Source of the DNA: an uncultured Erysipelotrichaceae bacterium
Lineage (GTDB): Bacteria; Bacillota_I; Bacilli_A; RF39; UBA660
Assembly (NCBI GenBank): GCA_902767375.1
Contig: CACXGV010000042.1
Span: forward strand, 1,188-65,187
Length of the DNA stretch: 64,000 bases
Direction of reading: 5' to 3'
Shown: piece after piece, positions 1 to 64,000 of the stretch
How the letters are laid out: every line of letters begins with the position of its first letter
Position numbering within the stretch: the first letter of the stretch is position 1
Position numbers and translations under genes: made by a program
The notes under the pieces: model-generated
Database searches by the model: none
Told to the model about the DNA's origin: nothing
Seen by the model: only the letters and a program-made list of their open reading frames with translations

Positions 1-1342
1 AACTACTTAAAAATTCATTTGATTCAACTGAGATGGTACCAACTAGTATTGGCTGGCCAGTAGCATGAACTTCTTTAATAAATTTTACGATAGCATTATA
101 TTTACCTTTTTCAGTGGCAAACATTAAATCTGCCATATCTTCTCTAATACATGGTTTGTTAGTAGGAATTTCGATAACATACATATTATAGATTTCTCTA
201 AATTCTTCTTCTTCGGTTTTAGCTGTTCCGGTCATACCAGAAATCTTACCATACATTCTAAATAGATTTTGGAAGGTAATAGTCGCCATTGTTCTGGTCT
301 CTTCGTTTATTTTTACGCCTTCTTTTGCTTCAATGGCTTGATGTAAACCTTCACTAAATTGACGTCCATGCATTAAACGTCCAGTAAATTGATCTACTAT
401 TACTACAGCGCCTTCTTCATCTACTACATAGTCAACATCAATCTTCATACCATAATTAGCTTTTAATGCTTGGTTAATATGGTGTACTAGTGCAGTATTG
501 TTGGCGTCATATAAATTATCTATTTTGAAGTAATTTTGAACTTTTTCGCTTCCTTCTGGGGTTAGCATAACTGTTTTAGTTTTTTCATCTACAATATAAT
601 CATCTTCAGCTTTTAATTTTTTTACAGCACGATCTGCTTCTACATAAAGGTTAGCAGAGTTCATTTTACCACCAGAGATAATTAATGGCGTTCTGGCTTC
701 ATCAATTAACATAGAGTCTATTTCGTCTAAGATACAATAATTAAGACCTCTTTGAGTACGATCTTTTTTATCTTGAACCATATTATCTCTTAAATAATCA
801 AAACCAATTTCATTGTTGGTTGAATAAGTTATATCGCAATTATAAACTTGTTGCTTTTCTTCAGGAGATAGTTCTCTTAAATTAACACCAACTGTAATAC
901 CTAAAAAATCATATACAGGGCCCATCCATTCTGCATTACGTGCAGAAAGATATTCGTTAACAGTTATAACATGAACTCCTTTCCCTGCCAATGCATTTAG
1001 ATAGGCTGGTAAGATAGTTGTTAAAGTTTTTCCTTCTCCTGTTTTCATTTCCGCAATGTTACCATAGTGAATAGCTAGTCCACCAATTAATTGGACACGG
1101 TATGGTTTTTCGCCTATCTTACGATAAGCTGCTTCTCTAACAGTAGCGAAAGCTTCTACTTTAATATCTTCTAATGTTTCGCCATTTGCTAGTCTTTCTT
1201 TAAATTCTTTTGTTTTAGCTTGAAGAGCTTCATCACTCATTTTTGAATACTCTTCATCTAAAGCTTCTATTTCATCGGCAATTTTGCCAAATCTTTTTAA
1301 TTCTTTATATTCTGTGTCTACAAGTTTTCTAAGTAAACCCAT
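1..1342 (-). CDS. secA: Preprotein translocase ATPase SecA, N-terminal part (gene continues beyond window start)
   Basis: Hand translation from the ATG at 1342 (RBS GAGGGTGA upstream) gives [32 protein letters not shown]...[28 protein letters not shown]...[15 protein letters not shown]. This is the canonical SecA motor N-terminus with Walker A MKTGEGKT. It is absent from the ORF track because it is open at the window edge. Confidence 0.9.
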
Positions 1343-1413
1343 CAGAATCACCCTCTCAAGATACTATTATAACAAAAAAATAGGACTTTTACATCCTATT
1401 TTAACTAGTTTAA

Positions 1414-1950
1414 TTATTTTGTATCAATTATACCGTAAGCTCCATCTTTTCTTTTATAAAGAACTGAAATACAATCTTCATCAACGTTTTTAAATACGAA
1501 GAAGTCATGATCTAGAAGTTCCATTTGTAAAATTGCTTCTTCTTCATCCATAGGCTTAATGTCTAGTGATTTTCTCTTAACAATCTTACCTTTATTTTCT
1601 TCTTCTTCAATTGGTTCTTCAAAATTAAAGATAAAATCTGTTTTTGGGTCTTTCTTTAATTTAGCATTTAATCTAGTTTTATTTTTTCTAATTTGTCTTT
1701 CTAATTTATCTACCATTAAGTTAACTGCTGCATATAAATCACTGTGTTTTTCTTCAGCTCTTAATGTAAATCTATTTGTTGGTATTGTGACCTCAATTAT
1801 TTGGTCATTATCTTTTACTCTAATAACAACATGTGCTTTGATGTCAGATGAATTTTCAAAGTATTTTTCTAATTTCCCTAATTTATCCTCAATGTGTGCT
1901 TTAATAGCTTTTGTAACTACAAGTTTGTCTCCTCGAATTAAAATTTCCAT
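1414..1950 (-). CDS. hpf: Ribosome hibernation promoting factor, long form
   Basis: The 178-aa product starts MEILIRGDKLVVTKAIKAHIEDKLGKLEKYF, a sigma-54 modulation/S30EA N-domain. It also has the C-terminal dimerisation domain (PMDEEEAILQMELLDHDFFVFKN). It lies upstream of secA as in Bacillus. Confidence 0.9.
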   Translation of the reverse strand: MEILIRGDKLVVTKAIKAHIEDKLGKLEKYFENSSDIKAHVVIRVKDNDQIIEVTIPTNRFTLRAEEKHSDLYAAVNLMVDKLERQIRKNKTRLNAKLKKDPKTDFIFNFEEPIEEEENKGKIVKRKSLDIKPMDEEEAILQMELLDHDFFVFKNVDEDCISVLYKRKDGAYGIIDTK

Positions 1951-1995
1951 AAAATCATCTCCTGTAATTATTATAACATTTATATGGAAAAAAGA

Positions 1996-2220
1996 CTACA
2001 AAATTGTTGTAATTCCGATTTCGGCAACATCAATTGCTTGTAGTCCTTTAGCTGTTTCAATTAGTTTAAAGTCAACTATATCTCCCTCTTTTAAGGTTTT
2101 ATAACCTTCTTTGTGAATTGCTGAATAATGAACAAAGATATCTTCTAAATTATCACATTCAATAAATCCATAACCTTTGTCATTATTAAACCATTTGACT
2201 TTACCTCTCACACGTAACAC
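1996..2220 (-). CDS. Cold-shock protein (CspA family)
   Basis: GKVKWFNNDKGYGFIE carries the RNP1 motif and VHYSAI the RNP2-like motif. The true start is probably the internal GTG at 2211 (MRGKVKWFN). A long structured 5' leader follows at 2221-2300. Confidence 0.9.
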   Translation of the reverse strand: MLRVRGKVKWFNNDKGYGFIECDNLEDIFVHYSAIHKEGYKTLKEGDIVDFKLIETAKGLQAIDVAEIGITTIL

Positions 2221-2402
2221 CTTCTTTCCTTATATCATAGTTGCATAATACTGCAAGAATCCCGAAAGCACTACAGGGGATTTTTATATGCGACATGATT
2301 ATTATAACAAATTTTAATTTTTGGAAAAGGTTATTTGTTCAAAATATATTCTATTAAGTTTAAATAATTTTTAAGAATATTTTAGACGTGTTTTTTGATG
2401 TT

Positions 2403-3104
2403 TTAGACACATATTTTATACTTTTTGGAGCACATAAAAACTTTTAATTCATTTTTTAAGATAAAGTAACCTTCTTGGAAATTATATAAAACTACTTGAC
2501 TTGGATTAACTAAACATGCTCTGTGTACTTGAATAAAAATATTTTGATATTGAGCTATAATCTCTTTGATTGATAAACAAATTGGATACTTATTATCTTT
2601 AGTTACTACATATATTTTTCTTTCTGTGGTTTCCCTATAGATATATAATATTTCATTCAATTGAAGTTTAATATCACCTTTTTTGTCTAGATTAATAAAT
2701 TGATTTTTGTTGTTATAATTGTTTAAAATGCTAGTTAAGTCATTAAATAATATACATTCTAAGTTGGAATATTTATAGATAAATGAATATACTTTATGGA
2801 TGTTTTTAAAGACGGTTTCAAATAAAATATCTTGACTACTAATGAAGATTATTTCACTTTCGGCATCAACATTTCTGATTAATTTGGCTATATCTATGCC
2901 AGTGTATTTACAATCTAAATGAATATCTATTAGATATATTTTGTAAATATCTTTATTGTTTATAATATTCTTTAAATTTTGATTTATTTTTTGAAATTCA
3001 TATATTTTATATTTATTATTCGATTTAGACATTAGTCTATTAATCGTATTTTTATATATACTGCGATATTTTTCTTCGTTTTCAATTATTATGTAGTTAA
3101 TCAT
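2403..3104 (-). CDS. LytTR-family response regulator (receiver plus LytTR DNA-binding domain), no adjacent histidine kinase
   Basis: The N-terminal receiver-like domain reads IIIENEE...YLIDIHLD...IIFISS. The C-terminal LytTR signature reads LYIYRETTERKIYVVTKDNKY...IQVHRACLVNPSQV. Confidence 0.75.
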   Translation of the reverse strand: MINYIIIENEEKYRSIYKNTINRLMSKSNNKYKIYEFQKINQNLKNIINNKDIYKIYLIDIHLDCKYTGIDIAKLIRNVDAESEIIFISSQDILFETVFKNIHKVYSFIYKYSNLECILFNDLTSILNNYNNKNQFINLDKKGDIKLQLNEILYIYRETTERKIYVVTKDNKYPICLSIKEIIAQYQNIFIQVHRACLVNPSQVVLYNFQEGYFILKNELKVFMCSKKYKICV

Positions 3105-3119
3105 TTTTACACTCCTAGG

Positions 3120-4883
3120 TTATTTTTTAAATTTACTCCTTATGTATAAAAATATTAATAAAAGTAACACGATTTTTATTAATCTCAAAAATAATATTCT
3201 TTTTTTATATTCTTGGTTTAATTTTTTAGCTTCTTTTTCTACATTTTTATTTTCATTGTATGTTTTAAAGATTTCTTTTACTTTGTTTTTCCAGTTATTT
3301 TTTAAAATAACTTTTTGGGGTGATTGATAATTGTTTAATAAATCTATGACTGATTCATCTATTTTATATAAATTAGGGGCTATTTCAGGTTTATTAATAG
3401 GATTTATTTTTTCATAGATATTAACAATGTTAAATAGTTTTTCATCTTGGTTTTTGGGTGCCATAAATTCTAAACCATATGGAAGGTTATCTTTATCAAA
3501 TCCTAATGGCATACTTATGGCCGGATAATTTATGGTTGAAGCAGCATGGGCTGATGTATTTATTATTCCAGCGCTACCAGCTTTTAATAATTTGTTTTTA
3601 GTAGTTGGATATATAATTACATCAAGATTATTATCGGTATAGATTTTTTCAATGTAGTTTGAATACTTTTGCTTATTTTTATTCTTTTCATCTAGCGTTC
3701 TAGTTGTATTACAGTTTGCGGCATAGTTGGATATATCATTTAATTTATTGCTTGATTTAGATAAAGATTCAAATGATCGAATAGATCCAGTTGTATTTTG
3801 AATGTATTTATTGAAACTGTCACAAAATAGATATCCACTATAGGAATTAGAAACTAAATAGTCACTATCTGTGGTGTAATATTCTTTAAGATAAACTATT
3901 TTAGCACCGTTTGATTCTAGTTTTTGAATTGCATTAGTCATTAGTTTTTGAATTTCTTCGTATGTTTCTTTATTTTCTGGCAGTTTATTATTATCACTAC
4001 CTTTATAAAAATTTTCTGGTACTCCAATAGTAATTCCTTTTAAATTAGGCATTGATATTTTATATTTATTATCAATAATAAGATTTAATAATTCTAGTGA
4101 ATCACTTACTGTTTTAGTTAGTAACCCAATGGTATCTCTTTCGGGATCATAAGGAAGAACGCCTTTATTTGAGAGATTACCTGTTGTTGGTCTATAACCT
4201 ACCAATGATGAAGCACTTGCTGGTACTCTTACTGATGAATTAGTATCTGTTCCTAGTGCTAGTGGTGCTAGATTAAGTGCCACTCCTACGGCACTTCCTC
4301 CGCTTGATCCATATGAACTATAATCTTTATTGTAAGCATTTTTTACTGTACCATAAGTACTTCTTGATGAACTTGATAAAAATGCAAATTCACTCATATT
4401 TGTTTTGGCAAGTATAATAACACCTGCATCTTTTAGTTTTTTTATAACTTCAGCATCGGCTTTAGGATAATTGTCTTTTAAGGCTTTAGCTCCTGCAGTA
4501 GTAGGCATATTTAATACATCAATATTATCTTTAACTATGATAGGAATACCATGAAGGGCTGATCTTGTTTTACCTAAAGACCTTTCTTTATCTAAAACTT
4601 CTGCTTCTTGTAAAGCCTTTTCATTTGTGGTTATAATGGCGTTGTAATCTTTATAGTATTCTATACGATCTAAATATAATTTGACTAAATCCGAACTGGT
4701 GACTATTCCTTCATTTAAGTAATATTCCAGTTCAGATAATGAGGTTTTAGTTATATCGATGGGAGCTTTATTCCACGCAAAAACACTTAAGGGTGTTAAT
4801 AGCAAAAGAATTGCTATACTCTTAATAAATCTCTTTAACCTCGCGTTTAAGTTCCCTATCCTTAATTGCTTTTCTCTTATCAT
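3120..4883 (-). CDS. Exported or membrane-anchored amidase-signature (GatA-like) family amidase
   Basis: The amidase signature block is GGSSGGSAVGVA with upstream KDNIDV...TTAG. There is an N-terminal signal or anchor (IKSIAILLLLTPLSVFA) and a C-terminal hydrophobic helix (ILFLRLIKIVLLLLIFLYI). The annotated start overlaps the smpB 3' end, so the start is uncertain. Confidence 0.75.
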   Translation of the reverse strand: MIREKQLRIGNLNARLKRFIKSIAILLLLTPLSVFAWNKAPIDITKTSLSELEYYLNEGIVTSSDLVKLYLDRIEYYKDYNAIITTNEKALQEAEVLDKERSLGKTRSALHGIPIIVKDNIDVLNMPTTAGAKALKDNYPKADAEVIKKLKDAGVIILAKTNMSEFAFLSSSSRSTYGTVKNAYNKDYSSYGSSGGSAVGVALNLAPLALGTDTNSSVRVPASASSLVGYRPTTGNLSNKGVLPYDPERDTIGLLTKTVSDSLELLNLIIDNKYKISMPNLKGITIGVPENFYKGSDNNKLPENKETYEEIQKLMTNAIQKLESNGAKIVYLKEYYTTDSDYLVSNSYSGYLFCDSFNKYIQNTTGSIRSFESLSKSSNKLNDISNYAANCNTTRTLDEKNKNKQKYSNYIEKIYTDNNLDVIIYPTTKNKLLKAGSAGIINTSAHAASTINYPAISMPLGFDKDNLPYGLEFMAPKNQDEKLFNIVNIYEKINPINKPEIAPNLYKIDESVIDLLNNYQSPQKVILKNNWKNKVKEIFKTYNENKNVEKEAKKLNQEYKKRILFLRLIKIVLLLLIFLYIRSKFKK

Positions 4884-5262
4884 AAGTGTGTTTACCTTTA
4901 CATAGACCTAATTTTATTTTTGCTTTATTATTTTTAAAATATAACTCTAGCGGTATAAGGGTGTAGCCTTCTTTTTCAAGACTATTCTTTAAGTGATTTA
5001 TTTCGGTTTTGTGAAGGAGAAGTTTGCGAGTTCTTCTTTCATCATGATTAAAACGATTCCCTTCATCATATTTACTTATATACATATTAAGCAGGAATAC
5101 TTCATTGTTTTTAATTTTGGCATAGGTATCTTTTAAATTGGCACTTCCATTTCGAATTGATTTTATTTCTGTACCCGTAAGTACGATGCCAGCTTCAATT
5201 TCTTTTTCAATGTAATAATCAAAGTATGCTTTGCGATTTTTGATTTCCACGTTTATCACCAT
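4822..5262 (-). CDS. smpB: SsrA-binding protein SmpB
   Basis: NRKAYFDYYIEKEIEAGIVLTGTEIKSIR...LLLHKTEI is the typical SmpB sequence. The start was trimmed to Met15 of the tracked ORF (MVINVEIKNRKA). It sits downstream of rnr as in Bacillus. Confidence 0.9.
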   Translation of the reverse strand: MVINVEIKNRKAYFDYYIEKEIEAGIVLTGTEIKSIRNGSANLKDTYAKIKNNEVFLLNMYISKYDEGNRFNHDERRTRKLLLHKTEINHLKNSLEKEGYTLIPLELYFKNNKAKIKLGLCKGKHTYDKRKAIKDRELKREVKEIY

Positions 5263-7345
5263 CCAGTAAGACAAAGTCAATTGTTTTAGAGGCTTTGCTT
5301 GCACCTATACATTTTACCTTAACTTTGCTTCCAAGTCGATATCTTTTCTTAGTTCTTTGGCCAATTATTGAGAATAATTCTGGTACATAACTATAATAAT
5401 CATCTTCTAATGTATTAATGTGAACTAAACCCTCCACCATATTATCCAAGGCTACAAACATTCCATAGTTGGTTAAAGTTGTAATGGTTCCAGTATATGT
5501 CTCGCCAATATGATTCTCCATGTATTCAGCCATTTTCATATCGTCTACTTCTCTTTCGGCATCAACAGCTGCTTGTTCACGATTAGAACAATTAAGGGCA
5601 ATATAATCTAGGTTCTGATTCCAATAATCAATTGTTGCATTGTCAATATGGTTTTCAAATAAATATGTTCTTAAAAGACGATGAACCATTAAATCCGGGT
5701 AACGTCTAATTGGACTAGTAAAGTGAGTATAGCAAGAACTGCCTAAACCAAAGTGCCCAATGTTATCTTTTGAATATACAGCCTTTGCCATGCTTCTAAG
5801 TAATATTTCAGATAAAATACCACTTTCTGGTTTGTCTTTAATTTGAGATATTAGTTTTTGCATGGTAGTTGGCTTAATTGTTTTAAAATTTCCAGTTAAT
5901 CTATATCCTAATAGGCTCACTAGATGAATAAAACTTTCAATTTTTTCAGCTTTTGGTTCATCGTGTACACGATAAATAAATGGAAGTGACATATTAAAAA
6001 TATGGGATGCTACTGTTTCATTAGCTGCTATCATAAAATCTTCAATTAAATTTTCTCCATCTTCACGTGGATATTTCTTAATATCAATACATTTTCCTTC
6101 TTCATTACAAATAAGTTTTGGTTCAGGAATATTAAAATCAATATAACCTTTATTTTCTTTATGTTTACGTAGTATTTTGGCTAAAGTGTTCATATCTTTT
6201 AATTTATCTACAAAAGGCGCATAATCTTCAGCTACAATGTTTCTCATTAAAATATCATTTACCTTATTATAGGTCATTTTCTTAGCAGATTTAATATATG
6301 ATGGAAATATATCATAATTAATAACATTCCCTTTTAAATCTATTTCCATAACACAGGATAATGTTAGTCTTATAACATTAGGGTTTAATGAACATATACC
6401 ATTAGATAATTTATGAGGAAGCATAGGTATTACAGAATAAGCTAAATAACTAGATGTTCCCCTTCTAAAAGCATCTTGGTCTAAAGGGCTATCTTTAGTT
6501 ACGTAATGAGATACGTCAGCTATATGAACTCCTAGGGTATATGAATTTTTATTTTTCTTAATTGAAATAGCATCGTCAATATCTTTGGTATCATCACCAT
6601 CTATTGTAAATATTATTTCATTTGTAAGATCTTTTCTTCCCTTTAATTCTTCTTCACTTACCTCAGTTGGTATACTATCGGTTTGATCATTGGATTCTTT
6701 ACTAAATTCTTCGTATATTTCATATTTATAGGCAATAGTTTTAATATCAACCCCGGGATCATCTTTGTGCCCAATGATAGTTACAACTCTACCTATGTAA
6801 TTATTACGAGTTTTTTCTTTGACTAAATTAACTACAACTTTAGTTCCATCAACACAGTTGATTGTGGTGTTTGGGTCTAGTTCAACGTTAATTTTTTTCT
6901 TAGTATCATCTAGTTTTAAAGTTGGTATCTTATTTTTAAAGATTACTTCACCAATAATATTTTTAGTATCACGATTTATTATTCTTAATACACGGCCTTC
7001 TTTTTTTCCTTTGTAATCAAATATTTCAACAAGGACAGTATCTCCATCAACAGCATTGTTTAAGTTAGTGCTATTAATGTATAAATCTTCTGGTTCTAGA
7101 AGTACGTAGCCATTACCGGCTTTATTTATAGAAATCTTTCCAGCTTTTAGATCTTTACAATTTTCATATAAAATATATTTATCTTTTTTAGTTTTATATA
7201 TTTTAGCCTCATTTACTAGTTCTTCTAATGTTAATTCAAGTTCTTTTAATTCTTCTGGTGTTTCTAGTTCTAGTAAGTCATTAATAGTAATTAAGTCTAA
7301 CGCTTCGTATTTATTCTTTAATATATCTAATATGTCCTGTTTCAT
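5219..7345 (-). CDS. rnr: Ribonuclease R
   Basis: The 708-aa product has the RNB catalytic motifs (TIDGDDTKDIDDAIS, HFGLGSSCYTHFTSPIRRYPDLMVHR) and a C-terminal S1 domain (YTGTITTLTNYGMFVAL). Confidence 0.92.
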   Translation of the reverse strand: MKQDILDILKNKYEALDLITINDLLELETPEELKELELTLEELVNEAKIYKTKKDKYILYENCKDLKAGKISINKAGNGYVLLEPEDLYINSTNLNNAVDGDTVLVEIFDYKGKKEGRVLRIINRDTKNIIGEVIFKNKIPTLKLDDTKKKINVELDPNTTINCVDGTKVVVNLVKEKTRNNYIGRVVTIIGHKDDPGVDIKTIAYKYEIYEEFSKESNDQTDSIPTEVSEEELKGRKDLTNEIIFTIDGDDTKDIDDAISIKKNKNSYTLGVHIADVSHYVTKDSPLDQDAFRRGTSSYLAYSVIPMLPHKLSNGICSLNPNVIRLTLSCVMEIDLKGNVINYDIFPSYIKSAKKMTYNKVNDILMRNIVAEDYAPFVDKLKDMNTLAKILRKHKENKGYIDFNIPEPKLICNEEGKCIDIKKYPREDGENLIEDFMIAANETVASHIFNMSLPFIYRVHDEPKAEKIESFIHLVSLLGYRLTGNFKTIKPTTMQKLISQIKDKPESGILSEILLRSMAKAVYSKDNIGHFGLGSSCYTHFTSPIRRYPDLMVHRLLRTYLFENHIDNATIDYWNQNLDYIALNCSNREQAAVDAEREVDDMKMAEYMENHIGETYTGTITTLTNYGMFVALDNMVEGLVHINTLEDDYYSYVPELFSIIGQRTKKRYRLGSKVKVKCIGASKASKTIDFVLLDGDKRGNQKSQSIL

Positions 7346-7388
7346 ATAGGCCTCCTATTATATTATAACATAAGATTAATCTTAATCA

Positions 7389-7413
7389 TTAAAAAATGCC
7401 TTATTAGGCATTT
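7389..7413 (-). terminator. Rho-independent terminator after the HExxH ORF
   Basis: On the minus strand, the hairpin AAATGCCTAATAAGGCATTT is followed by a T-run. Confidence 0.7.
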
Positions 7414-7415
7414 AT

Positions 7416-8681
7416 TTAACTTATTTGTTTTGATGAATCCCCACTGCTATAAGAATCTGCTGATTTACTTACTCCATCTTGTAGCGCTTTTGTTTGTTCT
7501 GCTGACATTGATAGCATTTCTGGAGTTAATTCCATAGTGGTTTCTTTTATTATTTTTAAAGCTTCTTCCGGTGAAACTCTTGCTGCTAAGCGCATACAAT
7601 TTCTAGCATAGCTATCTTGATGATGAGGCATATAACTTGAAATTTCACTTATTATTTTATCAAATTTTGTTTCATGATTTTTTGCTTCTTGATAATCCTT
7701 GATAAAGTCTTCTTCACTTTTTGATGTTAATTCGATAAACTGATCAATTGAACCATTTAAGACTAATTTATGTTTGGTTTCATCATCTGGCATGGCTTTT
7801 AATTTTTCTCTTGTAAAGATTACTTCACTTGGATAATTAGATTGGTAATTGTCAAATAAGCTTCTTTTTTTCATATAATCTAAAGCATACATATCAACCA
7901 GTCCTTCACTAATAAATGAGTTCATTCTTGGTTCTTCTGGATATTTTGTAGTATATTCTGGCGATATAACATAATGGAATAATTCGTGGATAAGAACACC
8001 TTCCATATCTGCTAAACTATCTTGCTTAAATTTATTTAAGTAAAAGTGAATCTTTTTGTCGCCATATACTTTTCCACCATGGGCTGATGGATAGTCTTTA
8101 GGATCTTCTTCTTCTCCAGTTGCTTTTTTAAATGCCGCGTATGTGTCATGGTTTTTTTCAACAACAACCATATCAGTTTTTATTAAAGATTCTAATTCAG
8201 TTCTTTTTTCTTCAGATAAATATTTTCCATATTCTGTTAATACTTCTTTTAAGTGAAATTTAGCTGAAGCATTTAAGTACTCACTTTCGCTAGAGGTATT
8301 AATTTTCTCTGTTCTTTTAGAACTATAGTGATTTACAGCATCAATAGGATATTCTTCAAATAATTTTCTTTCTTCTTCTGATTTAAATGGAATATCCTCA
8401 TATGATAAACTACATATACTTATTTGGCTAATATCTTTTAATAGCGCTTCGCTTGTTTTTGAATCATTAATAGTTACAACATCATCTATTGTTTTAGCTG
8501 ATGATATTAATAGTTGAATATTATCGGGAACTATTTCAAGACCTCTTATATCTAAGACTACTGTGTGGGGATTTAAACCTTGGATGTTTTCAGCATAAGT
8601 GGTAACTAGTCCTAAATTATCCCTATCTAATTTTATATATAAAGTGTTTAATGTACTATCAAAAATAATATTGTTTGGCAT
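7416..8681 (-). CDS. Hypothetical cytoplasmic protein with an HExxH zinc-metallopeptidase-like motif
   Basis: The 421-aa product has no signal peptide or TM segment. It has a single LIHELFHYV (HExxH) motif with a downstream SEGLVD that could supply a third ligand. I recognise no family. It occupies the secG-rnr slot. Confidence 0.4.
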   Translation of the reverse strand: MPNNIIFDSTLNTLYIKLDRDNLGLVTTYAENIQGLNPHTVVLDIRGLEIVPDNIQLLISSAKTIDDVVTINDSKTSEALLKDISQISICSLSYEDIPFKSEEERKLFEEYPIDAVNHYSSKRTEKINTSSESEYLNASAKFHLKEVLTEYGKYLSEEKRTELESLIKTDMVVVEKNHDTYAAFKKATGEEEDPKDYPSAHGGKVYGDKKIHFYLNKFKQDSLADMEGVLIHELFHYVISPEYTTKYPEEPRMNSFISEGLVDMYALDYMKKRSLFDNYQSNYPSEVIFTREKLKAMPDDETKHKLVLNGSIDQFIELTSKSEEDFIKDYQEAKNHETKFDKIISEISSYMPHHQDSYARNCMRLAARVSPEEALKIIKETTMELTPEMLSMSAEQTKALQDGVSKSADSYSSGDSSKQIS

Positions 8682-8711
8682 TTTACCCTCCTATTATCAA
8701 TATAACATATT

Positions 8712-8744
8712 TTTTAAAAAAATAAAAATGCCCTAAGGCATTTT
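8712..8744 (-). terminator. Rho-independent terminator after secG
   Basis: On the minus strand, the hairpin AAAATGCC-TTAG-GGCATTTT is followed by a T-rich tail. It overlaps the secG stop codon. Confidence 0.65.
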
Positions 8745-8961
8745 AAGCTTGAATATAAATTATAAATGATAGTATAAAGAAAGCAAATCCTAATATTAAT
8801 GTAATTCTACTAATTAGTAATTCTGAACCTCTTTCTTTAGTGTTAGAAAATAATTCAGTGTTTCCTCCAGAAATAATTTGGCTTGAGTCAGAAGCTTTAT
8901 TACTTTGAAGTAATACTAATGCTATAAGTAATACTGAAATAATTAATAATACTGTTTCCAT
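8743..8961 (-). CDS. secG: Preprotein translocase subunit SecG
   Basis: The 72-aa product has two TM segments. LLIALVLLQSNKASD...GG fits the SecG pattern. It lies downstream of eno as in Bacillus. Confidence 0.85.
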   Translation of the reverse strand: METVLLIISVLLIALVLLQSNKASDSSQIISGGNTELFSNTKERGSELLISRITLILGFAFFILSFIIYIQA

Positions 8962-9028
8962 TTAAGAATGCTCCTTTCAACATTTAACAAGTTATAATTT
9001 AACATAAAGTTTATAAAATAGCAAGTAA

Positions 9029-10246
9029 TTAATTATTTAATCCTTCTTCTATTCTTAATAATTCATTATATTTAGCTATTCTTTCTCCTCTAGATAGAGA
9101 TCCAGTTTTTATGAACCCTAAATTTAGTCCAACTGCCATTTGGGCAATAAATGTATCTTCTGTTTCGCCACTACGGTGAGAAATAATAGTTTTAAAATTA
9201 TTTTCTTTAGCAAGTTTGATTGTATCTAACATTTCAGATATAGTTCCTATTTGATTAGCTTTTAGAAGGATTGCGTTATTGTAATGTTCATTTATACCTT
9301 TTTGAAGATATTCAATATTAGTTACAAAATAGTCATCACCAACAAGCATTATCTTATCTCCAAGAATTGATGTTAGTTTCTTTATTGATTCGATGTCATC
9401 TTCGGCAAAGGCATCTTCAATTGATTTAATAGGGTATTTGTTTACTAATTCTACATAATAATTGATTAATTCATCTTTAGTTACTTTCTTTTTATTGATA
9501 GTATAATTTTCTCCATCATAGAATTCACTTGCTGCACAATCTACGGCGATGAATACGTCTTTGCCTGGTATATATCCAGCTTTTTCAATAGCTTTCATAA
9601 TATAATCAAAGGCTTCTTCTATACTTTTTAGATTTGGAGCAAAACCTCCTTCATCACCTACAGCGGTAGAATATCCGCTTTCTTTTAATAATTTTGCTAA
9701 ATTATGGAATACTTCTGCACCACATCTTAATCTTTCTTTAAATGTATCTTGATGAGGCATAATCATAAACTCTTGAATTTCTAAACCACTTGAGGCATGA
9801 ACTCCACCATTAACAATATTCATCATTGGATATGGTAAAGTATAAGGTCCATCAAATAATTCATATATTTGTTTTCCTTGAAGTAAGGCTTCTGCCTTCA
9901 TTATGCATAATGAAACACTTAAAATTGCATTAGCACCTAGTTTTGTTTTATTTTTAGTTCCATCTAATTCTAAAAGTAAGTTGTCTATTTCTCTTTGGTT
10001 GATTTCTTTACCAATTAGATTATCTCTAATAATTGTATTAACATTATTAACTGCTGTTTGAGTTCCTTTCCCCATATATCTTTCATCTTTATCACGAAGT
10101 TCTAGGGCTTCATTTGATCCGGTAGATGCTCCAGATGGAACAGAGGCTCTTACCATTTGCCCATTTTCTAAGAAAAGATCAGTTTCAACTGTAGGATTTC
10201 CTCTTGAATCTAATATTTCTCTTGATTTAATATTTTTTATTTTCAT
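9029..10246 (-). CDS. eno: Enolase (phosphopyruvate hydratase)
   Basis: The product starts MKIKNIKSREILDSRGNPTVE and contains GDEGGFAP, SHRSGETED and IKTG. The start is set at the ATG at 10246, which has the RBS AAAGGAGA. It is somewhat shorter than typical enolases. Confidence 0.93.
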   Translation of the reverse strand: MKIKNIKSREILDSRGNPTVETDLFLENGQMVRASVPSGASTGSNEALELRDKDERYMGKGTQTAVNNVNTIIRDNLIGKEINQREIDNLLLELDGTKNKTKLGANAILSVSLCIMKAEALLQGKQIYELFDGPYTLPYPMMNIVNGGVHASSGLEIQEFMIMPHQDTFKERLRCGAEVFHNLAKLLKESGYSTAVGDEGGFAPNLKSIEEAFDYIMKAIEKAGYIPGKDVFIAVDCAASEFYDGENYTINKKKVTKDELINYYVELVNKYPIKSIEDAFAEDDIESIKKLTSILGDKIMLVGDDYFVTNIEYLQKGINEHYNNAILLKANQIGTISEMLDTIKLAKENNFKTIISHRSGETEDTFIAQMAVGLNLGFIKTGSLSRGERIAKYNELLRIEEGLNN

Positions 10247-10329
10247 TTTTTCTCCTTTACTATACACTTTTATTATAATTTATTTGTAAATTTTTAACAA
10301 GTTTATTATAATAATATAGAGGTGTTCAT

Positions 10330-11583
10330 ATGAGGATAGTAGAACTAACAATTCAAGAATTTGATGATTATGCATCTAATAGTAATTTAATGAATTACTG
10401 TCAAACATCAAAATATGCTAAATTAATGGGTGAAAAAGGATTTAGTTATGATTATATCGGATATAGAGATGATAGTAATAATTTAGTGGCTGCATCTCTT
10501 ATACTAATTAAAAAGATTGGCGCCTTTAATAAGTTTGCATATGCTCCTAAAGGTTTTTTAATTGATTATTATAATAATGAATTACTTAGAATGTTTGTTA
10601 GAGATTTAAGTGCGCATTATAAAAAAAGAGGTTTTATCTTTATTAAAATAAATCCGGAAATAATTATTGGAGTTTTAAATCCAAAGAGAAATTTCTTACC
10701 AGATTATAATCAAAATGTTGGTATTATTGATAGTCTTAAGGATTTAGGATTTAAAAGAAGAAGAGAAATTAGACCTTTAGATTTTATTATGCCGAGAATA
10801 AATCCTTATATAGTTCTTAAAAATTTTGATATTCACAAAATGGATGAAAAATACCAAGAGATTATTAAAAATTGTGATAAACGTGGACTTATGGTAGAAC
10901 TTGCTACTAATAAAGACGTTCAAATTTTATATGATATTATTAAAGATAATACTTATGAGGATGTTAACTATTATCGTAACTTATTAAATATATTTAATGA
11001 TGGTGAATCTGAGTTATTATTACTAAAAGTTGACTATAATATTTGTTTAGCTAATGCTCAAAAGCAATATGAAAAGGAACTCGATAATAATAACTATTGG
11101 AATATGATGATACAAAGAGAAAGTTCTGAAAAGAATTTAGCAGAAAAGATGGCTTCTGATAGAAGAGTAAATACTTATAAAGAGGAAATGGTATCTGCCA
11201 CAGAACGTTTAAAAAGAGAAAAATATCAATATGTTGGTGGTGCTATTGTAATTAAGTATAAAAATCGAGTAAGCATTGTTGCTTGTGGATTTAATAAATA
11301 TGATTACTATTTGGCTCCTGGTTATTATTTATATAATGCTTTAATTGAAAGGTATAAGAATGATTTTGAATTTTTAGATTTATTTGGATTATCTAGTAAT
11401 TTTAATCCTGATTCTCCATATTATTCATTTAATGAAGAAAAACTTGCATTCAATCCAGTTTTATACGAATTTATTGGTGAGTTTGATTTGGTTTTAAATG
11501 AAAGTAAATTTAAAGCTATTCAGTCAAAAGGATTATTGTCAAAGGAATTCTATCCTGCATATAAATTTAATATTGAAGAATAA
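10330..11583 (+). CDS. FemAB-family peptidoglycan interpeptide-bridge aminoacyltransferase
   Basis: The 417-aa product has a FemABX-like layout: two GNAT-like halves separated by a coiled-coil insertion (QKQYEKELDNNNYW...ERLKREKYQ). The N-terminal QTSKYAKLMGEKGF also fits. Confidence 0.65.
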   Translation: MRIVELTIQEFDDYASNSNLMNYCQTSKYAKLMGEKGFSYDYIGYRDDSNNLVAASLILIKKIGAFNKFAYAPKGFLIDYYNNELLRMFVRDLSAHYKKRGFIFIKINPEIIIGVLNPKRNFLPDYNQNVGIIDSLKDLGFKRRREIRPLDFIMPRINPYIVLKNFDIHKMDEKYQEIIKNCDKRGLMVELATNKDVQILYDIIKDNTYEDVNYYRNLLNIFNDGESELLLLKVDYNICLANAQKQYEKELDNNNYWNMMIQRESSEKNLAEKMASDRRVNTYKEEMVSATERLKREKYQYVGGAIVIKYKNRVSIVACGFNKYDYYLAPGYYLYNALIERYKNDFEFLDLFGLSSNFNPDSPYYSFNEEKLAFNPVLYEFIGEFDLVLNESKFKAIQSKGLLSKEFYPAYKFNIEE

Positions 11584-11611
11584 AAAAATACATCTTATGA
11601 TGTATTTTTTT
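11582..11611. terminator. Bidirectional terminator between the convergent femAB-like and rbr genes
   Basis: The hairpin ATACATC-TTAT-GATGTAT is flanked by an A-run and a T-run. Confidence 0.7.
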
Positions 11612-12149
11612 AATAGTTCTCGGCTTTAAGTTCCATATAAGATTTTGGATGTTTGCATACTGGACACACTTCTAGGGCTTTTTCACCTACATAAACATGT
11701 CCGCAGTTACGGCAAATCCAAACTTTTTCTTCTCCCTTTTGGAATACTAAGTTGTTATCTATATTATCAATTAACTTTAAGAATCTTTCTTCATGATGCT
11801 TTTCAATTTGACCTACTTGTTCAAAAAGATAAGCGATTTGATTAAATCCTTCTTCTTTGGCAATGCGAGCAAATTCTTCATACATTTCAGTCCATTCATA
11901 GTTTTCGCCATTTGCTGCATCTTTTAAATTATCTATTGTTGATGGAACTTTCCCATCATGTAATTCTTTGAACCACATTTTAGCGTGTTCCTTTTCATTA
12001 GCAGCTGTTTCTTCAAAAATAGCTGCTATTTGTTCATATCCATCTTTTTTAGCTTGAGATGCATAATATGTGTATTTATTTCTTGCTTGGCTTTCACCAG
12101 CAAATGCTGTCATTAAATTCTTTTCTGTTTGACTTCCTTTTAATTCCAT
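11610..12149 (-). CDS. rbr: Rubrerythrin
   Basis: The ferritin-like diiron domain is marked by TEKNLMTAFAGESQARNKY and EKHH. The C-terminal rubredoxin is marked by CRNCGH...CPVCKHP. Confidence 0.9.
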   Translation of the reverse strand: MELKGSQTEKNLMTAFAGESQARNKYTYYASQAKKDGYEQIAAIFEETAANEKEHAKMWFKELHDGKVPSTIDNLKDAANGENYEWTEMYEEFARIAKEEGFNQIAYLFEQVGQIEKHHEERFLKLIDNIDNNLVFQKGEEKVWICRNCGHVYVGEKALEVCPVCKHPKSYMELKAENY

Positions 12150-12209
12150 TTTAGTACCTTCTTTCTAAGAAAATTATATCATTTTTAAATAAAAAAAGAC
12201 AACGTTAAG

Positions 12210-14018
12210 TTATCTATTTTCTCTAAAACGATCTTTTGGATCTAAAGTTTTTTTACGAAGTCTGATTACGGCTGGTGTTACTTCTACGTACTCATCATCA
12301 GCTATAAATTCTAATGCTTCTTCTAAGCTAAAGACCCTCGGTGGAACTAGATTAATAGCTTCATCTGATGATTTACTTCTAGTATTAGACATTTCTTTAT
12401 TTTTACATGGATTTACATTTAAATCATTATCTCTGTTATGAATTCCAACTATCATTCCAATATATACGTCTGTAGCAGGTCCTATGATTAGGGTTCCACG
12501 ATCTTGAAGATTGAATAAAGAATATCCTAAACTCTTACCGGTTTCCATACTTACTAGAACCCCATTTTTTCTAGATTGAATTGGACCAGCATAAGGTTCA
12601 TATCCTCTAAAGCTTCTTACCATAATTCCTTCACCCTTAGTATCAGTGATAAAGGCACTACGATATCCAATTAAACCTCTAGTAGGGGCAGCAAATTCCA
12701 AGTGAGTATAATTATCTTCAGTTTCCATTTTAAGAAGGACTGCTTTTCTTTCTTGTAAAGCATTAATTACAGTACTAGCATAATCATTTGGTGTATTAAC
12801 AATAACTGTTTCAAATGGTTCGCTTTTAACACCGTCTACTTCTTTAAATAATACTTCTGGTTTACTTACACATAGTTCGTAGCCTTCTCTACGCATATTT
12901 TCAAGTAAAATAGATAGATGTAATTCTCCTCTACCACTAACCTTAAATCCATCAGAGCCAGGTAGTTCTTCTACTTCTAGACCTACATTAGTTTCTAATT
13001 CTCTTTCTAATCTTTCTTTAATATGTCTTGTAGTTAAGAATTTTCCACTTTGTCCGGCAAATGGCCCGTTATTTACTAGGAAATTCATGCTTAGGGTTGG
13101 TTTTTCAATTTCAATTGGAGGAAGTGGATCAATTACATTTAATTCACAAATTGTATCTCCAATAGATATATCTGAGCATCCGGCAATTGTTACAATATCA
13201 CCATATAATGCTTCATTTTTTTCAACCCTTTTAATTCCTTCATTTACGAAAAGTTTAGTTATTTTGAATGTTTCTACTTTTCCATCATTTTTAACTAGAG
13301 TTACTTGTTCTCCAGATTTAATTTTTCCTTTTGTAATACGACCAATTCCTAAACGTCCAATATATTCATCATATGCTAAATTAGATATTTGAAGTTGTAA
13401 ATTATCACTTTCTGATCCGGCAAATGGTTCACATTGTTTTAAGATAGTCTCAAGTAAAGGTTCTATAGTTGTACTTTCATCTTCTAAGGAATATTTAGCG
13501 ATTCCATCACGGGCTGTTCCATATATAATAGGAAAATCTAATTGTTCATCAGTAGCATTTAATTCACAGAATAAATCAAAGGTCATATCAACTACTTCTT
13601 GAGGTCTTGCATCCTTCTTATCTATTTTATTTATAAATAGAATTGGTCTTAAGTTATGTTCTAATGCTTTCTTTAAAACAAATCTAGTTTGAGGCATAGG
13701 ACCTTCTGCTGAGTCAACTAAAAGAATAACTGTGTCAACAGTTTTAATTACACGTTCAACTTCTGATGAAAAATCAGCATGACCTGGAGTATCTACAATA
13801 TTAATTTTATAATCTTTGTATCTAATGGCACAGTTTTTAGAATAAATTGTTATTCCTCTTTCTCTTTCAATTGCATCACTATCCATAACACAGTCTATTA
13901 CTTCATCACGTTCATTAAATACGCCATTTTGTTCAAGTAAAGCGTCAACTAAAGTACTTTTACCTGCATCTACATGAGCAACAACTGCTATATTAATAAT
14001 TTTTTCCACTTTGACCAA
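12210..14018 (-). CDS. typA: Translational GTPase TypA/BipA
   Basis: The G-motifs AHVDAGKST, DTPGHADF and NKID are present. At 602 aa it has an EF-G-like architecture. Confidence 0.92.
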   Translation of the reverse strand: MVKVEKIINIAVVAHVDAGKSTLVDALLEQNGVFNERDEVIDCVMDSDAIERERGITIYSKNCAIRYKDYKINIVDTPGHADFSSEVERVIKTVDTVILLVDSAEGPMPQTRFVLKKALEHNLRPILFINKIDKKDARPQEVVDMTFDLFCELNATDEQLDFPIIYGTARDGIAKYSLEDESTTIEPLLETILKQCEPFAGSESDNLQLQISNLAYDEYIGRLGIGRITKGKIKSGEQVTLVKNDGKVETFKITKLFVNEGIKRVEKNEALYGDIVTIAGCSDISIGDTICELNVIDPLPPIEIEKPTLSMNFLVNNGPFAGQSGKFLTTRHIKERLERELETNVGLEVEELPGSDGFKVSGRGELHLSILLENMRREGYELCVSKPEVLFKEVDGVKSEPFETVIVNTPNDYASTVINALQERKAVLLKMETEDNYTHLEFAAPTRGLIGYRSAFITDTKGEGIMVRSFRGYEPYAGPIQSRKNGVLVSMETGKSLGYSLFNLQDRGTLIIGPATDVYIGMIVGIHNRDNDLNVNPCKNKEMSNTRSKSSDEAINLVPPRVFSLEEALEFIADDEYVEVTPAVIRLRKKTLDPKDRFRENR

Positions 14019-14119
14019 CTTCTTTCAAAACTCATAAAATAATACAACATTTAAATACTTTTTGCAAGAAGTTATGTTATTTTTGATAATAACTTGGTAT
14101 AATTTTAATGGTGAATAGT

Positions 14120-16639
14120 ATGAAATCTTTATTAAAAAAGTGGTTATATTATGTTTTACCACTAGTTTTGGGTATTATAATTATTAGTGCGGTGTATGCT
14201 TTACAAGATGTAGCACCTTTGGGGAAAAATTCTTTATTAACAATTGATTTTTTTCATCAATATGGTCCAATGCTTGCTGAACTTAGACGTAGAGTTTTAA
14301 ATGGAACATCATTAATATATTCTTTTAATATGGGAATGGGACTACCTTTCTTTAGAAATTTCTTTAATTACTTATCTAGTCCAATTAATATTTTATTAGT
14401 TTTATTTAAACACAAGGATATTTTAATGTCATATTCTGTTATTATTGGATTAAAAGCTGCTTTATCTGCATTAACTATGAGTATTTTTTTGAGAAAGAAA
14501 GTTGGTAAAAATTATGCTTTTGTAGCTCTATCATTATTATATGCGTTTAGTGCTTACTTTACAGCTTATTATTGGAATATAATGTGGTTAGATGGTATGG
14601 TTATGCTACCACTTATAGCCTTAGGAATTGATAAATTAGTTAAAGAAAACAAAATTTTATTCTATGTTATTAGCTTAGCTGTAATGCTGTTTACAAATTA
14701 TTTTATTGGGTATATGCTTTGTATTTTTAGTGTTTTATACTTTATTATTTCGATGGTTACAGAAAATAGAAACTATAAGATTAAATCTATTTTAAAAAAG
14801 GGATTATCTTTTGGTGGAGCTTCACTTCTAGCTGGAGGATTATGTGCACTCTTTTTAATTCCTCTTTTTATGGGAATAAAAGATATTAGTGCTACTGGAG
14901 ATGTTTTTCCAACTAGCCAGTATTATGCATTTTCTTTTAAAGAATTCTTTTTTAATCATTTTAGTGGAGTTGGTAGCACTGTTTTAAAGTCAGGAATAAC
15001 TACTGCGCCAAATATTTCTATTGGAGTTATTTCTATTCCATTATTACTATTATTTATTATTAATCCTAAGATTAAAGTTACAATTAAGGCCTCATATTTA
15101 TTATTTCTTTTATTTTTAATAATATCTTTTAGATGGGCACCTCTTGATTTCATTTGGCATGCCTTTCATGTTCCAAATGATTTGCCTTATAGATATTCAT
15201 TTATATATAGTTTTGTTTTAACTCTTGTTTGTGCTTATAGTATTAAAAATATAAAAAATATTAAACCTTTATTTGTTGGTATTAGCTTTGTTTTAACTCT
15301 TGTTTTAATAACACTTATGAAAACTATGGAATTTGCAAATATTAATAATGATATGCTGATTGTTAATTATATTATTATTACAATCTTCTATCTATGTTAT
15401 CTTTTATATTTCTATTTTAGAAATTGGAATAGATGGTCTATTTGTTTTATGATTATTGCTACTTCATTGGAATGCGTTATGGCAATTAATAATAACTGGA
15501 TGATAGATCAAAATATAGAAGGATTTTATAGCGATTATAATCAAATTACAGATAATTTAGAATTTATTAAAAATCAAGATAATGGTTTCTTTAGAACTGA
15601 AAAATTATCAATGCTTACTTTTAATGACCCATCATGGTATGGCTATAATGGTCAAGTAACATTTAGTTCAATGGAATATGAAAATATGGCTATCTTGCAG
15701 CATAATTTAGGAATGCCTAGCAATGAAATAAATAGTTATTATTATAAAGATACAACGCCTGTATATAATATGATGTTTGATATGAAATATCTTCTAGGTG
15801 ATTCTCTAGATACAACTAATTATACCCAAATTAAAGATCATGTATATAAATTTAATAATTCTGTAGGATTAATGTTCGGAGTTAATGATGATGTAAAATT
15901 ATGGAAAACTACATATACTAATCCGATAAGCAATCAAAATGAATTTATTAGAAGAAGTACTAATATTGATATGATTTTTGATAGAATTGATGATTTTTCT
16001 AAGGAAGTTGTTCTTAAGAATGATTTACATACTATTGTAAAATATACGATACCGAATTTTAATGATAACTATTATATAGTTTATCCTGATAATGCTGGTT
16101 ATGATTTTATATTTACTAATGGTAATTTATATTATGATGGTGATGATTATAAGTATGCCGAAGATTTTGAAGGATTTCATATTTATTCTTATTCAGATTG
16201 CAATGAAAAATATATAATTAGTGAAAAAACTAGTCAAAAATATATTACTGTCTTTGTTGGCTATAGTTTTGAGGTTGATAATTCATTCTCTATATATAAA
16301 CTAAATACGGATAAATTTAATACGGTCTATGATATGTTTATTAAAAACAAAGTAGATCTTGTAGAATTTAAAGAGCATTATATTAAGGCTAAAAGCAATC
16401 TTGACAAAGATATGCTTATTTATACATCTATTCCTTATGATTTAGGATGGAAGGTGTATGTAGATGGTAAAGAAACTAATACTTATTCCATTGGGAATGC
16501 ACTTCTAGGATACGATATGCCTAAGGGAGACCATGTAATAGAATTGGTTTATAAGATTCCTTATTTTAAACTAGGTCTTGGAATATCTCTTACATCACTT
16601 GGATTATTAGTCATTTGGCAAATATTAAAAAAAGATTAA
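14120..16639 (+). CDS. YfhO-family polytopic membrane protein (putative glycosyltransferase)
   Basis: About 840 aa, with many N-terminal TM helices and the early DFFHQYGP motif, then a large extracytoplasmic C-domain and a terminal TM. The tracked ORF starts at 14108, but the ATG at 14120 has the better GGTGA RBS. Confidence 0.7.
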   Translation: MKSLLKKWLYYVLPLVLGIIIISAVYALQDVAPLGKNSLLTIDFFHQYGPMLAELRRRVLNGTSLIYSFNMGMGLPFFRNFFNYLSSPINILLVLFKHKDILMSYSVIIGLKAALSALTMSIFLRKKVGKNYAFVALSLLYAFSAYFTAYYWNIMWLDGMVMLPLIALGIDKLVKENKILFYVISLAVMLFTNYFIGYMLCIFSVLYFIISMVTENRNYKIKSILKKGLSFGGASLLAGGLCALFLIPLFMGIKDISATGDVFPTSQYYAFSFKEFFFNHFSGVGSTVLKSGITTAPNISIGVISIPLLLLFIINPKIKVTIKASYLLFLLFLIISFRWAPLDFIWHAFHVPNDLPYRYSFIYSFVLTLVCAYSIKNIKNIKPLFVGISFVLTLVLITLMKTMEFANINNDMLIVNYIIITIFYLCYLLYFYFRNWNRWSICFMIIATSLECVMAINNNWMIDQNIEGFYSDYNQITDNLEFIKNQDNGFFRTEKLSMLTFNDPSWYGYNGQVTFSSMEYENMAILQHNLGMPSNEINSYYYKDTTPVYNMMFDMKYLLGDSLDTTNYTQIKDHVYKFNNSVGLMFGVNDDVKLWKTTYTNPISNQNEFIRRSTNIDMIFDRIDDFSKEVVLKNDLHTIVKYTIPNFNDNYYIVYPDNAGYDFIFTNGNLYYDGDDYKYAEDFEGFHIYSYSDCNEKYIISEKTSQKYITVFVGYSFEVDNSFSIYKLNTDKFNTVYDMFIKNKVDLVEFKEHYIKAKSNLDKDMLIYTSIPYDLGWKVYVDGKETNTYSIGNALLGYDMPKGDHVIELVYKIPYFKLGLGISLTSLGLLVIWQILKKD

Positions 16640-16646
16640 TATTAAA

Positions 16647-17576
16647 TTAATCTTTTTCTTTTGCAAAGTTTTTCTTAATGTTTTTACTTGGCATCATAAT
16701 TTTGACATTTTTATTAATTGATATGTCATATTTCAATACTGCCCTGTCTAATTGTTCTCCATCTACACACCATGCTTTATGAGGATAATCATAGAATTTA
16801 ACTTCTATATGATTGGTTTTATAAAATTCAATGCCTGATACTTTTGAAGCATCCATTGTTAAAAGAAGAGCAAAAGTTCTTATAATATCTACACGGCGTT
16901 TAAAATTACAAAATATTACTTCAAATTTATCATCATCTAGTTTGACATCACGATAGAAGTTATTAATTCCAGCAATTCTGTTAGCATTTGATATTAGCAT
17001 AAAAGAGTAATATCCGGTTTTTTCTATATCTCCTATTTTATAAGTTATTTTGTGCATTTTAGTTGGCATAAAGAAATCTTTGGCACCTTCAATTAAATAG
17101 GCCATATGCCCAAGTTTTTTCTTTAATTTTCGTGGTGTTTGATAAGGAATATGCATGAATTTGCCAAATCCTGCTACATATACAAATGGTCTTCCATTTA
17201 TATTTCCAATGTCCATACCTCTAATTTCTCCGTTTAGAAGTAATCTTAAATTTTTCATTATATCTTTTTCATAGCCAAACATGACTCCTACATCATTTGT
17301 AGTTCCAACGGGGATATGCGCTAATACAAGTCTCTTTTTACGCTCTAAATTCCCAGTCATAACCTCATTAAATGTACCATCTCCACCCATAGATATAACT
17401 AAATCTGTATTGCTATCTAAATGGCTAACAATTTCCTTGGCATGGCCATGATATTCTGTTCCAATGAACTTAACGTTATATTTATGCTTGTTTAAGATAT
17501 TTTTATATTCTTTAAGATATTTAGCTTTGAAAATGTGCCCAGAATTCGGATTATATATAACTACACAATTTTTCAT
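16647..17576 (-). CDS. Diacylglycerol/lipid kinase (DagK/YegS family)
   Basis: NPNSG and the MGGDGTFNEV catalytic-domain motifs are present. The start is set at the ATG at 17576 (MKNCVVIYNPNSG). Confidence 0.85.
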   Translation of the reverse strand: MKNCVVIYNPNSGHIFKAKYLKEYKNILNKHKYNVKFIGTEYHGHAKEIVSHLDSNTDLVISMGGDGTFNEVMTGNLERKKRLVLAHIPVGTTNDVGVMFGYEKDIMKNLRLLLNGEIRGMDIGNINGRPFVYVAGFGKFMHIPYQTPRKLKKKLGHMAYLIEGAKDFFMPTKMHKITYKIGDIEKTGYYSFMLISNANRIAGINNFYRDVKLDDDKFEVIFCNFKRRVDIIRTFALLLTMDASKVSGIEFYKTNHIEVKFYDYPHKAWCVDGEQLDRAVLKYDISINKNVKIMMPSKNIKKNFAKEKD

Positions 17577-17623
17577 TAAATCACCGCCATTATTATACAT
17601 TTCTATATTTTATGTGTCAATTT

Positions 17624-17663
17624 AAAAAAATAGAAAATAAAGCTCAAACTTTAAGTTTGAGCT
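17624..17663 (-). terminator. Terminator downstream of tRNA-Cys
   Basis: The hairpin AGCTCAAAC-TTTAA-GTTTGAGCT is followed on the minus strand by a T-rich tail. Confidence 0.7.
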
Positions 17664-17674
17664 CTGTGCACTAT

Positions 17675-17749
17675 TGGAGGTGCCGGCCGGATTTGAACCG
17701 GCGATCAGGGTGTTGCAGACCCACGCCTTAGCCACTTGGCTACGGCACC
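17675..17749 (-). tRNA. tRNA-Cys (anticodon GCA)
   Basis: The reverse complement is GGTGCCGTAGCCAAGTGGCTAAGGCGTGGGTCTGCAACACCCTGATCGCCGGTTCAAATCCGGCCGGCACCTCCA. It folds as a cloverleaf with anticodon loop CTGCAAC, a GTTCAAATC T-loop and an encoded CCA. Confidence 0.9.
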
Positions 17750-17770
17750 AAATTCATTTGTACTCTTAAT

Positions 17771-17799
17771 ATTCTACACTACTAGGAGTTCTTTGTCAA
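17771..17799 (-). promoter_or_regulatory. Sigma-A-type promoter for tRNA-Cys
   Basis: On the minus strand TTGACA is followed by a 17-nt spacer and TAGAAT. The motif ends about 20 nt upstream of the mature tRNA 5' end. Confidence 0.6.
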
Positions 17800-17869
17800 T
17801 TATTGTATATAAATTAATTAATTTAAATTGTCTATATAATTATATGAAAAAAACTCATAATAATGAGTT

Positions 17870-19465
17870 TTAAAATCCAATAGTATAGTACTCTCCTCTT
17901 GTTGATATAACAAGTTTAGTATTCTTATCTTTTTTAATAGTTTTAGATACATCGGCAAATATATATCCTTTAATTTTTGAATTCTCTGTTGTTTCAATAT
18001 CGGTTATAAACGTTGTCTCTCCACTAGTAAATGATACTTTTAGGAATCTATTAAAGAAATTCTTGGCACTATCTCCTACTGCACGATATATTTGAGATTT
18101 TTTATCTATATTTAGTTCATATTCTATTGATAATAAATTGTTAGTATTTTGTTTTAATGGCAACTGAACATCATATATTTTAATACAGTTTTCATTGTTG
18201 TTATCACATGAATCATAACTATATTCATGTGAGTTAGATAAAGTTACGCTTTTAATGGTTAAAGTTGTTGAGCCAAATATCGATTTATTAAAAGTTATTG
18301 GTTCATTTAGTTTTTTTTCAGCTTGGGTTAATTCATAATCGATATTTTGTGGGATGAAATCAAAGTCTTTAAATTTATATGTTTCATTACCATTTTTATC
18401 GTATTTAATTTGATCAAATACTTTTAGAGTATAACTACCTCTAGTATTTTTATCTACTTCAAAAATAAATATGTAATCGCCACCATTAGTAGTTATTTTG
18501 TCGCCGGCATAACTATTACCTATGTCACGGAATGAATCTGAAAAAGATGATTTATAATTCATTACTTTTCCACTTTTAGTTACATAGAATTTTGCTTGTT
18601 CGATGAAACCACCATCTGTGTAGTTACTAGTAATATTCATATCTAATATTAGATATTCTTTATCTGATTTGATTTTTTGACCTGCTATGTCGTATGAACT
18701 AACATAAACATTTTTTAAAGTATAATTAAATGCATCTGTTTTTAGAGTACTGCCGATACTGTAGCGACGATTTAAGAGCGTTACATTTAGTAATACAACA
18801 ATTGCAGTTACACCAACTACAACACCTGCAATTATTGAAATAAAGAATTTATTTTCGATTACATAATATTTAAACTCTCTTATTGCTCTTCTTAGTTTTC
18901 TTTTCCATTTAAATGAATCATTACCAAGAACAAATTCAAATTCCTCATTATCTTCACTTTTGATTTCAAGTTCTTCTAAGTCTTTACTAAAGTTAAATTT
19001 TTTTACATCAAATCCAACTGATCTTATCGCACTTGCAATAATAAAGTAAAAGTTAATAACGAACATTATGGTGAAAATATCATTGTAGGCTAGGGCGGTT
19101 CGTTCGTCCATAGTTCCATATTCTAATTTTTTTATAACATTATATGAAACTATTTGAGCGATGAAGGTTAAACTATAAAATCCTGTACTTAATAAATAAA
19201 ATAAACTAGGCTTCTTTTTTTGTTTCATTAATAAATACATTAATATTGAAAATATAATGACAATTACAACCGCAATGAACATTGTAATTGGGACATAATT
19301 TCCAGCTGCTACTTCTCCAACAAAATTTGTTGTTGAGTTGTAGTTGCTAAAGAAACTTAGTATTTTTTGAAATCCAACAGTGATATAGATAATAATTAAT
19401 AATAATGCTAAGTGAATATTTTTGAAATGTTTAATTAGAAAAGCGTATGGTTTCTTTAAGATCAT
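17870..19465 (-). CDS. Hypothetical polytopic membrane protein with a large extracytoplasmic C-terminal domain
   Basis: The 531-aa product has four N-terminal TM helices, a charged loop, a fifth TM (FFISIIAGVVVGVTAIVVLL), and then about 300 aa of beta-rich sequence. I recognise no family. Confidence 0.4.
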   Translation of the reverse strand: MILKKPYAFLIKHFKNIHLALLLIIIYITVGFQKILSFFSNYNSTTNFVGEVAAGNYVPITMFIAVVIVIIFSILMYLLMKQKKKPSLFYLLSTGFYSLTFIAQIVSYNVIKKLEYGTMDERTALAYNDIFTIMFVINFYFIIASAIRSVGFDVKKFNFSKDLEELEIKSEDNEEFEFVLGNDSFKWKRKLRRAIREFKYYVIENKFFISIIAGVVVGVTAIVVLLNVTLLNRRYSIGSTLKTDAFNYTLKNVYVSSYDIAGQKIKSDKEYLILDMNITSNYTDGGFIEQAKFYVTKSGKVMNYKSSFSDSFRDIGNSYAGDKITTNGGDYIFIFEVDKNTRGSYTLKVFDQIKYDKNGNETYKFKDFDFIPQNIDYELTQAEKKLNEPITFNKSIFGSTTLTIKSVTLSNSHEYSYDSCDNNNENCIKIYDVQLPLKQNTNNLLSIEYELNIDKKSQIYRAVGDSAKNFFNRFLKVSFTSGETTFITDIETTENSKIKGYIFADVSKTIKKDKNTKLVISTRGEYYTIGF

Positions 19466-19530
19466 CTTATCACCCTCTATTCTATTATTATTATATCATA
19501 GTTTAAAATAAAAAAATAAAATAAACTATT

Positions 19531-19866
19531 TTAGCTTATTTTATTTACGATTAATTGTCCTTCTTGAAGATATATTGTAGGATTTTGTTTTACTATAGAC
19601 ATATTATCTGTTTGAAAAGTATCCGATACTAAATTTAGGGTATCTCCTTCTTTGGTAATATAGTATGAATATCCTTTATTGGGAAATATTAATACTTGAT
19701 CTGGATATATATAATCATTTGGATTTATTCCATTCAAGGCTGCTAATAGCTTTAAGCTTACATTATTATCCTTTGCGATCGCCCACAAACTATCTCCTTT
19801 TTTGACAGTATAATAATTGAAACTTTGATTATCATCTTCATTAAATAAATCAATCATTTGAATCAC
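19531..19866 (-). CDS. Small protein with two LysM domains
   Basis: The first LysM repeat is YTVKKGDSLWAIAKDNNVSLKLLAALNGI...DQVLIFP. The second is YYITKEGDTLNLVSDTF...LQEGQLIV. There is no signal peptide. Confidence 0.75.
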   Translation of the reverse strand: MIQMIDLFNEDDNQSFNYYTVKKGDSLWAIAKDNNVSLKLLAALNGINPNDYIYPDQVLIFPNKGYSYYITKEGDTLNLVSDTFQTDNMSIVKQNPTIYLQEGQLIVNKIS

Positions 19867-19900
19867 TCCTATTTTAGGATATTCATATTATTTAAAAATG

Positions 19901-20998
19901 CTAATCAAAGATAAAAATATGATTTGAATAATTAAAATTCCATTCTGGATATTTTAATAATAGTTCTTCATTTTTTAAATAATCATAACTATAAAGTTTA
20001 TCTTCACTTAAATAATATACTTTACTGCCATTACTCTTGACTATTTGTTTAACTTTTAGATTACTTATTATAATGGGATAATTGTCGATAGTTAAATACA
20101 ATGTACTATTATCTAAATAGTAATTATATATTTCTTTGTTTGAAAATTTAATTTCTTGATTAATTACTTTTGTTAAGGATTCATTTTTCCATACATTATT
20201 TTCTAGTATTCTACATGTATTTTCTTTAGAAATAATATTGAATTTAGATTTTTTTAAGTCTATTTCATATTCAAATTTGTTTTTCTTATCTACAAGGTAT
20301 GCCTTATTTTTATATACTCCTAGGAAAAAACTTTCATATGATATTTCAAAATCACTTATTATTGATTTTAATGTTTTTTTGTTAATATCATAAACATATA
20401 ATTTAGTAAAGAAATATTCCGAATCGTAATCTGGGAAAAATAATAAATTGTTTGATTGATATGTTAAGCTGTTTTGATAATTGTCCTTATTAAAAAATTT
20501 GTTTAAATCCTCATCTAAATCGGGGATACTATAAAAACCCTTATAATTCCAGATTAGGAAACGATTGGACTTATTATATATTGAAATATTTTGGTATGTA
20601 CTTTGAACTTCTGGCTTTTTACTATCATATCCTATTAGTTTCTTCATAGCACTGCTGGTAGTATTTGCATCAATAAGATTGCCTTTTTGAGAACAAATTG
20701 ACTTTTTTTCACCACTTATATTTACTATTAAGCATGTTTCATCTTTTTCTTCATATTTTTCAATGGTTGTAATATGTTTTCTCTTTCTAGTATAATTTTT
20801 GTGGAGAAATATGGGATAATCTATTTCTTCACTGTTTAGAATATAGAGATATCCATGATTATCTTTTTGATACTCTTCTGTTATCTTAATATCATTAATT
20901 ACGTAATTTAAGACGTAATTTTTAGGTGATAGAATCACAATGAGAAAGATAATAAAAAGAATACTAATTATAAATATTACAGTATATAATTTTTTCAT
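19901..20998 (-). CDS. Hypothetical membrane-anchored (N-terminal TM) extracytoplasmic protein
   Basis: The 365-aa product has an N-terminal anchor (LYTVIFIISILFIIFLIVIL). The remainder is Asn/Tyr-rich, beta-like sequence with no recognisable motif. Confidence 0.35.
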   Translation of the reverse strand: MKKLYTVIFIISILFIIFLIVILSPKNYVLNYVINDIKITEEYQKDNHGYLYILNSEEIDYPIFLHKNYTRKRKHITTIEKYEEKDETCLIVNISGEKKSICSQKGNLIDANTTSSAMKKLIGYDSKKPEVQSTYQNISIYNKSNRFLIWNYKGFYSIPDLDEDLNKFFNKDNYQNSLTYQSNNLLFFPDYDSEYFFTKLYVYDINKKTLKSIISDFEISYESFFLGVYKNKAYLVDKKNKFEYEIDLKKSKFNIISKENTCRILENNVWKNESLTKVINQEIKFSNKEIYNYYLDNSTLYLTIDNYPIIISNLKVKQIVKSNGSKVYYLSEDKLYSYDYLKNEELLLKYPEWNFNYSNHIFIFD

Positions 20999-21025
20999 TA
21001 TTTCACCACTTTCGAAAAAAGAATT

Positions 21026-21478
21026 CTATTTAGAATCCTTTTCTTCTTCTCTTGATTTATATTTTTTCTTAGCTTCTATCATAAATGCAGTAATGTTCTT
21101 TTGAATTTCAGGTAGAGCTCTTTTAGAAATATTAGAAAATGTTGCAGTTTCTTTAATTGTATCTATTGTTATCATTCCCCAAATTATACCCGCATTCACT
21201 TCTAAGTCATTGTAAAGATCTGGCGTAATTGTGTTTACGCGATAGCCAATAATGATACGATCTTGAGCAATTATTAATCTTTCATTGGTTAGAGCTAAAA
21301 CTCCTGTGTCAAAGATACTTCCGTGAGAAGCATTATATTGAGCTGCAAATGCAAAATTAACTCTTTCATTAGGATTTAGATTCTTATCTATAATTTTGCA
21401 ATGTTGTTTGATTCTCCAACATATTGTTGCTGGATATTTGCGTCTGAATTCACGCACTAATTCGTATGTAGAAGCCAT
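21026..21478 (-). CDS. Hypothetical soluble protein, possibly a bacterial PH (YokE-like) domain
   Basis: This is a 150-aa soluble protein. The segment LALTNERLIIAQDRIIIGYRVNTITPDLYNDLEV resembles bacterial PH-domain proteins. The assignment is weak. Confidence 0.3.
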   Translation of the reverse strand: MASTYELVREFRRKYPATICWRIKQHCKIIDKNLNPNERVNFAFAAQYNASHGSIFDTGVLALTNERLIIAQDRIIIGYRVNTITPDLYNDLEVNAGIIWGMITIDTIKETATFSNISKRALPEIQKNITAFMIEAKKKYKSREEEKDSK

Positions 21479-21491
21479 AATATTCCTCTTT

Positions 21492-22319
21492 CTATTTAAT
21501 TAATCCAACTGATTTTAGTTTAGCTACTAAAGCGTCTTTATCAACATATCCACTAATACAGTCAAAGCTTTTGCCGTTCTTAGTAAAAATTGTTAATGGA
21601 GTCCCAAATCCTGATGATAGTGGAGCTTCTTCTTTATTCTTAGCACATGATGCAGGAATCATTAGCCCAGAGTTCATAATTTTTGAATATTCATTTTTAT
21701 CAAATGAGTCTGAATCAAAATAATAAATGTCCACTTTTTCTTCATCTGCTACTTCATTATAAACTGGTTTATATTTATTACACCAACCACATGAATTTCT
21801 TCCAAATACTGCCATTGTAACTTTTTTACTATTAACTAAATCCATGTATTCCTTGTATGTAGAAACTGTTTTATATGCTATTTCATCATCTGGAATTATG
21901 TTATTTAAATATTTATCAATTCTGATTTGTAAATCTTTTTCAGATAATTTGTTTGATGAAGCCCAAACAACTTTTCCATCTTTAATAATTCCAAATACGT
22001 TTTCCATTTGAAATTCACTATTGTATTCTTTTAACTTAGATCTTTCTTCTGAAGTTAGTTTTGATGTATCAACAGTGAATACAGTAATTTTATTTTGTTT
22101 TCTTAGATTAATTAAAAAATCTTTATATGGACCATATTCATCCTTATCTGTAGTTCCTACATAAAATAATGCAAAGTTAAGATTACCTACTGATTTTTCG
22201 AAATCAGAAAATGTTTTAACTTCGACTCTATTACTATTAATTGAATTGACAATCATAGGAATAATTAAAATGATTGCTATTCCAATTCCTAATAACCAAT
22301 TTTTTACTTTTCCTTCCAT
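21492..22319 (-). CDS. Membrane-anchored thioredoxin-like protein (CGWC active site)
   Basis: An N-terminal TM is followed by two thioredoxin-like halves. The second half carries FGRNSCGWCNKYKP and the first lacks CxxC. Confidence 0.65.
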   Translation of the reverse strand: MEGKVKNWLLGIGIAIILIIPMIVNSINSNRVEVKTFSDFEKSVGNLNFALFYVGTTDKDEYGPYKDFLINLRKQNKITVFTVDTSKLTSEERSKLKEYNSEFQMENVFGIIKDGKVVWASSNKLSEKDLQIRIDKYLNNIIPDDEIAYKTVSTYKEYMDLVNSKKVTMAVFGRNSCGWCNKYKPVYNEVADEEKVDIYYFDSDSFDKNEYSKIMNSGLMIPASCAKNKEEAPLSSGFGTPLTIFTKNGKSFDCISGYVDKDALVAKLKSVGLIK

Positions 22320-22393
22320 TATTTACCTCCTAATAGTATTTTATCTTTTTTCGACTGTTTAATCAAGGTTTTAGGACTAAATTACATATTATA

Positions 22394-23041
22394 TTAGTCT
22401 TTAAAACTTGCATCAACATAATATATTGGTCTGTTTTCTTTAAAGTACTGTTTTTCAAAATCAGTCATTATATTTGGTATAGGATCTTCATCATGGTGAA
22501 GATCTAAACTCACACGATTAAATTCATACCAATACTGTGATAGGGTTTCAAGTGAATAGGCAAATAACCCTTTGTTATCAGTTTTTAAAATTATATGTTT
22601 ATTTTTTTTAAAGATTCTATCATATAGTTTTAAATAGCTAATGTGAGTAAATCTTTTTGATTCATCGTGTTTTTTTGGCCATGGTTCTGAAAAAGTCAAA
22701 TAAATTGTATCAATTTCTTTTCCAAAATAATTAACAATATTTTTAGCATCAGCACATATTAATTTTAGATTAGCTATTTTTTGATTATTAAGCCTAGTTG
22801 CGGCTGTAGCAGTTTGTGACTCGTTTAATTCTAATCCTATAAAATTAATATTTGGATATTTTAAGGCCATATTAATGATAAAATCCCCTCTGCCCATACC
22901 TAATTCTAAGTTTATAGGATTTTTGTTACCAAACAAATCATTCCACTTATTTTTATATTTTTCTGGATTATTTATAACATAATTAGAATTTTTAATGATA
23001 TTAGCGGCATCTTTTACTTTATTATATTCCATAGTAATCAC
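22394..23041 (-). CDS. trmB: tRNA (guanine46-N7)-methyltransferase
   Basis: LELGMGRGDF is the SAM motif. FSEPWPKKHDESKRF is the TrmB signature. Confidence 0.88.
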   Translation of the reverse strand: MITMEYNKVKDAANIIKNSNYVINNPEKYKNKWNDLFGNKNPINLELGMGRGDFIINMALKYPNINFIGLELNESQTATAATRLNNQKIANLKLICADAKNIVNYFGKEIDTIYLTFSEPWPKKHDESKRFTHISYLKLYDRIFKKNKHIILKTDNKGLFAYSLETLSQYWYEFNRVSLDLHHDEDPIPNIMTDFEKQYFKENRPIYYVDASFKD

Positions 23042-23072
23042 TTCCTTATTTAATTATATCATTACAGGGGAA

Positions 23073-23100
23073 TAAAAAAAAGAACCTTATTAGTTCTTTA
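23073..23100 (-). terminator. Terminator downstream of tmRNA
   Basis: On the minus strand AAAGAAC-TAATAAG-GTTCTTT is followed by TTTTTTTT. Confidence 0.75.
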
Positions 23101-23110
23101 GAAGCTTAAA

Positions 23111-23465
23111 TGGTGGAGCCGACCAGAATCGAACTGGTGTCCAAAAGTATTTCTCAATATGCTCTACAAGTTTAGATAATTTGTTATTTCATTAGTGCCC
23201 CGCAAATTATCTAAAGAATCACTAACTGAGCTTATTAAATTTCGTTCAATAAACTAAGCAATTTATTAAATATATTCTACTATTATGAACCAACTATAAA
23301 CTCTGTAGAATTAATTTATAGCCAGTGATCCGTGCCTTTAATTAGGCAAATGCTAGATCAGTATTAAAATTAAATTTGTCAGTTATTTTAACTGTTTGCT
23401 GATTAGGTCAGCAACCACTTGCACATAAAGCAAAATATTCTTTTGTCGAAGCCAAAAACGGCCCC
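23111..23465 (-). ncRNA. ssrA: tmRNA (SsrA)
   Basis: The minus-strand 5' end is GGGGCCGTTTTTGGCTTCGAC. The 3' end is GGACACCAGTTCGATTCTGGTCGGCTCCACCA, a tRNA-Ala-like acceptor and T-arm. An internal tag ORF reads GAC AAA TTT AAT TTT AAT ACT GAT CTA GCA TTT GCC TAA, encoding (A)DKFNFNTDLAFA. Confidence 0.92.
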
Positions 23466-23493
23466 ATGTGCAATTATATTAGCATATATGGGG

Positions 23494-23805
23494 CTATTTT
23501 TCAAGTTCATCAGGTAATTTAATATTTACTTCACCATCTTTAGATAGCATGAATTTTTCACGAGCATATTCGGCTGCATAGTCTGGATTTTGTAATTTAG
23601 TAATTTGTGATTTTAAGTCTTGTTCTGTTCTAAGTAATTCATTATATTCTACTTCTAATTTTGCTTTTTCTTTTTTGTTAGCGAGTATTTGAGTCCAATA
23701 ATGGATTGAAAAAACTGCTAAATAAGAAATAATAATCACGATTAATAGAGACCAAATTAAGAAACGGCGTTTAGCTTTTTTGGTAATTTTTCCCATATCA
23801 AACAC
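23494..23805 (-). CDS. divIC: Septum formation initiator (DivIC/FtsB family)
   Basis: It has a single TM followed by a coiled coil (KAKLEVEYNELLRTEQDLKSQITKLQNPDYAAEYAREKF). It lies downstream of yabP-yabQ as in Bacillus. Confidence 0.8.
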   Translation of the reverse strand: MFDMGKITKKAKRRFLIWSLLIVIIISYLAVFSIHYWTQILANKKEKAKLEVEYNELLRTEQDLKSQITKLQNPDYAAEYAREKFMLSKDGEVNIKLPDELEK

Positions 23806-23862
23806 TCTCCTACCATAAATTATATCATTTAGAATTATTAATAAAAGTCTTTCTACTTTACT

Positions 23863-24102
23863 TTACACTTTTTTTGTTAAATTTGACACGTAATTATATA
23901 TTAAAAAACCTAATATAAGATTTATTTTTAAAATATAATTGATTGTACCATTATTTAATAAATAGATTAAATAAATATATAGGGTAGTTACAATAATAGT
24001 ACATACAAGAGTAAATAATTTTTTGTTTTTAGATACTGTAAATATTATTCCATATATGATGCCAATTATAATTGAAATGATTATTTGAATTAGTTGATTC
24101 AT
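23863..24102 (-). CDS. yabQ: Spore cortex biosynthesis protein YabQ-like small membrane protein
   Basis: This is a 79-aa membrane protein with three TM segments. It lies directly after yabP and before divIC, so the call rests on synteny. Confidence 0.6.
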   Translation of the reverse strand: MNQLIQIIISIIIGIIYGIIFTVSKNKKLFTLVCTIIVTTLYIYLIYLLNNGTINYILKINLILGFLIYNYVSNLTKKV

Positions 24103-24383
24103 TATTTAAATAATTTAGCAATTAAGCTATCTTCTTTAGCGCGAATATCAGTATAACTAAAGGAATTAACTTTTCCTTTAATAGAAACATTCCCTTCTAT
24201 GGTGTCTAATTTTACCATTTCAAGGTTTTCTCCTTTAATTATTATATTGCCCATAATGGATTCTAAATTAAACTCTTTATCATCAAAACTTATTATTTTT
24301 TTAATTCCACTTATAACTATACTTTTTCGATCGTTTAGTTTTATTATATGTGAATATACTGGGTTATCAATTATTTTATCCAT
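24102..24383 (-). CDS. yabP: Sporulation protein YabP
   Basis: H-IKLNDRKSIVISGIKKIISFDDKEF...IKGENLEMVKLDTIEGNVSIKGKV shows the typical YabP repeat pattern. Confidence 0.8.
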   Translation of the reverse strand: MDKIIDNPVYSHIIKLNDRKSIVISGIKKIISFDDKEFNLESIMGNIIIKGENLEMVKLDTIEGNVSIKGKVNSFSYTDIRAKEDSLIAKLFK

Positions 24384-24425
24384 AAATCCTCCAATAATAT
24401 TTATGCTTTATTGATTAATTTATGT

Positions 24426-24452
24426 ATAAAAAAAAGTTCACATTGTGAACTT
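24426..24452 (-). terminator. Terminator after spoVG
   Basis: On the minus strand AAGTTCACA-AT-GTGAACTT is followed by TTTTTTT. Confidence 0.7.
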
Positions 24453-24720
24453 ATTCTTCTACAGGTGCTTCTGCTTTTTTGTATTCTTCAAAAATAGCAT
24501 CTTCGAATTGTTTACGTACGTCAGAATTGATAGGGTGAGCTATGTCTCTGTATCCAGTAGCAGTTTTTCTACTAGGCATTGCGATAAATAGTCCGTTCTC
24601 TCCTTCAATGATTCGGATATCATGAACGGCAAATGCATCATCGATTAAAACTGATGCTAGTCCTTTCATATGTGATCCTTCTTTTTCAACTTTACGTACA
24701 CTAACTGATGTAATTTGCAT
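24451..24720 (-). CDS. spoVG: Septation/regulatory protein SpoVG
   Basis: [52 protein letters not shown] is a near-canonical SpoVG sequence. Confidence 0.93.
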
Positions 24721-24785
24721 AACATCACTCCTCTCATATGTTCGTTAATTTAATTTTAAAGCGTTTCAATTAAAAATGCAATAGT

Positions 24786-24995
24786 TTATAGAAATGTTAT
24801 TAAAATATCTTTACTAAGGATATCGTTATAACTATAGCTCTTTCTTTCAATGTGATTTGATACGATAAATACATGGGCATAGCACTCAGTTATGTATCCA
24901 TAAAATACTTCATTTCGGTTTCGATTTTCTTTAGATATAACTTTTACTTCTTGGTTTAAATTATTTTTTATTTTGCTTTTAATGCTTTCAATCAT
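24786..24995 (-). CDS. veg: Veg protein
   Basis: The 69-aa product contains IKSKIKNNLNQEVKVISKENRNRNEVFYGYITECYAHVFIV, the Veg pattern. Synteny with yabG and spoVG supports the call. Confidence 0.8.
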   Translation of the reverse strand: MIESIKSKIKNNLNQEVKVISKENRNRNEVFYGYITECYAHVFIVSNHIERKSYSYNDILSKDILITFL

Positions 24996-25765
24996 CTTGG
25001 ATACCCCACATACATAAGTCCATTACAAATAACTCCCCCTATTCCATTTGAACCATATTTTGTTTTATTTAAAAGCTCAATTAAATCTATTGTTTCTTGC
25101 TTATTCGTTAATGCTATTGTGGTAGCTATAATTGCTGGATCTAAGGCATGGATATTTACTCGTTTTGGGCTTGATGCAAAATTTGCACCAGATTTTATTA
25201 ATTCTTCATAATTACTTTGACATGCACCAGCAATAATAACTAGCTTTTCGTGATTTTTTTCATATTTTCGAGCTTCTTTTACTGCTGCACAAAAATACTT
25301 AGAATTCTTATAATTTTTTAAATCCTTTTTATCATTTCTTTTTTTAAAATAGGCATCGTGTCCTGTTAGGATTAAAATATCGGGTTCATATTCTTTTAAT
25401 AATTTTCCTATTTTGTATGGCATTTCTTCTTCTTTTAATACTTTTCCGACTGCCTGAAGGTTATTATTCTTGTAGTAGTTTAAACATCTATTTAAGTATT
25501 CATTGTCACCATCACAGTGGAGAATTCTTGCTGGCAAGTAAAAGTATTCATCTCGGTCCAATAAATCTGGTTCTTTGATATTATCGCCAAAACTATCTTT
25601 AACATCTTCTTCATATTTTACTAAATCTTCAATTGGACTATCAGCAAATAATCTTATATTTATTCCTTTTAAATAGCATATGTTTTCTTCTATATTTAGT
25701 ATTTTAAAGACAATATCATGATTATAACTTTTTCTCGTTACTTGATCTCCTTTTTTTAAATCCAT
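24992..25765 (-). CDS. yabG: Sporulation-specific peptidase YabG
   Basis: The N-terminus is KKGDQVTRKSYNHDIVFKI. The product also contains ILILTGHDAY and IIAGACQS. It lies next to veg and rsmA as in Bacillus. Confidence 0.8.
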   Translation of the reverse strand: MDLKKGDQVTRKSYNHDIVFKILNIEENICYLKGINIRLFADSPIEDLVKYEEDVKDSFGDNIKEPDLLDRDEYFYLPARILHCDGDNEYLNRCLNYYKNNNLQAVGKVLKEEEMPYKIGKLLKEYEPDILILTGHDAYFKKRNDKKDLKNYKNSKYFCAAVKEARKYEKNHEKLVIIAGACQSNYEELIKSGANFASSPKRVNIHALDPAIIATTIALTNKQETIDLIELLNKTKYGSNGIGGVICNGLMYVGYPR

Positions 25766-25805
25766 AAGCCACCTAGATATATTTATGCAAAAAAAAGATA
25801 ATTTA

Positions 25806-26582
25806 TTATAAATTATCTGTAATTTTTATATATGTTTCTAATGGAATACTTTCTGCTCTATCTAAAAGTGAATAACCATCTTCTTTTAAAATTGCTTCTA
25901 TTTTGTTTAAATCATAACCTTTTAAATTATTCCGTAAATTCTTTCTTTTAAATTTAAATGCATTTTTTATGAGATTGTTGAATTTATTGAAATCAGTGTT
26001 ATTTTTAGGTTTTGATAAAAATTGTATGACAACGCTATCAACATTTGGCTTAGGGAAAAAGCAATTACGATTAACATTAAATAAGATTTTAATATCATAA
26101 AAATAGTTTAAGAATACTGTTATATATCCATAATCTTTACTTTTTGGTTTAGCACTAAGTCTTTCTCCAACTTCTTTTTGCATCATTAGGGTAAGAGAAA
26201 TTGGATTTAGATTTGATAATGCTATTTTTTCAATTATCGGAGTAGTAATATAATATGGAATATTAGCAACGAAATAAATGTTTTTATATTTTATGTCTTT
26301 TATATCTTCTAATATATTAGTTTCAAGAAAATCCTTAAAAAGAAAAGTAGTTTTGTCATTTTTAATTAAATTTAGTCTTTCTTTTAATGAAGTATCAATT
26401 TCATAACACACTATGTTCGCATTAAATTTTTGTAACCATTTAGTTAGATTTCCCGAACCTGGTCCTATTTCAATAATAAGATCGTCTTCATTTGGATTAA
26501 TAGATTTATATATTTTTTCTAAGATGTTTGAATCATTTAGAAAGTTTTGACCATATTTTTTTTTAAATATATGCTGTTCCAT
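25806..26582 (-). CDS. rsmA: 16S rRNA (adenine1518/1519-N6)-dimethyltransferase
   Basis: KKYGQNFLND, EIGPGSGNLT and ANIPYYITTPI are present. Confidence 0.92.
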   Translation of the reverse strand: MEQHIFKKKYGQNFLNDSNILEKIYKSINPNEDDLIIEIGPGSGNLTKWLQKFNANIVCYEIDTSLKERLNLIKNDKTTFLFKDFLETNILEDIKDIKYKNIYFVANIPYYITTPIIEKIALSNLNPISLTLMMQKEVGERLSAKPKSKDYGYITVFLNYFYDIKILFNVNRNCFFPKPNVDSVVIQFLSKPKNNTDFNKFNNLIKNAFKFKRKNLRNNLKGYDLNKIEAILKEDGYSLLDRAESIPLETYIKITDNL

Positions 26583-26628
26583 ATAACACCTCTAAGTGAA
26601 TTTTAGCATAAAAAAAGATAGTTTTAAA

Positions 26629-27162
26629 CTATCTGTGATATCCAAACCTTAAAATATTATAGCTAATTAAATGTCTTCCTATATATTTTGAGGCAAATTC
26701 TTCTGATTCTACTAATAGATCAATATCGGTTCCTAAAACGCCACGATCTAGAACTATTGCCGTAATCATTCCTTCTTCATTGATTATATTACCATCAAAT
26801 TGAATAATAGATCCACATGCTAAATTTCTAGATGATGCTACTATTCTAACAGTACCATAATCTTTATCTTCATAAGTTGTTGTTTTGTCTAAAACATTTT
26901 GGCCATTACATCCAAGGTGACCATTACATAAAGGACAATCTGCAGCATATCCAGTTAAATCTCCATTATAAACATCTAGTGGTGTATATAAATCATTACG
27001 TACTATTTCTTCATATTTTATCGCCATAGCGTGTAAATCTAGTGTTTTATTTAAATTGTTATTAGATGTTTTCGTTGTACTTTGAGGAATGGTAGCTTCG
27101 GTGCACATAAAAACAAAAGCTAATACTATAATAAGTTGAGAAATATATTTGAATACTTTCAT
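26629..27162 (-). CDS. Secreted 3D-domain protein (YabE/MltA-like)
   Basis: It has a signal peptide. The 3D-domain pattern is LTGYAADCPLC...VRIVASS...GSIIQFDG...AIVLDRG...IDLLV. It occupies the position of Bacillus yabE. Confidence 0.7.
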   Translation of the reverse strand: MKVFKYISQLIIVLAFVFMCTEATIPQSTTKTSNNNLNKTLDLHAMAIKYEEIVRNDLYTPLDVYNGDLTGYAADCPLCNGHLGCNGQNVLDKTTTYEDKDYGTVRIVASSRNLACGSIIQFDGNIINEEGMITAIVLDRGVLGTDIDLLVESEEFASKYIGRHLISYNILRFGYHR

Positions 27163-27197
27163 TTTGTCACCTACATTCTAAAATAATTTTAGCATGA

Positions 27198-27953
27198 TTA
27201 TTTGGTTATGTCAAAAATATCATGAAAATTTGATTCTAGAATATTTGCAATTTCTTCATTTGGAAGGTTATATATTTTGACTAATTCATCTATTACAAAT
27301 TTTAAGTACATTGGTTCATTAGGAAGTCCACGAAGCGGAGCTGGAGTTAAATATGGGCTATCGGTTTCAAGTAAAATAGATGTTAGAGGTATTTCTTTTA
27401 AGACTTCTCTTAATTTAGAATTTTTAAAGGTTAATACTCCTCCGATGCCTAATTTGTATCCTAGTTTTATATATTCTCTGGCTGTTTCTAGACTTCCTGA
27501 AAAGCAATGAATAATTCCTGTCGTATGAAATTTTTTTAAAGTCCTTATTAAATCATCTGTTGCATCCCTATTATGAATTATAACTGGCAGTTTAGTTATT
27601 TCACTTAGTTTTAAAAATTCTTCAAGAAGTTGTATTTGTTTTTCTTTATTATCTTTATTGTGATAATAATCTAAACCAATTTCTCCAATCGCTATTATTT
27701 TTGGATTTTGATAGTTACTTTTAATTTGATTAAATACTATTTTCCAGTCTTCATCTATATTGTCTGGATGAAGACCAAGTGCACCAAATACTTCTTCATA
27801 TTTTTGCGATGTTTCTAAAACTTCATTGTTTGTTTTGGGAGTATAACCATTTATTATTATTCTTCTAATATTATTATCTTTAAGGTTTTTAATTAGTTCA
27901 TCAGGATTATAATATTCATTTGATAAAATGTGACAATGTGTATCTGTAAACAT
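27198..27953 (-). CDS. tatD: TatD-family metal-dependent DNase/hydrolase
   Basis: MFTDTHCH, EIGLDY, IIHNRDA, IIHCFSG and ETDSPYL are present. The start is set at the ATG at 27953, which has an AAAGGA RBS and removes the overlap with metG. Confidence 0.9.
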   Translation of the reverse strand: MFTDTHCHILSNEYYNPDELIKNLKDNNIRRIIINGYTPKTNNEVLETSQKYEEVFGALGLHPDNIDEDWKIVFNQIKSNYQNPKIIAIGEIGLDYYHNKDNKEKQIQLLEEFLKLSEITKLPVIIHNRDATDDLIRTLKKFHTTGIIHCFSGSLETAREYIKLGYKLGIGGVLTFKNSKLREVLKEIPLTSILLETDSPYLTPAPLRGLPNEPMYLKFVIDELVKIYNLPNEEIANILESNFHDIFDITK

Positions 27954-27978
27954 ATTTTTTCCTTTCAAAAAAGGTGAA

Positions 27979-29520
27979 TTATTTTTCACCTTGTTCAATA
28001 CGAGTAAATAAGATTTGTGGTTCTTTTAATTTAGTTCCAGATGGGTATTGACCAAAAGTTTTTGTACTTTCATATGAAGTTAAGTCTGTATTTAATAAAT
28101 CAAATATTTTTTCACTAGTATCGGGAATAAATGCTTGTAAATATACGGCGCATACTCTTATAGTCTCTATTAAATTATATAAAACTGTTTTTAATCGATC
28201 TGTTTTTGTTTCATCTTTAGCTAGAGCCCAAGGTGTTGTTTCGTCTATATATTTATTTGCTGCCCTTAATACTTCAAAGATATCGGTAATTGCATCTGCT
28301 ATTCTTAATTTATCCATATCTTGTTTAACTTTAGAACCCAATTCTTCAACTAGTTTTATTAAATTTTCATCTTCTTTATCATTTACTTTGGTATTTTCAA
28401 CTATACCATCAAAATATTTATAGCTCATTGAAATAGTACGATTTACTAAGTTCCCAAGAATATTAGCTAAATCTGAATTGTTTCTTTCTATAATTAGGTC
28501 TTCTGTTATATTTCCATCATCAGCAAATGGTATTTCATGAAGCACATAATATCTAATTGTGTCTAAACCATATTTTTCAATTAAATCATCGGCATATAAA
28601 ACATTCCCTTTTGATTTACTCATCTTATCTGAACTAGTTAATAACCAAGGATGCCCAAAAACTTGTTTTGGTAGTTCTACTCCTAAAGCCATTAGAATGA
28701 TAGGCCAATAAATTGTATGGAATCTAATTATATCCTTACCTATCAAATGTAAATCAGCTGGCCAATATTTTTTAAAGAAGTCGGAACTCTCTTCTACGTC
28801 ATAACCTGGGAATGTTATATAGTTAGATAATGCATCAATCCAAACATATACTACATGTTTGTCATTAAAATCTACTTTTACACCCCAATCAAATGCTGTA
28901 CGTGATACGCATAAGTCTTGAAGACCTGGTTTTAGGAAATTATTAATCATTTCATTTTTTCTAGATTCAGGTTGAATAAATTCTGGATGTTCTTCTATAT
29001 ATTTAATTAGTTTGTCTTGATATTTTGAAAGTTTAAAAAAGTATGCTTCTTCACTTTTCTTTTCAACATCTCTTCCACAATCAGGACATTTACCATCTAC
29101 TAATTGAGTTTCGGTGAAGAATGATTCACATGGGGTACAATACCAACCTTCATATTTATCTAAATAAATATCTCCTTGATCGTATAGTTTTTTAAAGATA
29201 TGTTGAACTACTTCTTTATGATGAGGATCTGATGTTCTAACAAATCTATCATAAGTAGTGTTCATTAAGTCCCAAATTCTTTTTATTTCTGCGGCTTTTT
29301 CATCGACAAATTGCTGAGGTGTTAATCCCGCTTCAGCAGCTTTTAACTGAATTTTTTCACCATGTTCATCGGTTCCAGTCTGAAAATAAACATCATAACC
29401 TTCTAATCTCTTGTTTCTTGCAATGGCATCTGCAAGGACGATTTCATAGGTGTTCCCAATATGAGGCTTTCCAGATGCATATGCTATTGCGGTAGAGATA
29501 TAATACTTTTCTTTTTCCAT
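27979..29520 (-). CDS. metG: Methionyl-tRNA synthetase (short form, no C-terminal tRNA-binding appendix)
   Basis: AYASGKPHIGN is the HIGH motif and KMSKSKGN is the KMSKS motif. There is a CxxC...CPDC zinc knuckle. The start is at the ATG at 29520 (MEKEKYYIST). Confidence 0.93.
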   Translation of the reverse strand: MEKEKYYISTAIAYASGKPHIGNTYEIVLADAIARNKRLEGYDVYFQTGTDEHGEKIQLKAAEAGLTPQQFVDEKAAEIKRIWDLMNTTYDRFVRTSDPHHKEVVQHIFKKLYDQGDIYLDKYEGWYCTPCESFFTETQLVDGKCPDCGRDVEKKSEEAYFFKLSKYQDKLIKYIEEHPEFIQPESRKNEMINNFLKPGLQDLCVSRTAFDWGVKVDFNDKHVVYVWIDALSNYITFPGYDVEESSDFFKKYWPADLHLIGKDIIRFHTIYWPIILMALGVELPKQVFGHPWLLTSSDKMSKSKGNVLYADDLIEKYGLDTIRYYVLHEIPFADDGNITEDLIIERNNSDLANILGNLVNRTISMSYKYFDGIVENTKVNDKEDENLIKLVEELGSKVKQDMDKLRIADAITDIFEVLRAANKYIDETTPWALAKDETKTDRLKTVLYNLIETIRVCAVYLQAFIPDTSEKIFDLLNTDLTSYESTKTFGQYPSGTKLKEPQILFTRIEQGEK

Positions 29521-29539
29521 TTTTATCATTCCTTTCATT

Positions 29540-29736
29540 AAAAAAATCATGAACTAAAGGACGGATATTTCCGCGGTACCACCTTAATTCATGATTATCT
29601 CATGCTCTTTATCCTTAACGCGGATGAACGTTTAAACTCCAGAGCCATGTTCATTAATACCAATTAATTCTCTTTCAGCACATGAGAACTCTCTTTATAA
29701 TTAGTTATTAATTACTCTTTCCTTCTTCGCTTAATA
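29540..29736 (-). promoter_or_regulatory. T-box riboswitch leader (Met specifier) controlling metG
   Basis: The minus strand carries stem I elements (AGAGAG...GCTGAAAGAG) and an AUG specifier in GAACAUGGCUCUGGAG. The conserved T-box AAGGTGGTACCGCG is present. The terminator is TCATGAA..AAGG/CCTTTAGTTCATGA followed by TTTTTTT. An upstream promoter reads TTGATT-17-TAAAAT with a TGn extension (29742-29770). Confidence 0.88.
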
Positions 29737-29785
29737 AGAAGATTTTAGCACAGGTTATTTTTAAAATCAAGAATGTTAGTTATTT

Positions 29786-30196
29786 TTATAAGTTTTCTAG
29801 ATAAATTGTTAGAATTCTAGCTATTAATTTAATTAGATTCTTAATACCTTCTTCATAATCAGAGTAGATAGTTATTCTACCTAAGTTGATTGATTCTTTT
29901 ATGATTAATTCTTCGAATTGATATTTTTTATGTTCTGTATAATTATTAAAAATTTCTTTTTCTTGATCTTTAATAATTATATTAATGTGATAGATTTCTA
30001 TTACTTGGTTGCATAATTCATTTATAAATTTCTGATAATTGGATAAAAATGAATACTTTGCAATTGATATCTTTTCATCATTAAGATCAATTAAAATATT
30101 CTCATTTTCTTGAATTTTTAATTTTGTTCTTATCTCCTTAGGAATAACTATTCTTCCTAGTTCATCTATTTTACGAATATAACTCACATACATCAC
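29786..30196 (-). CDS. spoVT: AbrB/SpoVT-family transcriptional regulator (short SpoVT-like)
   Basis: The N-terminal swapped-hairpin motif is IRKIDELGRIVIPKEIRTKL. It lies directly downstream of mfd as Bacillus spoVT does. At 136 aa the C-terminal sensor domain is abbreviated. Confidence 0.7.
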   Translation of the reverse strand: MMYVSYIRKIDELGRIVIPKEIRTKLKIQENENILIDLNDEKISIAKYSFLSNYQKFINELCNQVIEIYHINIIIKDQEKEIFNNYTEHKKYQFEELIIKESINLGRITIYSDYEEGIKNLIKLIARILTIYLENL

Positions 30197-30224
30197 ATAT
30201 ATATTTTGGATACTTTGTTTATTT

Positions 30225-33200
30225 TTATGCTATATCATTTGATATTTCTTCTAATAAATCTACTAAGTAGTATAAATAATGTTTTTCTAGGTTGATGATT
30301 GGTAATCGTATTATGATTCTTTTTGATAAATATTTGATAGTGAATTTTGGATTTATTGAATATAACTGTAAAAATAATTTTTCTCCATTAAGTTTTGTAG
30401 ATACCTCTGGAGGTAAATATAATTCTATGTAAGTTCTTGTTTGAATTACATTATTAATATTTAAATTTAATGCTAATTTTTCAAACCATTCTTCATACAT
30501 GTAAATTTCCATTTTTTCGTCAATTCTACCAAAACGGTCTTCTATTTCTTCTTTAATTTTAGTTAATGAAGCGTAGTCTTTTATTTGATTTATTAACTGA
30601 TGTATTTCTATTCTAACACTTTCATCCGATACATATGATTCGTCAATATGAGTGTCAACATTTATTAAAGTTTTGTCATTTAATGGCTCGTCTGGTGTTT
30701 TAATTCCATGAAGTTCATTCATTGTTTCTTCAATTAATTTAGTATACATTTCGATACCAACGGAATCTATGAAACCGGCCTGTTCGCTACCAAGAATATC
30801 TCCTGCTCCTCTAATGGCTAAATCACGCATGGCAATTTTATAGCCAGATCCAAGTTCAGTAAATTCCTTAATTGCTGATAATCTTTTAGTAGCTGTTTCA
30901 TTTAGCATTTTTCTTTTATCATAAGTTAAGTATGCATACGCTATTTTATTACTTCTTCCAACACGTCCTCTTAATTGGTATAACTGACTTAGCCCATAAT
31001 TTTGTGCATCTATAATAATTAAAGTATTAACATTTGAAATATCAATGCCAGTTTCAATTATTGTTGTGCAAACAAGAATGTCATATTTTTTATCAATAAA
31101 CTCTTCAACAACATTTTCTAGAGTTTGCTTATCCATTTGACCATGGGCATAACAAATTTTAGCTTCTGGTATTAATTTTTTTAAGCGGTTTGCTTCCTCT
31201 TCTATTTTTGATACATTATTAAATAGATAAAATACTTGCCCATTTCTTGATAATTCTTTATATATTGCTTCTTTTATTAAAGTATCAGATTCTTCAATTA
31301 CATATGTTTGAACAGGATATCTGTCCTCTGGAGCTGTATCTAAGATTGATAGGTCTTTAAGTCCTGTCATAGCCATCTTTAAAGTTCTTGGAATTGGAGT
31401 AGCAGATAAAGTTAAAACATTAATATTTTTGGTTAATTCTTTAATTTTTTCTTTTTGTGTTACACCAAATCTTTGCTCTTCATCGACTACTAATAGTCCT
31501 AAGTTTTTATACTTTATTTTTTCATTAAATAGTTTATGAGTACCAAATATTAAATCTATTTTTCCTTCCTCTAGTTCTTTTAAAATTCTATTAAATTCTT
31601 TTTGCGTTGTAAATCTATTAACTATTTCAATATTAATAGCAAAATCTTTAAATCTATTAATGGCACTACTATATTGTTGTCTAGATAGAATAGTAGTTGG
31701 GCAAAGATATGCTACTTGAAATCCATTTATAATAGTATTAAATATTGCTCTAAATGCAACTTCTGTTTTACCAAATCCTACATCTCCGCATAATAAACGA
31801 TCCATTGGCTTGTCTACTCTTAAATCGTGTAATATATCTCTGATGCATTTTGATTGATCCTTAGTTTCAATGTACTCAAAATTATTTGCAAAAACTAAAT
31901 CTTCTGGATATTCCTTAAATATAGGACTTTTTATCTTTGCTCTTTCGGCATATAATTTTAATAATTCTTTAGATATATCTTTAACTTTTGATTTAACATG
32001 AGATTTTGTTTTTTCCCAACTTGGAGAATTTAATCTATTGATTCTTGGTGGTACCCCATCCCCATCTGAATATTTAAAAATTGTATTTATTTTTTCTACA
32101 GGAATATATATTTTATCATTTCCTGCATAGTTTATTTGAAGATAATCTTTTTGAATACCATTTTGAGTTAAGGTAACAACTCCATTATAAATACCAATAC
32201 CATGTGCTGTGTGAACAACATAATCTCCTTTTTTGATGTCATTAAAGTCTTTTATTTTACGGCCTATTTTAACTGTATTATTGTAAGAATGTTTTATACC
32301 TTTATTTTCAATGTCATTATCACTAATATATATTGTATTATTAATAATAAAGCCATTATTTAATTTATTCTTTTCTAAGTAAATCTTCCCTGCTTCATAT
32401 TTTTTATCTTTGCTGATTTCGAAAATTTCTTCTATATATTTTATGGTTTTTTCGTTAGTTAAGCTGAATATTATTTTGTTCTTAGAAAGATTTTTTTCAA
32501 CAAACATTTTTAAAATATTAAAGTTGGTATTAAAATTATCTAAACTTTTACTTTGTAAATCTAATGACCCTTTTGTATTAAAAGTTGATAATTTATATGA
32601 ATCTTTAATATCTATTTCTTCTAGATTAAACATATATTTATATGAAGAATCTATATTCTTTTCTTTTTTATAATTTATAATTTGATCTTGAAGTGTATTG
32701 TATGATGACATTATTGATTCTTCATCAATATATATTACTTTAGGATGATTCATTAGTTCATAGATATTAGTGTTTTCGTTTGTGTTAATTTCATCATAAG
32801 GTAATATTTCAATTAAATTATGATTTTTTATTGATAACTGAGATTCAGAATCAAATGATTTTATTTTTTCTACCGTGTTTCCAAAGAGTTCGATTCTTAT
32901 AGGATTATCCATATTATATGGAAAAAGATCAATTACAAAACCTCTAATTGAATACTCACCTGAGGAAGATACTATTGAGGTTTTGTTGTATCCGAATTTA
33001 TCTAGTAATTCTTCGAAGGTAGCTCGATTTATTTCTTTATTTACATCTAATTTTATTACAAGTTTTTCTAATGTTTTTGAAGTAGGAACAAATTTTAAAA
33101 ATCCGGTTAAGTTAGTTACTACTATATAATCTTTATCATTATTAATTATATTGAGAGTTTCTAGTCTCTTTACTTTTAAATCTGGAGATATTGCAACAGC

Positions 33201-33425
33201 TACTGATGTTAGAAATTCATCCATCGGAAAAAGAAGGACTTTATCGTTGTAGGTCCTTAATAAATCATAATATTTAGTAGCTTGGTATAGATTACTGGTA
33301 AGTATTATTTGGCATTTTTTATCTTTTTCATATAAATAATTTATATATAATACTTTTAATTCATCTGTTAAGCCACTAATATTGGTAGAATCAATATTGT
33401 TAAAAATATCTTCCAAGGTCTTCAT
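30225..33425 (-). CDS. mfd: Transcription-repair coupling factor
   Basis: The 1066-aa product has a CarD/RID segment (GDYVVHTAHGIGIY). The SF2 helicase motifs are DRLLCGDVGFGKTEVA, DEEQRFG and QLRGRVGR. Confidence 0.93.
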   Translation of the reverse strand: MKTLEDIFNNIDSTNISGLTDELKVLYINYLYEKDKKCQIILTSNLYQATKYYDLLRTYNDKVLLFPMDEFLTSVAVAISPDLKVKRLETLNIINNDKDYIVVTNLTGFLKFVPTSKTLEKLVIKLDVNKEINRATFEELLDKFGYNKTSIVSSSGEYSIRGFVIDLFPYNMDNPIRIELFGNTVEKIKSFDSESQLSIKNHNLIEILPYDEINTNENTNIYELMNHPKVIYIDEESIMSSYNTLQDQIINYKKEKNIDSSYKYMFNLEEIDIKDSYKLSTFNTKGSLDLQSKSLDNFNTNFNILKMFVEKNLSKNKIIFSLTNEKTIKYIEEIFEISKDKKYEAGKIYLEKNKLNNGFIINNTIYISDNDIENKGIKHSYNNTVKIGRKIKDFNDIKKGDYVVHTAHGIGIYNGVVTLTQNGIQKDYLQINYAGNDKIYIPVEKINTIFKYSDGDGVPPRINRLNSPSWEKTKSHVKSKVKDISKELLKLYAERAKIKSPIFKEYPEDLVFANNFEYIETKDQSKCIRDILHDLRVDKPMDRLLCGDVGFGKTEVAFRAIFNTIINGFQVAYLCPTTILSRQQYSSAINRFKDFAINIEIVNRFTTQKEFNRILKELEEGKIDLIFGTHKLFNEKIKYKNLGLLVVDEEQRFGVTQKEKIKELTKNINVLTLSATPIPRTLKMAMTGLKDLSILDTAPEDRYPVQTYVIEESDTLIKEAIYKELSRNGQVFYLFNNVSKIEEEANRLKKLIPEAKICYAHGQMDKQTLENVVEEFIDKKYDILVCTTIIETGIDISNVNTLIIIDAQNYGLSQLYQLRGRVGRSNKIAYAYLTYDKRKMLNETATKRLSAIKEFTELGSGYKIAMRDLAIRGAGDILGSEQAGFIDSVGIEMYTKLIEETMNELHGIKTPDEPLNDKTLINVDTHIDESYVSDESVRIEIHQLINQIKDYASLTKIKEEIEDRFGRIDEKMEIYMYEEWFEKLALNLNINNVIQTRTYIELYLPPEVSTKLNGEKLFLQLYSINPKFTIKYLSKRIIIRLPIINLEKHYLYYLVDLLEEISNDIA

Positions 33426-33426
33426 T

Positions 33427-33960
33427 TTAATTATATTTATTCATTAATCTTTCTACATCTATGTCATTAATAAAATCGTCTAAAATAGAATTCGACTTAC
33501 TAAAGGAATCGTTTAGTATTTGTTGCTCTTCTTTATTAAACTTTGATAAAACGTAATCTATTACATCATTATCTGGTTTTGAAATACCAATTTTTAAACG
33601 TAAAAAATCGTTAGTATTAAGAAATTTAATGATATCCTTAATACCATTGTGTCCGCCAGATGAACTGTTCTTTTTAAGACGAATACAGCCTATATCAAGA
33701 TCCATATCATCTTGAATTACTAATAAATCTTTAATTTCAATTTTATAGTAATTTAAGTAATATTCTACTGCACAGCCAGATAGATTCATGTATGTTGTTG
33801 GTTTAATATAAATTACATCATTATTCTTATATACGTATGCTAGTTTATCTGTTTTCCAGTTAACGTTTCCAAGATAATTATCTAACACCATATAGCCAAT
33901 ATTATGGCGAGTATTTTGATAATTTTGTCCTGGATTTCCTAATCCTACTATTAATTTCAT
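33427..33960 (-). CDS. pth: Peptidyl-tRNA hydrolase
   Basis: MKLIVGLGNPG..Y..TRHNIG and GGHNGIKDI are present. Confidence 0.92.
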   Translation of the reverse strand: MKLIVGLGNPGQNYQNTRHNIGYMVLDNYLGNVNWKTDKLAYVYKNNDVIYIKPTTYMNLSGCAVEYYLNYYKIEIKDLLVIQDDMDLDIGCIRLKKNSSSGGHNGIKDIIKFLNTNDFLRLKIGISKPDNDVIDYVLSKFNKEEQQILNDSFSKSNSILDDFINDIDVERLMNKYN

Positions 33961-34649
33961 AATATATCACCTCGATAATTTGCTGTTATTAGTGGTTTTT
34001 CAATAATGGTATTATTCTTACCACCCTTCATAGCTTCTATTAAAACTACATTACAGTTAGATTCATAATCATTATAAGCAAATTCTAGTCTTTTTATCCC
34101 AAAATGGTACTTTTGAAGTAAATTTATAATTTCAATTAATCTTTCTGAATGGTGGACAAGATAAAATGTTCCTTTTGGTTTTAATAAGCGTTCAGATATT
34201 TGAATTATTTCTTCTAATGTAATTTCAATTTCATGCCTAGCAATTGATTTTATCATATTCTCATTAATTATGGAATCTTTTTGATATTTAAAGTATGGTG
34301 GATTACATGTTATTATGTCAAATTCATTCGGCAAAAAATATTCCTGGTAATTTTTAATATTGTCGTTTATTAGTTTAATATTATTTATTTTATTAATTTT
34401 TATAGATTCTTTAGCAAGTTCATATACTTCTTTTTGGAGTTCTACCGCCGTTATCATGTCTATTTTATCTGATAAGATAATTGGTATTGGTGCATTACCA
34501 GTACACAAATCTAGCATTTTTTTGTCTGTAAATTTAATATTAACAAAATCTGCTAAGAGAATAGAATCTAAAGAAAATTTAAAATAGTCCTTATTTTGAA
34601 CTATTTTATATCCATAATTGTATAAATCGTTTACTTCATTATTTTTCAC
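33957..34649 (-). CDS. tRNA1(Val) (adenine37-N6)-methyltransferase (YabB/TrmN6 family)
   Basis: DLCTGNAPIP is the SAM motif and ITCNPPYF is the N6-MTase NPPY motif. Confidence 0.75.
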   Translation of the reverse strand: MKNNEVNDLYNYGYKIVQNKDYFKFSLDSILLADFVNIKFTDKKMLDLCTGNAPIPIILSDKIDMITAVELQKEVYELAKESIKINKINNIKLINDNIKNYQEYFLPNEFDIITCNPPYFKYQKDSIINENMIKSIARHEIEITLEEIIQISERLLKPKGTFYLVHHSERLIEIINLLQKYHFGIKRLEFAYNDYESNCNVVLIEAMKGGKNNTIIEKPLITANYRGDIL

Positions 34650-35409
34650 GGATATCTATTTCAATTTCCTCTCCGTCTTTATCAATTGTATATTTACCAG
34701 CTAGTAAATCATTTGAGATTACTTTATACTCTTTGCCTTTATATTTCACTGTAGAACCGACTTGAGGAATGTTTTTTCGACATTCTGAGTATATTTCATC
34801 TTCATATGCAAGACAACATAGCAAACGACCACAACTACCATTAATTTTATTTGGATTCAAAGCGATATTTTGATTCTTAGCCATGTTTATAGAAATAGTA
34901 TCTAATCTATTTAGGAATGAAGTACAGCAAAGAGGTCTTCCACAGGGTCCTATACCACCGATTTCTTTTGCCTTATCCCTTACTCCAATCTGATGTAAAT
35001 CAATTCTGACTTTGTATTTTGCAGCAAGCATTTTAACTAGTTCTCTAAAGTCAATTCTTTCATCAGCAATAAAATTAATTATTAACTGCTTATGGTCAAA
35101 TGTATATGATGCATCAACAAATTGCATATCTAGGCCTAATTCATTAGCATAATTTGTTGCAACTTTTAACGTGTCTTTAGCTTCTTTTAATGATTTTAAA
35201 TATTTATCATAGTCCATTTTTGTGGCCATTCTTAAAACATTTTTAAGTTCATATTCTATATTTCTGTCGTCTACGAATTCTACTTTACCAAATTGTTCTC
35301 CTTTTTCAGTTTCAACAATTACATAGTCTCCTTTTTTTAAAGTTAAATCATTTCTATTAAAATAATAAACTTTACCGGCATCTTTATATACAATTCCGCA
35401 TACTTCCAT
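34639..35409 (-). CDS. ricT: PSP1-domain protein YaaT/RicT (stage 0 sporulation protein)
   Basis: The PSP1 C-terminal pattern has two Cys clusters, GPCGRPLCC and NGSCGRLLCC. It lies adjacent to holB as in Bacillus. Confidence 0.85.
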   Translation of the reverse strand: MEVCGIVYKDAGKVYYFNRNDLTLKKGDYVIVETEKGEQFGKVEFVDDRNIEYELKNVLRMATKMDYDKYLKSLKEAKDTLKVATNYANELGLDMQFVDASYTFDHKQLIINFIADERIDFRELVKMLAAKYKVRIDLHQIGVRDKAKEIGGIGPCGRPLCCTSFLNRLDTISINMAKNQNIALNPNKINGSCGRLLCCLAYEDEIYSECRKNIPQVGSTVKYKGKEYKVISNDLLAGKYTIDKDGEEIEIDIREK

Positions 35410-35410
35410 G

Positions 35411-36145
35411 TTATTTCCTCATTTCTATAAATAATTTATCTAATGATAATTCTATATTTACGTTGCTTTTTATTAATTCTTTTATATTATCTAATATTTT
35501 GTAATAGTTTGCAAGTAAAGAAATATCTGCAGAAGTTGTAATTTTATTATTTATGAGTTCTTTTGTATTTTGGATTATATTAATAATGTCTATTTTTTCA
35601 TATCCTAATAATTCTTGTTTTAATTTTATGATTTCTTCATATGAAAGACTTGCTGCAGTTATTATTCTTTCACAAAGATTTTGGTTTGTAATGATTTTTT
35701 CTTGTTCTTGATAATATTGTACGAATTTTTTGCATCTACTCTTAATAGTAGGAATAATCTGACTATCATCTTTTGTAATTAGGAATCCTATAACATTATT
35801 TGATGGTTCCTCAAGGACTTTTAATAATTTATTATAAGCTGATGAATTCATTAATTCTGCATTTTTAATAAAATATATTTTAATAGTATCTAGTACTGAT
35901 GTTGTTATGGTAAATTTTTGTAAATCTAATATCTTTGAACGATCAATCAGATTGTTTTCTGGTTCAATTATTTTGATGCTAATGTTGTTGTTAATATTTT
36001 TTTCTTCTATTAAATTATTTTTTACAAAAAGATCATGGACATCTTCGCATAATTTATCACAGTTATTTGTTTCAACTAAAAAAGCATGAGAAATCATTTT
36101 CTCATTTATTTCATTTTGAAGATATTTAATTATGTTATCTGTCAT
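35411..36145 (-). CDS. holB: DNA polymerase III delta' subunit (short)
   Basis: SHAFLV, NKLLKVLEEP and PTIKSRC are present. It is only 244 aa long. Confidence 0.75.
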   Translation of the reverse strand: MTDNIIKYLQNEINEKMISHAFLVETNNCDKLCEDVHDLFVKNNLIEEKNINNNISIKIIEPENNLIDRSKILDLQKFTITTSVLDTIKIYFIKNAELMNSSAYNKLLKVLEEPSNNVIGFLITKDDSQIIPTIKSRCKKFVQYYQEQEKIITNQNLCERIITAASLSYEEIIKLKQELLGYEKIDIINIIQNTKELINNKITTSADISLLANYYKILDNIKELIKSNVNIELSLDKLFIEMRK

Positions 36146-36159
36146 ATTACATCACTCTT

Positions 36160-36339
36160 TCAAATTAGAAAGAAAAATGATAGAGCTAGCATTATAATTC
36201 CAGGAAAACCTAGCAATATAACTATTAGCAGTGTATAGTAATTTATTGGAATAAATATATTAAATCCCCTTAGTAGTAAATCTAAACTATAAATACTTAT
36301 GAATGCAAATATTATTCTATTTATTATTTTTTTGATCAT
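36160..36339 (-). CDS. bofA: BofA-family pro-sigma-K processing inhibitor (59 aa, below the ORF-track cutoff)
   Basis: Hand translation gives MIKKIINRIIFAFISIYSLDLLLRGFNIFIPINYYTLLIVILLGFPGIIMLALSFFFLI*. It has two TM segments. The IPIN...LG.PG motif matches BofA as I remember it. The position next to recR matches Bacillus (recR-yaaL-bofA). Confidence 0.6.
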   Translation of the reverse strand: MIKKIINRIIFAFISIYSLDLLLRGFNIFIPINYYTLLIVILLGFPGIIMLALSFFFLI

Positions 36340-36372
36340 ACTTATTTATATGTTATTTAGATAATTTATATG

Positions 36373-36969
36373 CTATACATTTTTTCTATCTTCAAATGCT
36401 CTTTCTAGTGTTAAAGAATCTAAATAATCTAATTCAGCGCCAACTGGTAATCCATAGGATAATCTAGTTACTTTAACTTTTGATTTTTCTAATATTTTAT
36501 TTAAATATTGAGTTGTTGTTTCTCCTTCTATTGTTGGTTTTAGTGCTATAACTAACTCAACATTTGTTCCTTCTTCACATCTCTTTATTAAACTATCAAT
36601 ATTTAAATCGTATGGGGTTATTCCATTAATTGGTGATATTAATCCATTAAGAACATGATATACGCCTTGGAATTTTCCCATCTTTTCAAGTGCAAATATA
36701 CTCTTATAATCTTCTACTACACATATAAGATTTTTATTTCTATTATCACTCTCACATATTTGACAATTTTTGTTAGTGGTCAAATTTCCACATATTTCAC
36801 ATGGATGTAATTCTTTTTTGGCATTTATCATAGTTTTAGAAAATAGATTTATGTCATCCTCTGATGATTCTATTATTGATAGAGCCAATCGTTCTGCAGA
36901 TTTTTCTCCTATACCTGGTAATTTTTTAAAATATTCGATTAATTCTTCAAGGATTTTTGGATAAATCAT
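36373..36969 (-). CDS. recR: Recombination protein RecR
   Basis: LPGIGEKSAERLA is the HhH motif. It has a C4 zinc finger (CEICGN...CQIC) and a Toprim domain. Confidence 0.93.
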   Translation of the reverse strand: MIYPKILEELIEYFKKLPGIGEKSAERLALSIIESSEDDINLFSKTMINAKKELHPCEICGNLTTNKNCQICESDNRNKNLICVVEDYKSIFALEKMGKFQGVYHVLNGLISPINGITPYDLNIDSLIKRCEEGTNVELVIALKPTIEGETTTQYLNKILEKSKVKVTRLSYGLPVGAELDYLDSLTLERAFEDRKNV

Positions 36970-37268
36970 TAGAATAAACCGTTTAGTCCTTTAGCATATG
37001 CACCTAATTTTGCTTCAGTCTCTTTTTCTACTTTAGTTACTGCTTCATTAAATGCAATTTTTATCATATCTTCTAAAGCATCTATATCATCTGCATCTGT
37101 TATGATGCTTTTGTCAATATTTACACTAACTATTTCTTTTTTACCATTTATAGTAAGTTTTACAGCCTGTGATGAGCCTTCAAACTCAGTTTTATTTATT
37201 TCTTCTTGTTTTTTTTGAATGTCTCTTTGCATTCTTTGGGCTTGCGCCATGAGATTTTGCATATTCAT
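36969..37268 (-). CDS. ybaB: Nucleoid-associated protein YbaB/EbfC
   Basis: The 99-aa product contains MQNLMAQAQRMQRDIQKKQEE...F.G.S....V..T.NG. It lies between dnaX and recR. Confidence 0.9.
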   Translation of the reverse strand: MNMQNLMAQAQRMQRDIQKKQEEINKTEFEGSSQAVKLTINGKKEIVSVNIDKSIITDADDIDALEDMIKIAFNEAVTKVEKETEAKLGAYAKGLNGLF

Positions 37269-37280
37269 TTTTATTTCCTC

Positions 37281-38852
37281 CTAATTTACTTCTACAATCT
37301 CTTCTGCAAATATATCTAATGCTGAATCAATTATTTTAACATCTTCGTTAATTTTTGGTTCATCTATGTAACTATATTCTTTGTCTTTATTTTTTATAAA
37401 TTGCTTTTTTTCTTTTTGCCATTCATCATCAGTTAAGCATATTGTTTTTATATTAATTTTTTCACTTTTTAATAGTTCTTCTTCTATTAAATTGGATTTT
37501 TCATTATACAAAAGTGCGGTTGATGATGATTTTATTGAAAACAATACATTAGTTGGCGAAACAACTTCGATAGAAAGATCTTCTAGAAGAGATAACATTT
37601 CAACATTTGATTTATCAATCTCTTTATTTATAAATATTTCCCAAGATTTTTTAAATTTTTCTTTTTCCTGTTTTGAAGCTCCAACAAATGCATTATTAAT
37701 TCTAATTTTTTTAATATCATCGGAAATTACAGGCTTTGATTCTATTTTTAATTCTGCACTTTCTTCTTTTTCACTTGTTACTTCGGTTGGCTTTGAAATT
37801 ATTTCCCGGGAAATAATTTCAGGGTTTTTTTCTTGGGAAATAATTTGGGAAATATTACTTACAATAATCATTTTTATAAGTAATAAGGCATCTTGCTTGT
37901 TATAACATTTTATTAGTTCGTTTGCCATTGTTTTAATTTGATCTATTGATAAAAAGTGTTTTTTTCCAGAAACTATCCCTATTTCCAAGGTATAAAGGTA
38001 GTTTAATATTTTTGAAATTAGCAAGTTTGTGTCCAATCCTTTTTTTGAATATTCATCGAATATTCCTTCAAGCTTTTCTATGTCCCCTTTAGATAAACAG
38101 TTAAATATCTCTTCAACCTCATTTTCAGTTAATACACCAAAAGATTCCTGGATTAAATCCACAGTTATTTCTTTTTCTTCTTTTGATAATTGATCAAGTA
38201 AACTCAAAGCATCTCTCATACCGCCATCAGCTAATGAAGCTATATAGTTAGCGGCTTCTTGGTTTATTTTTATTTTTTCCAATTTAGAAATTCTTAATAT
38301 ATTTTCTGCTATAATTTCAACTGAAATTTTTTGAAAGTTAAATCTTTGACATCTTGAAAGGATTGTTATTGGTATTTTTTGGATTTCAGTTGTTGCTAGA
38401 ATGAATATTACATGCTTTGGTGGTTCTTCTAATATCTTTAAGAACGCATTCCAAGCACTTTGTGACAACATGTGTACTTCATCTATTATATATACTTTAT
38501 ATTTACTGAATGCAGGTAATATTTTTGCGTTATCTCTTAAATCTCTTATTTCATCAACTCCATTATTTGAAGCAGCATCTATTTCAATTATATCTGGAGA
38601 TTGTTCATAGTTAATGCATGGCATACATTTATTGCATGGTATACCATCTTTAGGATTTTCACAGTTTATTGTTTTAGCAAATAGTTTTGCTGTACTTGTT
38701 TTTCCTGTTCCTCTAGGGCCGGAGAATAAATAAGCGTGTGAAATTTTATCATTAATTATAGAATCTATTAGTAATTTTTTTATTGTGTTTTGACCAAATA
38801 AGGTGTTAAAGTCTTGTGGTCTATATTTACGGTATAATACTTTATATGCCAT
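37281..38852 (-). CDS. dnaX: DNA polymerase III subunit gamma/tau
   Basis: GPRGTGKTS is the Walker A motif. The zinc module is CENP..GIPCNKCMPC. IIDEVHMLS and SRC are also present. Confidence 0.93.
   Translation of the reverse strand: MAYKVLYRKYRPQDFNTLFGQNTIKKLLIDSIINDKISHAYLFSGPRGTGKTSTAKLFAKTINCENPKDGIPCNKCMPCINYEQSPDIIEIDAASNNGVDEIRDLRDNAKILPAFSKYKVYIIDEVHMLSQSAWNAFLKILEEPPKHVIFILATTEIQKIPITILSRCQRFNFQKISVEIIAENILRISKLEKIKINQEAANYIASLADGGMRDALSLLDQLSKEEKEITVDLIQESFGVLTENEVEEIFNCLSKGDIEKLEGIFDEYSKKGLDTNLLISKILNYLYTLEIGIVSGKKHFLSIDQIKTMANELIKCYNKQDALLLIKMIIVSNISQIISQEKNPEIISREIISKPTEVTSEKEESAELKIESKPVISDDIKKIRINNAFVGASKQEKEKFKKSWEIFINKEIDKSNVEMLSLLEDLSIEVVSPTNVLFSIKSSSTALLYNEKSNLIEEELLKSEKINIKTICLTDDEWQKEKKQFIKNKDKEYSYIDEPKINEDVKIIDSALDIFAEEIVEVN
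37800..37815. promoter_or_regulatory. Noc-binding-site (NBS)-type palindrome TATTTCCCGGGAAATA inside dnaX
   Basis: This perfect 16-bp palindrome contains the 14-bp B. subtilis NBS consensus ATTTCCCGGGAAAT. Degenerate half-sites (TTGGGAAATAATTTGGGAAAT) follow it. It lies in the poorly conserved tau linker (peptide ...EIISREIISKP...). Confidence 0.55.
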
Positions 38853-38891
38853 ATTTCCTCCCTAGATTTATTATACCATATTAAACCTTTT

Positions 38892-39326
38892 TTATCGTTT
38901 ATTTTGCCAAAATTTTTTCATTATATTTAGATATTCATTAGTAAAGTTTTCAACATTTTTTTGCATTTTGTTTATATTATTAAATTCTGTCTTTTTATAT
39001 TGCTTTTTTTCTTGGTTTCTTTCTAGAAAATAATATACTTTTTCTATTCTGCTCTCTTTGATAACTGTTTTGCACATTTCACATGGTTCTAGTGTTACAT
39101 ACATTGTACATTTGTTCGCTCTCCAGTTTTTTATTTTTTTATTAGCTTTAGTTATTGCTATTATTTCTGCATGATCTATAGTTTTATGTGATTTATTTCT
39201 TTTGTTGTAGGCTTTTGCAATGATTTTACCATTTTCCACAATAATTGCTGCAACTGGACTTTCATCATTTTTTTCAGCTTTTTTTACTAACTTTGTTAGT
39301 TCTTGTATTATTTTATCAACATTCAT
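38892..39326 (-). CDS. tadA: tRNA-specific adenosine deaminase
   Basis: HAEIIAI and PCEMC are the CDA zinc motifs. It is 144 aa long. Confidence 0.88.
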   Translation of the reverse strand: MNVDKIIQELTKLVKKAEKNDESPVAAIIVENGKIIAKAYNKRNKSHKTIDHAEIIAITKANKKIKNWRANKCTMYVTLEPCEMCKTVIKESRIEKVYYFLERNQEKKQYKKTEFNNINKMQKNVENFTNEYLNIMKKFWQNKR

Positions 39327-39337
39327 TTTTTACTCCT

Positions 39338-39417
39338 AAAAAAAGCGCACATACAAAGAGGCAAATATGGCTGCTTTCTTCCGAATCTGACCAGTTTATT
39401 GCATATGTATTGCGCAA
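39338..39417 (-). ncRNA. ffs: Signal recognition particle RNA, short (4.5S-like) form
   Basis: The minus strand reads GCGCAATACATATGCAATAAACTGGTCAGATTCGGAAGAAAGCAGCCATATTTGCCTCTTTGTATGTGCGC followed by a T7 run. It contains the conserved domain IV GGUCAG.UUC[GGAA]GAAAGCAGCC with a GNRA tetraloop and symmetric loop. The closing helix is GCGCA.AUACA/UGUAU.UGCGC. A promoter and a T-run bracket it tightly. Confidence 0.8.
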
Positions 39418-39421
39418 TTTA

Positions 39422-39451
39422 ATAATATCATATTTTTAATTATAATGGCAA
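39422..39451 (-). promoter_or_regulatory. Promoter of the SRP RNA gene
   Basis: On the minus strand TTGCCA is followed by an 18-nt spacer and TATTAT, with a TGn extended -10 (TGATATTAT). The predicted start is about 7 nt downstream, at the first G of the closing helix. Confidence 0.6.
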
Positions 39452-39464
39452 TCATTACTTATTA

Positions 39465-39480
39465 TGTTTCACGTGAAACA
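39465..39480. promoter_or_regulatory. parS: parS site 1 (TGTTTCACGTGAAACA)
   Basis: This is a perfect 16-bp palindrome matching the Firmicute parS consensus TGTTNCACGTGAAACA. It lies 14 bp upstream of the ffs -35 element. Confidence 0.8.
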
Positions 39481-39529
39481 ATTTTAGCAATTTTTTAAAA
39501 TTAAGGTTTTTATATATTTGTGAATTTTT

Positions 39530-39545
39530 TATTTCCCGGGAAATA
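39530..39545. promoter_or_regulatory. NBS-type palindrome TATTTCCCGGGAAATA (between parS 1 and 2)
   Basis: This perfect 16-bp palindrome is identical to the copies at 37800 and 40115. It contains the NBS consensus ATTTCCCGGGAAAT. Confidence 0.6.
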
Positions 39546-39565
39546 TTTTTTTGATAATTTTTAGA

Positions 39566-39581
39566 TGTTTCACGTGAAACA
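39566..39581. promoter_or_regulatory. parS: parS site 2
   Basis: Perfect TGTTTCACGTGAAACA. The palindrome extends to 18 bp (ATGTTTCACGTGAAACAT). Confidence 0.8.
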
Positions 39582-39693
39582 TTGTTTATGAAATATATAT
39601 TTTTTATCTATTTATTTAATAATTTTAGCAATTGATTGTTCTATAAAATATTTTATTTAGTTTCTTAAATAATTTCCTAATATTTATAATTGA

Positions 39694-39709
39694 TGTTTCA
39701 CGTGAAACA
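39694..39709. promoter_or_regulatory. parS: parS site 3
   Basis: Perfect TGTTTCACGTGAAACA. It forms the left end of 117-bp repeat unit A. Confidence 0.8.
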
Positions 39710-39791
39710 TTGTTGATAACTATTAATAAATATAGTTATATTACTCACCTCTAAGTTTTACAATGTGTTTTATGTACTGTTCATAATTTAA

Positions 39792-39807
39792 TGTTTCACG
39801 TGAAACA
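39792..39807. promoter_or_regulatory. parS: parS site 4
   Basis: Perfect TGTTTCACGTGAAACA. It forms the right end of repeat unit A, 98 bp from site 3. Confidence 0.8.
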
Positions 39808-39951
39808 TTAAATTTTAAAATACTATTTGTCCGCTTTGTTATATTATAATTGCTATTGCTGTTTTTTTAATATCAGTTCTTGTAATTAAGATGCTTTTTT
39901 AGTTTTTTTATTTTGGTTTTGCTGTTTGCAATTTTTTTAATGGTTTTTTTA

Positions 39952-39967
39952 TGTTTCACGTGAAACA
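39952..39967. promoter_or_regulatory. parS: parS site 5
   Basis: Perfect TGTTTCACGTGAAACA. It forms the left end of repeat unit B. Confidence 0.8.
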
Positions 39968-40049
39968 TTGTTTATAACTATTAATAAATATAGCAATATT
40001 AGTCATTTTTGAGTTTTATAATATATTTTATGTATTGTTCTTGAATTAA

Positions 40050-40065
40050 TGTTTCACGTGAAACA
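40050..40065. promoter_or_regulatory. parS: parS site 6
   Basis: Perfect TGTTTCACGTGAAACA. It forms the right end of repeat unit B, 98 bp from site 5. Confidence 0.8.
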
Positions 40066-40114
40066 TTAATTACAGATTTTAAAAATCTGAATTTTTTAAA
40101 TTTTGTTTACTTTT

Positions 40115-40130
40115 TATTTCCCGGGAAATA
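40115..40130. promoter_or_regulatory. NBS-type palindrome TATTTCCCGGGAAATA (right flank of the parS array, abutting the gyrA terminator)
   Basis: Perfect 16-bp palindrome, the third identical copy in the window. Confidence 0.6.
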
Positions 40131-40158
40131 AAAAAAGAAGAATATTTCTATTCTTCTT
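40131..40158 (-). terminator. Terminator after gyrA
   Basis: On the minus strand AAGAAGAATA-GAAA-TATTCTTCTT is followed by TTTTTTT. It overlaps the gyrA stop codon. Confidence 0.7.
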
Positions 40159-42709
40159 TAGAGTTTTCAACATTATTTTCAGTATCTACTATTTCATCTT
40201 CTTCATTTTTTTGGATTAAGCTAATAGATGATACTTGTTGATTATCTTTAAGATTTATTAGTCTCGTTCCTTGGGTAACTCTACCAAGCTGTGATATTTG
40301 ATCAACAGGAATCCTAATAATTGTTCCTGAATCAGTTATCAACATTAAATCTGAGTTATCTATAACTCGTTTAATAGCAACGATTTCACCATTCTTATCG
40401 GTAACGTTTAGAGCTTTAACTCCTTTGCTACCTCTTTTGGTTTTTCTAAATTCAGAAATTATAGTTTTCTTACCATATCCTTTTTTTGTAACAATTATTA
40501 TATTATCGGATTCTTTAGTTGTTTCTAAACTTACACAAGTAGATCCATCTAGATTAATTCCTTTTACTCCGCTTGCTGTTCTTCCCATAACTCTTATCTC
40601 ATTTTCATTAAATACAGCCATTTTACCTGAACTTGCTGCAAGCATTACGTCACATTCACCATCGGTTTTCTTTACATCAACCAATTCATCATTATCTTTT
40701 AATCCAATACATAATTTTCCTGTTTTTCTGATATTTTCAAATTCACGTACATCTGTTCGTTTTACTAATCCGTTCTTTGTAGCAAATAATAGATATTTGC
40801 ATACATCTTTAGCGGCAATTGACATTATTGATGATACTTTTTCATCTTTTTCAATTGGAAGTAAGTTGATTATTGGTAATCCCTTAGCAGCACGGCTATA
40901 TTCAGGTACCTCATAACCTTTAATTCTATACACTTTTCCTTTATTAGTGAAAATCAATAAGTGGTCGTGTGAGTCTAAATTTAAAATGTATTCTACGTAG
41001 TCTTCTTCATTAGTTGTCATTCCTTTAACTCCGACTCCACCACGGTTTTGTGTTTTATAATTATCTGATGTAATTCTCTTAATGTACCCGTTATGAGTTA
41101 GAGAAACTACTACATTATCGTTTGGAATTAGAGATTCATCCTCTATATAGTCTATTGCGGTCATATCGATATGAGTTCGACGTTCATCCGCATATTTGTC
41201 TTTTATTTCTTGTAATTCTTGTTTTACGATTTCTAGTACTTTTTCATCACTAGCTAAGATAGCTTTTAATTGTTCAATTAATTCTAGTAAATCAGCTAAT
41301 TCTTTTTCAATTTTTTCTCTTTCTAAGCCAGTTAGTCTTCTTAATCTCATTTCAAGAATGGCATCAGCTTGAATTTCAGATAGACCAAAATTCTTAATTA
41401 ATCCACTCTTTGCTTCTTCATCAGTTGCAGATTCTCTAATTAATTTGATTACAGCATCTATGTGATCTAGAGCTATTTTTAAACCTTCTAAAATATGAAC
41501 ACGATTTTCTGCTTTGTTTAAATCAAACTTTGTTCTTCGAACAATTACTGTTCTTTGATGATCAATATACTTAGAAATTATATCTTTTAAGCCTAGAACT
41601 CTAGGTGTTTTATCATCAATCATTAGGAATATTATTCCAAATGTAGTTTGAAAGTTAGTTAATTTATACAATTTATTTAATACAACTTGAGGATTTGCAT
41701 CTTTTTTTAGCGTAATAGTGATTTTTACACCATTTTTTAGATCAGTATGGTAGTCAGATATGCCATCTATTATTTTATTATGAACTAATTCTGCTACTCT
41801 TGTTTTTAAGTCTGATGTATTAACACCATAAGGAACCTCTGTAATGATAATATTACTATGGTTTTGATGTTCTTCAATTTCTGCCTTACTTCTAATAGTA
41901 ATTGTTCCTCGACCTGTTTCATAAGCTTTTTTAATTCCGCTATTTCCTAGTATGATACCACCAGTTGGAAAATCAGGTCCTTTAATATAATGCATTAATC
42001 CATTAGTATCGATATCGGGGTTGTCTATATACGCTATGCAGCCATCTATTACTTCACCTAGGTTGTGTGGTGGAATATTTGTGGCCATACCAACTGCGAT
42101 ACCCATGGTTCCGTTGACAAGTATATTAGGAAATTTTGATGGTAAAACCAAAGGTTCTTTTTTAGTTTCATCAAAGTTTAACTGCATGTCTACTGTATCT
42201 TTATTAATATCTTTTAATAATTCTAATGATATTTTTGATAATCTAGATTCAGTATAACGATATGCAGCTGCTCCATCACCATCAATATTACCAAAGTTTC
42301 CGTGTCCATCTACGAGAGTATATCTTTCTGTCCAGTCTTGAGCTAGACGAACCATTGCTTCATAAATTGAAGTATCTCCATGTGGATGGTAGGAACCAAT
42401 TACGTTACCTACTGTTGTGGCACATTTTTTATGAGGTTTATCTGGAGTATATCCATTTTCATACATTGACCATAAAATTCTACGATGAACTGGTTTTAGA
42501 CCATCTCTTAAATCTGGAATGGCACGAGCCATAATTACGCTCGCAGAATAATCAATAAAAGATTTTTTTACTTCATCAACAATATTATTATGAGTAAAAC
42601 TATCTCTTTCATGAAATTCGCCACTATAAATTGCTGTTTCTTCAGTACTTTCTTCTTCTGAGTCAATTGGTTCTATTTCATTTAAATTATTTAATTCTTC
42701 GTTGTCCAT
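40148..42709 (-). CDS. gyrA: DNA gyrase subunit A
   Basis: AIPDLRDGLKPVHRRILW and the catalytic segment AAAYRYTESRL are present, along with C-terminal beta-pinwheel repeats. The start is set at the ATG at 42709 (MDNEELNN), which has a GGGGTGA RBS. Confidence 0.94.
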   Translation of the reverse strand: MDNEELNNLNEIEPIDSEEESTEETAIYSGEFHERDSFTHNNIVDEVKKSFIDYSASVIMARAIPDLRDGLKPVHRRILWSMYENGYTPDKPHKKCATTVGNVIGSYHPHGDTSIYEAMVRLAQDWTERYTLVDGHGNFGNIDGDGAAAYRYTESRLSKISLELLKDINKDTVDMQLNFDETKKEPLVLPSKFPNILVNGTMGIAVGMATNIPPHNLGEVIDGCIAYIDNPDIDTNGLMHYIKGPDFPTGGIILGNSGIKKAYETGRGTITIRSKAEIEEHQNHSNIIITEVPYGVNTSDLKTRVAELVHNKIIDGISDYHTDLKNGVKITITLKKDANPQVVLNKLYKLTNFQTTFGIIFLMIDDKTPRVLGLKDIISKYIDHQRTVIVRRTKFDLNKAENRVHILEGLKIALDHIDAVIKLIRESATDEEAKSGLIKNFGLSEIQADAILEMRLRRLTGLEREKIEKELADLLELIEQLKAILASDEKVLEIVKQELQEIKDKYADERRTHIDMTAIDYIEDESLIPNDNVVVSLTHNGYIKRITSDNYKTQNRGGVGVKGMTTNEEDYVEYILNLDSHDHLLIFTNKGKVYRIKGYEVPEYSRAAKGLPIINLLPIEKDEKVSSIMSIAAKDVCKYLLFATKNGLVKRTDVREFENIRKTGKLCIGLKDNDELVDVKKTDGECDVMLAASSGKMAVFNENEIRVMGRTASGVKGINLDGSTCVSLETTKESDNIIIVTKKGYGKKTIISEFRKTKRGSKGVKALNVTDKNGEIVAIKRVIDNSDLMLITDSGTIIRIPVDQISQLGRVTQGTRLINLKDNQQVSSISLIQKNEEDEIVDTENNVENSKEE

Positions 42710-42725
42710 TTTTTCACCCCACTTA

Positions 42726-44657
42726 CTAAATATCGACGTCCGCATATCTTGCGTTATCTTCTATAAATTGTCTTCTTGGTTCTACTTCTTCTCCCATTAG
42801 TTTTTCAAATATTGCATCAGCTGCTATTAAATCATCAACTGTGATTCTTCTTAAAACTCGGGTATTAATATCCATTGTAGTTTCATATAATTCCTCAGCG
42901 TCCATTTCACCAAGACCTTTCATTCTGGTAATTTCAGCACGAGTACGATCGCTTTCTTTTAAAGTAGCTAAATATGAATCTCTCTCTTTTTCATCAAGGA
43001 CATATTTACGTGTTTTTCCAAATCTAATTCTAAATAATGGAGGTTGAGCGGCATACACATGACCAGCTTCAACAATTGGTCTAAAATAACGATAAAATAA
43101 GGTTAATAATAGTACTCTAATATGTGCTCCGTCAACATCGGCATCGGTCATAATTACAATTTTGTCATATCTTAATTTAGAAATATCAAAGTCGGCTCCA
43201 ATTCCAGTGCCAAAAGCGGTAATTATTGTTTTAATTTCCTCATTAGATAATGCTTTATCTAATCTTGCTTTTTCAACATTTAAAATTTTACCTCTTAAAG
43301 GAAGAATTGCTTGAGTCATAGAATCTCTTCCTTCTTTTGCTGATCCTGCTGCTGAATCTCCCTCGACTATAAAGATTTCGGAAACTACTGGATCTTTGCT
43401 TTTACAATCTGATAGTTTTCCCCATGTATTAACTGTTGTTAAATCAGATCTTCTTGAAGCCTCTCTAGCTTTTCTAGCAGCATTTCTTGCTCGACAAGCC
43501 GCTAAGGCTTTATCAATAATTATTCTTGCTTCTGAGGGATTTTCCATTAAGAATCTTTCAAATCCTTGTGAAAATACAGAATCTGCTAATTTTCTAACTT
43601 CAGAGTTCCCTAATCTTCCTTTTGTTTGTCCTTCGAATTGAGGATTTGGATGTTTACAAGAAATAATCATTGTTAAACCTTCTTTAACATCATCTCCAGT
43701 TAAAGATTCATCTTTTTCCTTTAAGATATTCGTTTTTCTAGCATAATTATTTATTACTCTAGTTAATGCTCTTCTTACTCCTTCTTCATGGGTTCCACCA
43801 TCGTGAGTATTGATATTGTTAACAAACGAATATATATTGTCATTATATCCAGTATTGTATTGCATTGCGACTTCAAAGAATACTCCATCTTCTTCACCCT
43901 CAAGATGGATTATATCTTCATGAACTGGTGTTTTACCACTATTAATGAATTTTACATATTCACTAATTCCACCTTCATATAGAAAATGTTCACCAGTGGT
44001 GTCTTCTTCATTACGATCGTCTCTTAAAGTAAGAGCTAATCCTTTATTTAGGAATGCTAGTTCTCTTACTCTTACTTTTAAAGTTTCGTAATCGAAAATT
44101 TCTGTATCAAAGATGTCTGGATCTGGTTTAAATGATACTGTTGTTCCAGTACGATTTGCTTCGCATTCTCCTATAACAGTTAGCTTTTGAGCTGTTTTTC
44201 CACCATTTTCAAATTTAGCTTCGTATATTTTTCCTTCTTTATAAACTGTAACGACAACCCATTTTGATAGTGCATTAACAACAGATGCTCCTACTCCGTG
44301 AAGTCCACCTGATACTTTATATCCTCCACCACCAAATTTTCCACCGGCATGTAACACTGTATATACTGTTTCTACAGTAGAAATACCAGTTTTTTTATGG
44401 ATTCCTACTGGAATACCTCTACCATCATCTTTAACAGTTATAGAATTATCTTTATTGATAATTATTTCAATATTTTTACAAAATCCAGCCAATGCTTCAT
44501 CTATTGAATTATCAACAATTTCCCATACTAAATGGTGAAGACCTTTTACATCTGTTGTACCAATGTACATACCGGGTCTTTTTCTTACTGCTTCTAAACC
44601 TTCTAAGACTTGAATATCACTTTCGTTATATTCTAAATTATTGTTATCGTTATTCAT
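42726..44657 (-). CDS. gyrB: DNA gyrase subunit B
   Basis: The GHKL ATPase is marked by [16 protein letters not shown] and GLHGVG. The Toprim domain is marked by [14 protein letters not shown]-like and the [12 protein letters not shown] motifs. Confidence 0.95.
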
Positions 44658-45747
44658 AATCTTTAACCTCTATTCTTTTGTTTGCTATTTTAAAAATACG
44701 ACAATTTGTTAATAATTTTGGATTTACTTTATTAATATCTGTTGTAGTTATGATAATTTGAAAATTCTTTTTAAAGTTTCCAATTAAATTATTAATTTTT
44801 TTATCATCTAACTCACTAAACAAGTCATCTAAAATTAAAATTGGTGTTTTATGAATATTATTTATACAATATTTAATTTCAGATAGTTTAAATGATATTA
44901 TGGCATTTTTTAATTCACCTTCTGATAAAAAATCTTTAGCTAACTTACCATTTATCATAAATACAAAGTCATCCACATGGATTCCTAAGTGAGTTTTTCC
45001 ATAATTAATATCTTTTGATTCATTTTTCTTATATTGTTTTAATAATTCTTCTTTTGTTTTATTTTCATAATTAGTAATATATTTAATATTTAAATTTTCT
45101 TTTTTTACTATTTTTTTAAATATTTTATCTAAATATGAGTTTATTTCATCAATATATTTTTTTCTTATATGATATATTTTTAACCCAATCTCAGCTAGTT
45201 TATCAGTCAAAATATCTAAGTAATCATGCGGTATATTGCCATTAAAATACATTGATTTTAAATAAGTATTTCTTTGTTTTAAAACCTTGTTATATAGACT
45301 TAGGAGTTTTAAATAATCATTATTAAACTCAGAAAGTTCCATATTAATTAGTTTTCTGTGAGTACTAGGATTATCTTTTATTAATTTAATATCTTCTTGA
45401 TTAAATAGAATAACATTTATTTTTGAAATATAATCGCCAATTGATGTTATAGGATTATTATCAATTCGAATATTTTTACCTACTTTATTTATTACTATTT
45501 TATAATTATTAGATATTTTATCAATTATATTAGCTTCAATTACAGCAAATTCTTCATTATCCTTAATTAAAACTTCATCGTTATTAGTTCGAAATGACTT
45601 GGTTAAAGATAAATAATAGATGGCTTCTACTATATTTGTCTTTCCTATCCCATTATTACCGATAATAATATTTTTATATTCTGAAAAATCTAAATTTAAA
45701 TTTTGATAATTCCGAAAATTTTTGAGTTTTAAATTAGTGATTTTCAT
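44650..45747 (-). CDS. recF: DNA replication/repair protein RecF
   Basis: LKNFRNY, the Walker [10 protein letters not shown], the signature SEGELK and the Walker B ILILDD are present. Confidence 0.92.
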
Positions 45748-45767
45748 TTTTAACCTCTTTTAAAGCC

Positions 45768-45810
45768 ATTTAATAATAAAATAGGTATAACTTGTGTCCC
45801 TATACCTATT
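45768..45810 (-). terminator. Hairpin/terminator downstream of comK
   Basis: A 10-bp stem AATAGGTATA/TATACCTATT encloses an 11-nt loop. A T-rich tail follows on the minus strand. Confidence 0.5.
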
Positions 45811-45848
45811 TACATTATATCATAAAAATTAAGCCCTTTAAACAAAAA

Positions 45849-46295
45849 TTAGCTATTTTTTCTATTTTTAAAATTGTTCTCTAAAGATAAAGATTTTAGA
45901 TATTGATTATTAATTATTCGATAAGTAGAATCTACTTCTAAACTTTCTTCATTTAAAAATTCTATACGACATTTATTATCATAATTAGTAATTCTACTAA
46001 TATTAGATAGATTTATCCAGGCACATTCTTTTAATCTTGGAGAACATGTGGGAAAAAATATTAATGGTTGATTTTCTGATACAATTATTGGTGCCTTGTA
46101 ATTAAAACCACTTATATCATATGTTCCTTTTATTCTTCCTTCCATACTACTTCCATTATAACGACAATTATCATCCATGATTCTAGAAATTTTTTGATCA
46201 ATTATATAACAATCATGTTTTTCATATACTACTGTTTTCTTTTTTCCTAATGGAAATAATGCTAGCGTATCGTTACTAATAAAATAATCTTTCAT
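45849..46295 (-). CDS. comK: Competence transcription factor ComK-family protein (short, 148 aa)
   Basis: C-RYNGSSMEGRIKGTYDISGFNYKAPIIVSENQPLIFFPTCSP....CAWIN aligns motif for motif with B. subtilis ComK as I remember it (CRFFGSSYAGRKAGTYEVT..HKPPIMV...IFLFPTLS....CGWIS). Confidence 0.8.
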   Translation of the reverse strand: MKDYFISNDTLALFPLGKKKTVVYEKHDCYIIDQKISRIMDDNCRYNGSSMEGRIKGTYDISGFNYKAPIIVSENQPLIFFPTCSPRLKECAWINLSNISRITNYDNKCRIEFLNEESLEVDSTYRIINNQYLKSLSLENNFKNRKNS

Positions 46296-46337
46296 TATTT
46301 CACCCCCTTGCTTAAGAAAATATTAGAACATATTTAT

Positions 46338-46367
46338 TTGTCGAAATTTGTCAATTATTGTCGAAAA
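46338..46367. repeat. Three tandem 10-bp direct repeats TTGTC(G/A)AWWW in the comK upstream region
   Basis: The plus strand reads TTGTCGAAAT TTGTCAATTA TTGTCGAAAA, so the repeats are phased at one helical turn. They lie 43-72 bp upstream of the comK start codon. Confidence 0.6.
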
Positions 46368-46400
46368 AAACAAAAAATAAAAAAGAGTTTAAAACTCTTT
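46367..46400 (-). terminator. Terminator after dnaN
   Basis: On the minus strand AAAGAGTTT-T-AAACTCTTT is followed by a T-rich run. It overlaps the dnaN stop codon. Confidence 0.65.
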
Positions 46401-47514
46401 AATATGTTTTTATTGGTAAAATTAATTGAATTAAAGATTCATCTGTAGCTGACTTTAGGATAATTGGTTTTGAATCACCATTTAGTAAAATAATTAACTC
46501 GTCTTCTTCAAAGGTCTTTAAAGCGTCTAACATATATTTAGCACTGAAAGATATTGAGATATTTTTATCAGTATTTTTATTAATAGTAACTGTTTCTTCA
46601 GATTTACCTATTTCACTTGATGATGAAGTTATAGTTAAATCATTTTTATCAGTGTCCATTTTAATAATATTTTTATCTTTATTTTGAGTTAATAATGCAG
46701 CACGATCTATTGCAGCATAGTAATCATTTAATGATGTTGTAATTATTATTTCAAAGTCATCTGGAATAAAATTATTGGTATTTGGATAAGTACCACTTAA
46801 TAAACTAGATTGAAATAAATATTCTTCATATTTAAATAATACTTTGTTATCAAATAAGTGAATTTCCACAGTTGAATCATCCGTTAATAATTTATCTAGT
46901 TCATTAATATTTTTACCTGGAATTACTACATTATAAGATTCATATGTTTCATTTAATGTTAAAGTCTTTTTAGCTAAACGATAAGAATCAGTTGCTACAC
47001 ATTCTAAGATATTACCATTTAATTTAAAATTAATACCTGTTAGTAAAGGTCTAGATTCTTGAGTAGATACTGCAAATAAAGTTTGATTTATTACTTGTTT
47101 TAAATCTTTACTGTTGATAACTATTGGTTTTTCAACTTCATCTAAAGAAATATTAGGATAATCTTCAGTATCTAAACAATTTAAATTATAAACTGTATTT
47201 TCTGTACTAATAATTATTTTTAAACCATCTATTACTTCTATATTTATATCTGTATTTGGTAATTTTCTAATTATTTCTAATAAATATTTACTTTGAATTA
47301 TAATTTTACCTGTTTCTGATATATTCTTTATCTTACTTTTAGGAATAAAATTTCTAATAGTAAGATCACTATCACTAGCAGTTAAATATAAACCATCATC
47401 TGTTAGGTTGAACATAACTCCATTTAATATAGGTATTATATTTCTTGGTGATATTGCTCTCATAACATTTGTTAAACTTTCTAATAAAACATTTTTTTCG
47501 ATTAATAATTTCAT
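46399..47514 (-). CDS. dnaN: DNA polymerase III beta sliding clamp
   Basis: The 371-aa product has the three-domain clamp layout. LL..L..V..A...R...PIL.G and ATDSYRLA are present. Confidence 0.93.
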   Translation of the reverse strand: MKLLIEKNVLLESLTNVMRAISPRNIIPILNGVMFNLTDDGLYLTASDSDLTIRNFIPKSKIKNISETGKIIIQSKYLLEIIRKLPNTDINIEVIDGLKIIISTENTVYNLNCLDTEDYPNISLDEVEKPIVINSKDLKQVINQTLFAVSTQESRPLLTGINFKLNGNILECVATDSYRLAKKTLTLNETYESYNVVIPGKNINELDKLLTDDSTVEIHLFDNKVLFKYEEYLFQSSLLSGTYPNTNNFIPDDFEIIITTSLNDYYAAIDRAALLTQNKDKNIIKMDTDKNDLTITSSSSEIGKSEETVTINKNTDKNISISFSAKYMLDALKTFEEDELIILLNGDSKPIILKSATDESLIQLILPIKTY

Positions 47515-47627
47515 TTTAATTCCTTCTTTCTTTTTAGTAGTTGTATTAGCGTTGAAAATGTTGAAAAGTATTTTTATGCCCCATTTTATCTAAAAAAATT
47601 GATGTGTATTATTTTTTTTTATTAATA
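47515..47627. other. oriC: dnaA-dnaN intergenic part of oriC (candidate unwinding region plus tandem weak DnaA boxes)
   Basis: A tandem CGTTGAAAA TGTTGAAAA (47550-47567) is the reverse complement of TTTTCAACA TTTTCAACG. Beside it is an almost pure A/T stretch at 47591-47635. Confidence 0.55.
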
Positions 47628-48971
47628 TTAATTAACAATTTTATTTTTAATTTGTTCAATAGTTTCTTTTAATTCAAAATTTGTTTTTAATTCATCTGCT
47701 ATCTTTTCATAAGAATGCAATACTGTTGAATGATCTCTATTTCCAAATTCTAGTCCTATTTTAACTATTGTTTCTTCTGTGGTCATCCGACATAGATACA
47801 TTGCTATTTGTCTTGGATAATTTATATTTGCTGTCCTTTTTTTACTTTTTAAATCTTCTATAGTTATTTTAAAGTGATCTGCAACAGCTTTTTGAATTCT
47901 TTGTATATCATTTGTTACGTATATTGATGATACTAAGTAATCCTTTAAAGCTTCAACAGCAAATTCTAAGTTTATTTCTTTTGGACACATCATCGCTGCA
48001 TAGGCATATAGAATATTGATAGCTCCTTCTAAATGTCTTACATCATTTTCACTATTAGATGCTATATATTCAATAACTTCGTTGTCTACTAAGTTTGCTA
48101 CTTCATGTCCTGACATTTTATCTTTTAAAATTTTGCATTTTAATTCAAAATCTGGTGGATAAATATTAACTGTTAATCCCCATCTAAATCTAGTTCTTAA
48201 TCGATCTTCTAAGTATTTTAAATCGTCTGGAGAACGATCTGAACTTATAATTATTTGTTTATTTAAATCATATAATGTTGTAAATGTATGAAAGAATTCA
48301 TCTTGTGATTTAGCAGCACCTCCTAAGAATTGGATATCATCTATCATTAAGACATCTATATTTCGATATTTTTCTTTAAATTGACTTCTAATATCAAAAT
48401 TATTTTCATCTTTTTTAGTTATTCCGATAAAGTCTGCTATGAATTCTTCACTTGTTATATATAATACTGTTTTATTTGAATTTTTTTCAATATAATTGCC
48501 TATAGCATGCATTAAATGGGTTTTGCCTAAACCACTTTTTCCATATATAAATAATGGATTATATATCTTACCTGGTTGCTCAGCTACAGCTAAGGCAGCG
48601 GTTTGTGCAAATCGGTTACTATCACCTATCATAAAGTTTTCAAATGTATAGTTTGGATTTAAATTCGAATTAATTCTTTGGTGGATAACTTCCTCTTTTT
48701 CGACATTATCATTTATTGATTCTAGTTCTTCTTCGACAACAAATTCTAAATCATAGTTAGTTCCAGTTATTGAATTAATTATTTCTTCTATTAAATCATA
48801 ATAATTATCATTTAAGAATTTTTTATGGAATGTCATAGGCACTTGAATGATTAGTTTTCCATTTTTTATATCTACAAGTTTAGTTTCTTTAAACCAAGTA
48901 TTAAAGGAAATCGTAGTGATTCTTGTATTAAGTACGTTTAAAAAATTATTCCAAAGTTCGTCATTAGTCAT
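47628..48971 (-). CDS. dnaA: Chromosomal replication initiator DnaA
   Basis: Walker A GKSGLGKTHL and Walker B LMIDDIQF are present. Domain IV is marked by RQIAMYLCR and GNRDHSTVLH. Confidence 0.96.
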   Translation of the reverse strand: MTNDELWNNFLNVLNTRITTISFNTWFKETKLVDIKNGKLIIQVPMTFHKKFLNDNYYDLIEEIINSITGTNYDLEFVVEEELESINDNVEKEEVIHQRINSNLNPNYTFENFMIGDSNRFAQTAALAVAEQPGKIYNPLFIYGKSGLGKTHLMHAIGNYIEKNSNKTVLYITSEEFIADFIGITKKDENNFDIRSQFKEKYRNIDVLMIDDIQFLGGAAKSQDEFFHTFTTLYDLNKQIIISSDRSPDDLKYLEDRLRTRFRWGLTVNIYPPDFELKCKILKDKMSGHEVANLVDNEVIEYIASNSENDVRHLEGAINILYAYAAMMCPKEINLEFAVEALKDYLVSSIYVTNDIQRIQKAVADHFKITIEDLKSKKRTANINYPRQIAMYLCRMTTEETIVKIGLEFGNRDHSTVLHSYEKIADELKTNFELKETIEQIKNKIVN

Positions 48972-49019
48972 ATCCTCACCCCGCTATACTTGCTTACTAA
49001 AATAATTGTAAAACATCTT

Positions 49020-49028
49020 TGTGGAAAA
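49020..49028 (-). promoter_or_regulatory. DnaA box (TTTTCCACA, one mismatch to TTATCCACA)
   Basis: The plus strand reads TGTGGAAAA. Confidence 0.65.
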
Positions 49029-49065
49029 AGAAAGATTTAAAATAAGATTTTTAATTATTCCTAGA

Positions 49066-49074
49066 TTTTCCACA
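49066..49074 (+). promoter_or_regulatory. DnaA box TTTTCCACA
   Basis: Read directly from the sequence. Confidence 0.65.
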
Positions 49075-49119
49075 GGGTTGTTAACAAATTTTTCATTATA
49101 ATACCTCATAAAAAATTAC

Positions 49120-49137
49120 TTTTCAACATTTTCCACA
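49120..49137 (+). promoter_or_regulatory. Head-to-tail DnaA box pair TTTTCAACA-TTTTCCACA
   Basis: Read directly from the sequence. The same tandem arrangement recurs at 47550-47567. Confidence 0.6.
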
Positions 49138-49162
49138 AAATAAAATTAACATTGTTTTTTTG

Positions 49163-49171
49163 CTTTCCACA
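49163..49171 (+). promoter_or_regulatory. DnaA box-like CTTTCCACA
   Basis: Read directly from the sequence. It has two mismatches to the consensus. Confidence 0.5.
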
Positions 49172-49203
49172 AATTAACAAAAATTATAAAAATAAATCTT
49201 TTA

Positions 49204-49232
49204 TTGACTTGATTAATTTATTATATTATAAT
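49204..49232 (+). promoter_or_regulatory. Promoter of rpmH
   Basis: TTGACT is followed by a 17-nt spacer and TATAAT, about 30 nt upstream of the rpmH ATG. Confidence 0.65.
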
Positions 49233-49262
49233 AAAAACGCCTATTGAAACGGAGGTGCGAAG

Positions 49263-49388
49263 ATGAAAAGAACATTTCAACCAAATAATGCTAAAAAAGC
49301 TAAGAAACAAGGTTTTTTTGCTAGAAAAGAATCAAAGATTTTAAAAACTCGTAGAGATAAAGGTCGTAAAAGATTAATTAACAAATAA
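49263..49388 (+). CDS. rpmH: 50S ribosomal protein L34 (41 aa, below the ORF-track cutoff)
   Basis: Hand translation gives [41 protein letters not shown]. The RBS is GGAGGTG. It lies upstream of rnpA. Confidence 0.9.
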
Positions 49389-49425
49389 GCCACTATAGTG
49401 GTTTTTATTCTATGTGGAGGAAATC

Positions 49426-49755
49426 ATGAATGAAAAATTAAGAATAAAAAGTAAAATAGAGTTTGAAAATATTATTACAACAGGTAAGAAAAAATCAAAT
49501 CAATTTTTTACTATATATAATAAGGAAAGAAAATTAGAATTTCCTCGTTTTGGCGTTACTTTAGGAAAAAAGTTTGGTAATGCTGTTCATAGAAATAAAT
49601 ATAAAAGAATTTTAAGAGAAATTATTAGAAATAATCAAAAAAAGTTTGAAAATAGTTTTGATTATATTATAATAATGAAGAAAACCTGTGAGGGTTTAAA
49701 TTATAAAGTTATAGAAAATAATTTGCTAACTTTGATTAATCAGGAGGAAAAATGA
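49426..49755 (+). CDS. rnpA: Ribonuclease P protein component
   Basis: It contains FGVTLGKKFGNAVHRNKYKRILRE (the RNR-like motif). The start is at the ATG at 49426, after a GGAGG RBS. The tracked ORF begins at the GTG at 49414. Confidence 0.88.
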   Translation: MNEKLRIKSKIEFENIITTGKKKSNQFFTIYNKERKLEFPRFGVTLGKKFGNAVHRNKYKRILREIIRNNQKKFENSFDYIIIMKKTCEGLNYKVIENNLLTLINQEEK

Positions 49756-50690
49756 AAAAGAAAATTTTAATATTAATAGCAGTTGTATTTTTATTATCTG
49801 GATGTACTAAGTATTTAAGTGATGATAATAATAAAAGGATAGTTAATGAATCTACTGGTCAAGCTATTCCATCAAATATATTATGTAAACCAACCAGTTC
49901 AGAATTATTGGAAATTTATGAAAAATATAATTCTAAACTAGATGTTCCTTTAGAAAAATTAGGAGATTGTAAAAATCTAAAATATTATGACTCAGAAAAC
50001 TATAATGGTTTATGGGTACAACTTATTGTTATGCCACTAGCATGGTTAATAATTAGAATTGGTAATTTAGTTGGTAATTATGGTTTATCTGTAATGATAG
50101 TAGGGTTATTAATAAGAATTGTTTTATTACCATTTAGTATTAAAATGACCAAACAATCTGAAAATATGAAAAAAATCCAACCAGAAATGGCGAGAATTGA
50201 GAGAAAATATGCTGGTAAAGATGATCAACAATCTCAAATGGCTAAAGGTCAGGAAATGATGATGCTTTATAAAAAATATAATGTTAGTCCATTTGGAAGT
50301 TGTTTATTATCATTTATTCAATTACCATTATTCTTTGGATTTTTAGAAGCTATTAATCGTATTCCTGCAATTTTTGAAGGCACTCTTGGTGTTTACCATT
50401 TAGGAACTACGCCTTTAATAGGATTAAAATCTGGTAATTATTTTTATATCGTTTTAGTATTATTAATAATATTAACTACATATTTATCATTTAAATTTGG
50501 AGCAAATACTACTGGTGGTGGAACTGAGCAAGAAAAGCAAATGAAGATGATGACGACATTTATGATTGTATTTATTTCAATTGCTTCATTTAGTTTACCA
50601 ACTGCTATTGCATTATATTGGGTAGTTACAAATGGATTTAGTGTAGTACAAACATTAATAATAAAAAATAGAATAAAAGAGAGGATATAG
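49752..50690 (+). CDS. yidC: Membrane protein insertase YidC (lipoprotein type)
   Basis: The lipobox is LLSGC. The YidC/Oxa1 core is marked by GLSVMIVGLLIRIVLLPF, MKKIQPEM, PFGSCLL.FIQLP and ALYWVVTN. Confidence 0.9.
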   Translation: MKKKILILIAVVFLLSGCTKYLSDDNNKRIVNESTGQAIPSNILCKPTSSELLEIYEKYNSKLDVPLEKLGDCKNLKYYDSENYNGLWVQLIVMPLAWLIIRIGNLVGNYGLSVMIVGLLIRIVLLPFSIKMTKQSENMKKIQPEMARIERKYAGKDDQQSQMAKGQEMMMLYKKYNVSPFGSCLLSFIQLPLFFGFLEAINRIPAIFEGTLGVYHLGTTPLIGLKSGNYFYIVLVLLIILTTYLSFKFGANTTGGGTEQEKQMKMMTTFMIVFISIASFSLPTAIALYWVVTNGFSVVQTLIIKNRIKERI

Positions 50691-50694
50691 AGTA

Positions 50695-51306
50695 ATGGAA
50701 GTATATGTATTTGAAGGAAAAAATGAAGAACAAGTTTTAGAAAAAGCTCTAAGTAATTTAAATGTAACTGAAAATGATATTTTAGTTAAAAAAGAAAAAA
50801 TTAAAGGTGGCTTATTTAAGGCTGAAACTTTTAAATTTACAGTTATTAAAATATCTGATGTACAAGATAGTATTAAGAATTTCTTAAAAGATTTACTTAA
50901 TAAAATGGGATTAGATGTTCAATTTGAAAGTAGTTTAAGAGAAAAACAAATTAATATTAAAATGTTTTCTGATAATAATGCAATTCTTATTGGTAAAAAT
51001 GGACAAACTTTATCTGCTTTAACAACAATTGTTAAACAATATGTTTTTAATCAAATTGGGGTTTATCCTTATATCAATTTAGATGTTGAAAATTATAAAG
51101 ATAAACAAATAATGCATTTAGAAAGACTTGCTAAGAATATAGCCAGAGAAGTAAGAAATACTAAAGAACCTGTATATATGGAAAATATGAATGCATATGA
51201 AAGAAGAATAGTACATAATGTGCTTACTAATTTTAAAGGAGTTACTACAGAAAGTGAAGGGGAAGAACCTAATCGACATGTAGTTGTAAAACCTACTGAA
51301 GAGTAG
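50695..51306 (+). CDS. jag: RNA-binding protein Jag/KhpB (Jag_N, KH, R3H)
   Basis: The KH domain is marked by IGKNGQTLSAL. The R3H domain is marked by MNAYERRIVHNVL. Confidence 0.88.
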   Translation: MEVYVFEGKNEEQVLEKALSNLNVTENDILVKKEKIKGGLFKAETFKFTVIKISDVQDSIKNFLKDLLNKMGLDVQFESSLREKQINIKMFSDNNAILIGKNGQTLSALTTIVKQYVFNQIGVYPYINLDVENYKDKQIMHLERLAKNIAREVRNTKEPVYMENMNAYERRIVHNVLTNFKGVTTESEGEEPNRHVVVKPTEE

Positions 51307-51382
51307 GTTTTTTATATTAAAAAATTATCTTTTTAATTTTATTAAAGTATGCTATAATATGGCGCGTAAGTGGGGTGTTAGT

Positions 51383-52738
51383 ATGAATACTACTATTTGT
51401 GCAATTTCTACTGCTATGGGAGTAGGGGCTATTTCTATTATTAGATGTAGTGGTCCTAAAGCAATTTCAATAGTTAATTCAATTTTTAAAGGTAAAAATT
51501 TAGAGGAAGTACCTAGTCATACAATTAATTATGGGTATATTTTTTATAATGGTGAAATAATAGATGAAGTATTAGTTAGTGTTATGAAAGCACCTAAAAC
51601 TTTTACTACAGAAGATATTGTAGAAATTAATTCGCATGGTGGTCCTGCTATTACTAACAGAATTCTTGAAATATTACTTTTATCAGGTTGTACTCTTGCT
51701 GATCCAGGAGAGTTTACTAAAAGAGCTTTCTTAAATGGTAGAATCGATTTAACTCAAGCGGAAGCTGTTCAAGATTTAGTAACAAGCGAAAGTGAAAAAT
51801 CAAGAAAAATGGCTATTAATCAGTTAACTGGTTCTTTATCTAATCAAATTATTAGTATCAGAAAAGAAATCTTAAATGTTCAAGCTAATATTGAAGTTAA
51901 TATTGATTATCCTGAGTATGAAGAGGGGGAAAAGTATACTAAAGAAACGTTATTACCTAAGATAGAAAAAATAAATATTATGTTAACTGACTTACTCAAT
52001 AATGCTAAAAATGGTAAGATGATTAAGAGTGGGATTAATGTTGCATTACTAGGTAAACCTAATGTTGGAAAAAGCAGTATTTTGAATTCTTTTTTGGAAG
52101 AGGAAAAAGCAATTGTTACCCCAATAGCTGGTACCACAAGAGATGTGGTTGAAGGAAGATTCATTTTGGATGGTATTATACTTAATATTATAGATACTGC
52201 TGGCATAAGAAAAACGGATGATGTTGTTGAAAAAATAGGTGTTGAAAGAAGTATAAAGGCTTCTGAAGATGCTGATTTAATTATTTATGTTGTATCTAGC
52301 GAAGATTTATTAACTAGTGAAGATGAGGAAATATTAAAATCTTTAAAAGGTAAGAACGTAATTTTATTTGTTAATAAAAATGATATAAGTGATAAAAAAT
52401 TATCTACTGATTTTGTTTCTGATGATTATATAATATATGGAAATACAGTTACCTTTGAGGGATTAGATAACCTAAAGGATAAAATAAGAAAAATGTTTAA
52501 TCTAAGTGAAATAGAGAGTTCAAATTATACTTTTTTATCAAATGCTAGACAATTATCATTAATAAAAAGTGCAAATGTAAAAATAGAAAATATTATTAAT
52601 ACTATCGGTGATCTACCTTTGGATGTTTTTACAATTGATTTAAGAGAAGCTTACGAATTGTTAGGTGAAATTATTGGTGAAACATATAAAGAAGATTTAA
52701 TTGATGAATTATTTTCTAAATTTTGTTTAGGAAAGTAG
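51383..52738 (+). CDS. mnmE: tRNA modification GTPase MnmE
   Basis: TICAISTA..GAISIIR, the G-domain motifs GKPNVGKSS and DTAGIR, and the C-terminal FCLGK are present. The start is at the ATG at 51383, after a GGGGTG RBS. Confidence 0.93.
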   Translation: MNTTICAISTAMGVGAISIIRCSGPKAISIVNSIFKGKNLEEVPSHTINYGYIFYNGEIIDEVLVSVMKAPKTFTTEDIVEINSHGGPAITNRILEILLLSGCTLADPGEFTKRAFLNGRIDLTQAEAVQDLVTSESEKSRKMAINQLTGSLSNQIISIRKEILNVQANIEVNIDYPEYEEGEKYTKETLLPKIEKINIMLTDLLNNAKNGKMIKSGINVALLGKPNVGKSSILNSFLEEEKAIVTPIAGTTRDVVEGRFILDGIILNIIDTAGIRKTDDVVEKIGVERSIKASEDADLIIYVVSSEDLLTSEDEEILKSLKGKNVILFVNKNDISDKKLSTDFVSDDYIIYGNTVTFEGLDNLKDKIRKMFNLSEIESSNYTFLSNARQLSLIKSANVKIENIINTIGDLPLDVFTIDLREAYELLGEIIGETYKEDLIDELFSKFCLGK

Positions 52739-52745
52739 GTGAATT

Positions 52746-54617
52746 ATGAATTTTGATATTATTGTTGTAGGTGGTGGCCATGCAGGTTGTGAAGCTTCTC
52801 ATGCTGCTGCTAAAATGGGATTTAACGTAGCACTTATTTCTGCTAATAAAAAAAATATTGCAGATATGCCTTGTAATCCATCAATTGGTGGTACTGCTAA
52901 AGGTATAGTGGTAAGGGAAATTGATGCCTTAGGTGGATTAATGGGTAAGGTTGCAGATAAGAGTTTAATTCAAATTAAAATGCTTAATAATGCTAAGGGT
53001 CCTGCAGTTAGATCTTTAAGAGCTCAAGCAGATAAGATTACTTATCCAAAAGAAATGTTAAAAGAATTAGAATCAATTAATAATTTAACTATTATTGAAG
53101 CTATGGTCGAAGATTTAATAGTTGATGGGAAAAATATTAAAGGAGTTAAACTAGCCAATGGAGAAGTTATTAATTGTAAGGCTTTGATTTTAACTACTGG
53201 AACTTATTTAAAAAGTAAAATTTTAGTTGGGGATACATCAAAAGAGGAAGGTCCTCATGGAGAAAAAAGATCTAATCATTTAAGTGATTCTTTAAGAGAT
53301 TTAGGTTTTGAGATTCAAAGACTTAAAACAGGTACTCCTCAAAGATTAGATAAGTCATCAATAGATTTTTCTGTATTAAAAGAGGAAAATGGCGATGATT
53401 GTTATTGGACTTTTAGTTTTGATAATGGTCCATTCTATGATAAGGATAAACAAGAAAAATGCTTTATTGTATATACAAATGAAGAAACTCATAGAATAAT
53501 TAGAGAAAATTTAACTAAATCTGCCATGTATGGTGGGTATGCTGAAGGAATTGGGCCACGTTATTGTCCATCAATCGAAGATAAAGTTGTTAGATTTGCA
53601 GATAAAGAGAGACATCAATTATTCTTAGAACCAGAAAGTTTGTATTATGATGATATTTATTTACAAGGATTTTCTACTAGTATGCCAGAAGATGTTCAAG
53701 AGAGAATGGTTCATAGTTTAAAGGGGCTTGAAAATGCTAAAATATTAAAATATGCTTATGCGATTGAATATGATGCAATTAATCCACTTCAATTAACTCC
53801 TTCTTTAGAAACAAAAGTAATTAATAATCTATTTACTGCTGGACAAATTAATGGGACTAGTGGTTATGAGGAAGCTGCTGGGCAGGGTTTAATTGCCGGT
53901 ATAAATGCAGGATTAAAACTACAAGGCAAAGATCCTTTAATTTTAAAAAGAAATGAATCTTATATTGGAGTTCTAATAGATGATTTAGTAACTAAGGGAA
54001 CAAAAGAACCTTATAGATTATTAACATCAAGGGCAGAATATAGATTATTACTTAGACATGATAATGCTGATTTAAGATTAAGAGAATACGGTTTTAATTG
54101 TGGTTTAATCAGTGAAGAACAATATCAAAAATTAAATAATAAGATTAAATCTATTGAGGAAGTTGAATCTTATTTAAAAAATAATAGAGTTACTTTTAAG
54201 ACATTACCTGAAGATTATTTAGCTAAATTAAATATTACTTTAACTAATGGAGTATCTATATTTGAATTTATGAAACGTCCAGAAGTTACGTTAGAAGATT
54301 TATTAAAATACAATATTATTGATTTTAAAAATATATCTGATGAAGTTTGGGAACAAGTAATATTTGATATAAAATATGAAGGATATATTAAGAAAGAGCA
54401 GGAAGAAGCGGACAAGTTAATAAAAATGGAAGGTAAACAAATACCAGATGATATCGATTATGATAAGGTTAAAAATTTAGCTTCGGAAGCAAGACAAAAA
54501 TTAAAATTAGTAAAGCCATTGACTCTTGCTCAAGCATCCAGAATTAGTGGGGTTAATCCTGTAGATATAAGCGTACTCGCAATATATTTAAAGAAAGAAT
54601 ATAATAAAAATGACTAA
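52746..54617 (+). CDS. mnmG: tRNA uridine 5-carboxymethylaminomethyl modification enzyme MnmG (GidA)
   Basis: VVGGGHAGCEA is the FAD-binding motif. GPRYCPSIEDK and AGQINGTSGYEEAA are also present. Confidence 0.95.
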   Translation: MNFDIIVVGGGHAGCEASHAAAKMGFNVALISANKKNIADMPCNPSIGGTAKGIVVREIDALGGLMGKVADKSLIQIKMLNNAKGPAVRSLRAQADKITYPKEMLKELESINNLTIIEAMVEDLIVDGKNIKGVKLANGEVINCKALILTTGTYLKSKILVGDTSKEEGPHGEKRSNHLSDSLRDLGFEIQRLKTGTPQRLDKSSIDFSVLKEENGDDCYWTFSFDNGPFYDKDKQEKCFIVYTNEETHRIIRENLTKSAMYGGYAEGIGPRYCPSIEDKVVRFADKERHQLFLEPESLYYDDIYLQGFSTSMPEDVQERMVHSLKGLENAKILKYAYAIEYDAINPLQLTPSLETKVINNLFTAGQINGTSGYEEAAGQGLIAGINAGLKLQGKDPLILKRNESYIGVLIDDLVTKGTKEPYRLLTSRAEYRLLLRHDNADLRLREYGFNCGLISEEQYQKLNNKIKSIEEVESYLKNNRVTFKTLPEDYLAKLNITLTNGVSIFEFMKRPEVTLEDLLKYNIIDFKNISDEVWEQVIFDIKYEGYIKKEQEEADKLIKMEGKQIPDDIDYDKVKNLASEARQKLKLVKPLTLAQASRISGVNPVDISVLAIYLKKEYNKND

Positions 54618-55329
54618 GGAATTATTTGAATTAGAGTTAAAAAAAATAGGAATTAATTTAACTAAAGAAATAAGTGATAAAATAGAATTATATGCTGATT
54701 TATTACTTGAATATAATGAGAAAGTTAATATTACTTCAATAAGAAATAAAAAAGAAGTATATTTAAAACATTTTTATGATTCATTAACTCTTGCAAAGGC
54801 TATAGATTTAAATAAAAAATTAAATGTTTTAGATATTGGTTCTGGGGGAGGGTTTCCCGGAATAGTAATTGGAATAGTTTATCCAAATTTAAATATTACT
54901 TTACTTGATAGTAATCATAAGAAAACAGATTTTCAAAATTATATTATAGAAAAGCTAGCTTTAAAGAATATTAATACTGTTAATTTAAGGGCTGAAGATT
55001 ATTTTAAAGTGAATAAGAAATATGACTTAGTGGTTGCAAGAGCGGTTGCTAATATGGTAACTTTATCTGAATTATGTATTCCTTTTGTTAAGCGAGGTGG
55101 TTATTTTATTGCTATGAAGGGTGATTTTAAAGATGAAATTGATTCTTCATTGTATGCAATTGAAACACTTGGTGGAAGAAAACCTAATATAATTACTTTT
55201 AATCTACCAGAAGTTAATGATGTAAGAAATTTAGTAGTTGTTCAAAAAGAAAGGGATACTCCTAAAGGATATCCTAGAAAATATGATCAAATATTAAAAA
55301 GACCTTTAATTAAAAGAGATAATTATTAA
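54610..55329 (+). CDS. rsmG: 16S rRNA (guanine527-N7)-methyltransferase RsmG (GidB)
   Basis: HFYDSL, DIGSGGGFPG and VARAVA are present. Confidence 0.92.
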   Translation: MTKELFELELKKIGINLTKEISDKIELYADLLLEYNEKVNITSIRNKKEVYLKHFYDSLTLAKAIDLNKKLNVLDIGSGGGFPGIVIGIVYPNLNITLLDSNHKKTDFQNYIIEKLALKNINTVNLRAEDYFKVNKKYDLVVARAVANMVTLSELCIPFVKRGGYFIAMKGDFKDEIDSSLYAIETLGGRKPNIITFNLPEVNDVRNLVVVQKERDTPKGYPRKYDQILKRPLIKRDNY

Positions 55330-55412
55330 TTTAATCATCTCTTTTTTTATGAAATTGGTTGAAAAATAATCAAAAATAAAGTATTATTGTATTAGAATAG
55401 GAAGGGTATTAT

Positions 55413-56624
55413 ATGAATAGAGAATCAACAATTCAAAATATTAATGTAGATCTCATTATTCCAAATAGATTTCAACCAAGACTTACTTTTGATGAGAATG
55501 CTTTAAACGAACTTGCAAAATCTATTAAAGAGCATGGTATTATTCAACCCTTAGTTTTAAGAAGAGTAGATGACAAATATGAAATTATTGCTGGTGAAAG
55601 AAGATATAAAGCTGCTCAGCTTGCTGGGCTATCAGAAGTTCCTGCAATAATTACTGATATAGATGATAATAAGAGTGCAGAGGTTGCTTTAGTTGAAAAT
55701 GTGCAAAGAAAAAATTTGAATTCAATGGAAGAGGCGCGTTCTTATAAAAAAATATTAGATAAGGGTTATTTAACTCAAGAGGCCTTGGCACAAAAAATGG
55801 GAATTTCTCAATCTAATTTAGCTAATAAGTTAAGATTATTAAATCTAGCACCTGAAGTACAAGAAGCACTTGTTAATAATAAGATTAGTGAAAGACATGC
55901 AAGAAGTCTCTTATTAGTAAATGATCCTCTTAGACAAATTTCACTTCTTAATAGAATTATTGCAGAAAGATTAACAGTAAGACAACTAGATGCAATTATT
56001 AAGGAAAATACAACTACAACTGTAGTTCCAAGTCCTGTTAATATAACTCCATCTGTTGAAATTCCTGATGTGGTTAAAGAGGAGACTGTTACTCCAACAG
56101 AGGTGGTAGAAAATTCTCCTGTACAACAAGAAGAATCTGCTGTTGTAACAAATGAGGAAGTATCAGCTTCAGATAATGATACTGAAGGGGCGCAAACAGA
56201 TGTTGAAACACTTGATACTTTAGATGATGATATTGAGAAACATGATAATCCATTAGATAGAATTTTAGAAAAGATTACAGGACCACAATATCCTTCTCTT
56301 GAAGATGAAGCAGCTAATTTAAATATGGATACAGACGATTATTTTAATCCTTTTAATAATGTTGATAATGAACCAATGCCTCAATTTGATGCTCCAAAAG
56401 AAGAAGAAACTGCAGTAATAGAAGAGAAAGAAGAGGAAGTTTCAGAGGTAGTTGAAGAAAATCCTCAATTTGTAATTGAGCCTAATAATTTCGAATCAAT
56501 TAAGAAAGCATATAATAATTTAAGAAATGAAATCGAAAAAGCCGGTTATAAAATAACGACTGAAGATTTTGATTTTGAAGATATTTATCAAATAATTATT
56601 AAAATTGATAAACCAGAAGAATAA
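55413..56624 (+). CDS. noc: ParB-family protein with a Noc-type recognition helix, a long acidic insertion and no N-terminal membrane-targeting extension
   Basis: The ParB N-domain is marked by IPNRFQPR and IIAGERRYKAA. The HTH region is LTQEALAQKMGISQSNLANKLRLLNLAPEVQEALVNNKISERHARSLL. An Asp/Glu/Thr/Val-rich segment runs from about residue 200 to 345, followed by a small C-terminal domain. It lies directly after rsmG, where Bacillus noc sits. Confidence 0.75.
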   Translation: MNRESTIQNINVDLIIPNRFQPRLTFDENALNELAKSIKEHGIIQPLVLRRVDDKYEIIAGERRYKAAQLAGLSEVPAIITDIDDNKSAEVALVENVQRKNLNSMEEARSYKKILDKGYLTQEALAQKMGISQSNLANKLRLLNLAPEVQEALVNNKISERHARSLLLVNDPLRQISLLNRIIAERLTVRQLDAIIKENTTTTVVPSPVNITPSVEIPDVVKEETVTPTEVVENSPVQQEESAVVTNEEVSASDNDTEGAQTDVETLDTLDDDIEKHDNPLDRILEKITGPQYPSLEDEAANLNMDTDDYFNPFNNVDNEPMPQFDAPKEEETAVIEEKEEEVSEVVEENPQFVIEPNNFESIKKAYNNLRNEIEKAGYKITTEDFDFEDIYQIIIKIDKPEE

Positions 56625-56643
56625 GAGCTTAGGCTCTTTTTTA
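56625..56643 (+). terminator. Terminator after the noc-like gene
   Basis: AGAGC-TTAG-GCTCT is followed by TTTTTT. Confidence 0.7.
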
Positions 56644-58557
56644 TTTGGATAAATTAGGTTCTGATCCTTTTTTAAAATAATAAATAATTGATTTATTATT
56701 GTTGACATTTGCGGTTATAGGATCTAATGGTAATCCGACTATATTTTCAGGCATTTCATACCATGTTGGTTCTTTGCCTTTTTCGTAAGATTCTACAGTA
56801 TCTAACCAAATATTTTTTATTTTTTTAGAATATGATGAGTCTACATTTTTATTTAAATCATTTCCAGCCCATACCATCATTAATATATCGGGATTATAGC
56901 CAACTATCCAATAATCATTTTCGGTTGTACCACTTTTTAAAGCATATTTTCTTGTTAATTTACTATTTAAATAAATTACAGTTGGATTTAAATAATTAAT
57001 AAATGTGGAATTGTAGGTATTTGTTAACATTTCATTTAAGATAAAAAGAGAATCTTTATTCATTACTTGTTTTGCTTCTTCTTTATTTTTATATAATAGG
57101 TTTCCTTTAGAATCTTCTACTTTATCTATAAAATGGACTTTAACTTTATTTCCATAATTAGCGAGAGTGTTGTAGCTTTGTGTATAATCTAGCATATTTA
57201 TTTCATTAGCTCCTAGAGCAAGAGAGGGATTAGGCTCAAGTTTTTCTTTTAATCCAGCTATTTTTAATGTATTAATTAGTTGTTCTTCTCCTAGAAACAA
57301 ATGAGTTTTAACAGCATAAATATTATCTGAATAGGCTAGGGCAGCTGCCATAGATATTTCTTTATTACCATATTTATTAGAATGATTTTTAGGGCTATAG
57401 GTTTGATTATCTGAAAAAACAAATGTTGTTTGCTCGCTTAAAAAGGTTGATGCTTCGGTCATATTATTTTCTAATGCTGTATAGTAGAGAAATGGCTTTA
57501 TTGTTGATCCTACTTGTCTTTTAGATTTAGTAGCTCTATTATACTCACTTTTAGCATAGTTATATCCACCTGCTAAAGCCATAATTCCCCCTGTTTTCGG
57601 ATTTGTTACGATACTAGCTACTTGAACGTTATCCTTTTCATTGATGTTTTTTTGAATTGAATCATCTAAATCCTTTTGAACTTTGGGATTATAACTTGTA
57701 TATATTTTTAGTCCTCCAGATTGAATTAGTGATTTAGGTATTTCTTTTAAATTATTTAATTCATCAATAACTGCATCATGATAATACATTAGAGTTAACA
57801 TATTATTTGTTTCTCTTTTGCCATATATTTCTATTTTAGAGTAGTCTAGAGAATTGTATTCTTCATTTGAGATTACTTTATTGTCTAACATGGTTTTGGC
57901 AATTATTTTAGCTCTTTTAATACAATTATCATAGTTACTAATTGGATTATTATTTTCCGGACTTCTAGGAATCCCAGCAAGCATTGTAGCTTCTTCTAGA
58001 GAAATTTCACTAGCTTTTTTATTAAAATAATATTCACTAGCACTTTCTATTCCATAATTTCCTTGCCCATAATTAATAGTATTAAGATATCCTTCTAAAA
58101 TATCATCTTTAGAATAGTGAGCTTCTAATCTAATTGTTAAGAAAGCTTCTTCTATTTTTCTTTTCCAGGTTTTATCAAAATCTAAATATAAGTTTTTAAC
58201 ATACTGCTGACTTATAGTAGATGCCCCTTGGACGATAGATTTATTAATTATATTTAAATATATTGCTTTTATAATTCTAAGATAATCAAATCCATGATGA
58301 GTATAAAAGTTTTTATCTTCTGTTGAGATAGTAGCATTTTTTATATAATCATTAATATTATCTATTTTTGTCCATTTTGAATGATTATTTGATTCAAATA
58401 TTAGTTCATTATTATAATCATATAGATAAACTGAATTGGCTGAATTTAGCGTTATCTTAGGGGATAGATAAGCATAAATATAAAGTGAGGCTAATATTAC
58501 AATAAAACATATATAATTAAATAATAAGATTTTATAAAAAATATTATTTTTTTTCAT
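56641..58557 (-). CDS. Class A penicillin-binding protein (glycosyltransferase plus transpeptidase)
   Basis: The GT51 motifs are EDKNFYTHHGFD, GASTISQQ and RKIEEA. The transpeptidase motifs are STIKP (SxxK), SDN (SxN) and KSGTT (KTG). Confidence 0.88.
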   Translation of the reverse strand: MKKNNIFYKILLFNYICFIVILASLYIYAYLSPKITLNSANSVYLYDYNNELIFESNNHSKWTKIDNINDYIKNATISTEDKNFYTHHGFDYLRIIKAIYLNIINKSIVQGASTISQQYVKNLYLDFDKTWKRKIEEAFLTIRLEAHYSKDDILEGYLNTINYGQGNYGIESASEYYFNKKASEISLEEATMLAGIPRSPENNNPISNYDNCIKRAKIIAKTMLDNKVISNEEYNSLDYSKIEIYGKRETNNMLTLMYYHDAVIDELNNLKEIPKSLIQSGGLKIYTSYNPKVQKDLDDSIQKNINEKDNVQVASIVTNPKTGGIMALAGGYNYAKSEYNRATKSKRQVGSTIKPFLYYTALENNMTEASTFLSEQTTFVFSDNQTYSPKNHSNKYGNKEISMAAALAYSDNIYAVKTHLFLGEEQLINTLKIAGLKEKLEPNPSLALGANEINMLDYTQSYNTLANYGNKVKVHFIDKVEDSKGNLLYKNKEEAKQVMNKDSLFILNEMLTNTYNSTFINYLNPTVIYLNSKLTRKYALKSGTTENDYWIVGYNPDILMMVWAGNDLNKNVDSSYSKKIKNIWLDTVESYEKGKEPTWYEMPENIVGLPLDPITANVNNNKSIIYYFKKGSEPNLSK

Positions 58558-58611
58558 ATTACACCATTTATATTATGGATTTATAAGATTCAATTATGCT
58601 AAAATAATTAC

Positions 58612-58932
58612 GTGATTTTTATGATATTAAATTTATATAAGAACGGGAAATTAGTTTTAACTGCGGAAGGAACACTTCAAGGAGATGAAGCAGTTTTTGG
58701 GAACATTGTTTACCATATGGTGGATAATACTTTAATAAGACAAGATGCTAGTTATAAATATCTTTTAGATTTTAAAAATGAAGAAGCAGAAGTTGAACTT
58801 AAAGAATATAATCAAAGTCTTCCTTTGACAATAAAAGTATTATCAATTGAAGTAAGTGATAAGGGACATAAAATTTCATATAATATTGAAAGTGAACAAA
58901 CTATAGAAAATGTTTTAGAAGTCTTTTTTTAG
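58612..58932 (+). CDS. Small hypothetical protein, possibly DUF1934/YwiB-like (by position upstream of rpoE)
   Basis: This is a 106-aa soluble, beta-rich protein. The call is weak because it rests only on synteny remembered from other Firmicutes. Confidence 0.3.
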   Translation: MIFMILNLYKNGKLVLTAEGTLQGDEAVFGNIVYHMVDNTLIRQDASYKYLLDFKNEEAEVELKEYNQSLPLTIKVLSIEVSDKGHKISYNIESEQTIENVLEVFF

Positions 58933-59056
58933 CGGTTTTAAAAAGTTTATATTTTCTTATTGACAATAGAAACATATATGATAAAATTATGTATGTTTAA
59001 AAACCATTATCAGATTCTTTTGGATTACATATAATGGTTTCATAGGAGGATATTTA

Positions 59057-59488
59057 ATGAAAATTAAATTAACAGATGAAGAGAAGGAAACTTTATCTTA
59101 TAGTGACGTAGCATTTTTAGTATTACAATCAGCAAATAAGAAGCTAAAAATTCAAGATTTATTTAAAAAGGTAATTAAATTATTAGATTTAGATGAGAAT
59201 GAATTTGAAGAAAATATTGGAAATTTCTTTGAAGAAATTATAACTGATAAAAGATTTATTATGTTAGATAATGGGTACTGTGATTTAAAAATTAACCATA
59301 GTACTAAGGTAATCGTTGAAGATGATGATGAAGACTATGAAATTGTACCAGAAGATGATGATTTTGAAGATGGTAACGAAGAAGATAACTATGATGAAGA
59401 TGCTAATGCTGATGATGATGCAGAAGATGATCTTCAAGATTTAGTTATTTTAGATTCTGCCGATGAATTAGAAGATTCTGATATATAG
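59057..59488 (+). CDS. rpoE: DNA-directed RNA polymerase delta subunit
   Basis: The N-terminal HARE-HTH-like domain is marked by LSYSDVAFLVL and DKRFIMLDNG. The poly-acidic C-terminal tail reads EDDDEDYEIVPEDDDFEDGNEEDNYDEDANADDDAEDD. Confidence 0.88.
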   Translation: MKIKLTDEEKETLSYSDVAFLVLQSANKKLKIQDLFKKVIKLLDLDENEFEENIGNFFEEIITDKRFIMLDNGYCDLKINHSTKVIVEDDDEDYEIVPEDDDFEDGNEEDNYDEDANADDDAEDDLQDLVILDSADELEDSDI

Positions 59489-59521
59489 AATAGTCTTTTT
59501 CTTTTAGAAAAGAGGATTAAA

Positions 59522-60580
59522 ATGATTGAAAGATTAGAAATTATTAAAAATAGATATGATGAAATAAATAATGAACTACTTAGTCCAGACGTATTAAGTG
59601 ACTTTAGTAAGCAAAAGAAATTATCTAAAGAAAAAGGGTCAATTGAAGAAGTTGTTGAAAAATATGAAGAATATAAAAAGATTAATAATGATATAACTGA
59701 ATTAAAGACTTTAGTAAATGATCCTGAAATGCATGAAATAGCATCTTTAGAACTTGAAGAAAAACAAGAGACTTTAGCTAGTTTAACTAAAGAATTGGAA
59801 TTATTATTACTTCCTAAAGATGAAAATGACTCTAAGGATATAATTATGGAAATTAGAGGTGCAGCTGGTGGAGATGAAGCAAATATCTTTGCTGGTGATT
59901 TATTTAGAATGTATAATAAATATGCGGAGAAGAATGGTTGGAAAATTGAAGTTACACATGATGTAGAAGGAGAAGCTGGTGGTTTCTCAACTATTGAATA
60001 TACTATAAGAGGAAATAATGTATATTCTAAATTAAAATTTGAAAGTGGTGTTCATCGTGTTCAAAGAGTTCCTGAAACAGAAACTCAAGGTAGAATTCAT
60101 ACTTCAACTGCAACTGTTTTAGTAATGCCAGAAGTAGAAGATATTGATGTTGAGATTAAACCAGAAGATGTTAGAGTTGATGTATATCGTTCATCTGGAA
60201 AAGGTGGCCAAGGTGTTAATACTACTGATTCAGCAGTTAGAGTTACTCATATTCCAACTGGTATTGTAGTAACATGTCAGAATGAAAGAAGTCAAATTAA
60301 AAATAAAGAAAGAGCAATGGTTGTTTTAAAATCTAGAATCTATGATATGCTTTTACAAAAGCAAGATAGTGATGTAGGGGCAGCAAGAAAGAGTATGGTA
60401 GGTACTGGTGATCGTTCTGAAAAGATAAGAACTTATAACTATCCTCAAAATAGAATAACTGACCATCGTATAAATTTTAGTATTATGGAACTAGACAGAG
60501 TTATGGAAGGAAATTTAGATCCAGTTATTGAAGCATTAATAACTGAAGACCAAAGAAGAAAATTAGAAGGAAATGAGTAA
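59522..60580 (+). CDS. prfA: Peptide chain release factor 1
   Basis: A PxT-type decoding region is present, together with SGKGGQGVNTTDSAVR (the GGQ motif). Confidence 0.94.
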   Translation: MIERLEIIKNRYDEINNELLSPDVLSDFSKQKKLSKEKGSIEEVVEKYEEYKKINNDITELKTLVNDPEMHEIASLELEEKQETLASLTKELELLLLPKDENDSKDIIMEIRGAAGGDEANIFAGDLFRMYNKYAEKNGWKIEVTHDVEGEAGGFSTIEYTIRGNNVYSKLKFESGVHRVQRVPETETQGRIHTSTATVLVMPEVEDIDVEIKPEDVRVDVYRSSGKGGQGVNTTDSAVRVTHIPTGIVVTCQNERSQIKNKERAMVVLKSRIYDMLLQKQDSDVGAARKSMVGTGDRSEKIRTYNYPQNRITDHRINFSIMELDRVMEGNLDPVIEALITEDQRRKLEGNE

Positions 60581-61304
60581 TATAAAAATATCAAAACAAG
60601 ATTTACAATTATTACAAAAGAAATATACTAATTTAGATCCTATTTTTAAAAAAATAGAGAAAGGTTATCCTATTCAATATTTAATTGGAAATGTTGATTT
60701 TTATGGATATAAAATAGATGTAAATCCTAATGTATTAATACCTAGATTTGAAACTGAGAACCTAGTTTATAAAACAATTGAGTATATAAAGGATTTAGAT
60801 TTGAGAGATGCTTCAGTTTTAGAAATTGGTACTGGTTCTGGATGTATATCTATATCTTTAAAAGGAGAACTTGAATCTCTAGAAATTACAGCGATAGATA
60901 TTAATAAAAAAGCTTTAATGACTGCTAGGTCTAATGCTAGAAAGAATAAAGTAGATATTAACTTTATTTATAAAGATATTTTTAAATATGATTTAGTGAA
61001 TAATTATGATGTAATTATTAGTAATCCACCATATATAACACCAGGTGATGAAGTTTCAGAAAATACGAAATATGAACCCTATAATGCTATATATGTTGAT
61101 GGAGATCCACTCCTATATTACAGAGAAATAATAAAGGTGAGTTTAAATGCTTTAAATAAGAAAGGTTTAATTGCATTTGAAATTGATGAAGATCATGGAC
61201 AAGAATTAGTTAAAATTAGTAAAGAGTATTATCCAAAAGCTAAGATATCTTTAGAGAAAGATTTAGCTGGAAAAGATAGATACTTATTTATAATAAATGA
61301 ATAA
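60573..61304 (+). CDS. prmC: Release factor glutamine N5-methyltransferase PrmC (short)
   Basis: EIGTGSGCI is the SAM motif and ISNPPYI the NPPY motif. It overlaps the prfA stop codon. Confidence 0.85.
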   Translation: MSNIKISKQDLQLLQKKYTNLDPIFKKIEKGYPIQYLIGNVDFYGYKIDVNPNVLIPRFETENLVYKTIEYIKDLDLRDASVLEIGTGSGCISISLKGELESLEITAIDINKKALMTARSNARKNKVDINFIYKDIFKYDLVNNYDVIISNPPYITPGDEVSENTKYEPYNAIYVDGDPLLYYREIIKVSLNALNKKGLIAFEIDEDHGQELVKISKEYYPKAKISLEKDLAGKDRYLFIINE

Positions 61305-61351
61305 GAATTCGAAGCACTACCCATATATTTAGAGAAAGGTAGTGTTTTTTA

Positions 61352-61855
61352 TTGAAAAAGATTCTGCTTATTATGATGTTCTTAATAGTAATCTGCGGTA
61401 TGAATAAAAAGGATAAAGAAATAATAATACCTCATGATTCTATTCGACTTAGAATAATTAGTAATAGTGATAATTCATTGGATATTAAAAATAAGATGGA
61501 ATTAAAAGGATATATAGAAAAAAGTATTTTTGATCTTATTAAAGATGTGAAAAGTAAGGATGAAGTGAATAATATAATAGTAAATAATCTAGATAATATT
61601 GATAAAAATATTAACTTATTTTTAAACAGCAATGATTATAAAATTTCTTATGGAAGAAATTATTTCCCTAAAAAAATATATAAGGGTGTAATTTATGATG
61701 AAGGATATTATGACTCATTAGTAATTACTTTAGGAAGTGGGGAAGGAAGCAATTGGTGGTGTAGTTTGTTTCCTCCGTTATGTTTAATTGATGAGAATAC
61801 TTCAGATGTTGAATACCAATTCTATATTTCAAGAATAATTCAAAATTTTAAATAA
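61352..61855 (+). CDS. spoIIR: Stage II sporulation protein R
   Basis: It has a signal peptide. IRLRIISNSD and GEGSNWWCSLFPPLCL are the SpoIIR signature. The start codon is TTG. Confidence 0.85.
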   Translation: MKKILLIMMFLIVICGMNKKDKEIIIPHDSIRLRIISNSDNSLDIKNKMELKGYIEKSIFDLIKDVKSKDEVNNIIVNNLDNIDKNINLFLNSNDYKISYGRNYFPKKIYKGVIYDEGYYDSLVITLGSGEGSNWWCSLFPPLCLIDENTSDVEYQFYISRIIQNFK

Positions 61856-61876
61856 TATACTTAACAAGGAGGTTTT

Positions 61877-62410
61877 ATGTTAAGTATTTTTTTAATTGGA
61901 ATAGCTCTTAGTATGGATGCATTTTCGATAGCACTTTCTTTAGGCCTTAATAGAGCATCTCAAAAAAGGAGTTTTTTATTAGCAATTATTATTTCTATCT
62001 TTCATTTTTTTATGCCTCTTTTAGGAAATATAATCGGTGATGAAATACTTAATATAATAAATATTAATCCAAGATTTTTAATTATAGTTATTTTTTTATA
62101 TTTAGCAATCTTAATGTATTTAGATAAAGATAATAGTAAGAAATATGTTTTAAATGGGTTATCACTTTTAATAATACCTTTTAGTGTTAGCGTTGATAGT
62201 TTTTCGGTAGGAATAGGGCTTTCTGGCTTAACTAACCATAAGATATTATCATATCTTTTATTTTCTGTTTGTAGCGGTTCATTTACATTAATGGGATTTA
62301 TTATCGGAAAATATACTAATAAGTATCTAAAGGATAGGGCTAAGTATATTGGAATATTTATCCTAATTTCTTTAGCTATTGTAAATATGTGTAAAATTTT
62401 TGTTCAATAA
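61877..62410 (+). CDS. mntP: Manganese efflux pump MntP family
   Basis: The two DUF204 halves are marked by SMDAFSIALSLG and SVDSFSVGIGL. It has six TM segments. Confidence 0.8.
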   Translation: MLSIFLIGIALSMDAFSIALSLGLNRASQKRSFLLAIIISIFHFFMPLLGNIIGDEILNIININPRFLIIVIFLYLAILMYLDKDNSKKYVLNGLSLLIIPFSVSVDSFSVGIGLSGLTNHKILSYLLFSVCSGSFTLMGFIIGKYTNKYLKDRAKYIGIFILISLAIVNMCKIFVQ

Positions 62411-62485
62411 ATTGACTTAGGTAGATAAAAAGATATATATTAAAAATGAAGAAGTCTATTTTTTATTAAATTAGAAAGGCATGTT

Positions 62486-63745
62486 ATGAAAAAATTAATT
62501 ATTGAAGGGAAACATGAATTAAAAGGAAAGGTAAAAATAGGTGGAGCTAAAAATAGTGTTGTTGCTTTAATTCCGGCAGCAATGCTTACTAATGGAAAGT
62601 GTGTAATTAAGAATGTTCCTGATATAAGCGATGTAAGATTATTAATTGAAATGATGAAACTATTGGGATCAAAAATAGAACTTAAAGGTGATATTTTATA
62701 TATTGATAATAAAGATTCAGTTAATCATGAAATAGATACACATTATGCATCAAAAATGAGGGCATCTTATTATTTTATGGGTGTTCTATTATCTAAGTAT
62801 GGATATGCAAAAATATCTTATCCTGGAGGGTGTACGATTGGTGCAAGACCAATTAATTTCCACGTTAACGGGTTTAAAAAATTAGGTGCTGAAGTAGAAA
62901 CAACTGATGATGAAAAAACTTATATTATTTCAGGAAAAGATTTAGTTGGTAATGATATATTTTTAGATATGGCATCAGTAGGTGCTACAATAAATATTAT
63001 GTTTGCATCTGTTAAAGCAAAAGGGATAACTAAGATCCATAATGCTGCTAAAGAACCAGAAATTGTTAATATAGCAGAATTTTTAAATTCAATGGGCGCT
63101 AAAGTTAGTGGAGCTGGAACCAGCGAAATCACAATTGAAGGAGTAAACGAACTTCATGATGGTGAGATTGAAGTAATCCCTGATCGTATAGAAGCGGGTA
63201 CTTATGTTATTATGGGAGCATTACTTGGTAATGAACTTGTTATTGAAGGAATAGTTAAGGAACATTTAGATTCATTATTCAATAAATTGCGTGATGCAGG
63301 ATGTAATTTTAAAATAGAAGGTAATGAGGTAATAATATCTAAAACTGATCATTTAAATCCAGTTAACGTAAAAACATTGGTTTATCCAGGATTTCCAACA
63401 GATTTAGGACAACCAATGAGTACATTCTTAACTCAATGTGATGGGGATTCTGTATTTGAAGAAACAATTTATGAAAATAGAATGAGACATATTAAATACT
63501 TAAATGAAATGGGTGCTGATATTGATTTAAATGATAAGATAGCTGTTATTCATGGTAAAAGTAATTTAGTTGGTAAGAATGTTGAAGCTACTGATTTGAG
63601 GGCGGGAGCTGCTATGCTAGTAGCTGGTATGATTGCTGAAGGTCATACTGAAATTACTAATATTGAACATATTTTAAGGGGATATGAAAATATTGTTGGT
63701 AAATTATCAGCAGTTGGAGCTGATGTAAAGCTAGTTGATGAATAA
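62486..63745 (+). CDS. murA: UDP-N-acetylglucosamine 1-carboxyvinyltransferase
   Basis: GGAKNS, the active-site loop PGGCTIGARPI, and DLRAGAA are present. Confidence 0.94.
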   Translation: MKKLIIEGKHELKGKVKIGGAKNSVVALIPAAMLTNGKCVIKNVPDISDVRLLIEMMKLLGSKIELKGDILYIDNKDSVNHEIDTHYASKMRASYYFMGVLLSKYGYAKISYPGGCTIGARPINFHVNGFKKLGAEVETTDDEKTYIISGKDLVGNDIFLDMASVGATINIMFASVKAKGITKIHNAAKEPEIVNIAEFLNSMGAKVSGAGTSEITIEGVNELHDGEIEVIPDRIEAGTYVIMGALLGNELVIEGIVKEHLDSLFNKLRDAGCNFKIEGNEVIISKTDHLNPVNVKTLVYPGFPTDLGQPMSTFLTQCDGDSVFEETIYENRMRHIKYLNEMGADIDLNDKIAVIHGKSNLVGKNVEATDLRAGAAMLVAGMIAEGHTEITNIEHILRGYENIVGKLSAVGADVKLVDE

Positions 63746-63841
63746 AAATAATTTCTTGCATATTTATAAAATTATGATATAATACTGACGTTAAACGAAT
63801 TTCTATGGCGAGTTTTCGTCATGGCTGAAGGAGGAATTAGA

Positions 63842-64000
63842 ATGAAAAAGAATCTACATCCTGAAAGAGTAGAATGCACTATTACATGTGCTTGTGGTAA
63901 TAGTTTTAAAACTTTATCAAATAAAGAAAGTCATTTTGTAGAAACATGTTCTAAATGTAGTCCAGCATATACTGGTAAAGATACTAAGGTTGCAAGAACT
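63842..64000 (+). CDS. rpmE: 50S ribosomal protein L31 (Zn-ribbon type), 3' end beyond the window
   Basis: Hand translation gives MKKNLHPERVECTITCACGNSFKTLSNKESHFVETCSKCSPAYTGKDTKVART. The RBS is GGAGGA. It is not in the ORF track because it is open at the window edge. Confidence 0.88.
   Translation, partial: MKKNLHPERVECTITCACGNSFKTLSNKESHFVETCSKCSPAYTGKDTKVART

Follow-up and report, generated by a model that had tools for sequence, protein, structure and literature searches.

Six copies of one parS palindrome crowded into a single intergenic spacer raise the question of what kind of centromere this is, and of which proteins are likely to read it. The window, which is the whole 64-kb stretch of DNA analysed here, contains six exact copies of TGTTTCACGTGAAACA (parS-1 to parS-6, at 39465-39480, 39566-39581, 39694-39709, 39792-39807, 39952-39967 and 40050-40065), all matching the 16-bp palindromic consensus TGTTNCACGTGAAACA of ParB/Spo0J. 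The start-to-start spacings are 101, 128, 98, 160 and 98 bp, and the six sites together span 601 bp. The 16-mer was expected zero times by chance, as estimated from 100 dinucleotide-preserving shuffles, and no further parS occurs in the window at up to three mismatches to TGTTNCACGTGAAACA or up to two mismatches to the exact 16-mer. On the positions, the spacings and the lack of further copies, exact searches agree with the preliminary description of this DNA, which had also placed every site in the gyrA-ffs spacer and close to the origin. An independent ENA assembly (L134) is identical over 821/821 nt of the gyrA-tadA spacer, and the array is thus not an assembly artefact. Two short-read contigs of the same species (L135 and L136) break off within the array, suggesting that such arrays are probably under-represented or broken in metagenome assemblies.

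All six sites lie within the 721 bp that separate ffs from the gyrA stop codon, in the local order recR-ybaB-dnaX-tadA-ffs, array, gyrA-gyrB-recF-comK-dnaN-dnaA, and this spacer carries no ORF longer than 38 codons and no mobile-element or par genes. On the left, the array is bounded by the gene of the small SRP RNA, ffs (39329-39426, minus strand; RF00169, 59.6 bits). The region's best promoter-like match for ffs, a putative sigma-70-like promoter recognized by consensus match only (39422-39451, minus strand; TTGCCA, an 18-nt spacer and TATTAT, with a TG), abuts parS-1, a perfect palindrome that lies 54 bp upstream of the ffs 5' end and just upstream of the -35 element. On the right, the boundary is gyrA (40148-42745, minus strand; NF004043, 1131 bits), whose intrinsic terminator (40130-40157, minus strand), called from a fold z of -3.8 together with a reading of the sequence, consists of a 10-bp A/U-rich hairpin over the stop codon followed by seven U. 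Farther to the right, the spacer (48972-49262) that separates dnaA (47628-48971) from rpmH is the likely oriC, as it holds three DnaA-box-like TTTTCCACA sites (49020-49137) at the GC-skew minimum, where the skew flips. The origin thus likely lies at about 49.0-49.2 kb, next to dnaA and about 9 kb from the array.

The preliminary description went on to call the array plasmid-style and its layout unusual, and here the evidence points the other way. The sopC centromere of the F plasmid is made of identical 43-bp units arranged head-to-tail next to sopAB. The present array resembles sopC in packing many partition-protein sites into a few hundred base pairs, but it is chromosomal, its spacing is irregular (98-160 bp), its spacers are mostly unrelated and no par operon, parAB included, adjoins it. 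There is no constant tandem unit. Only one duplication of 122 nt was found, with 87% identity between unit A (39690-39811), opened by parS-3 and closed by parS-4, and unit B (39948-40069), opened by parS-5 and closed by parS-6; the spacer between parS-1 and parS-2 is unrelated to those of the other two pairs, and Tandem Repeats Finder reported no array in the spacer. Extra parS copies arise through such local duplication. What remains of the earlier claim of a high-density chromosomal centromere is a genuine and conserved origin-proximal parS cluster, while the plasmid-like framing has to be given up.

Dense packing is not peculiar to this chromosome either. Pairs of perfect parS separated by 70-100 nt were sought in 185,579 species genomes, with at least 120 matches. 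Among the matches listed, dense arrays occur in many phyla and at least seven species outside the clade of the window carry six or more perfect parS in 600 bp; among these are a complete Paceibacterota chromosome and a contig of Lachnospiraceae whose array has parB about 1 kb from it. Two examples illustrate how tight such arrays can be: a Paceibacterota chromosome (L040, 1473-1827) with seven parS in 370 bp, and a Lachnospiraceae contig (L024, 1014-1338) with seven parS in two runs of 46-bp spacing. Closely positioned parS sites have in fact been described as the common case and the scattered layout of Bacillus subtilis as the exception (bioRxiv 10.1101/2020.12.04.411900; PMC7333895), and the reason why parS sites cluster has been posed as an open question (PMC7333895). 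Corynebacterium glutamicum carries ten parS in 35 kb (PMC7083940), and in Caulobacter crescentus, which has at least five, the ParB zone covers about 10 kb (PMC5815017). As in these two species, whose hubs load ParB and SMC, the sites described here are multiple consensus 16-bp parS, mostly intergenic and gathered in one origin-proximal hub. Unlike theirs, which are spaced by kilobases, six sites fit into 601 bp, the hub occupies the gyrA-ffs spacer and is not next to parAB, and the predicted sites of a second ParB-family protein are interleaved with it. Given these characterized clusters and the arrays of other phyla, parS density alone is not novel; the array is a very dense and well-conserved chromosomal centromere cluster, which supports tight parS clustering as the rule.

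The Spo0J-parS system of B. subtilis has the 16-mer consensus in common with the array and likewise belongs to a Firmicute host; in that system the loading of ParB-CTP clamps and the recruitment of SMC are established. Many of its parS lie inside genes. Eight sites are spread across about 0.75 Mb (bioRxiv 10.1101/2020.12.04.411900), whereas all detectable parS of the window are confined to one spacer.

A functional centromere that serves as a ParB-loading hub would lead one to expect arrays at the same junction in relatives, and the preliminary description had pointed to relatives as the place to look for them. At least 15 GTDB species representatives carry 3-11 parS at the gyrA-ffs junction, in synteny with the window. 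They are low-GC metagenome-assembled genomes labelled 'uncultured Bacilli/Firmicutes', one of them Candidatus Onthocola, and their GyrA is 60-73% identical to that of the window. In 13 of these 15 loci, the parS nearest to ffs is found 41-81 bp upstream of it (mostly 52-55 bp), and in eight a second lies at about -155 to -177; the spacer around these conserved positions is unalignable between loci. With two ffs-proximal positions kept across uncultured low-GC gut and rumen Bacilli, the cluster is apparently ancient. One clade relative (L042, 5384-5879) has ten parS, nine perfect and one with a single mismatch, at a period of 55 bp.

More informative than the parS array itself is a second palindrome interleaved with it. 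The motif ATTTCCCGGGAAAT (16-mer TATTTCCCGGGAAATA) is the Noc-binding site (NBS) of the Noc literature (PMC8429893; PMC7383237), and the window holds three exact copies of it, all within 2.3 kb of one another, with an expectation of 0.29 even when two mismatches are allowed. NBS-1 (37800-37815) is a perfect palindrome in the part of dnaX that encodes a variable linker (about codons 347-351), where it codes for EIISREII and uses the codons TCC and CGG. NBS-2 (39530-39545), a perfect TATTTCCCGGGAAATA palindrome followed by a T-run, lies between parS-1 and parS-2, its start being 65 bp past that of the former and 36 bp ahead of that of the latter; a 65/37 geometry of parS-NBS-parS recurs in a distant relative (L056). 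NBS-3 (40115-40130), also a perfect palindrome, is found directly downstream of the gyrA terminator, and its start is again 65 bp past that of a parS, in this case parS-6, so that the module parS-65 bp-NBS is present twice (repeat D3). Immediately after the gyrA terminator, NBS-3 sits inside a 24-nt palindrome, TTTTTATTTCCCGGGAAATAAAAA (window 40100-40135), which would fold as a second hairpin in the gyrA transcript.

Contigs that prolong the window by about 10 kb on its right and 3.6 kb on its left contain neither parS nor NBS at up to one mismatch, and the same holds for the 21 kb of origin-region DNA from each of two relatives. Over about 80 kb of this species and about 21 kb from each of the two relatives, NBS are thus confined to 2.3 kb at the parS array. 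NBS are present in 6 of the 15 clade loci versus 0 of 105 non-clade loci among the parS-pair matches listed. The other nine related species have parS arrays without any NBS within the 8 kb examined, which indicates that Noc sites are not obligatory to the centromere.

A metagenome scan for exact parS-N(5-35)-NBS composites extended this picture with at least 120 contigs. Sites lie beside gyrA, tadA or dnaX in 115 of the 120 composite loci listed, so that orthologous placement now covers these as well as the 15 genome loci, and no par genes were found in any of these 15 genome loci or 120 listed metagenome loci related to the window. Composite loci contain up to seven parS and nine NBS, some in alternating arrays, and the clade loci total 421 perfect parS and 303 perfect NBS. 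When the metagenome and genome loci with a near-full TadA were pooled with the window, 72 sequences fell into 66 clusters with an identity threshold of 95% and into 36 with one of 60%; the 66 clusters speak for a broad clade rather than one species repeatedly sampled. Across related loci, 19 NBS fall in the DnaX linker region, in at least 17 loci besides the window, and such recurrence in a coding linker, with TCC and CGG codons, suggests selection at the DNA level. In one composite locus (L178), parS and NBS alternate with a period of about 72 bp. Measured from start to start in clade loci L137-L256 and the 15 genome loci, a parS and its neighbouring NBS are most often about 26-28 bp or about 36 bp apart. 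These two peaks differ by roughly one helical turn, a pattern biased by the 5-35 gap of the search and by shared ancestry, and to be taken as a lead only. In a limited search of the literature, we found no description of interleaved parS and NBS.

A candidate reader of the NBS is encoded in the window itself. Immediately after rsmG lies the gene of a Noc-type ParB paralogue of 403 aa, here called Noc* (55413-56624, plus strand), which is the only ParB-family ORF of the 64 kb. It scores 269.8 bits against the NCBIfam profile of Noc (TIGR04285), below the cut-off of 315, and its C-terminal 74 residues match the end of that profile weakly (E = 0.026). Its best PDB matches are chains of Noc (1e-55), followed by Spo0J (1e-46). 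In Caulobacter ParB, specificity is switched from parS to NBS by changing R173, T179, A184 and G201 to Q, K, K and R, and one lysine suffices (PMC7383237). The equivalent positions of Noc* are Q133, K139, N144 and R161, three of the four residues of the Q-K-K-R set, and this Q-K-N-R combination is invariant in 13 aligned homologues. Among 269 family sequences, 237 could be typed, all of them Q...R and 210 of them QKNR; no R...G type was recognized among the 32 that failed the motif search when these were read by eye. The CTP motifs GERR and ENxQR are intact and invariant in the alignment. Moreover, rsmG and noc* are adjacent in the window, as in known Noc-NBS systems, and the order rsmG-noc*-PBP1A is found in two relatives, one of them on a 525-kb contig. 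Noc* is likely the reader of the NBS sites. The metagenomic family of Noc* comprises more than 150 clusters at 50% identity, with lengths of 227-744 aa.

Noc* resembles the Noc-NBS systems of B. subtilis and Geobacillus in its identical NBS, Noc-type residues, intact CTP motifs and rsmG neighbour (PMC8429893; PMC4331003; PMC7383237), and departs from them in three respects. Missing from it is the N-terminal amphipathic helix of 10 residues on which B. subtilis Noc depends for membrane binding (PMC8429893) and for nucleoid occlusion: the ORF extends only four codons beyond the ATG on the upstream side, the PNRFQPR motif comes after about 16 residues throughout the family, and the alignment of homologues begins at residue 1. 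It carries an acidic, hypervariable linker, 150-500 residues long in the family, with conserved TLDTLD, YPSLEDE and FNPFNN motifs that look like partner-binding peptides. Finally, its predicted sites are concentrated at the centromere in the DNA examined, unlike the NBS of those systems, which are scattered over the chromosome and missing from the terminus. With a score below the NCBIfam cut-off and without the helix, the role of Noc* is not transferable from B. subtilis Noc.

If Noc* reads the NBS, the reader of parS has to be considered separately. No gene of a Spo0J-type (R...G) ParB was found between about -52 and +25 kb of oriC. A phmmer search with Noc* against all ORFs of the window revealed no second ParB-family gene, and the contigs that add about 10 kb on the right and 3.6 kb on the left contain none. 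In B. subtilis, soj-spo0J come after noc, which is not the case at noc* in the window; soj and spo0J are likewise not next to noc* in the two relatives, with about 21 kb of origin-region DNA covered in each. Six-frame searches for ParB found none in the 120 listed parS-NBS composite loci and no clade locus with parB among the 120 listed parS-pair loci, while parB adjoins the arrays of many unrelated taxa among the latter. One locus with parA-parB, three parS and 27% GC (L079) was considered as a clade member and rejected, as its match to the window is confined to a rubrerythrin gene and it is labelled Clostridia. A search of representative sequences with residues 1-200 of Noc* returned only members of its own family in the top 150, all Q...R. 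In Staphylococcus aureus, parB is separated from noc, and the absence of ParB near oriC is for this reason weak evidence. B. subtilis Noc, in turn, neither nucleates nor loads on parS (PMC8429893), which implies a separate ParB as the parS reader.

The presence of NBS at the parS locus, together with a gene for a Noc-type CTP-clamp protein, is best read as a shared two-clamp loading zone: the array is probably the chromosomal centromere, and the locus a zone in which ParB would load at parS and Noc* at NBS. By analogy with established ParB biochemistry, from which we infer binding, CTP-dependent loading and SMC recruitment here, each parS would nucleate one ParB dimer, which, once bound to CTP, would close as a clamp, quit parS and slide across the neighbouring few kilobases. 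Six sites would then allow faster loading at one point and yield one compact ParB zone that could bring in SMC and single out the origin region for segregation. Noc*, with its NBS-type residues and without a membrane helix, would load at NBS in the same locus.

A more specific version of this shared loading zone can be put forward tentatively. According to it, the helix-less Noc paralogue loads at NBS only 20-70 bp from parS in one conserved locus, and acts at the centromere rather than in genome-wide nucleoid occlusion. Noc* would then be an origin organiser, a modulator of ParB and SMC, or a tether acting through the motifs of its linker, and its present state may be close to that of the original ParB duplication.

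The array could be an ordinary parS centromere and nothing more, its CCCGGG palindromes being incidental hairpins or terminator elements without Noc function. The position of NBS-3 directly after the gyrA terminator, where it folds into a second hairpin, would suit such a reading, as would the T-run after NBS-2 and the nine related arrays that lack NBS. Terminators, however, do not conserve sequence in this manner: the full 16-mer, including the loop CCGG, is exact across dozens of species in 303 perfect copies, and 19 copies lie in the coding sequence of dnaX with its TCC and CGG codons. Besides, T-runs 3' of the palindrome are inconsistent between species, a terminator scan of the region gave none, and a protein with matching NBS-type specificity residues is encoded in this genome, all of which makes incidental hairpins unlikely. 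Still harder to sustain is the view that a MITE or generic dispersed repeat ends in the 16-mer, or that the array is left over from an integrated plasmid centromere. The recent 122-nt duplication that produced pairs 2 and 3 and the contigs L135 and L136 that stop inside the array would be compatible with it; yet there is no other copy in the 64 kb, no mobile-element or par gene in the spacer and no constant repeat unit, and the array keeps its position in species with only 60-73% GyrA identity. This view is already contradicted, and we regard it as highly improbable.

Another possibility concerns the reader rather than the sites. Canonical ParB could have been lost, leaving Noc* as the sole ParB-family protein to read both parS and NBS, or an unrelated factor could read parS; in the former case, the centromere would depend on a repurposed Noc. 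The lack of a second ParB-family gene in about 80 kb around oriC, in about 21 kb from each of two relatives and in the 120 listed composite loci is what such a loss would leave behind, and the 150 representatives closest to the N-terminal 200 residues of Noc* are all Q...R; the S. aureus arrangement mentioned above nevertheless takes much of the force out of an absence near oriC. Against a dual role of Noc*, a Q at the equivalent of residue 173 is unable to form a hydrogen bond with the parS guanine, the R at 201 is the residue that selects the NBS cytosine, and the variants with dual specificity mostly carry T or S at 201 rather than R (PMC7383237). B. subtilis Noc, moreover, shows no loading at parS (PMC8429893). 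The loss of canonical ParB thus appears quite unlikely.

What is new here is that a parS centromere is joined by Noc-type sites and by a Noc paralogue that lacks the helix. Second DNA-binding systems of the origin region are known elsewhere, such as RacA-ram in B. subtilis. RicO-ricS and RacA-ram resemble the present locus in having a second sequence-specific protein whose sites cluster around the origin and parS, and the role proposed for both is to anchor or organise the origin, in functional interplay with ParB and SMC. RicO and RacA are unrelated to ParB, whereas Noc* is its paralogue. The predicted sites of Noc* are 20-70 bp away from parS, and the ricS sites of S. aureus at least 5 kb (bioRxiv 10.64898/2026.03.06.710092). 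The switch in specificity between the two paralogues that recognize these sites has been traced to four residues, and their sites can evidently stay side by side at one locus across dozens of species. The locus bears on the divergence of Noc from ParB. It also offers a natural system for asking what Noc does without its membrane helix, and prompts one to ask whether two CTP clamps hinder or assist each other when they load within tens of base pairs.

Several other features of the window deserve mention. A ComK-family gene (45849-46295, minus strand; PF06338, 121 bits) lies between dnaN and recF, and likewise in two relatives (L125 and L127), at the place that is occupied in B. subtilis by the small gene yaaA. 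A T-box leader (29554-29736, minus strand) is found upstream of the methionyl-tRNA synthetase gene (27979-29550). Finally, a tmRNA gene (23111-23465, minus strand) encodes the tag peptide DKFNFNTDLAFA.

Follow-up and report, generated by a model that had tools for sequence, protein, structure and literature searches.

Noc is the textbook nucleoid-occlusion factor of Gram-positive bacteria, and its defining traits are scattered binding sites and a membrane helix. These sites (NBS) normally number in the tens and are spread across the half to two-thirds of the chromosome nearest the origin; the Bacillus subtilis protein, its NBS sites and their part in nucleoid occlusion were reportedly the subject of work by Wu and colleagues in 2009. 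What, then, are three identical Noc-type palindromes doing in and near a six-copy array of parS, the site of the ParB centromere? The question is raised by a stretch of 64,000 nucleotides from an uncultured Erysipelotrichaceae bacterium (the window), in which the array fills the gap between gyrA and the SRP RNA gene and holds or adjoins two of the palindromes. The relevant features, in order of position, are the following.

37281..38852, minus strand: dnaX, the host gene of NBS copy 1
37800..37815: NBS copy 1, exact match, inside the dnaX coding sequence, in the variable DnaX linker, where it encodes IISREII
37835-37842 and 37847-37854: two GGGAAATA half-sites, a short coding repeat after NBS copy 1 in dnaX
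39329-39426, minus strand: the SRP RNA gene ffs, bordering the array on the side opposite gyrA
39451-39422, minus strand: predicted ffs promoter-like site, TTGCCA-18-TATTAT
39465..39480: parS1, exact TGTTTCACGTGAAACA, 14 bp upstream of the ffs promoter's -35 element
39530..39545: NBS copy 2, exact match, between parS1 (49 bp before) and parS2 (20 bp after)
39566..39581: parS2, exact TGTTTCACGTGAAACA
39694..39709: parS3, first site of a 122-nt two-parS module, copy 1
39792..39807: parS4, exact TGTTTCACGTGAAACA
39952..39967: parS5, first site in copy 2 of the 122-nt module
40050..40065: parS6, exact TGTTTCACGTGAAACA
40115..40130: NBS copy 3, exact match, starting 49 bp after parS6
40136..40157, minus strand: AT-rich hairpin across the gyrA stop codon, with a U-run after it that passes into NBS copy 3
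40148..42745, minus strand: gyrA, bordering the array
47628..48971, minus strand: dnaA

The 16-mer TATTTCCCGGGAAATA occurs exactly three times in the 64 kb, with no further match at up to two mismatches. Only 0.03 copies are expected, three were reached in none of 100 shuffles, and no NBS outside these copies was present in the ~78 kb of the source genome examined. All 16 positions are identical to the NBS duplex of the published co-crystal structure, and the window's parS is identical to the published parS duplex (PMC7383237). The first-pass annotation had located the 16-mer at 37800, 39530 and 40115, noted half-sites trailing the dnaX copy (which lies at about codon 346 of that minus-strand gene), and taken the palindromes for Noc-type sites whose three copies were unlikely to arise by chance, and on each of these points it was right. 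That the palindrome is unrelated to the ParB family, serving another transcription factor, a restriction-related function (the core is CCCGGG) or an RNA hairpin, is scarcely conceivable. Copy 3 and its flanks do form a 24-bp palindrome that folds as RNA beside the gyrA terminator, but the three copies differ in their flanks and context (coding, intergenic and terminator-adjacent), none of them matches an Rfam family, and the full identity with the Noc site is accompanied by a matching Noc-type reader in every genome.

The same copy runs into the T-run of the hairpin across the gyrA stop codon, which folds with an MFE of -16 kcal/mol (z -3.7) and is probably the gyrA terminator; a simple terminator scan made no call there because the hairpin has too few G-C pairs, being too AT-rich for the rule. 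The parS sites are six exact copies of the consensus, they lie 8-9 kb from dnaA, and the array is kept in relatives, with the GC-skew minimum at ~48-49 kb placing oriC about 8-9 kb from it. Internally the array is repetitive: copy 2 of the 122-nt two-parS module is 87% identical to copy 1, and the module of parS, 49 bp and NBS recurs, with parS6-NBS copy 3 being a 76% direct repeat of parS1-NBS copy 2. A plasmid or phage source was considered and rejected: the array had no plasmid match and no viral contig carried the composite parS/NBS pattern. Perfect consensus, origin-proximal position, multiple copies and a presumed function as loading sites for ParB-CTP clamps are shared with the parS sites of chromosomal ParABS systems in B. 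subtilis, Caulobacter, Corynebacterium and Myxococcus (PMC7333895), whereas in the window's clade the parS sites are interdigitated with those of a second, paralogous clamp, and the ParB and ParA genes are not near the array.

The candidate reader of the palindromes is encoded beyond dnaA.

54610..55329, plus strand: rsmG (gidB), a conserved upstream neighbour of noc genes
55413..56624, plus strand: gene for a 403-aa Noc-type paralogue of ParB; no other ParB-family gene lies in the window

The protein is made up of a CTP-binding N-terminal domain, an HTH, an acidic linker of ~150 aa and a Noc-like C-terminal domain, and its gene sits in the position typical of noc, directly downstream of rsmG near oriC. 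The N-terminal domain is of the ParB type (Pfam ParB_N, 1.4e-35), and among solved structures Noc is the best match (1e-55), followed by Spo0J/ParB (1e-45). The best NCBIfam model is likewise Noc, aligning end to end after removal of the linker (model positions 2-255), and the native protein scores 269.8 bits and the linker-deleted construct 285.2 bits, both of which stay below the TIGR04285 cut-off of 315 bits. The reading residues of the HTH are Q173, K179, N184 and R201. For NBS specificity, Q173 and R201 together with one Lys at 179 or 184 suffice, while R173 is invariant among parS binders, and position 201 is mostly T or S in proteins that bind both sites (PMC7383237). The CTP motifs GERRYKA and ENVQR, intact in the window protein and in all orthologues, are the counterparts of Noc R89 and N121, two residues that CTP binding requires (PMC8429893). 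Judged by these reading residues and CTP motifs, the protein is probably the cognate reader, as the first-pass annotation had proposed. It also belongs to a family that is abundant in gut and rumen metagenomes. One orthologue follows rsmG in ~30 genomes, always with Q-K-x-R, and the Noc-type reading pattern recurs in 115 of 115 parsed orthologues and in all parsed members of 150 diverse representatives; more than 250 relatives keep the NBS-reading residues. Over the N-terminal 200 residues, identity mostly exceeds 60% for the best 150 representatives at 50% clustering.

Comparison across relatives shows where the sites of this family are placed. An NBS lies within ~2 kb of the parS array in all 21 fully covered related genomes, in dnaX only in 18 of them and in both dnaX and the array in the other 3. 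Array and dnaX sites are complementary in their occurrence, the dnaX copy being absent from 30 of the 35 loci with an array NBS. Where the dnaX site is present in relatives it is exact, at DnaX residue ~336-358, and it occurs in two codon phases (encoding IISREII or NYFPGNN) between unconserved flanking residues, which argues for selection at the level of DNA. In an unbiased set, 12 NBS lie within 150 bp of parS, 23 at dnaX and 12 in the mnmE-jag spacer, with none beyond these three positions in the relatives' origin-proximal DNA, which comes to more than 300 kb. Additional NBS are found in the mnmE-mnmG spacer of a related lineage (L173-175) and directly upstream of dnaA in two loci (L039 and L176). 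Scanned against parS over origin-proximal DNA, NBS keep to these fixed positions rather than being spread, and the earlier suggestion that the pairing of NBS with parS is non-random is supported, the pairing being conserved under DNA-level selection across a deep clade. On this comparative evidence, the placement of NBS in or beside the parS array is kept by selection.

Such placement bears directly on ordinary nucleoid occlusion, according to which the three copies would be a few of many genome-wide NBS serving an ordinary Noc and would lie close to parS only incidentally. The motif, the reader residues and the rsmG synteny are all those of Noc, yet the explanation is very improbable. The membrane helix of Noc is highly conserved, occupies the first 10 aa, some 26 aa before the core domain, and is essential for function (PMC4331003, PMC8429893). 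An N-terminal amphipathic membrane-targeting helix was found neither in the window protein nor in any of the more than 250 family members. The open reading frame has no upstream extension, 55413 being the first start codon after a stop; in the alignment with the solved Noc chain 7NFU, residue 6 of the window protein falls opposite residue 27, and in nearly all relatives only ~16 residues precede PNRFQPR. Further evidence against it comes from the sites themselves, which hold only to fixed positions across the relatives' origin DNA and the examined part of this genome, with the dnaX site conserved in two reading frames and alternating with the array site between loci. Lacking that helix, the Noc-type protein would not be a genome-wide nucleoid-occlusion tether, and the best reading is that classical nucleoid occlusion is not its role; the membrane-tether part of the composite element envisaged by the first-pass annotation is not supported either. 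Compared with B. subtilis Noc (PMC4331003, PMC7383237, PMC8429893), the family has the same 16-bp site, Q173/K179/R201, CTP domain, Noc-like C-terminal domain and gene position directly after rsmG, but lacks the N-terminal membrane helix, carries an acidic linker insertion of 150 to more than 400 aa, and has its NBS concentrated in or by the parS array and at one or two fixed origin-proximal spots.

The arrangement of the two kinds of site is best seen in metagenomic loci. A parS followed at 20-50 bp by an NBS is present in at least 120 metagenomic stretches, all of 20-33% GC. Their location is the gyrA-tadA-dnaX locus, where GyrA is 50-71% identical, the exception being a short contig on which no flanking gene was matched (L083). 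Arrays of the clade pack 2-9 parS copies into one intergenic gap at intervals of about 50-150 bp, and the distance from parS to NBS is often only 6-30 bp. The sites often alternate, more so than in shuffles, and strict P-N-P-N arrays occur in L080, L160, L106 and L072. Phasing at ~10.5 bp is seen for the parS-NBS spacing only; it is strong in the large pattern-selected set, falls after clustering to a statistical tendency only (52% against 40% expected), and is evident neither in the small unbiased set nor, strictly, in the window (spacings of 65, 36 and 65 bp). The site classes are discrete, with 96 parS, 49 NBS and no hybrid between them, as expected for two separate readers; hybrids had been sought as the sign of one promiscuous reader, and none turned up.

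Which protein reads the parS sites is a related matter. No parS-type ParB was found by tblastn in the window or in any of the loci, and neither such a ParB nor a ParA was found in the ~14 kb beyond the window ends or within 10 kb of dnaA in ~30 relatives; ParA is likewise absent from the annotated window genes. The protein-database homologues listed were Noc-type orthologues or came from one abundant species, with no parS-type ParB for the clade. These results, together with the short distances between parS and NBS, would suit a single dual reader, the canonical ParB having been lost and the 403-aa protein reading both sites, perhaps in two binding modes. Such a reader is nonetheless improbable, given that Q173 with R201 is the NBS-specific combination, unlike the R173 of parS binders and the T or S201 of most dual binders (PMC7383237), and that promiscuity should have allowed hybrid sites. 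The related lineage with the same Noc-type protein (L173-175) moreover encodes it side by side with ParA and an R173-type ParB (R173, S201 and an LGRGL N-terminus), while Staphylococcus aureus shows that noc can follow rsmG with parB located elsewhere and parA missing (PMC5540599). The composite-array loci and this two-protein lineage show only ~75% identity at the DNA level, so no same-species link is drawn between them. The first-pass proposal of two paralogous systems within 700 bp therefore stands as regards the NBS and their Noc-type reader, whereas the parS-reading ParB was not found nearby; for the source genome the second system is inferred, no parS-type ParB having been located in the window or in the 10 kb around dnaA of ~30 relatives, although the related lineage encodes both proteins. 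The barrier and the clamp competition that it also envisaged are neither favoured nor contradicted by these data.

Two functions other than a joint one with ParB can be weighed against the same distribution. Noc-type dimers or clamps might form a boundary or roadblock, confining ParB to the array or shielding ffs, gyrA and dnaX, with no joint ParB function. NBS do lie near both ends of the window's array, by the gyrA terminator and one parS from the ffs promoter, and most relatives have an extra NBS 1.7 kb off, in dnaX. The flanking is inconsistent, however: the sole nearby NBS is one-sided, in dnaX, in 18 of 21 genomes, strict P-N-P-N arrays would part every parS from the next, and the parS1-NBS and parS6-NBS modules are direct repeats instead of mirror-image brackets, all of which makes a boundary unlikely. 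Alternatively, spreading from origin-proximal NBS over oriC and dnaA might restrain DnaA and thereby control initiation of replication, as has been proposed for S. aureus Noc, the proximity of parS being secondary. NBS are found on both sides of oriC in relatives, including the mnmE-jag spacer 2.4 kb from dnaA, the mnmE-mnmG spacer of L173-175 and the site directly upstream of dnaA in L039 and L176, and S. aureus Noc spreads over 8-10 kb and controls initiation (PMC5540599). The tightest link in the window's clade is nevertheless to parS (within 150 bp, alternating and phased), 8-9 kb from dnaA, rather than to the DnaA-box regions flanking dnaA, leaving initiation control with a small chance of being the main function. 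Initiation control and a centromere role are not mutually exclusive. S. aureus resembles the window's clade in its Noc-type protein, non-adjacent parB and absent parA, and its Noc has an origin-related role with small peaks around dnaA (PMC5540599); interleaving of NBS with parS is unreported there, unlike in the window's clade.

The reading preferred here, with a probability of about 0.72, is that the three 16-mers are NBS nucleation sites for the 55413-56624 protein, kept by selection in or beside the parS centromere, where a mixed two-clamp complex would form. A separate canonical ParB, encoded outside the window, would load at parS and a Noc-type dimer at NBS; once closed into CTP clamps, both would slide along the same few kilobases and make up a mixed two-clamp partition complex near oriC. 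The Noc-type protein would then act as a centromere- and origin-specific partner, whose acidic disordered linker with its conserved docking motifs may attract another factor, keep one away, or modulate the ParB complex. A more elaborate version is tentative and rather doubtful as a whole: in it the interdigitated parS and NBS would tend to opposite faces of the helix, the acidic tail rather than ParA would link the origin to a cellular partner, and the family would be a living intermediate in the evolution of Noc, whose specificity has already moved from parS to NBS although it still works at the centromere, with the membrane helix and scattered sites arriving later or never.

As a functional parallel to an origin-specific adaptor one may take RacA, which anchors the origin of a spore-former, B. 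subtilis, during sporulation and has ram sites grouped about the origin together with Spo0J-parS. It differs in that it does not belong to the ParB-family CTP clamps, and its ram sites extend over ~600 kb and are not interleaved with parS. KorB of RK2 and PadC/ParB-like proteins have the same clamp fold, their own sites and functions beyond ParA-driven partition, acting on plasmids or as regulators at their own operators; we know of no clamp of this type that shares a tandem array with canonical parS.

Seen in this light, a very large and previously unremarked family appears to have kept the DNA specificity and CTP switch of Noc, with both defining Noc traits absent. Its sites are wired into the ParB centromere, which suggests that two related DNA clamps cooperate at one spot. 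At this locus nature would have two paralogous CTP-dependent sliding clamps loading and travelling within one stretch of a few hundred bp, making it testable whether different ParB-family clamps block, ignore or recruit one another, how the partition complex is connected to cell structures in bacteria that possibly lack ParA, and by which evolutionary route ParB gave rise to Noc. For annotation, the labels "Noc" or "ParB" on genes of this family would predict the wrong biology.

The acidic linker, finally, has conserved short motifs, namely ETLD and either FNIFD.P.YPSLEDE or KYEIFDIPT; most members have an acidic form of the linker motif (KYEIFDIPTAEE, FNIFD.P.YPSLEDE). A relocation of the membrane helix into the linker was considered and set aside as a lead rather than a finding, the motif being acidic in most members and amphipathic in some only. 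In part of the clade it is a plausible amphipathic helix, for which some membrane affinity is possible; the amphipathicity scan was suggestive for the linker motif of some orthologues only, for example NSFSKLFNIFK in L005.

All three copies of the 16-bp Noc-binding site (NBS) claimed by the first-pass annotation were recovered, each an exact TATTTCCCGGGAAATA and in place, with no further matches at up to 2 mismatches in the 64-kb window or in ~78 kb of the source genome. The claim that the triplet exceeds chance also held, with 0.03 expected and 0 shuffles containing three. The sites are real and Noc-type, TATTTCCCGGGAAATA being the NBS sequence of the published Noc-NBS co-crystal, and six exact copies of TGTTTCACGTGAAACA at 39465-40065 correspond to the parS sequence of the published ParB-parS co-crystal (PMC7383237). 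This parS array lies in the 720-bp gap between two genes that bound it:

39329-39426, minus strand, SRP RNA gene (ffs)
40148-42745, minus strand, gyrA

Start-to-start distances (bp) are NBS(dnaX)-1665-parS-65-NBS-36-parS-128-parS-98-parS-160-parS-98-parS-65-NBS. An 82-nt parS-49 bp-NBS module stands at each array end, the two copies forming direct repeats of 76% identity, and a 122-nt two-parS module is present twice (87% identity). Taken by itself the parS array is unusual, packing six perfect sites into 600 bp of a single intergenic gap and being built by sub-duplication. At its margins, 14 bp separate parS1 from the ffs promoter-like site downstream of it, and a 10-bp hairpin spans the gyrA stop codon, its U-run merging with the outer NBS. 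Together with T and A flanks (40108-40135) the outer NBS forms a 24-bp perfect palindrome; as RNA this folds into another hairpin, immediately following that of the probable gyrA terminator. Following the dnaX NBS, two GGGAAATA half-sites (37835-37854) fall in a 12-nt coding repeat, read as an IISQ/IISR peptide repeat, and may have an auxiliary role.

Window synteny is that of a Bacillus-like origin region, with dnaA-dnaN-recF-gyrB-gyrA-[array]-ffs-tadA-dnaX-recR-holB...pth-mfd-metS-ksgA-yabG-divIC on one side and rnpA-yidC-jag-mnmE-mnmG-rsmG on the other, a GC-skew minimum at ~48-49 kb and a G+C content of ~27%. The source organism is uncultured and known from metagenome assemblies only; sporulation genes in the window are spoIIR, spoIID and yabG. 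Related genomes are MAGs from gut and rumen that carry the labels Bacilli, Tenericutes, Mollicutes or Erysipelotrichaceae.

The NBS sites are under DNA-level selection. Among 42 dnaA-anchored loci from related species, most of those reaching that far hold a parS array of 2-9 copies after gyrA, and nearly all extending there hold a perfect NBS ~1.7 kb beyond it. The conserved dnaX NBS maps to DnaX residue ~336-358, where the identical 16-mer is read in two codon phases (IISREII in one subclade, NYFPGNN in another) amid unconserved neighbouring residues, showing that selection acts on the DNA and not on the protein. parS copy number and spacing change rapidly among these relatives (L005-L042, ~18.7-19.7 kb). 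Array-internal NBS occur in L005, L006, L013, L018 and L036 as well as the window. Another subclade has a conserved NBS 2.4 kb from dnaA, within the 65-bp spacer between mnmE and jag (L029 7569-7584, with equivalents in L019, L022-L032, L035 and L042), and L173-175, L176 and L039 carry a single NBS, located either in a spacer near the origin or immediately 5' of dnaA (perfect sites at L173 6660, L176 1498 and L039 9579); these sites are absent from the window. The fixed NBS spots of other lineages comprise two spacers, mnmE-jag and mnmE-mnmG, and the position directly upstream of dnaA.

Across 745 kb of dnaA-anchored loci, 96 perfect parS, 49 perfect NBS and 0 parS/NBS hybrid sites were counted, and the absence of hybrids fits two separate strict readers. 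NBS position is coupled to parS: in the unbiased set 12 NBS have a parS no more than 150 bp away, 23 are at dnaX and 12 at the mnmE-jag spacer, with none at any other position in >300 kb. At least one NBS lies within ~2 kb of the array in 21/21 genomes covering both regions (dnaX only in 18, dnaX and array in 3), and the dnaX NBS is absent from 30/35 loci chosen for array NBS. The constraint therefore looks positional, namely an NBS near parS, wherever space allows.

Searching metagenome contigs for parS-N(20-50)-NBS yielded at least 120 stretches, all of 20-33% G+C, some sharing a contig or species. All those listed share one locus, gyrA-[array]-tadA-dnaX-recR, except L083, a short contig on which no flanking gene was matched, and their GyrA is only 50-71% identical to that of the window; the composite array is thus the hallmark of a deep clade. 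The pattern was not found on viral contigs, and no plasmid match to the array was obtained. The largest arrays hold 9 parS and 9 NBS, and strict alternation is seen in many (P, parS; N, NBS; L080 P-27-N-45 x4, L160 N-40-P-35 x3). Alternating junctions number 350/482 in the pattern-selected set, against 263 ± 9 in label shuffles, and 22/44 in the unbiased set, against 17.6 ± 2.3 (p = 0.04). The proposal that two paralogous systems nucleate within the same 700 bp is supported as a conserved design. It is possible that the NBS acts as a barrier, or that the clamps compete, but either is a poor fit to strictly alternating arrays.

Adjacent parS-NBS distances in the pattern-selected set (L047-L166) have a period of 10.5-10.75 bp with half-turn phase, with peaks near 25, 36, 47, 58 and 68 bp. 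Rayleigh power was 33 where the null averaged 2.9; once spacers had been conservatively clustered it was 12.2, the null being 3.5, and 0/3000 randomisations attained it. No periodicity was found in parS-parS and NBS-NBS distances, nor was parS-NBS periodicity seen in the small unbiased set; 52% of parS-NBS distances lie near half-integer turns, against 40% expected. Half-turn phasing, which puts parS and NBS on opposite helix faces, is a statistical tendency and no rule.

The sole ParB-family gene in the window (55413-56624), immediately 3' of rsmG, encodes a Noc-type protein whose best solved-structure match is Noc (1e-55), then Spo0J/ParB (1e-45). Its top NCBIfam model is Noc, at 269.8 bits natively, and a linker-deleted construct aligns to this model end to end at 285.2 bits, both below the 315 cut-off. 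Specificity positions are Q173/K179/K184/R201 in Noc and R/T/A/G in ParB; Q173 reads adenine 1 and R201 cytosine 6, given Lys at 179 or 184, R173 is invariant among parS binders, and position 201 of dual binders is mostly T or S (PMC7383237). With Q, K, N and R at these positions, the window protein is predicted from the published rules to be NBS-specific, and its CTP-switch motifs GERRYKA and ENVQR are intact. Unlike Noc, it has no N-terminal extension, its residue 6 aligning with residue 27 of the 7NFU chain, and therefore the 10-residue membrane-targeting helix, essential for Noc membrane binding and function (PMC4331003, PMC8429893), is missing; the membrane tether envisaged by the first-pass annotation is thus unsupported. 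It further differs in a ~150-aa acidic linker between the HTH and the Noc-like C-terminal domain. These features are shared by ~30 orthologues of related genomes, 115/115 parsed database orthologues, parsed members of 150 diverse representatives (227-744 aa) and 120 more distant relatives. The NBS sites thus have a conserved counterpart in an NBS-type CTP-switch protein that lacks the Noc membrane helix.

The linker (window 56012-56470, protein residues ~200-350) is disordered, highly variable in length among orthologues, and carries short conserved motifs (ETLD; FN[IL]F[DN].P.YPSLED or KYEIFDIPT[AG]EE; NPF/NIFD) that look like docking peptides for a partner. A linker motif is amphipathic and basic in some orthologues (L005 NSFSKLFNIFK). 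In L176 (10001-11432) the Noc-type gene is apparently split into a 204-aa ORF with the N-terminal domain and HTH, and a separate 269-aa ORF that has a high N, P and Q content and a short C-terminal segment; the split may be genuine, or else reflect a frameshift or faulty assembly.

No parS-type ParB or ParA was found in the window or ~14 kb beyond its ends, nor close to any array, nor within 10 kb of dnaA in ~30 relatives. A related lineage (L173-175) has the order rsmG, Noc-type protein, ParA, ParB, which is the ancestral order, surviving; the Noc-type family therefore coexists with canonical ParAB. Its Noc-type protein has QKSR residues and no membrane helix, and its ParB, with R173, S201 and LGRGL as N-terminal peptide, is a parS reader. 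A ComK-family gene lies between dnaN and recF in this lineage (~170-630) and is absent from that position in the window. As a precedent, in S. aureus noc follows rsmG, parB lies elsewhere and there is no parA (PMC5540599). We infer, at roughly 85-90%, that a separate ParB is encoded elsewhere in the window's genome.

The Noc-type protein would load at NBS and spread across the few kilobases that ParB would also cover, the two forming a mixed complex at the origin or centromere; linker motifs of the Noc-type protein would engage another factor. A part in initiation control, as in S. aureus, is compatible with the data and need not exclude such a complex. No literature report of NBS interleaved with parS was found; the components are from known families, and what is new is the parS/NBS arrangement, the architecture without membrane helix and the implied function.

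Ordinary features of the window include a T-box leader 5' of metS (29554-29736) and a tmRNA gene beside divIC (23111-23465). Conserved ORFs without a Pfam or NCBIfam match lie at 17870-19465, 19901-20998, 21492-22319, 26629-27162, 58612-58932, 59057-59488 and 45849-46295; among them are two small ones between the PBP1A gene and prfA, which the source species keeps beside the Noc-type gene.

Follow-up and report, generated by a model that had tools for sequence, protein, structure and literature searches.

What could a Noc-type protein do if it begins too late to carry the membrane-targeting helix of Noc, and which protein serves an array of parS sites in a lineage whose soj and spo0J genes do not follow noc? 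Both questions are raised by a ParB-family gene in a 64-kb stretch of DNA, here called the window, which is 27% GC. We think it reasonably probable that this gene is the lineage's descendant of noc and encodes an NBS-specific, CTP-dependent clamp with its output through motifs in an internal linker, the Soj-Spo0J pair being separate and displaced. The gene lies directly 3' of rsmG (gidB), with the following features around it.

55359..55387, + strand: promoter-like site TTGAAA-17-TATTAT in the 83-bp gap between rsmG and noc, by consensus match only
55398..55406, + strand: in-frame TAG (55398-55400) and overlapping GGAAGGG (55400-55406), a plausible ribosome-binding site, read from the sequence
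55413..56624, + strand: Noc-type ParB-family gene, 403 aa
56623..56638, + strand: terminator-like hairpin and T-run, common to noc and the convergent PBP gene

The original prediction had named this as the only ParB-family gene at the rsmG locus, followed by a terminator and a convergent PBP gene instead of soj and spo0J, and the search of the window bore this out. With the 403-aa protein as query, tblastn detected no second ParB-family gene in the 64 kb, and neither tblastn nor a search for deviant Walker A motifs detected a ParA there. The product of the convergent gene (56641..58557) has Transgly and Transpeptidase domains and is a class A PBP. Neither soj nor spo0J is present in the 55 kb upstream of noc or in the 8 kb that follow it, and the same is true of the noc locus in every same-lineage relative examined. 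To the left of the window are secA and then a phage-type integrase, where every contig examined ends.

By HMM, structure, specificity residues and position beside rsmG, the 403-aa protein is Noc-derived. Its best NCBIfam model is TIGR04285 (Noc). The native protein scores 269.8 bits, and splicing out the linker raises this to 282 bits over positions 2-255 of 255; both scores are under the NCBIfam cut-off for Noc of 315 bits, and the clade's own Spo0J scores 239 bits against the same model. The top PDB sequence matches are the Noc structures 7NG0, 7NFU and 7OL9 (192 bits versus 163 for Spo0J), which are also the top matches in Foldseek, and the DNA-binding domain has a TM-score of 0.86-0.89 to that of the Noc-NBS complex 6Y93. 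Overall identity is 49-51% to Noc, no higher than 49% to Thermus Spo0J, and a neighbor-joining tree groups the protein with canonical Noc at a weak 41% support. The N-terminal peptide of ParB stimulates ParA (established knowledge, cited in PMC4331003); this Lys/Arg ParA-contacting peptide is absent from the 403-aa protein. The domains and motifs discussed below are located as follows.

55428..55706, + strand: ParB_N CTP-binding domain, residues 6-98, with FQPR, GERRYK and ENVQR boxes (Pfam PF02195, 1.4e-35; pLDDT 84-90)
55710..56009, + strand: HTH DNA-binding domain, residues 100-199, with Q133, K139, N144 and R161 as Q-K-N-R (Pfam PF17762, 1.2e-30)
56010..56459, + strand: acidic, intrinsically disordered insert, residues 200-349 (150 aa; 43 D/E, 6 K/R; AF2 pLDDT about 32 except at a helix)
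56205..56225, + strand: linker motif 1, ETLDTLD, residues 265-271, from an alignment of relatives
56250..56309, + strand: linker motif 2, predicted helix PLDRILEKI (280-288) followed by GPQYPSLEDE (290-299), from AF2 and conservation
56334..56360, + strand: linker motif 3, DDYFNPFNN, residues 308-316, from conservation
56463..56621, + strand: small C-terminal domain, residues 351-403, a presumed dimerization module made up of one helix followed by a beta-hairpin

The recognition region reads GISQSNLANKLRLL...KISERHARSLL. In the alignment to Noc 7NG0 and 7OL9, Q133 and R161 are the counterparts of Noc Q173 and R201, and position 184 is N instead of K. At the specificity positions Noc has QKKR versus RxxG in ParB, where it is absolutely conserved; Q173 and R201 are the residues that switch recognition to NBS, and one Lys at either 179 or 184 is enough (PMC7383237). 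Q and R of the 403-aa protein thus sit where ParB/Spo0J has the parS-reading R173 and G201, and the real Spo0J of the clade reads KSRSH...MGHAR. The Noc-like specificity residues that had been proposed were recovered on alignment as Q-K-N-R, not the RxxG of ParB. The recognition strings of Noc and Spo0J given in that proposal agree with alignments to the solved structures, and those quoted from the protein itself (IPNRFQPR, GERRYK and the recognition region), like the acidic insert, are all present.

The description of the protein as an atypical Noc with three unusual features stood as to its likeness to Noc, but the features are not peculiar to this genome. A short N-terminus, a GERRxK box and a long linker are traits of a large clade of uncultured low-GC Bacilli. 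At 50% identity the family falls into at least 150 clusters, and it is common in metagenomes of the human gut and the rumen; nearly all of the best 150 cluster representatives have the three traits. PNRFQPR was found in 145 of the best representatives, and in 142 of these it is preceded by 13-21 residues. Q173 and R201 do not vary among those of the best representatives where they could be read, and protein size ranges from 227 to 673 aa, with a linker that varies greatly in length and sequence. In a set of sister lineages (lineage A), the same long Noc is encoded exactly between rsmG and soj and is followed by canonical soj-spo0J, such that it coexists with Soj and with a Spo0J that carries the R...G residues. 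The specificity residues of Noc are identical with or without an adjoining spo0J.

Loss of the N-terminal helix is not an artifact of start-site choice. The gene begins at the first start codon after the in-frame TAG, which lies 15 nt upstream. A longer version of the 403-aa protein is ruled out by this TAG and, with only 83 bp to rsmG, no upstream start of any kind restores the helix, as the original prediction had anticipated. Only 16 residues are found ahead of the P in PNRFQPR. When the protein is aligned to the solved Noc structures of B. subtilis and G. thermoleovorans, its residues 3-6 already lie at their residue 27. It therefore lacks about 24 residues, those of helices alpha1 and alpha2, and begins directly at strand beta1. 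The N-terminal amphipathic membrane-targeting helix (approximately residues 1-10) and the conserved helix alpha2 are both absent, and the hydrophobic moment over residues 1-18 is at most 0.31. In Noc, deletion of ten residues abolishes function and CTP gates the N-terminal helix, and a 2015 survey predicted the helix in every Noc homologue examined (PMC4331003, PMC8429893). The CTP-binding domain itself is well preserved: F20, Q21, P22, R23, G61, E62, R63, R64, E95, N96, Q98 and R99 do not vary across 58 relatives. The last Arg of the GERRxR box is Lys (GERRYK). This substitution had been listed among the oddities of the protein, a view that did not hold, given that GERRxK is the norm of the clade, the clade's Spo0J has GERRVK, and R91A at the same position is tolerated in B. 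subtilis Noc (PMC4331003).

The acidic insert before the C-terminal domain is real and, at 150 aa, slightly longer than the approximately 145 residues first estimated; AF2 predicts disorder throughout except for a helix at 280-288 (pLDDT about 60). No significant Pfam match was obtained with the linker alone. Invariant or nearly invariant motif positions stand out from a linker that is otherwise unalignable. L267 and D268 of motif 1 are at least 90% conserved in the 58 relatives, and lineage A has the similar ADLDSLL. Within motif 2, S295 is invariant in the same set, where P291, Y293, L296, E297, D298 and E299 show conservation of 90% or more; the helix that opens this motif has a hydrophobic moment of 0.77, the peak value of the whole protein. 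F314 of motif 3 is invariant in these relatives, with F311, P313 and N315 at least 90% conserved, and DYF is kept in lineage A. The helix of motif 2 is strongly amphipathic in the window's subgroup only, the corresponding GFNLFNF of the human-gut subgroup having a moment of 0.27. Likeness of the motifs to the beta-clamp motif (QLxLF), the SSB tail and the FtsZ C-terminal peptide, assessed by eye, was inconsistent across subgroups and was dropped. With a helix that cannot be encoded and an insert that has conserved motifs, the suggestion of a Noc that lost its N-terminal membrane helix and gained a different module is supported.

The C-terminal domain is predicted by AF2 to consist of a helix (360-376) and two strands (381-388 and 391-398), with pLDDT of 65-81, and its motif EDFDFEDIYQIIIKI is conserved family-wide. 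Alone, it matches positions 214-255 of TIGR04285 at E = 0.025, there being no solved Noc C-terminal domain for comparison. It has no significant Pfam match and, at E values up to 10, no match to ParB_C (PF23552), which is matched at 7e-4 by the Spo0J P0406, of the type encoded beside whiA.

The window contains candidate binding sites for both a Noc and a ParB.

37801..37814: perfect NBS ATTTCCCGGGAAAT, inside dnaX
39465..40065: array of six perfect parS TGTTTCACGTGAAACA, between gyrA and tadA
39531..39544: perfect NBS ATTTCCCGGGAAAT, 66 bp after the first parS
40116..40129: perfect NBS ATTTCCCGGGAAAT, 66 bp after the sixth parS

The three perfect NBS in 64 kb compare with a chance expectation of 0.29 sites even with up to two mismatches, and all of them are within 8-11 kb of dnaA. 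The six parS sites noted earlier are confirmed as perfect, versus 0.09 expected by chance in the window, and are presumably targets of a separate ParB. Two lineage-A loci with a long Noc also carry perfect NBS. That perfect sites of both kinds are kept next to each other implies two binders.

Where, then, would the second binder be encoded? In the window's lineage, soj-spo0J has left the rsmG-noc locus. Its likely home is the whiA-soj-spo0J arrangement of related bacteria, in which soj-spo0J loci without an adjoining noc are common. Related bacteria sampled by the same rumen projects have a locus of the order whiA-soj-spo0J-mscS-DUF951-abgT-ychF. From the geometry of the loci, whiA-soj-spo0J-mscS is predicted to lie approximately 45 kb downstream of noc and on its strand, in a genome with no second noc. 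A JGI DNA-pattern scan for GKSRSHITNM returned 120 loci that include both whiA-soj-spo0J and rsmG-soj-spo0J contexts; no gene is common to these loci and the window. The lineage-A Spo0J as protein query returned lineage-A loci only, in the five clusters inspected. Querying with the whiA-type Spo0J showed this type to be abundant, with one match named Candidatus Aphodocola sp. (NCBI), and the two closest rumen matches that were checked derive from projects that also yielded the window organism. These rumen loci overlap in one sample only (ERZ1029115), with an hpf contig and not with Noc contigs. No contig was found that carries both a long Noc and a whiA-type Spo0J, and no sample-level match of Spo0J to Noc contigs was found. 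Tetranucleotide comparison with the window does not discriminate, with r = 0.81 for whiA-type loci versus 0.82 for a lineage-A locus. The Noc tree, with lineage B sister to lineage A, mirrors the Spo0J tree, with the whiA type sister to lineage A.

We infer the effector mechanism of the 403-aa Noc as follows. It would load at NBS and spread, as Noc does, and its output would pass through the conserved short motifs of the 150-residue acidic disordered linker, no longer through an N-terminal membrane helix. Most likely, Noc-coated DNA would recruit one or several partners through docking to these motifs, for example a protein of division or of the membrane; the main alternative to docking would be weak membrane contact by the internal helix. 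Recognition of parS and stimulation of Soj would be the work of a canonical Soj-Spo0J pair, distinct from this Noc and with its genes beyond the window; this pair may have been displaced from an ancestral rsmG-noc-soj-spo0J cluster by a rearrangement with its breakpoint directly after noc. More tentatively, we suggest that a large, abundant clade of gut and rumen Bacilli may carry out nucleoid occlusion, or a related Noc-derived function, by another effector principle. A CTP-gated NBS clamp, loaded at the origin at a fixed 66 bp from parS, would capture or sequester a protein partner by means of conserved docking motifs on its long, acidic and disordered arm, and this would replace the N-terminal lipid-binding helix regarded as universal in Noc.

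One alternative is that the anchor has moved, such that the internal amphipathic helix 280-288 tethers Noc-coated DNA to the membrane without a protein partner and the classical mechanism is kept. This helix has the highest hydrophobic moment in the protein and is predicted amid otherwise disordered sequence, and the hydrophobic, often Phe-rich pattern conserved here across the lineage parallels the membrane anchor of Noc, which is Phe-rich and weak by design (PMC4331003). We consider this unlikely, however: the segment has zero net charge and strongly acidic flanks (43 D/E versus 6 K/R in the insert), which is unfavorable for anionic lipids, the commonest variant, GFNLFNF, has the low moment given above, and the best-conserved residues (YPSLEDE and FNPF) are outside the helix and resemble docking motifs. 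RocS of S. pneumoniae and RicO of S. aureus (bioRxiv 10.64898/2026.03.06.710092), origin-proximal DNA binders with a membrane helix C-terminal to the DNA-binding domain, have the layout that a relocated anchor would imply, but their DNA-binding domains are unrelated, they have no CTPase, and their helix is at the extreme C-terminus in a basic context.

Less probable still is an NBS binder of Noc descent with no role in division, which would structure or insulate the origin beside ParB-parS and use its linker as a spacer or entropic brush. The proximity of all three NBS to dnaA, the fixed 66-bp offset of two of them from parS, and the large variation in linker length and sequence would be in keeping with this role. 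Conservation of the motifs within each lineage, and in part between lineages, is unlike that of a mere spacer, however, and the clustering of NBS is seen within 64 kb only. The original prediction had also raised the possibility that a single ParB-family protein performs the jobs of both Noc and Spo0J and serves the parS array as well. Although soj and spo0J are missing from the searched flanks and from the locus in the same-lineage relatives examined, and no Spo0J can be assigned to the window organism, we regard this as highly improbable. The counterparts of Q173 and R201 are the NBS-switching residues, where ParB always has RxxG (PMC7383237), and they are identical in relatives with spo0J next door; the ParA-contacting peptide is lacking; both kinds of site are maintained; and soj-spo0J loci apart from noc are common in related bacteria. 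The pairing of a long Noc with canonical soj-spo0J in the sister lineages speaks against the proposal.

A descendant of noc acting through its linker can be compared with several known systems. Like Noc (YyaA) of B. subtilis and G. thermoleovorans, the 403-aa protein combines a CTP domain of ParB fold with a Q...K...R HTH of NBS type and a small C-terminal domain, its gene directly follows rsmG/gidB, and the 14-bp NBS ATTTCCCGGGAAAT occurs in both genomes. It differs from Noc in lacking helices alpha1 and alpha2, in which it resembles the engineered Noc N-delta-26, in the substitutions of N for K at 184 and of GERRYK for GERRWR, in the 150-residue insert with its conserved motifs, in its sub-cut-off score and in the absence of soj-spo0J after the gene. 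Chromosomal ParB/Spo0J (TIGR00180; PDB 6SDK, 1VZ0 and 6T1F) shares the N-terminal and DNA-binding folds and the CTP boxes, and probably clamp behavior as well, but has invariant R173/G201 where the 403-aa Noc has Q/R, and the latter has no ParA peptide, adjoining parA or PF23552 match. If the linker docks a division protein, SlmA of E. coli would be a functional analogue only: it binds specific DNA sites and reaches the divisome through contact with protein, not through a membrane tether. It has an unrelated TetR fold, and the likeness would rest on the predicted docking.

The current model of Noc rests on the N-terminal amphipathic helix, yet in a very diverse family without it the CTP boxes, the residues that read NBS and the NBS sites themselves have been retained. 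Either Noc-type clamps act without membrane contact of their own, or this contact has moved to the disordered arm. The family is thus a natural experiment on the minimal output module of the ParB-family CTP switch, and the linker motifs provide a concrete, short set for partner fishing. The ancestral Firmicute ori cluster gidB-noc-parA-parB is here broken in a lineage other than the Streptococcaceae.

The 403-residue product of the open reading frame at 55413..56624 (+) includes all strings quoted in the original prediction, whose observations (the ORF, the TAG upstream, the acidic insert, the terminator and the convergent PBP gene) are borne out by the sequence. The window is the origin region of a Firmicute with 27% GC; genes run leftward from the origin as dnaA-dnaN-comK-recF-gyrB-gyrA-(parS array)-tadA-dnaX-recR...mfd...secA and rightward as rnpA-yidC-jag-mnmE-mnmG-rsmG-noc. 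Only 83 bp separate rsmG from noc, and an in-frame TAG at 55398-55400 overlaps the ribosome-binding site GGAAGGG, leaving no possible start codon, ATG or other, that would lengthen the protein; an upstream non-ATG start, the candidate for restoring a longer N-terminus, was looked for and is excluded by these two features. A hairpin and T-run directly follow the stop codon and, as had been noted, soj-spo0J are replaced there by a convergent class A PBP gene. No other ParB-family gene or ParA was found in the 64 kb by tblastn with the window Noc and a deviant Walker A scan.

Profile, structural and residue comparisons place this protein with Noc. Pfam assigns ParB_N to residues 6-98 and HTH_ParB to 100-199, with no domain past residue 199. 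The top NCBIfam model is nucleoid_noc (TIGR04285; 269.8 bits, model positions 2-196), below the curated cut-off of 315 bits; the clade's own Spo0J scores 239. When the insert is removed in silico, the alignment to TIGR04285 runs end to end (2-255 of 255, 282 bits), and the C-terminal 63 residues alone match positions 214-255 (E = 0.025). These alignments point to a small C-terminal domain that is apparently Noc-like and to a true insertion between it and the DNA-binding domain. Among solved structures the best sequence matches are Noc (7NG0, 7NFU and 7OL9, 185-193 bits, versus 143-164 for Spo0J/ParB), and Foldseek with the AlphaFold model gives the same ranking, Noc ahead of Spo0J/ParB. The modeled DNA-binding domain superimposes on the Noc-NBS complex 6Y93 with a TM-score of 0.86-0.89. 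Specificity is set by four positions, R173/T179/A184/G201 in ParB and Q/K/K/R in Noc; in the NBS, adenine 1 is read by Q173 and cytosine 6 by R201, one Lys at 179 or 184 suffices as the permissive residue, and ParB proteins have R...G without exception (Jalal et al. 2020, PMC7383237). The window Noc carries Q-K-N-R in the alignment and not the ParB R...G, in agreement with the Noc-like specificity positions originally predicted. Raw identity does not separate Noc from ParB for this protein, and a neighbor-joining tree groups the family with canonical Noc, apart from the clade's Spo0J, with weak support (41%). In sister genomes the homolog sits exactly between rsmG and soj-spo0J, and gene position is a stronger argument than the tree for common descent with noc. 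We nevertheless regard the protein as a Noc-derived variant and do not file it as canonical Noc, because the N-terminal membrane helix, which is among the defining features of Noc, proved absent on testing and the score stays below the curated cut-off.

Alignments to Noc of B. subtilis and G. thermoleovorans begin at their residue 27, which means that the window Noc lacks the amphipathic membrane-targeting helix alpha1, helix alpha2 and the connecting loop, and its first 18 residues show no amphipathicity. Together with the lack of an upstream start, this upholds the predicted loss of a Noc-type membrane helix. In this the window Noc is similar to N-delta-26, an engineered Noc (PMC8429893). 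The Noc N-terminus is extremely conserved, with an amphipathic helix predicted in all homologs examined, and a ten-residue deletion there abolished function (Adams et al. 2015, PMC4331003). The GERRYK box, originally singled out as unusual, is unimportant, since Noc tolerates R91A, which alters the final Arg of GERRWR (PMC4331003), and the corresponding box is GERRVK in the Spo0J proteins of the clade itself.

The short N-terminus, GERRxK and the long linker are features of a family and not of the window genome alone. A word-indexed search recovered 120 close relatives of 384-481 aa. Of these, 89 have exactly 16 residues ahead of PNRFQPR; in the remaining 31 the count is 20 or 25, most likely through the calling of a start codon further upstream. 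GTDB representatives with close relatives bear the titles "uncultured Erysipelotrichaceae bacterium" (rumen RUG MAGs) or "Bacilli bacterium". An exhaustive HMMER search covered 1.84 billion cluster representatives at 50% identity. Among the best 150 (227-673 aa), PNRFQPR was found in 145, preceded by 13-21 residues in 142 of these, and GERRxK in 145; the linker has a median of 189 residues (21% acidic, 6% basic). The specificity positions are Q...R wherever readable, with QKNR in 83, followed by QKSR, QKTR and others. Five family proteins (P0311, P0312, P0339, P0361 and P0385) have neither Lys nor Arg at the permissive positions (QTNR, QTTR, QTSR, QTER and QTGR); in the Caulobacter ParB scaffold the similar QTAR fails to bind DNA, and these members must therefore make compensating contacts of another kind.

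Residues 200-349 of the window Noc contain 43 acidic and six basic residues. In an alignment of 58 relatives this linker is largely unalignable except for three islands:

Residues 265-271: ETLDTLD
Residues 280-303: a hydrophobic helix pattern followed by GPxYPSLEDExxNMN, with S295 and N302 invariant
Residues 308-316: DDYFNPFNN, with F314 invariant

On the proposed check of the structure and disorder of the insertion, AlphaFold predicts a disordered linker (pLDDT about 32) apart from a helix at 280-288, and a helix-plus-hairpin C-terminal domain (pLDDT 65-81). Brief conserved motifs of this kind, set in an acidic disordered arm that evolves quickly, are the hallmark of docking sites, and may together form an effector module. 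The long Noc of lineage A (448-592 aa; L009:9740-11518 and the noc of loci L020, L021, L026 and L039) has SPLMP, KFINYGEIDDD, ADLDSLL, FKFxxPAE and DYFKAP, in which DLDSLL and DYF echo the window motifs; motif content thus differs between lineages A and B, and the disordered arm is kept in both.

Perfect 14-bp NBS (ATTTCCCGGGAAAT) occur three times in the window, at 37801, 39531 and 40116, compared to a chance expectation of 0.29 sites even with two mismatches allowed. Perfect NBS also occur in two related loci with a long Noc nearby, which suggests that the canonical NBS is used by the long-Noc family beyond the window. In these two lineage-A rumen loci (L056:11247 and L112:2118) the site lies at an equal offset, ~2.65 kb upstream of noc, by position probably within mnmG. 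The NBS at 37801-37814 lies inside dnaX (37281..38852, -) and codes for the palindromic peptide I-S-R-E-I. This part of DnaX appears to be variable and of low complexity, and keeping a site there would cost the protein little. Six perfect parS within 600 bp of 27% GC DNA are strong evidence for a parS-specific ParB in this genome. The array was enlarged by local duplication: a 258-bp tandem duplication (39690-39811 / 39948-40069, 87% identity) is the source of two parS pairs. A parS-NBS composite module occurs at both ends of the array (39464-39545 and 40049-40130; copies 76% identical overall), with exactly 66 bp from parS start to NBS start in each. This repeated offset points to deliberate juxtaposition of the putative loading sites of two different ParB-family clamps, ~8-9 kb from dnaA.

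Sorting relatives by gene order defined two lineages. In lineage A, many loci read rsmG-noc(long, 448-592 aa)-soj-spo0J-mscS-DUF951-abgT-ychF-rpsF-ssb-rpsR...dnaB, with a canonical Spo0J (KSRSH...MGHAR, N-terminal KRRALGRGL). The window organism belongs to lineage B, together with a relative whose Noc shows 65% overall identity and an abundant human-gut group at 55%. Each of these has rsmG-noc-PBP(-)-x-x-prfA-prmC-spoIIR-mntP-murA, which makes the breakpoint immediately behind noc an old one, common to the lineage. Q-K-x-R is identical in both lineages, with no sign of a change in DNA specificity on loss of the soj-spo0J neighbors. The observation behind the original prediction is confirmed and its interpretation partly supported: a Noc without its membrane helix and with a conserved-motif insert stands, and a single protein combining the roles of Noc and Spo0J is not supported, as in lineage A the long helix-less Noc, with the same specificity residues as in lineage B, lies beside Soj-Spo0J.

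The parS binder of the window genome is likely, though unproven, to reside in a third context, (uvrB-uvrA)-lgt-(trxB)-whiA-soj-spo0J-mscS-DUF951-abgT-ychF, found in JGI metagenomes by a DNA-pattern scan for the clade's Spo0J signature. In a search seeded with one member, whiA-type soj-spo0J were abundant in gut and rumen metagenomes, and the rumen projects that yielded the window organism contain the locus as well. In the tree its Spo0J is sister to lineage-A Spo0J, paralleling the sister relationship of lineage-B and lineage-A Noc. A lineage-B noc lies 187 kb from one end of a 293,977-bp contig, and whiA-soj-spo0J at 232 kb on a 291,617-bp contig; if these are colinear, noc is followed on its own strand by spo0J at a distance of ~45 kb, a spacing that would fit insertion of a PBP-to-whiA block between noc and soj. 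Among the loci examined no contig was seen to carry both genes, sample overlap between the two contig types was minimal, and sequence composition of whiA-type loci and the window was uninformative. The lgt-(trxB)-whiA-soj-spo0J arrangement, with partition genes away from rsmG/noc, was seen in loci L070, L073, L087, L160 and L166-L190; one whiA-type member is named Candidatus Aphodocola sp. at NCBI.

The window Noc has intact CTP boxes, an NBS-type reading head, NBS in the window and an apparently Noc-like C-terminal domain; an N-terminal helix cannot be encoded, the linker motifs are conserved, and these traits are spread across the whole clade. We infer that it would load at NBS and then clamp or spread with CTP as Noc does, that its output would pass through the disordered arm, which most likely docks a partner protein, and that a separate Soj-Spo0J pair would serve parS. 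It is less likely that the internal linker helix provides a weak membrane contact instead of partner docking. Residues 279-289 have the top hydrophobic moment of the entire protein (0.77) and no net charge, but the equivalent GFNLFNF of the abundant human-gut subgroup is barely amphipathic (0.27). The protein bears on what output module a ParB-family CTP switch needs. We found no published description of a helix-less, long-linker Noc variant; the one evolutionary survey found to mention both Noc and Erysipelotrichia goes no further than to describe the ori cluster as ancestral in Firmicutes and disrupted in Streptococcaceae (PMC8136486).

Two further observations concern the origin region. A ComK-domain gene (45849..46295, -; PF06338, 4.8e-35) lies between dnaN and recF, a place kept in two relatives (loci L024 and L191). 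The window begins at its left end (1-1360, -) with the 5' portion of secA; other assemblies of this organism have a phage-type integrase after secA (L161:12822-13361), where every contig breaks off, and this suggests an integrated mobile element.
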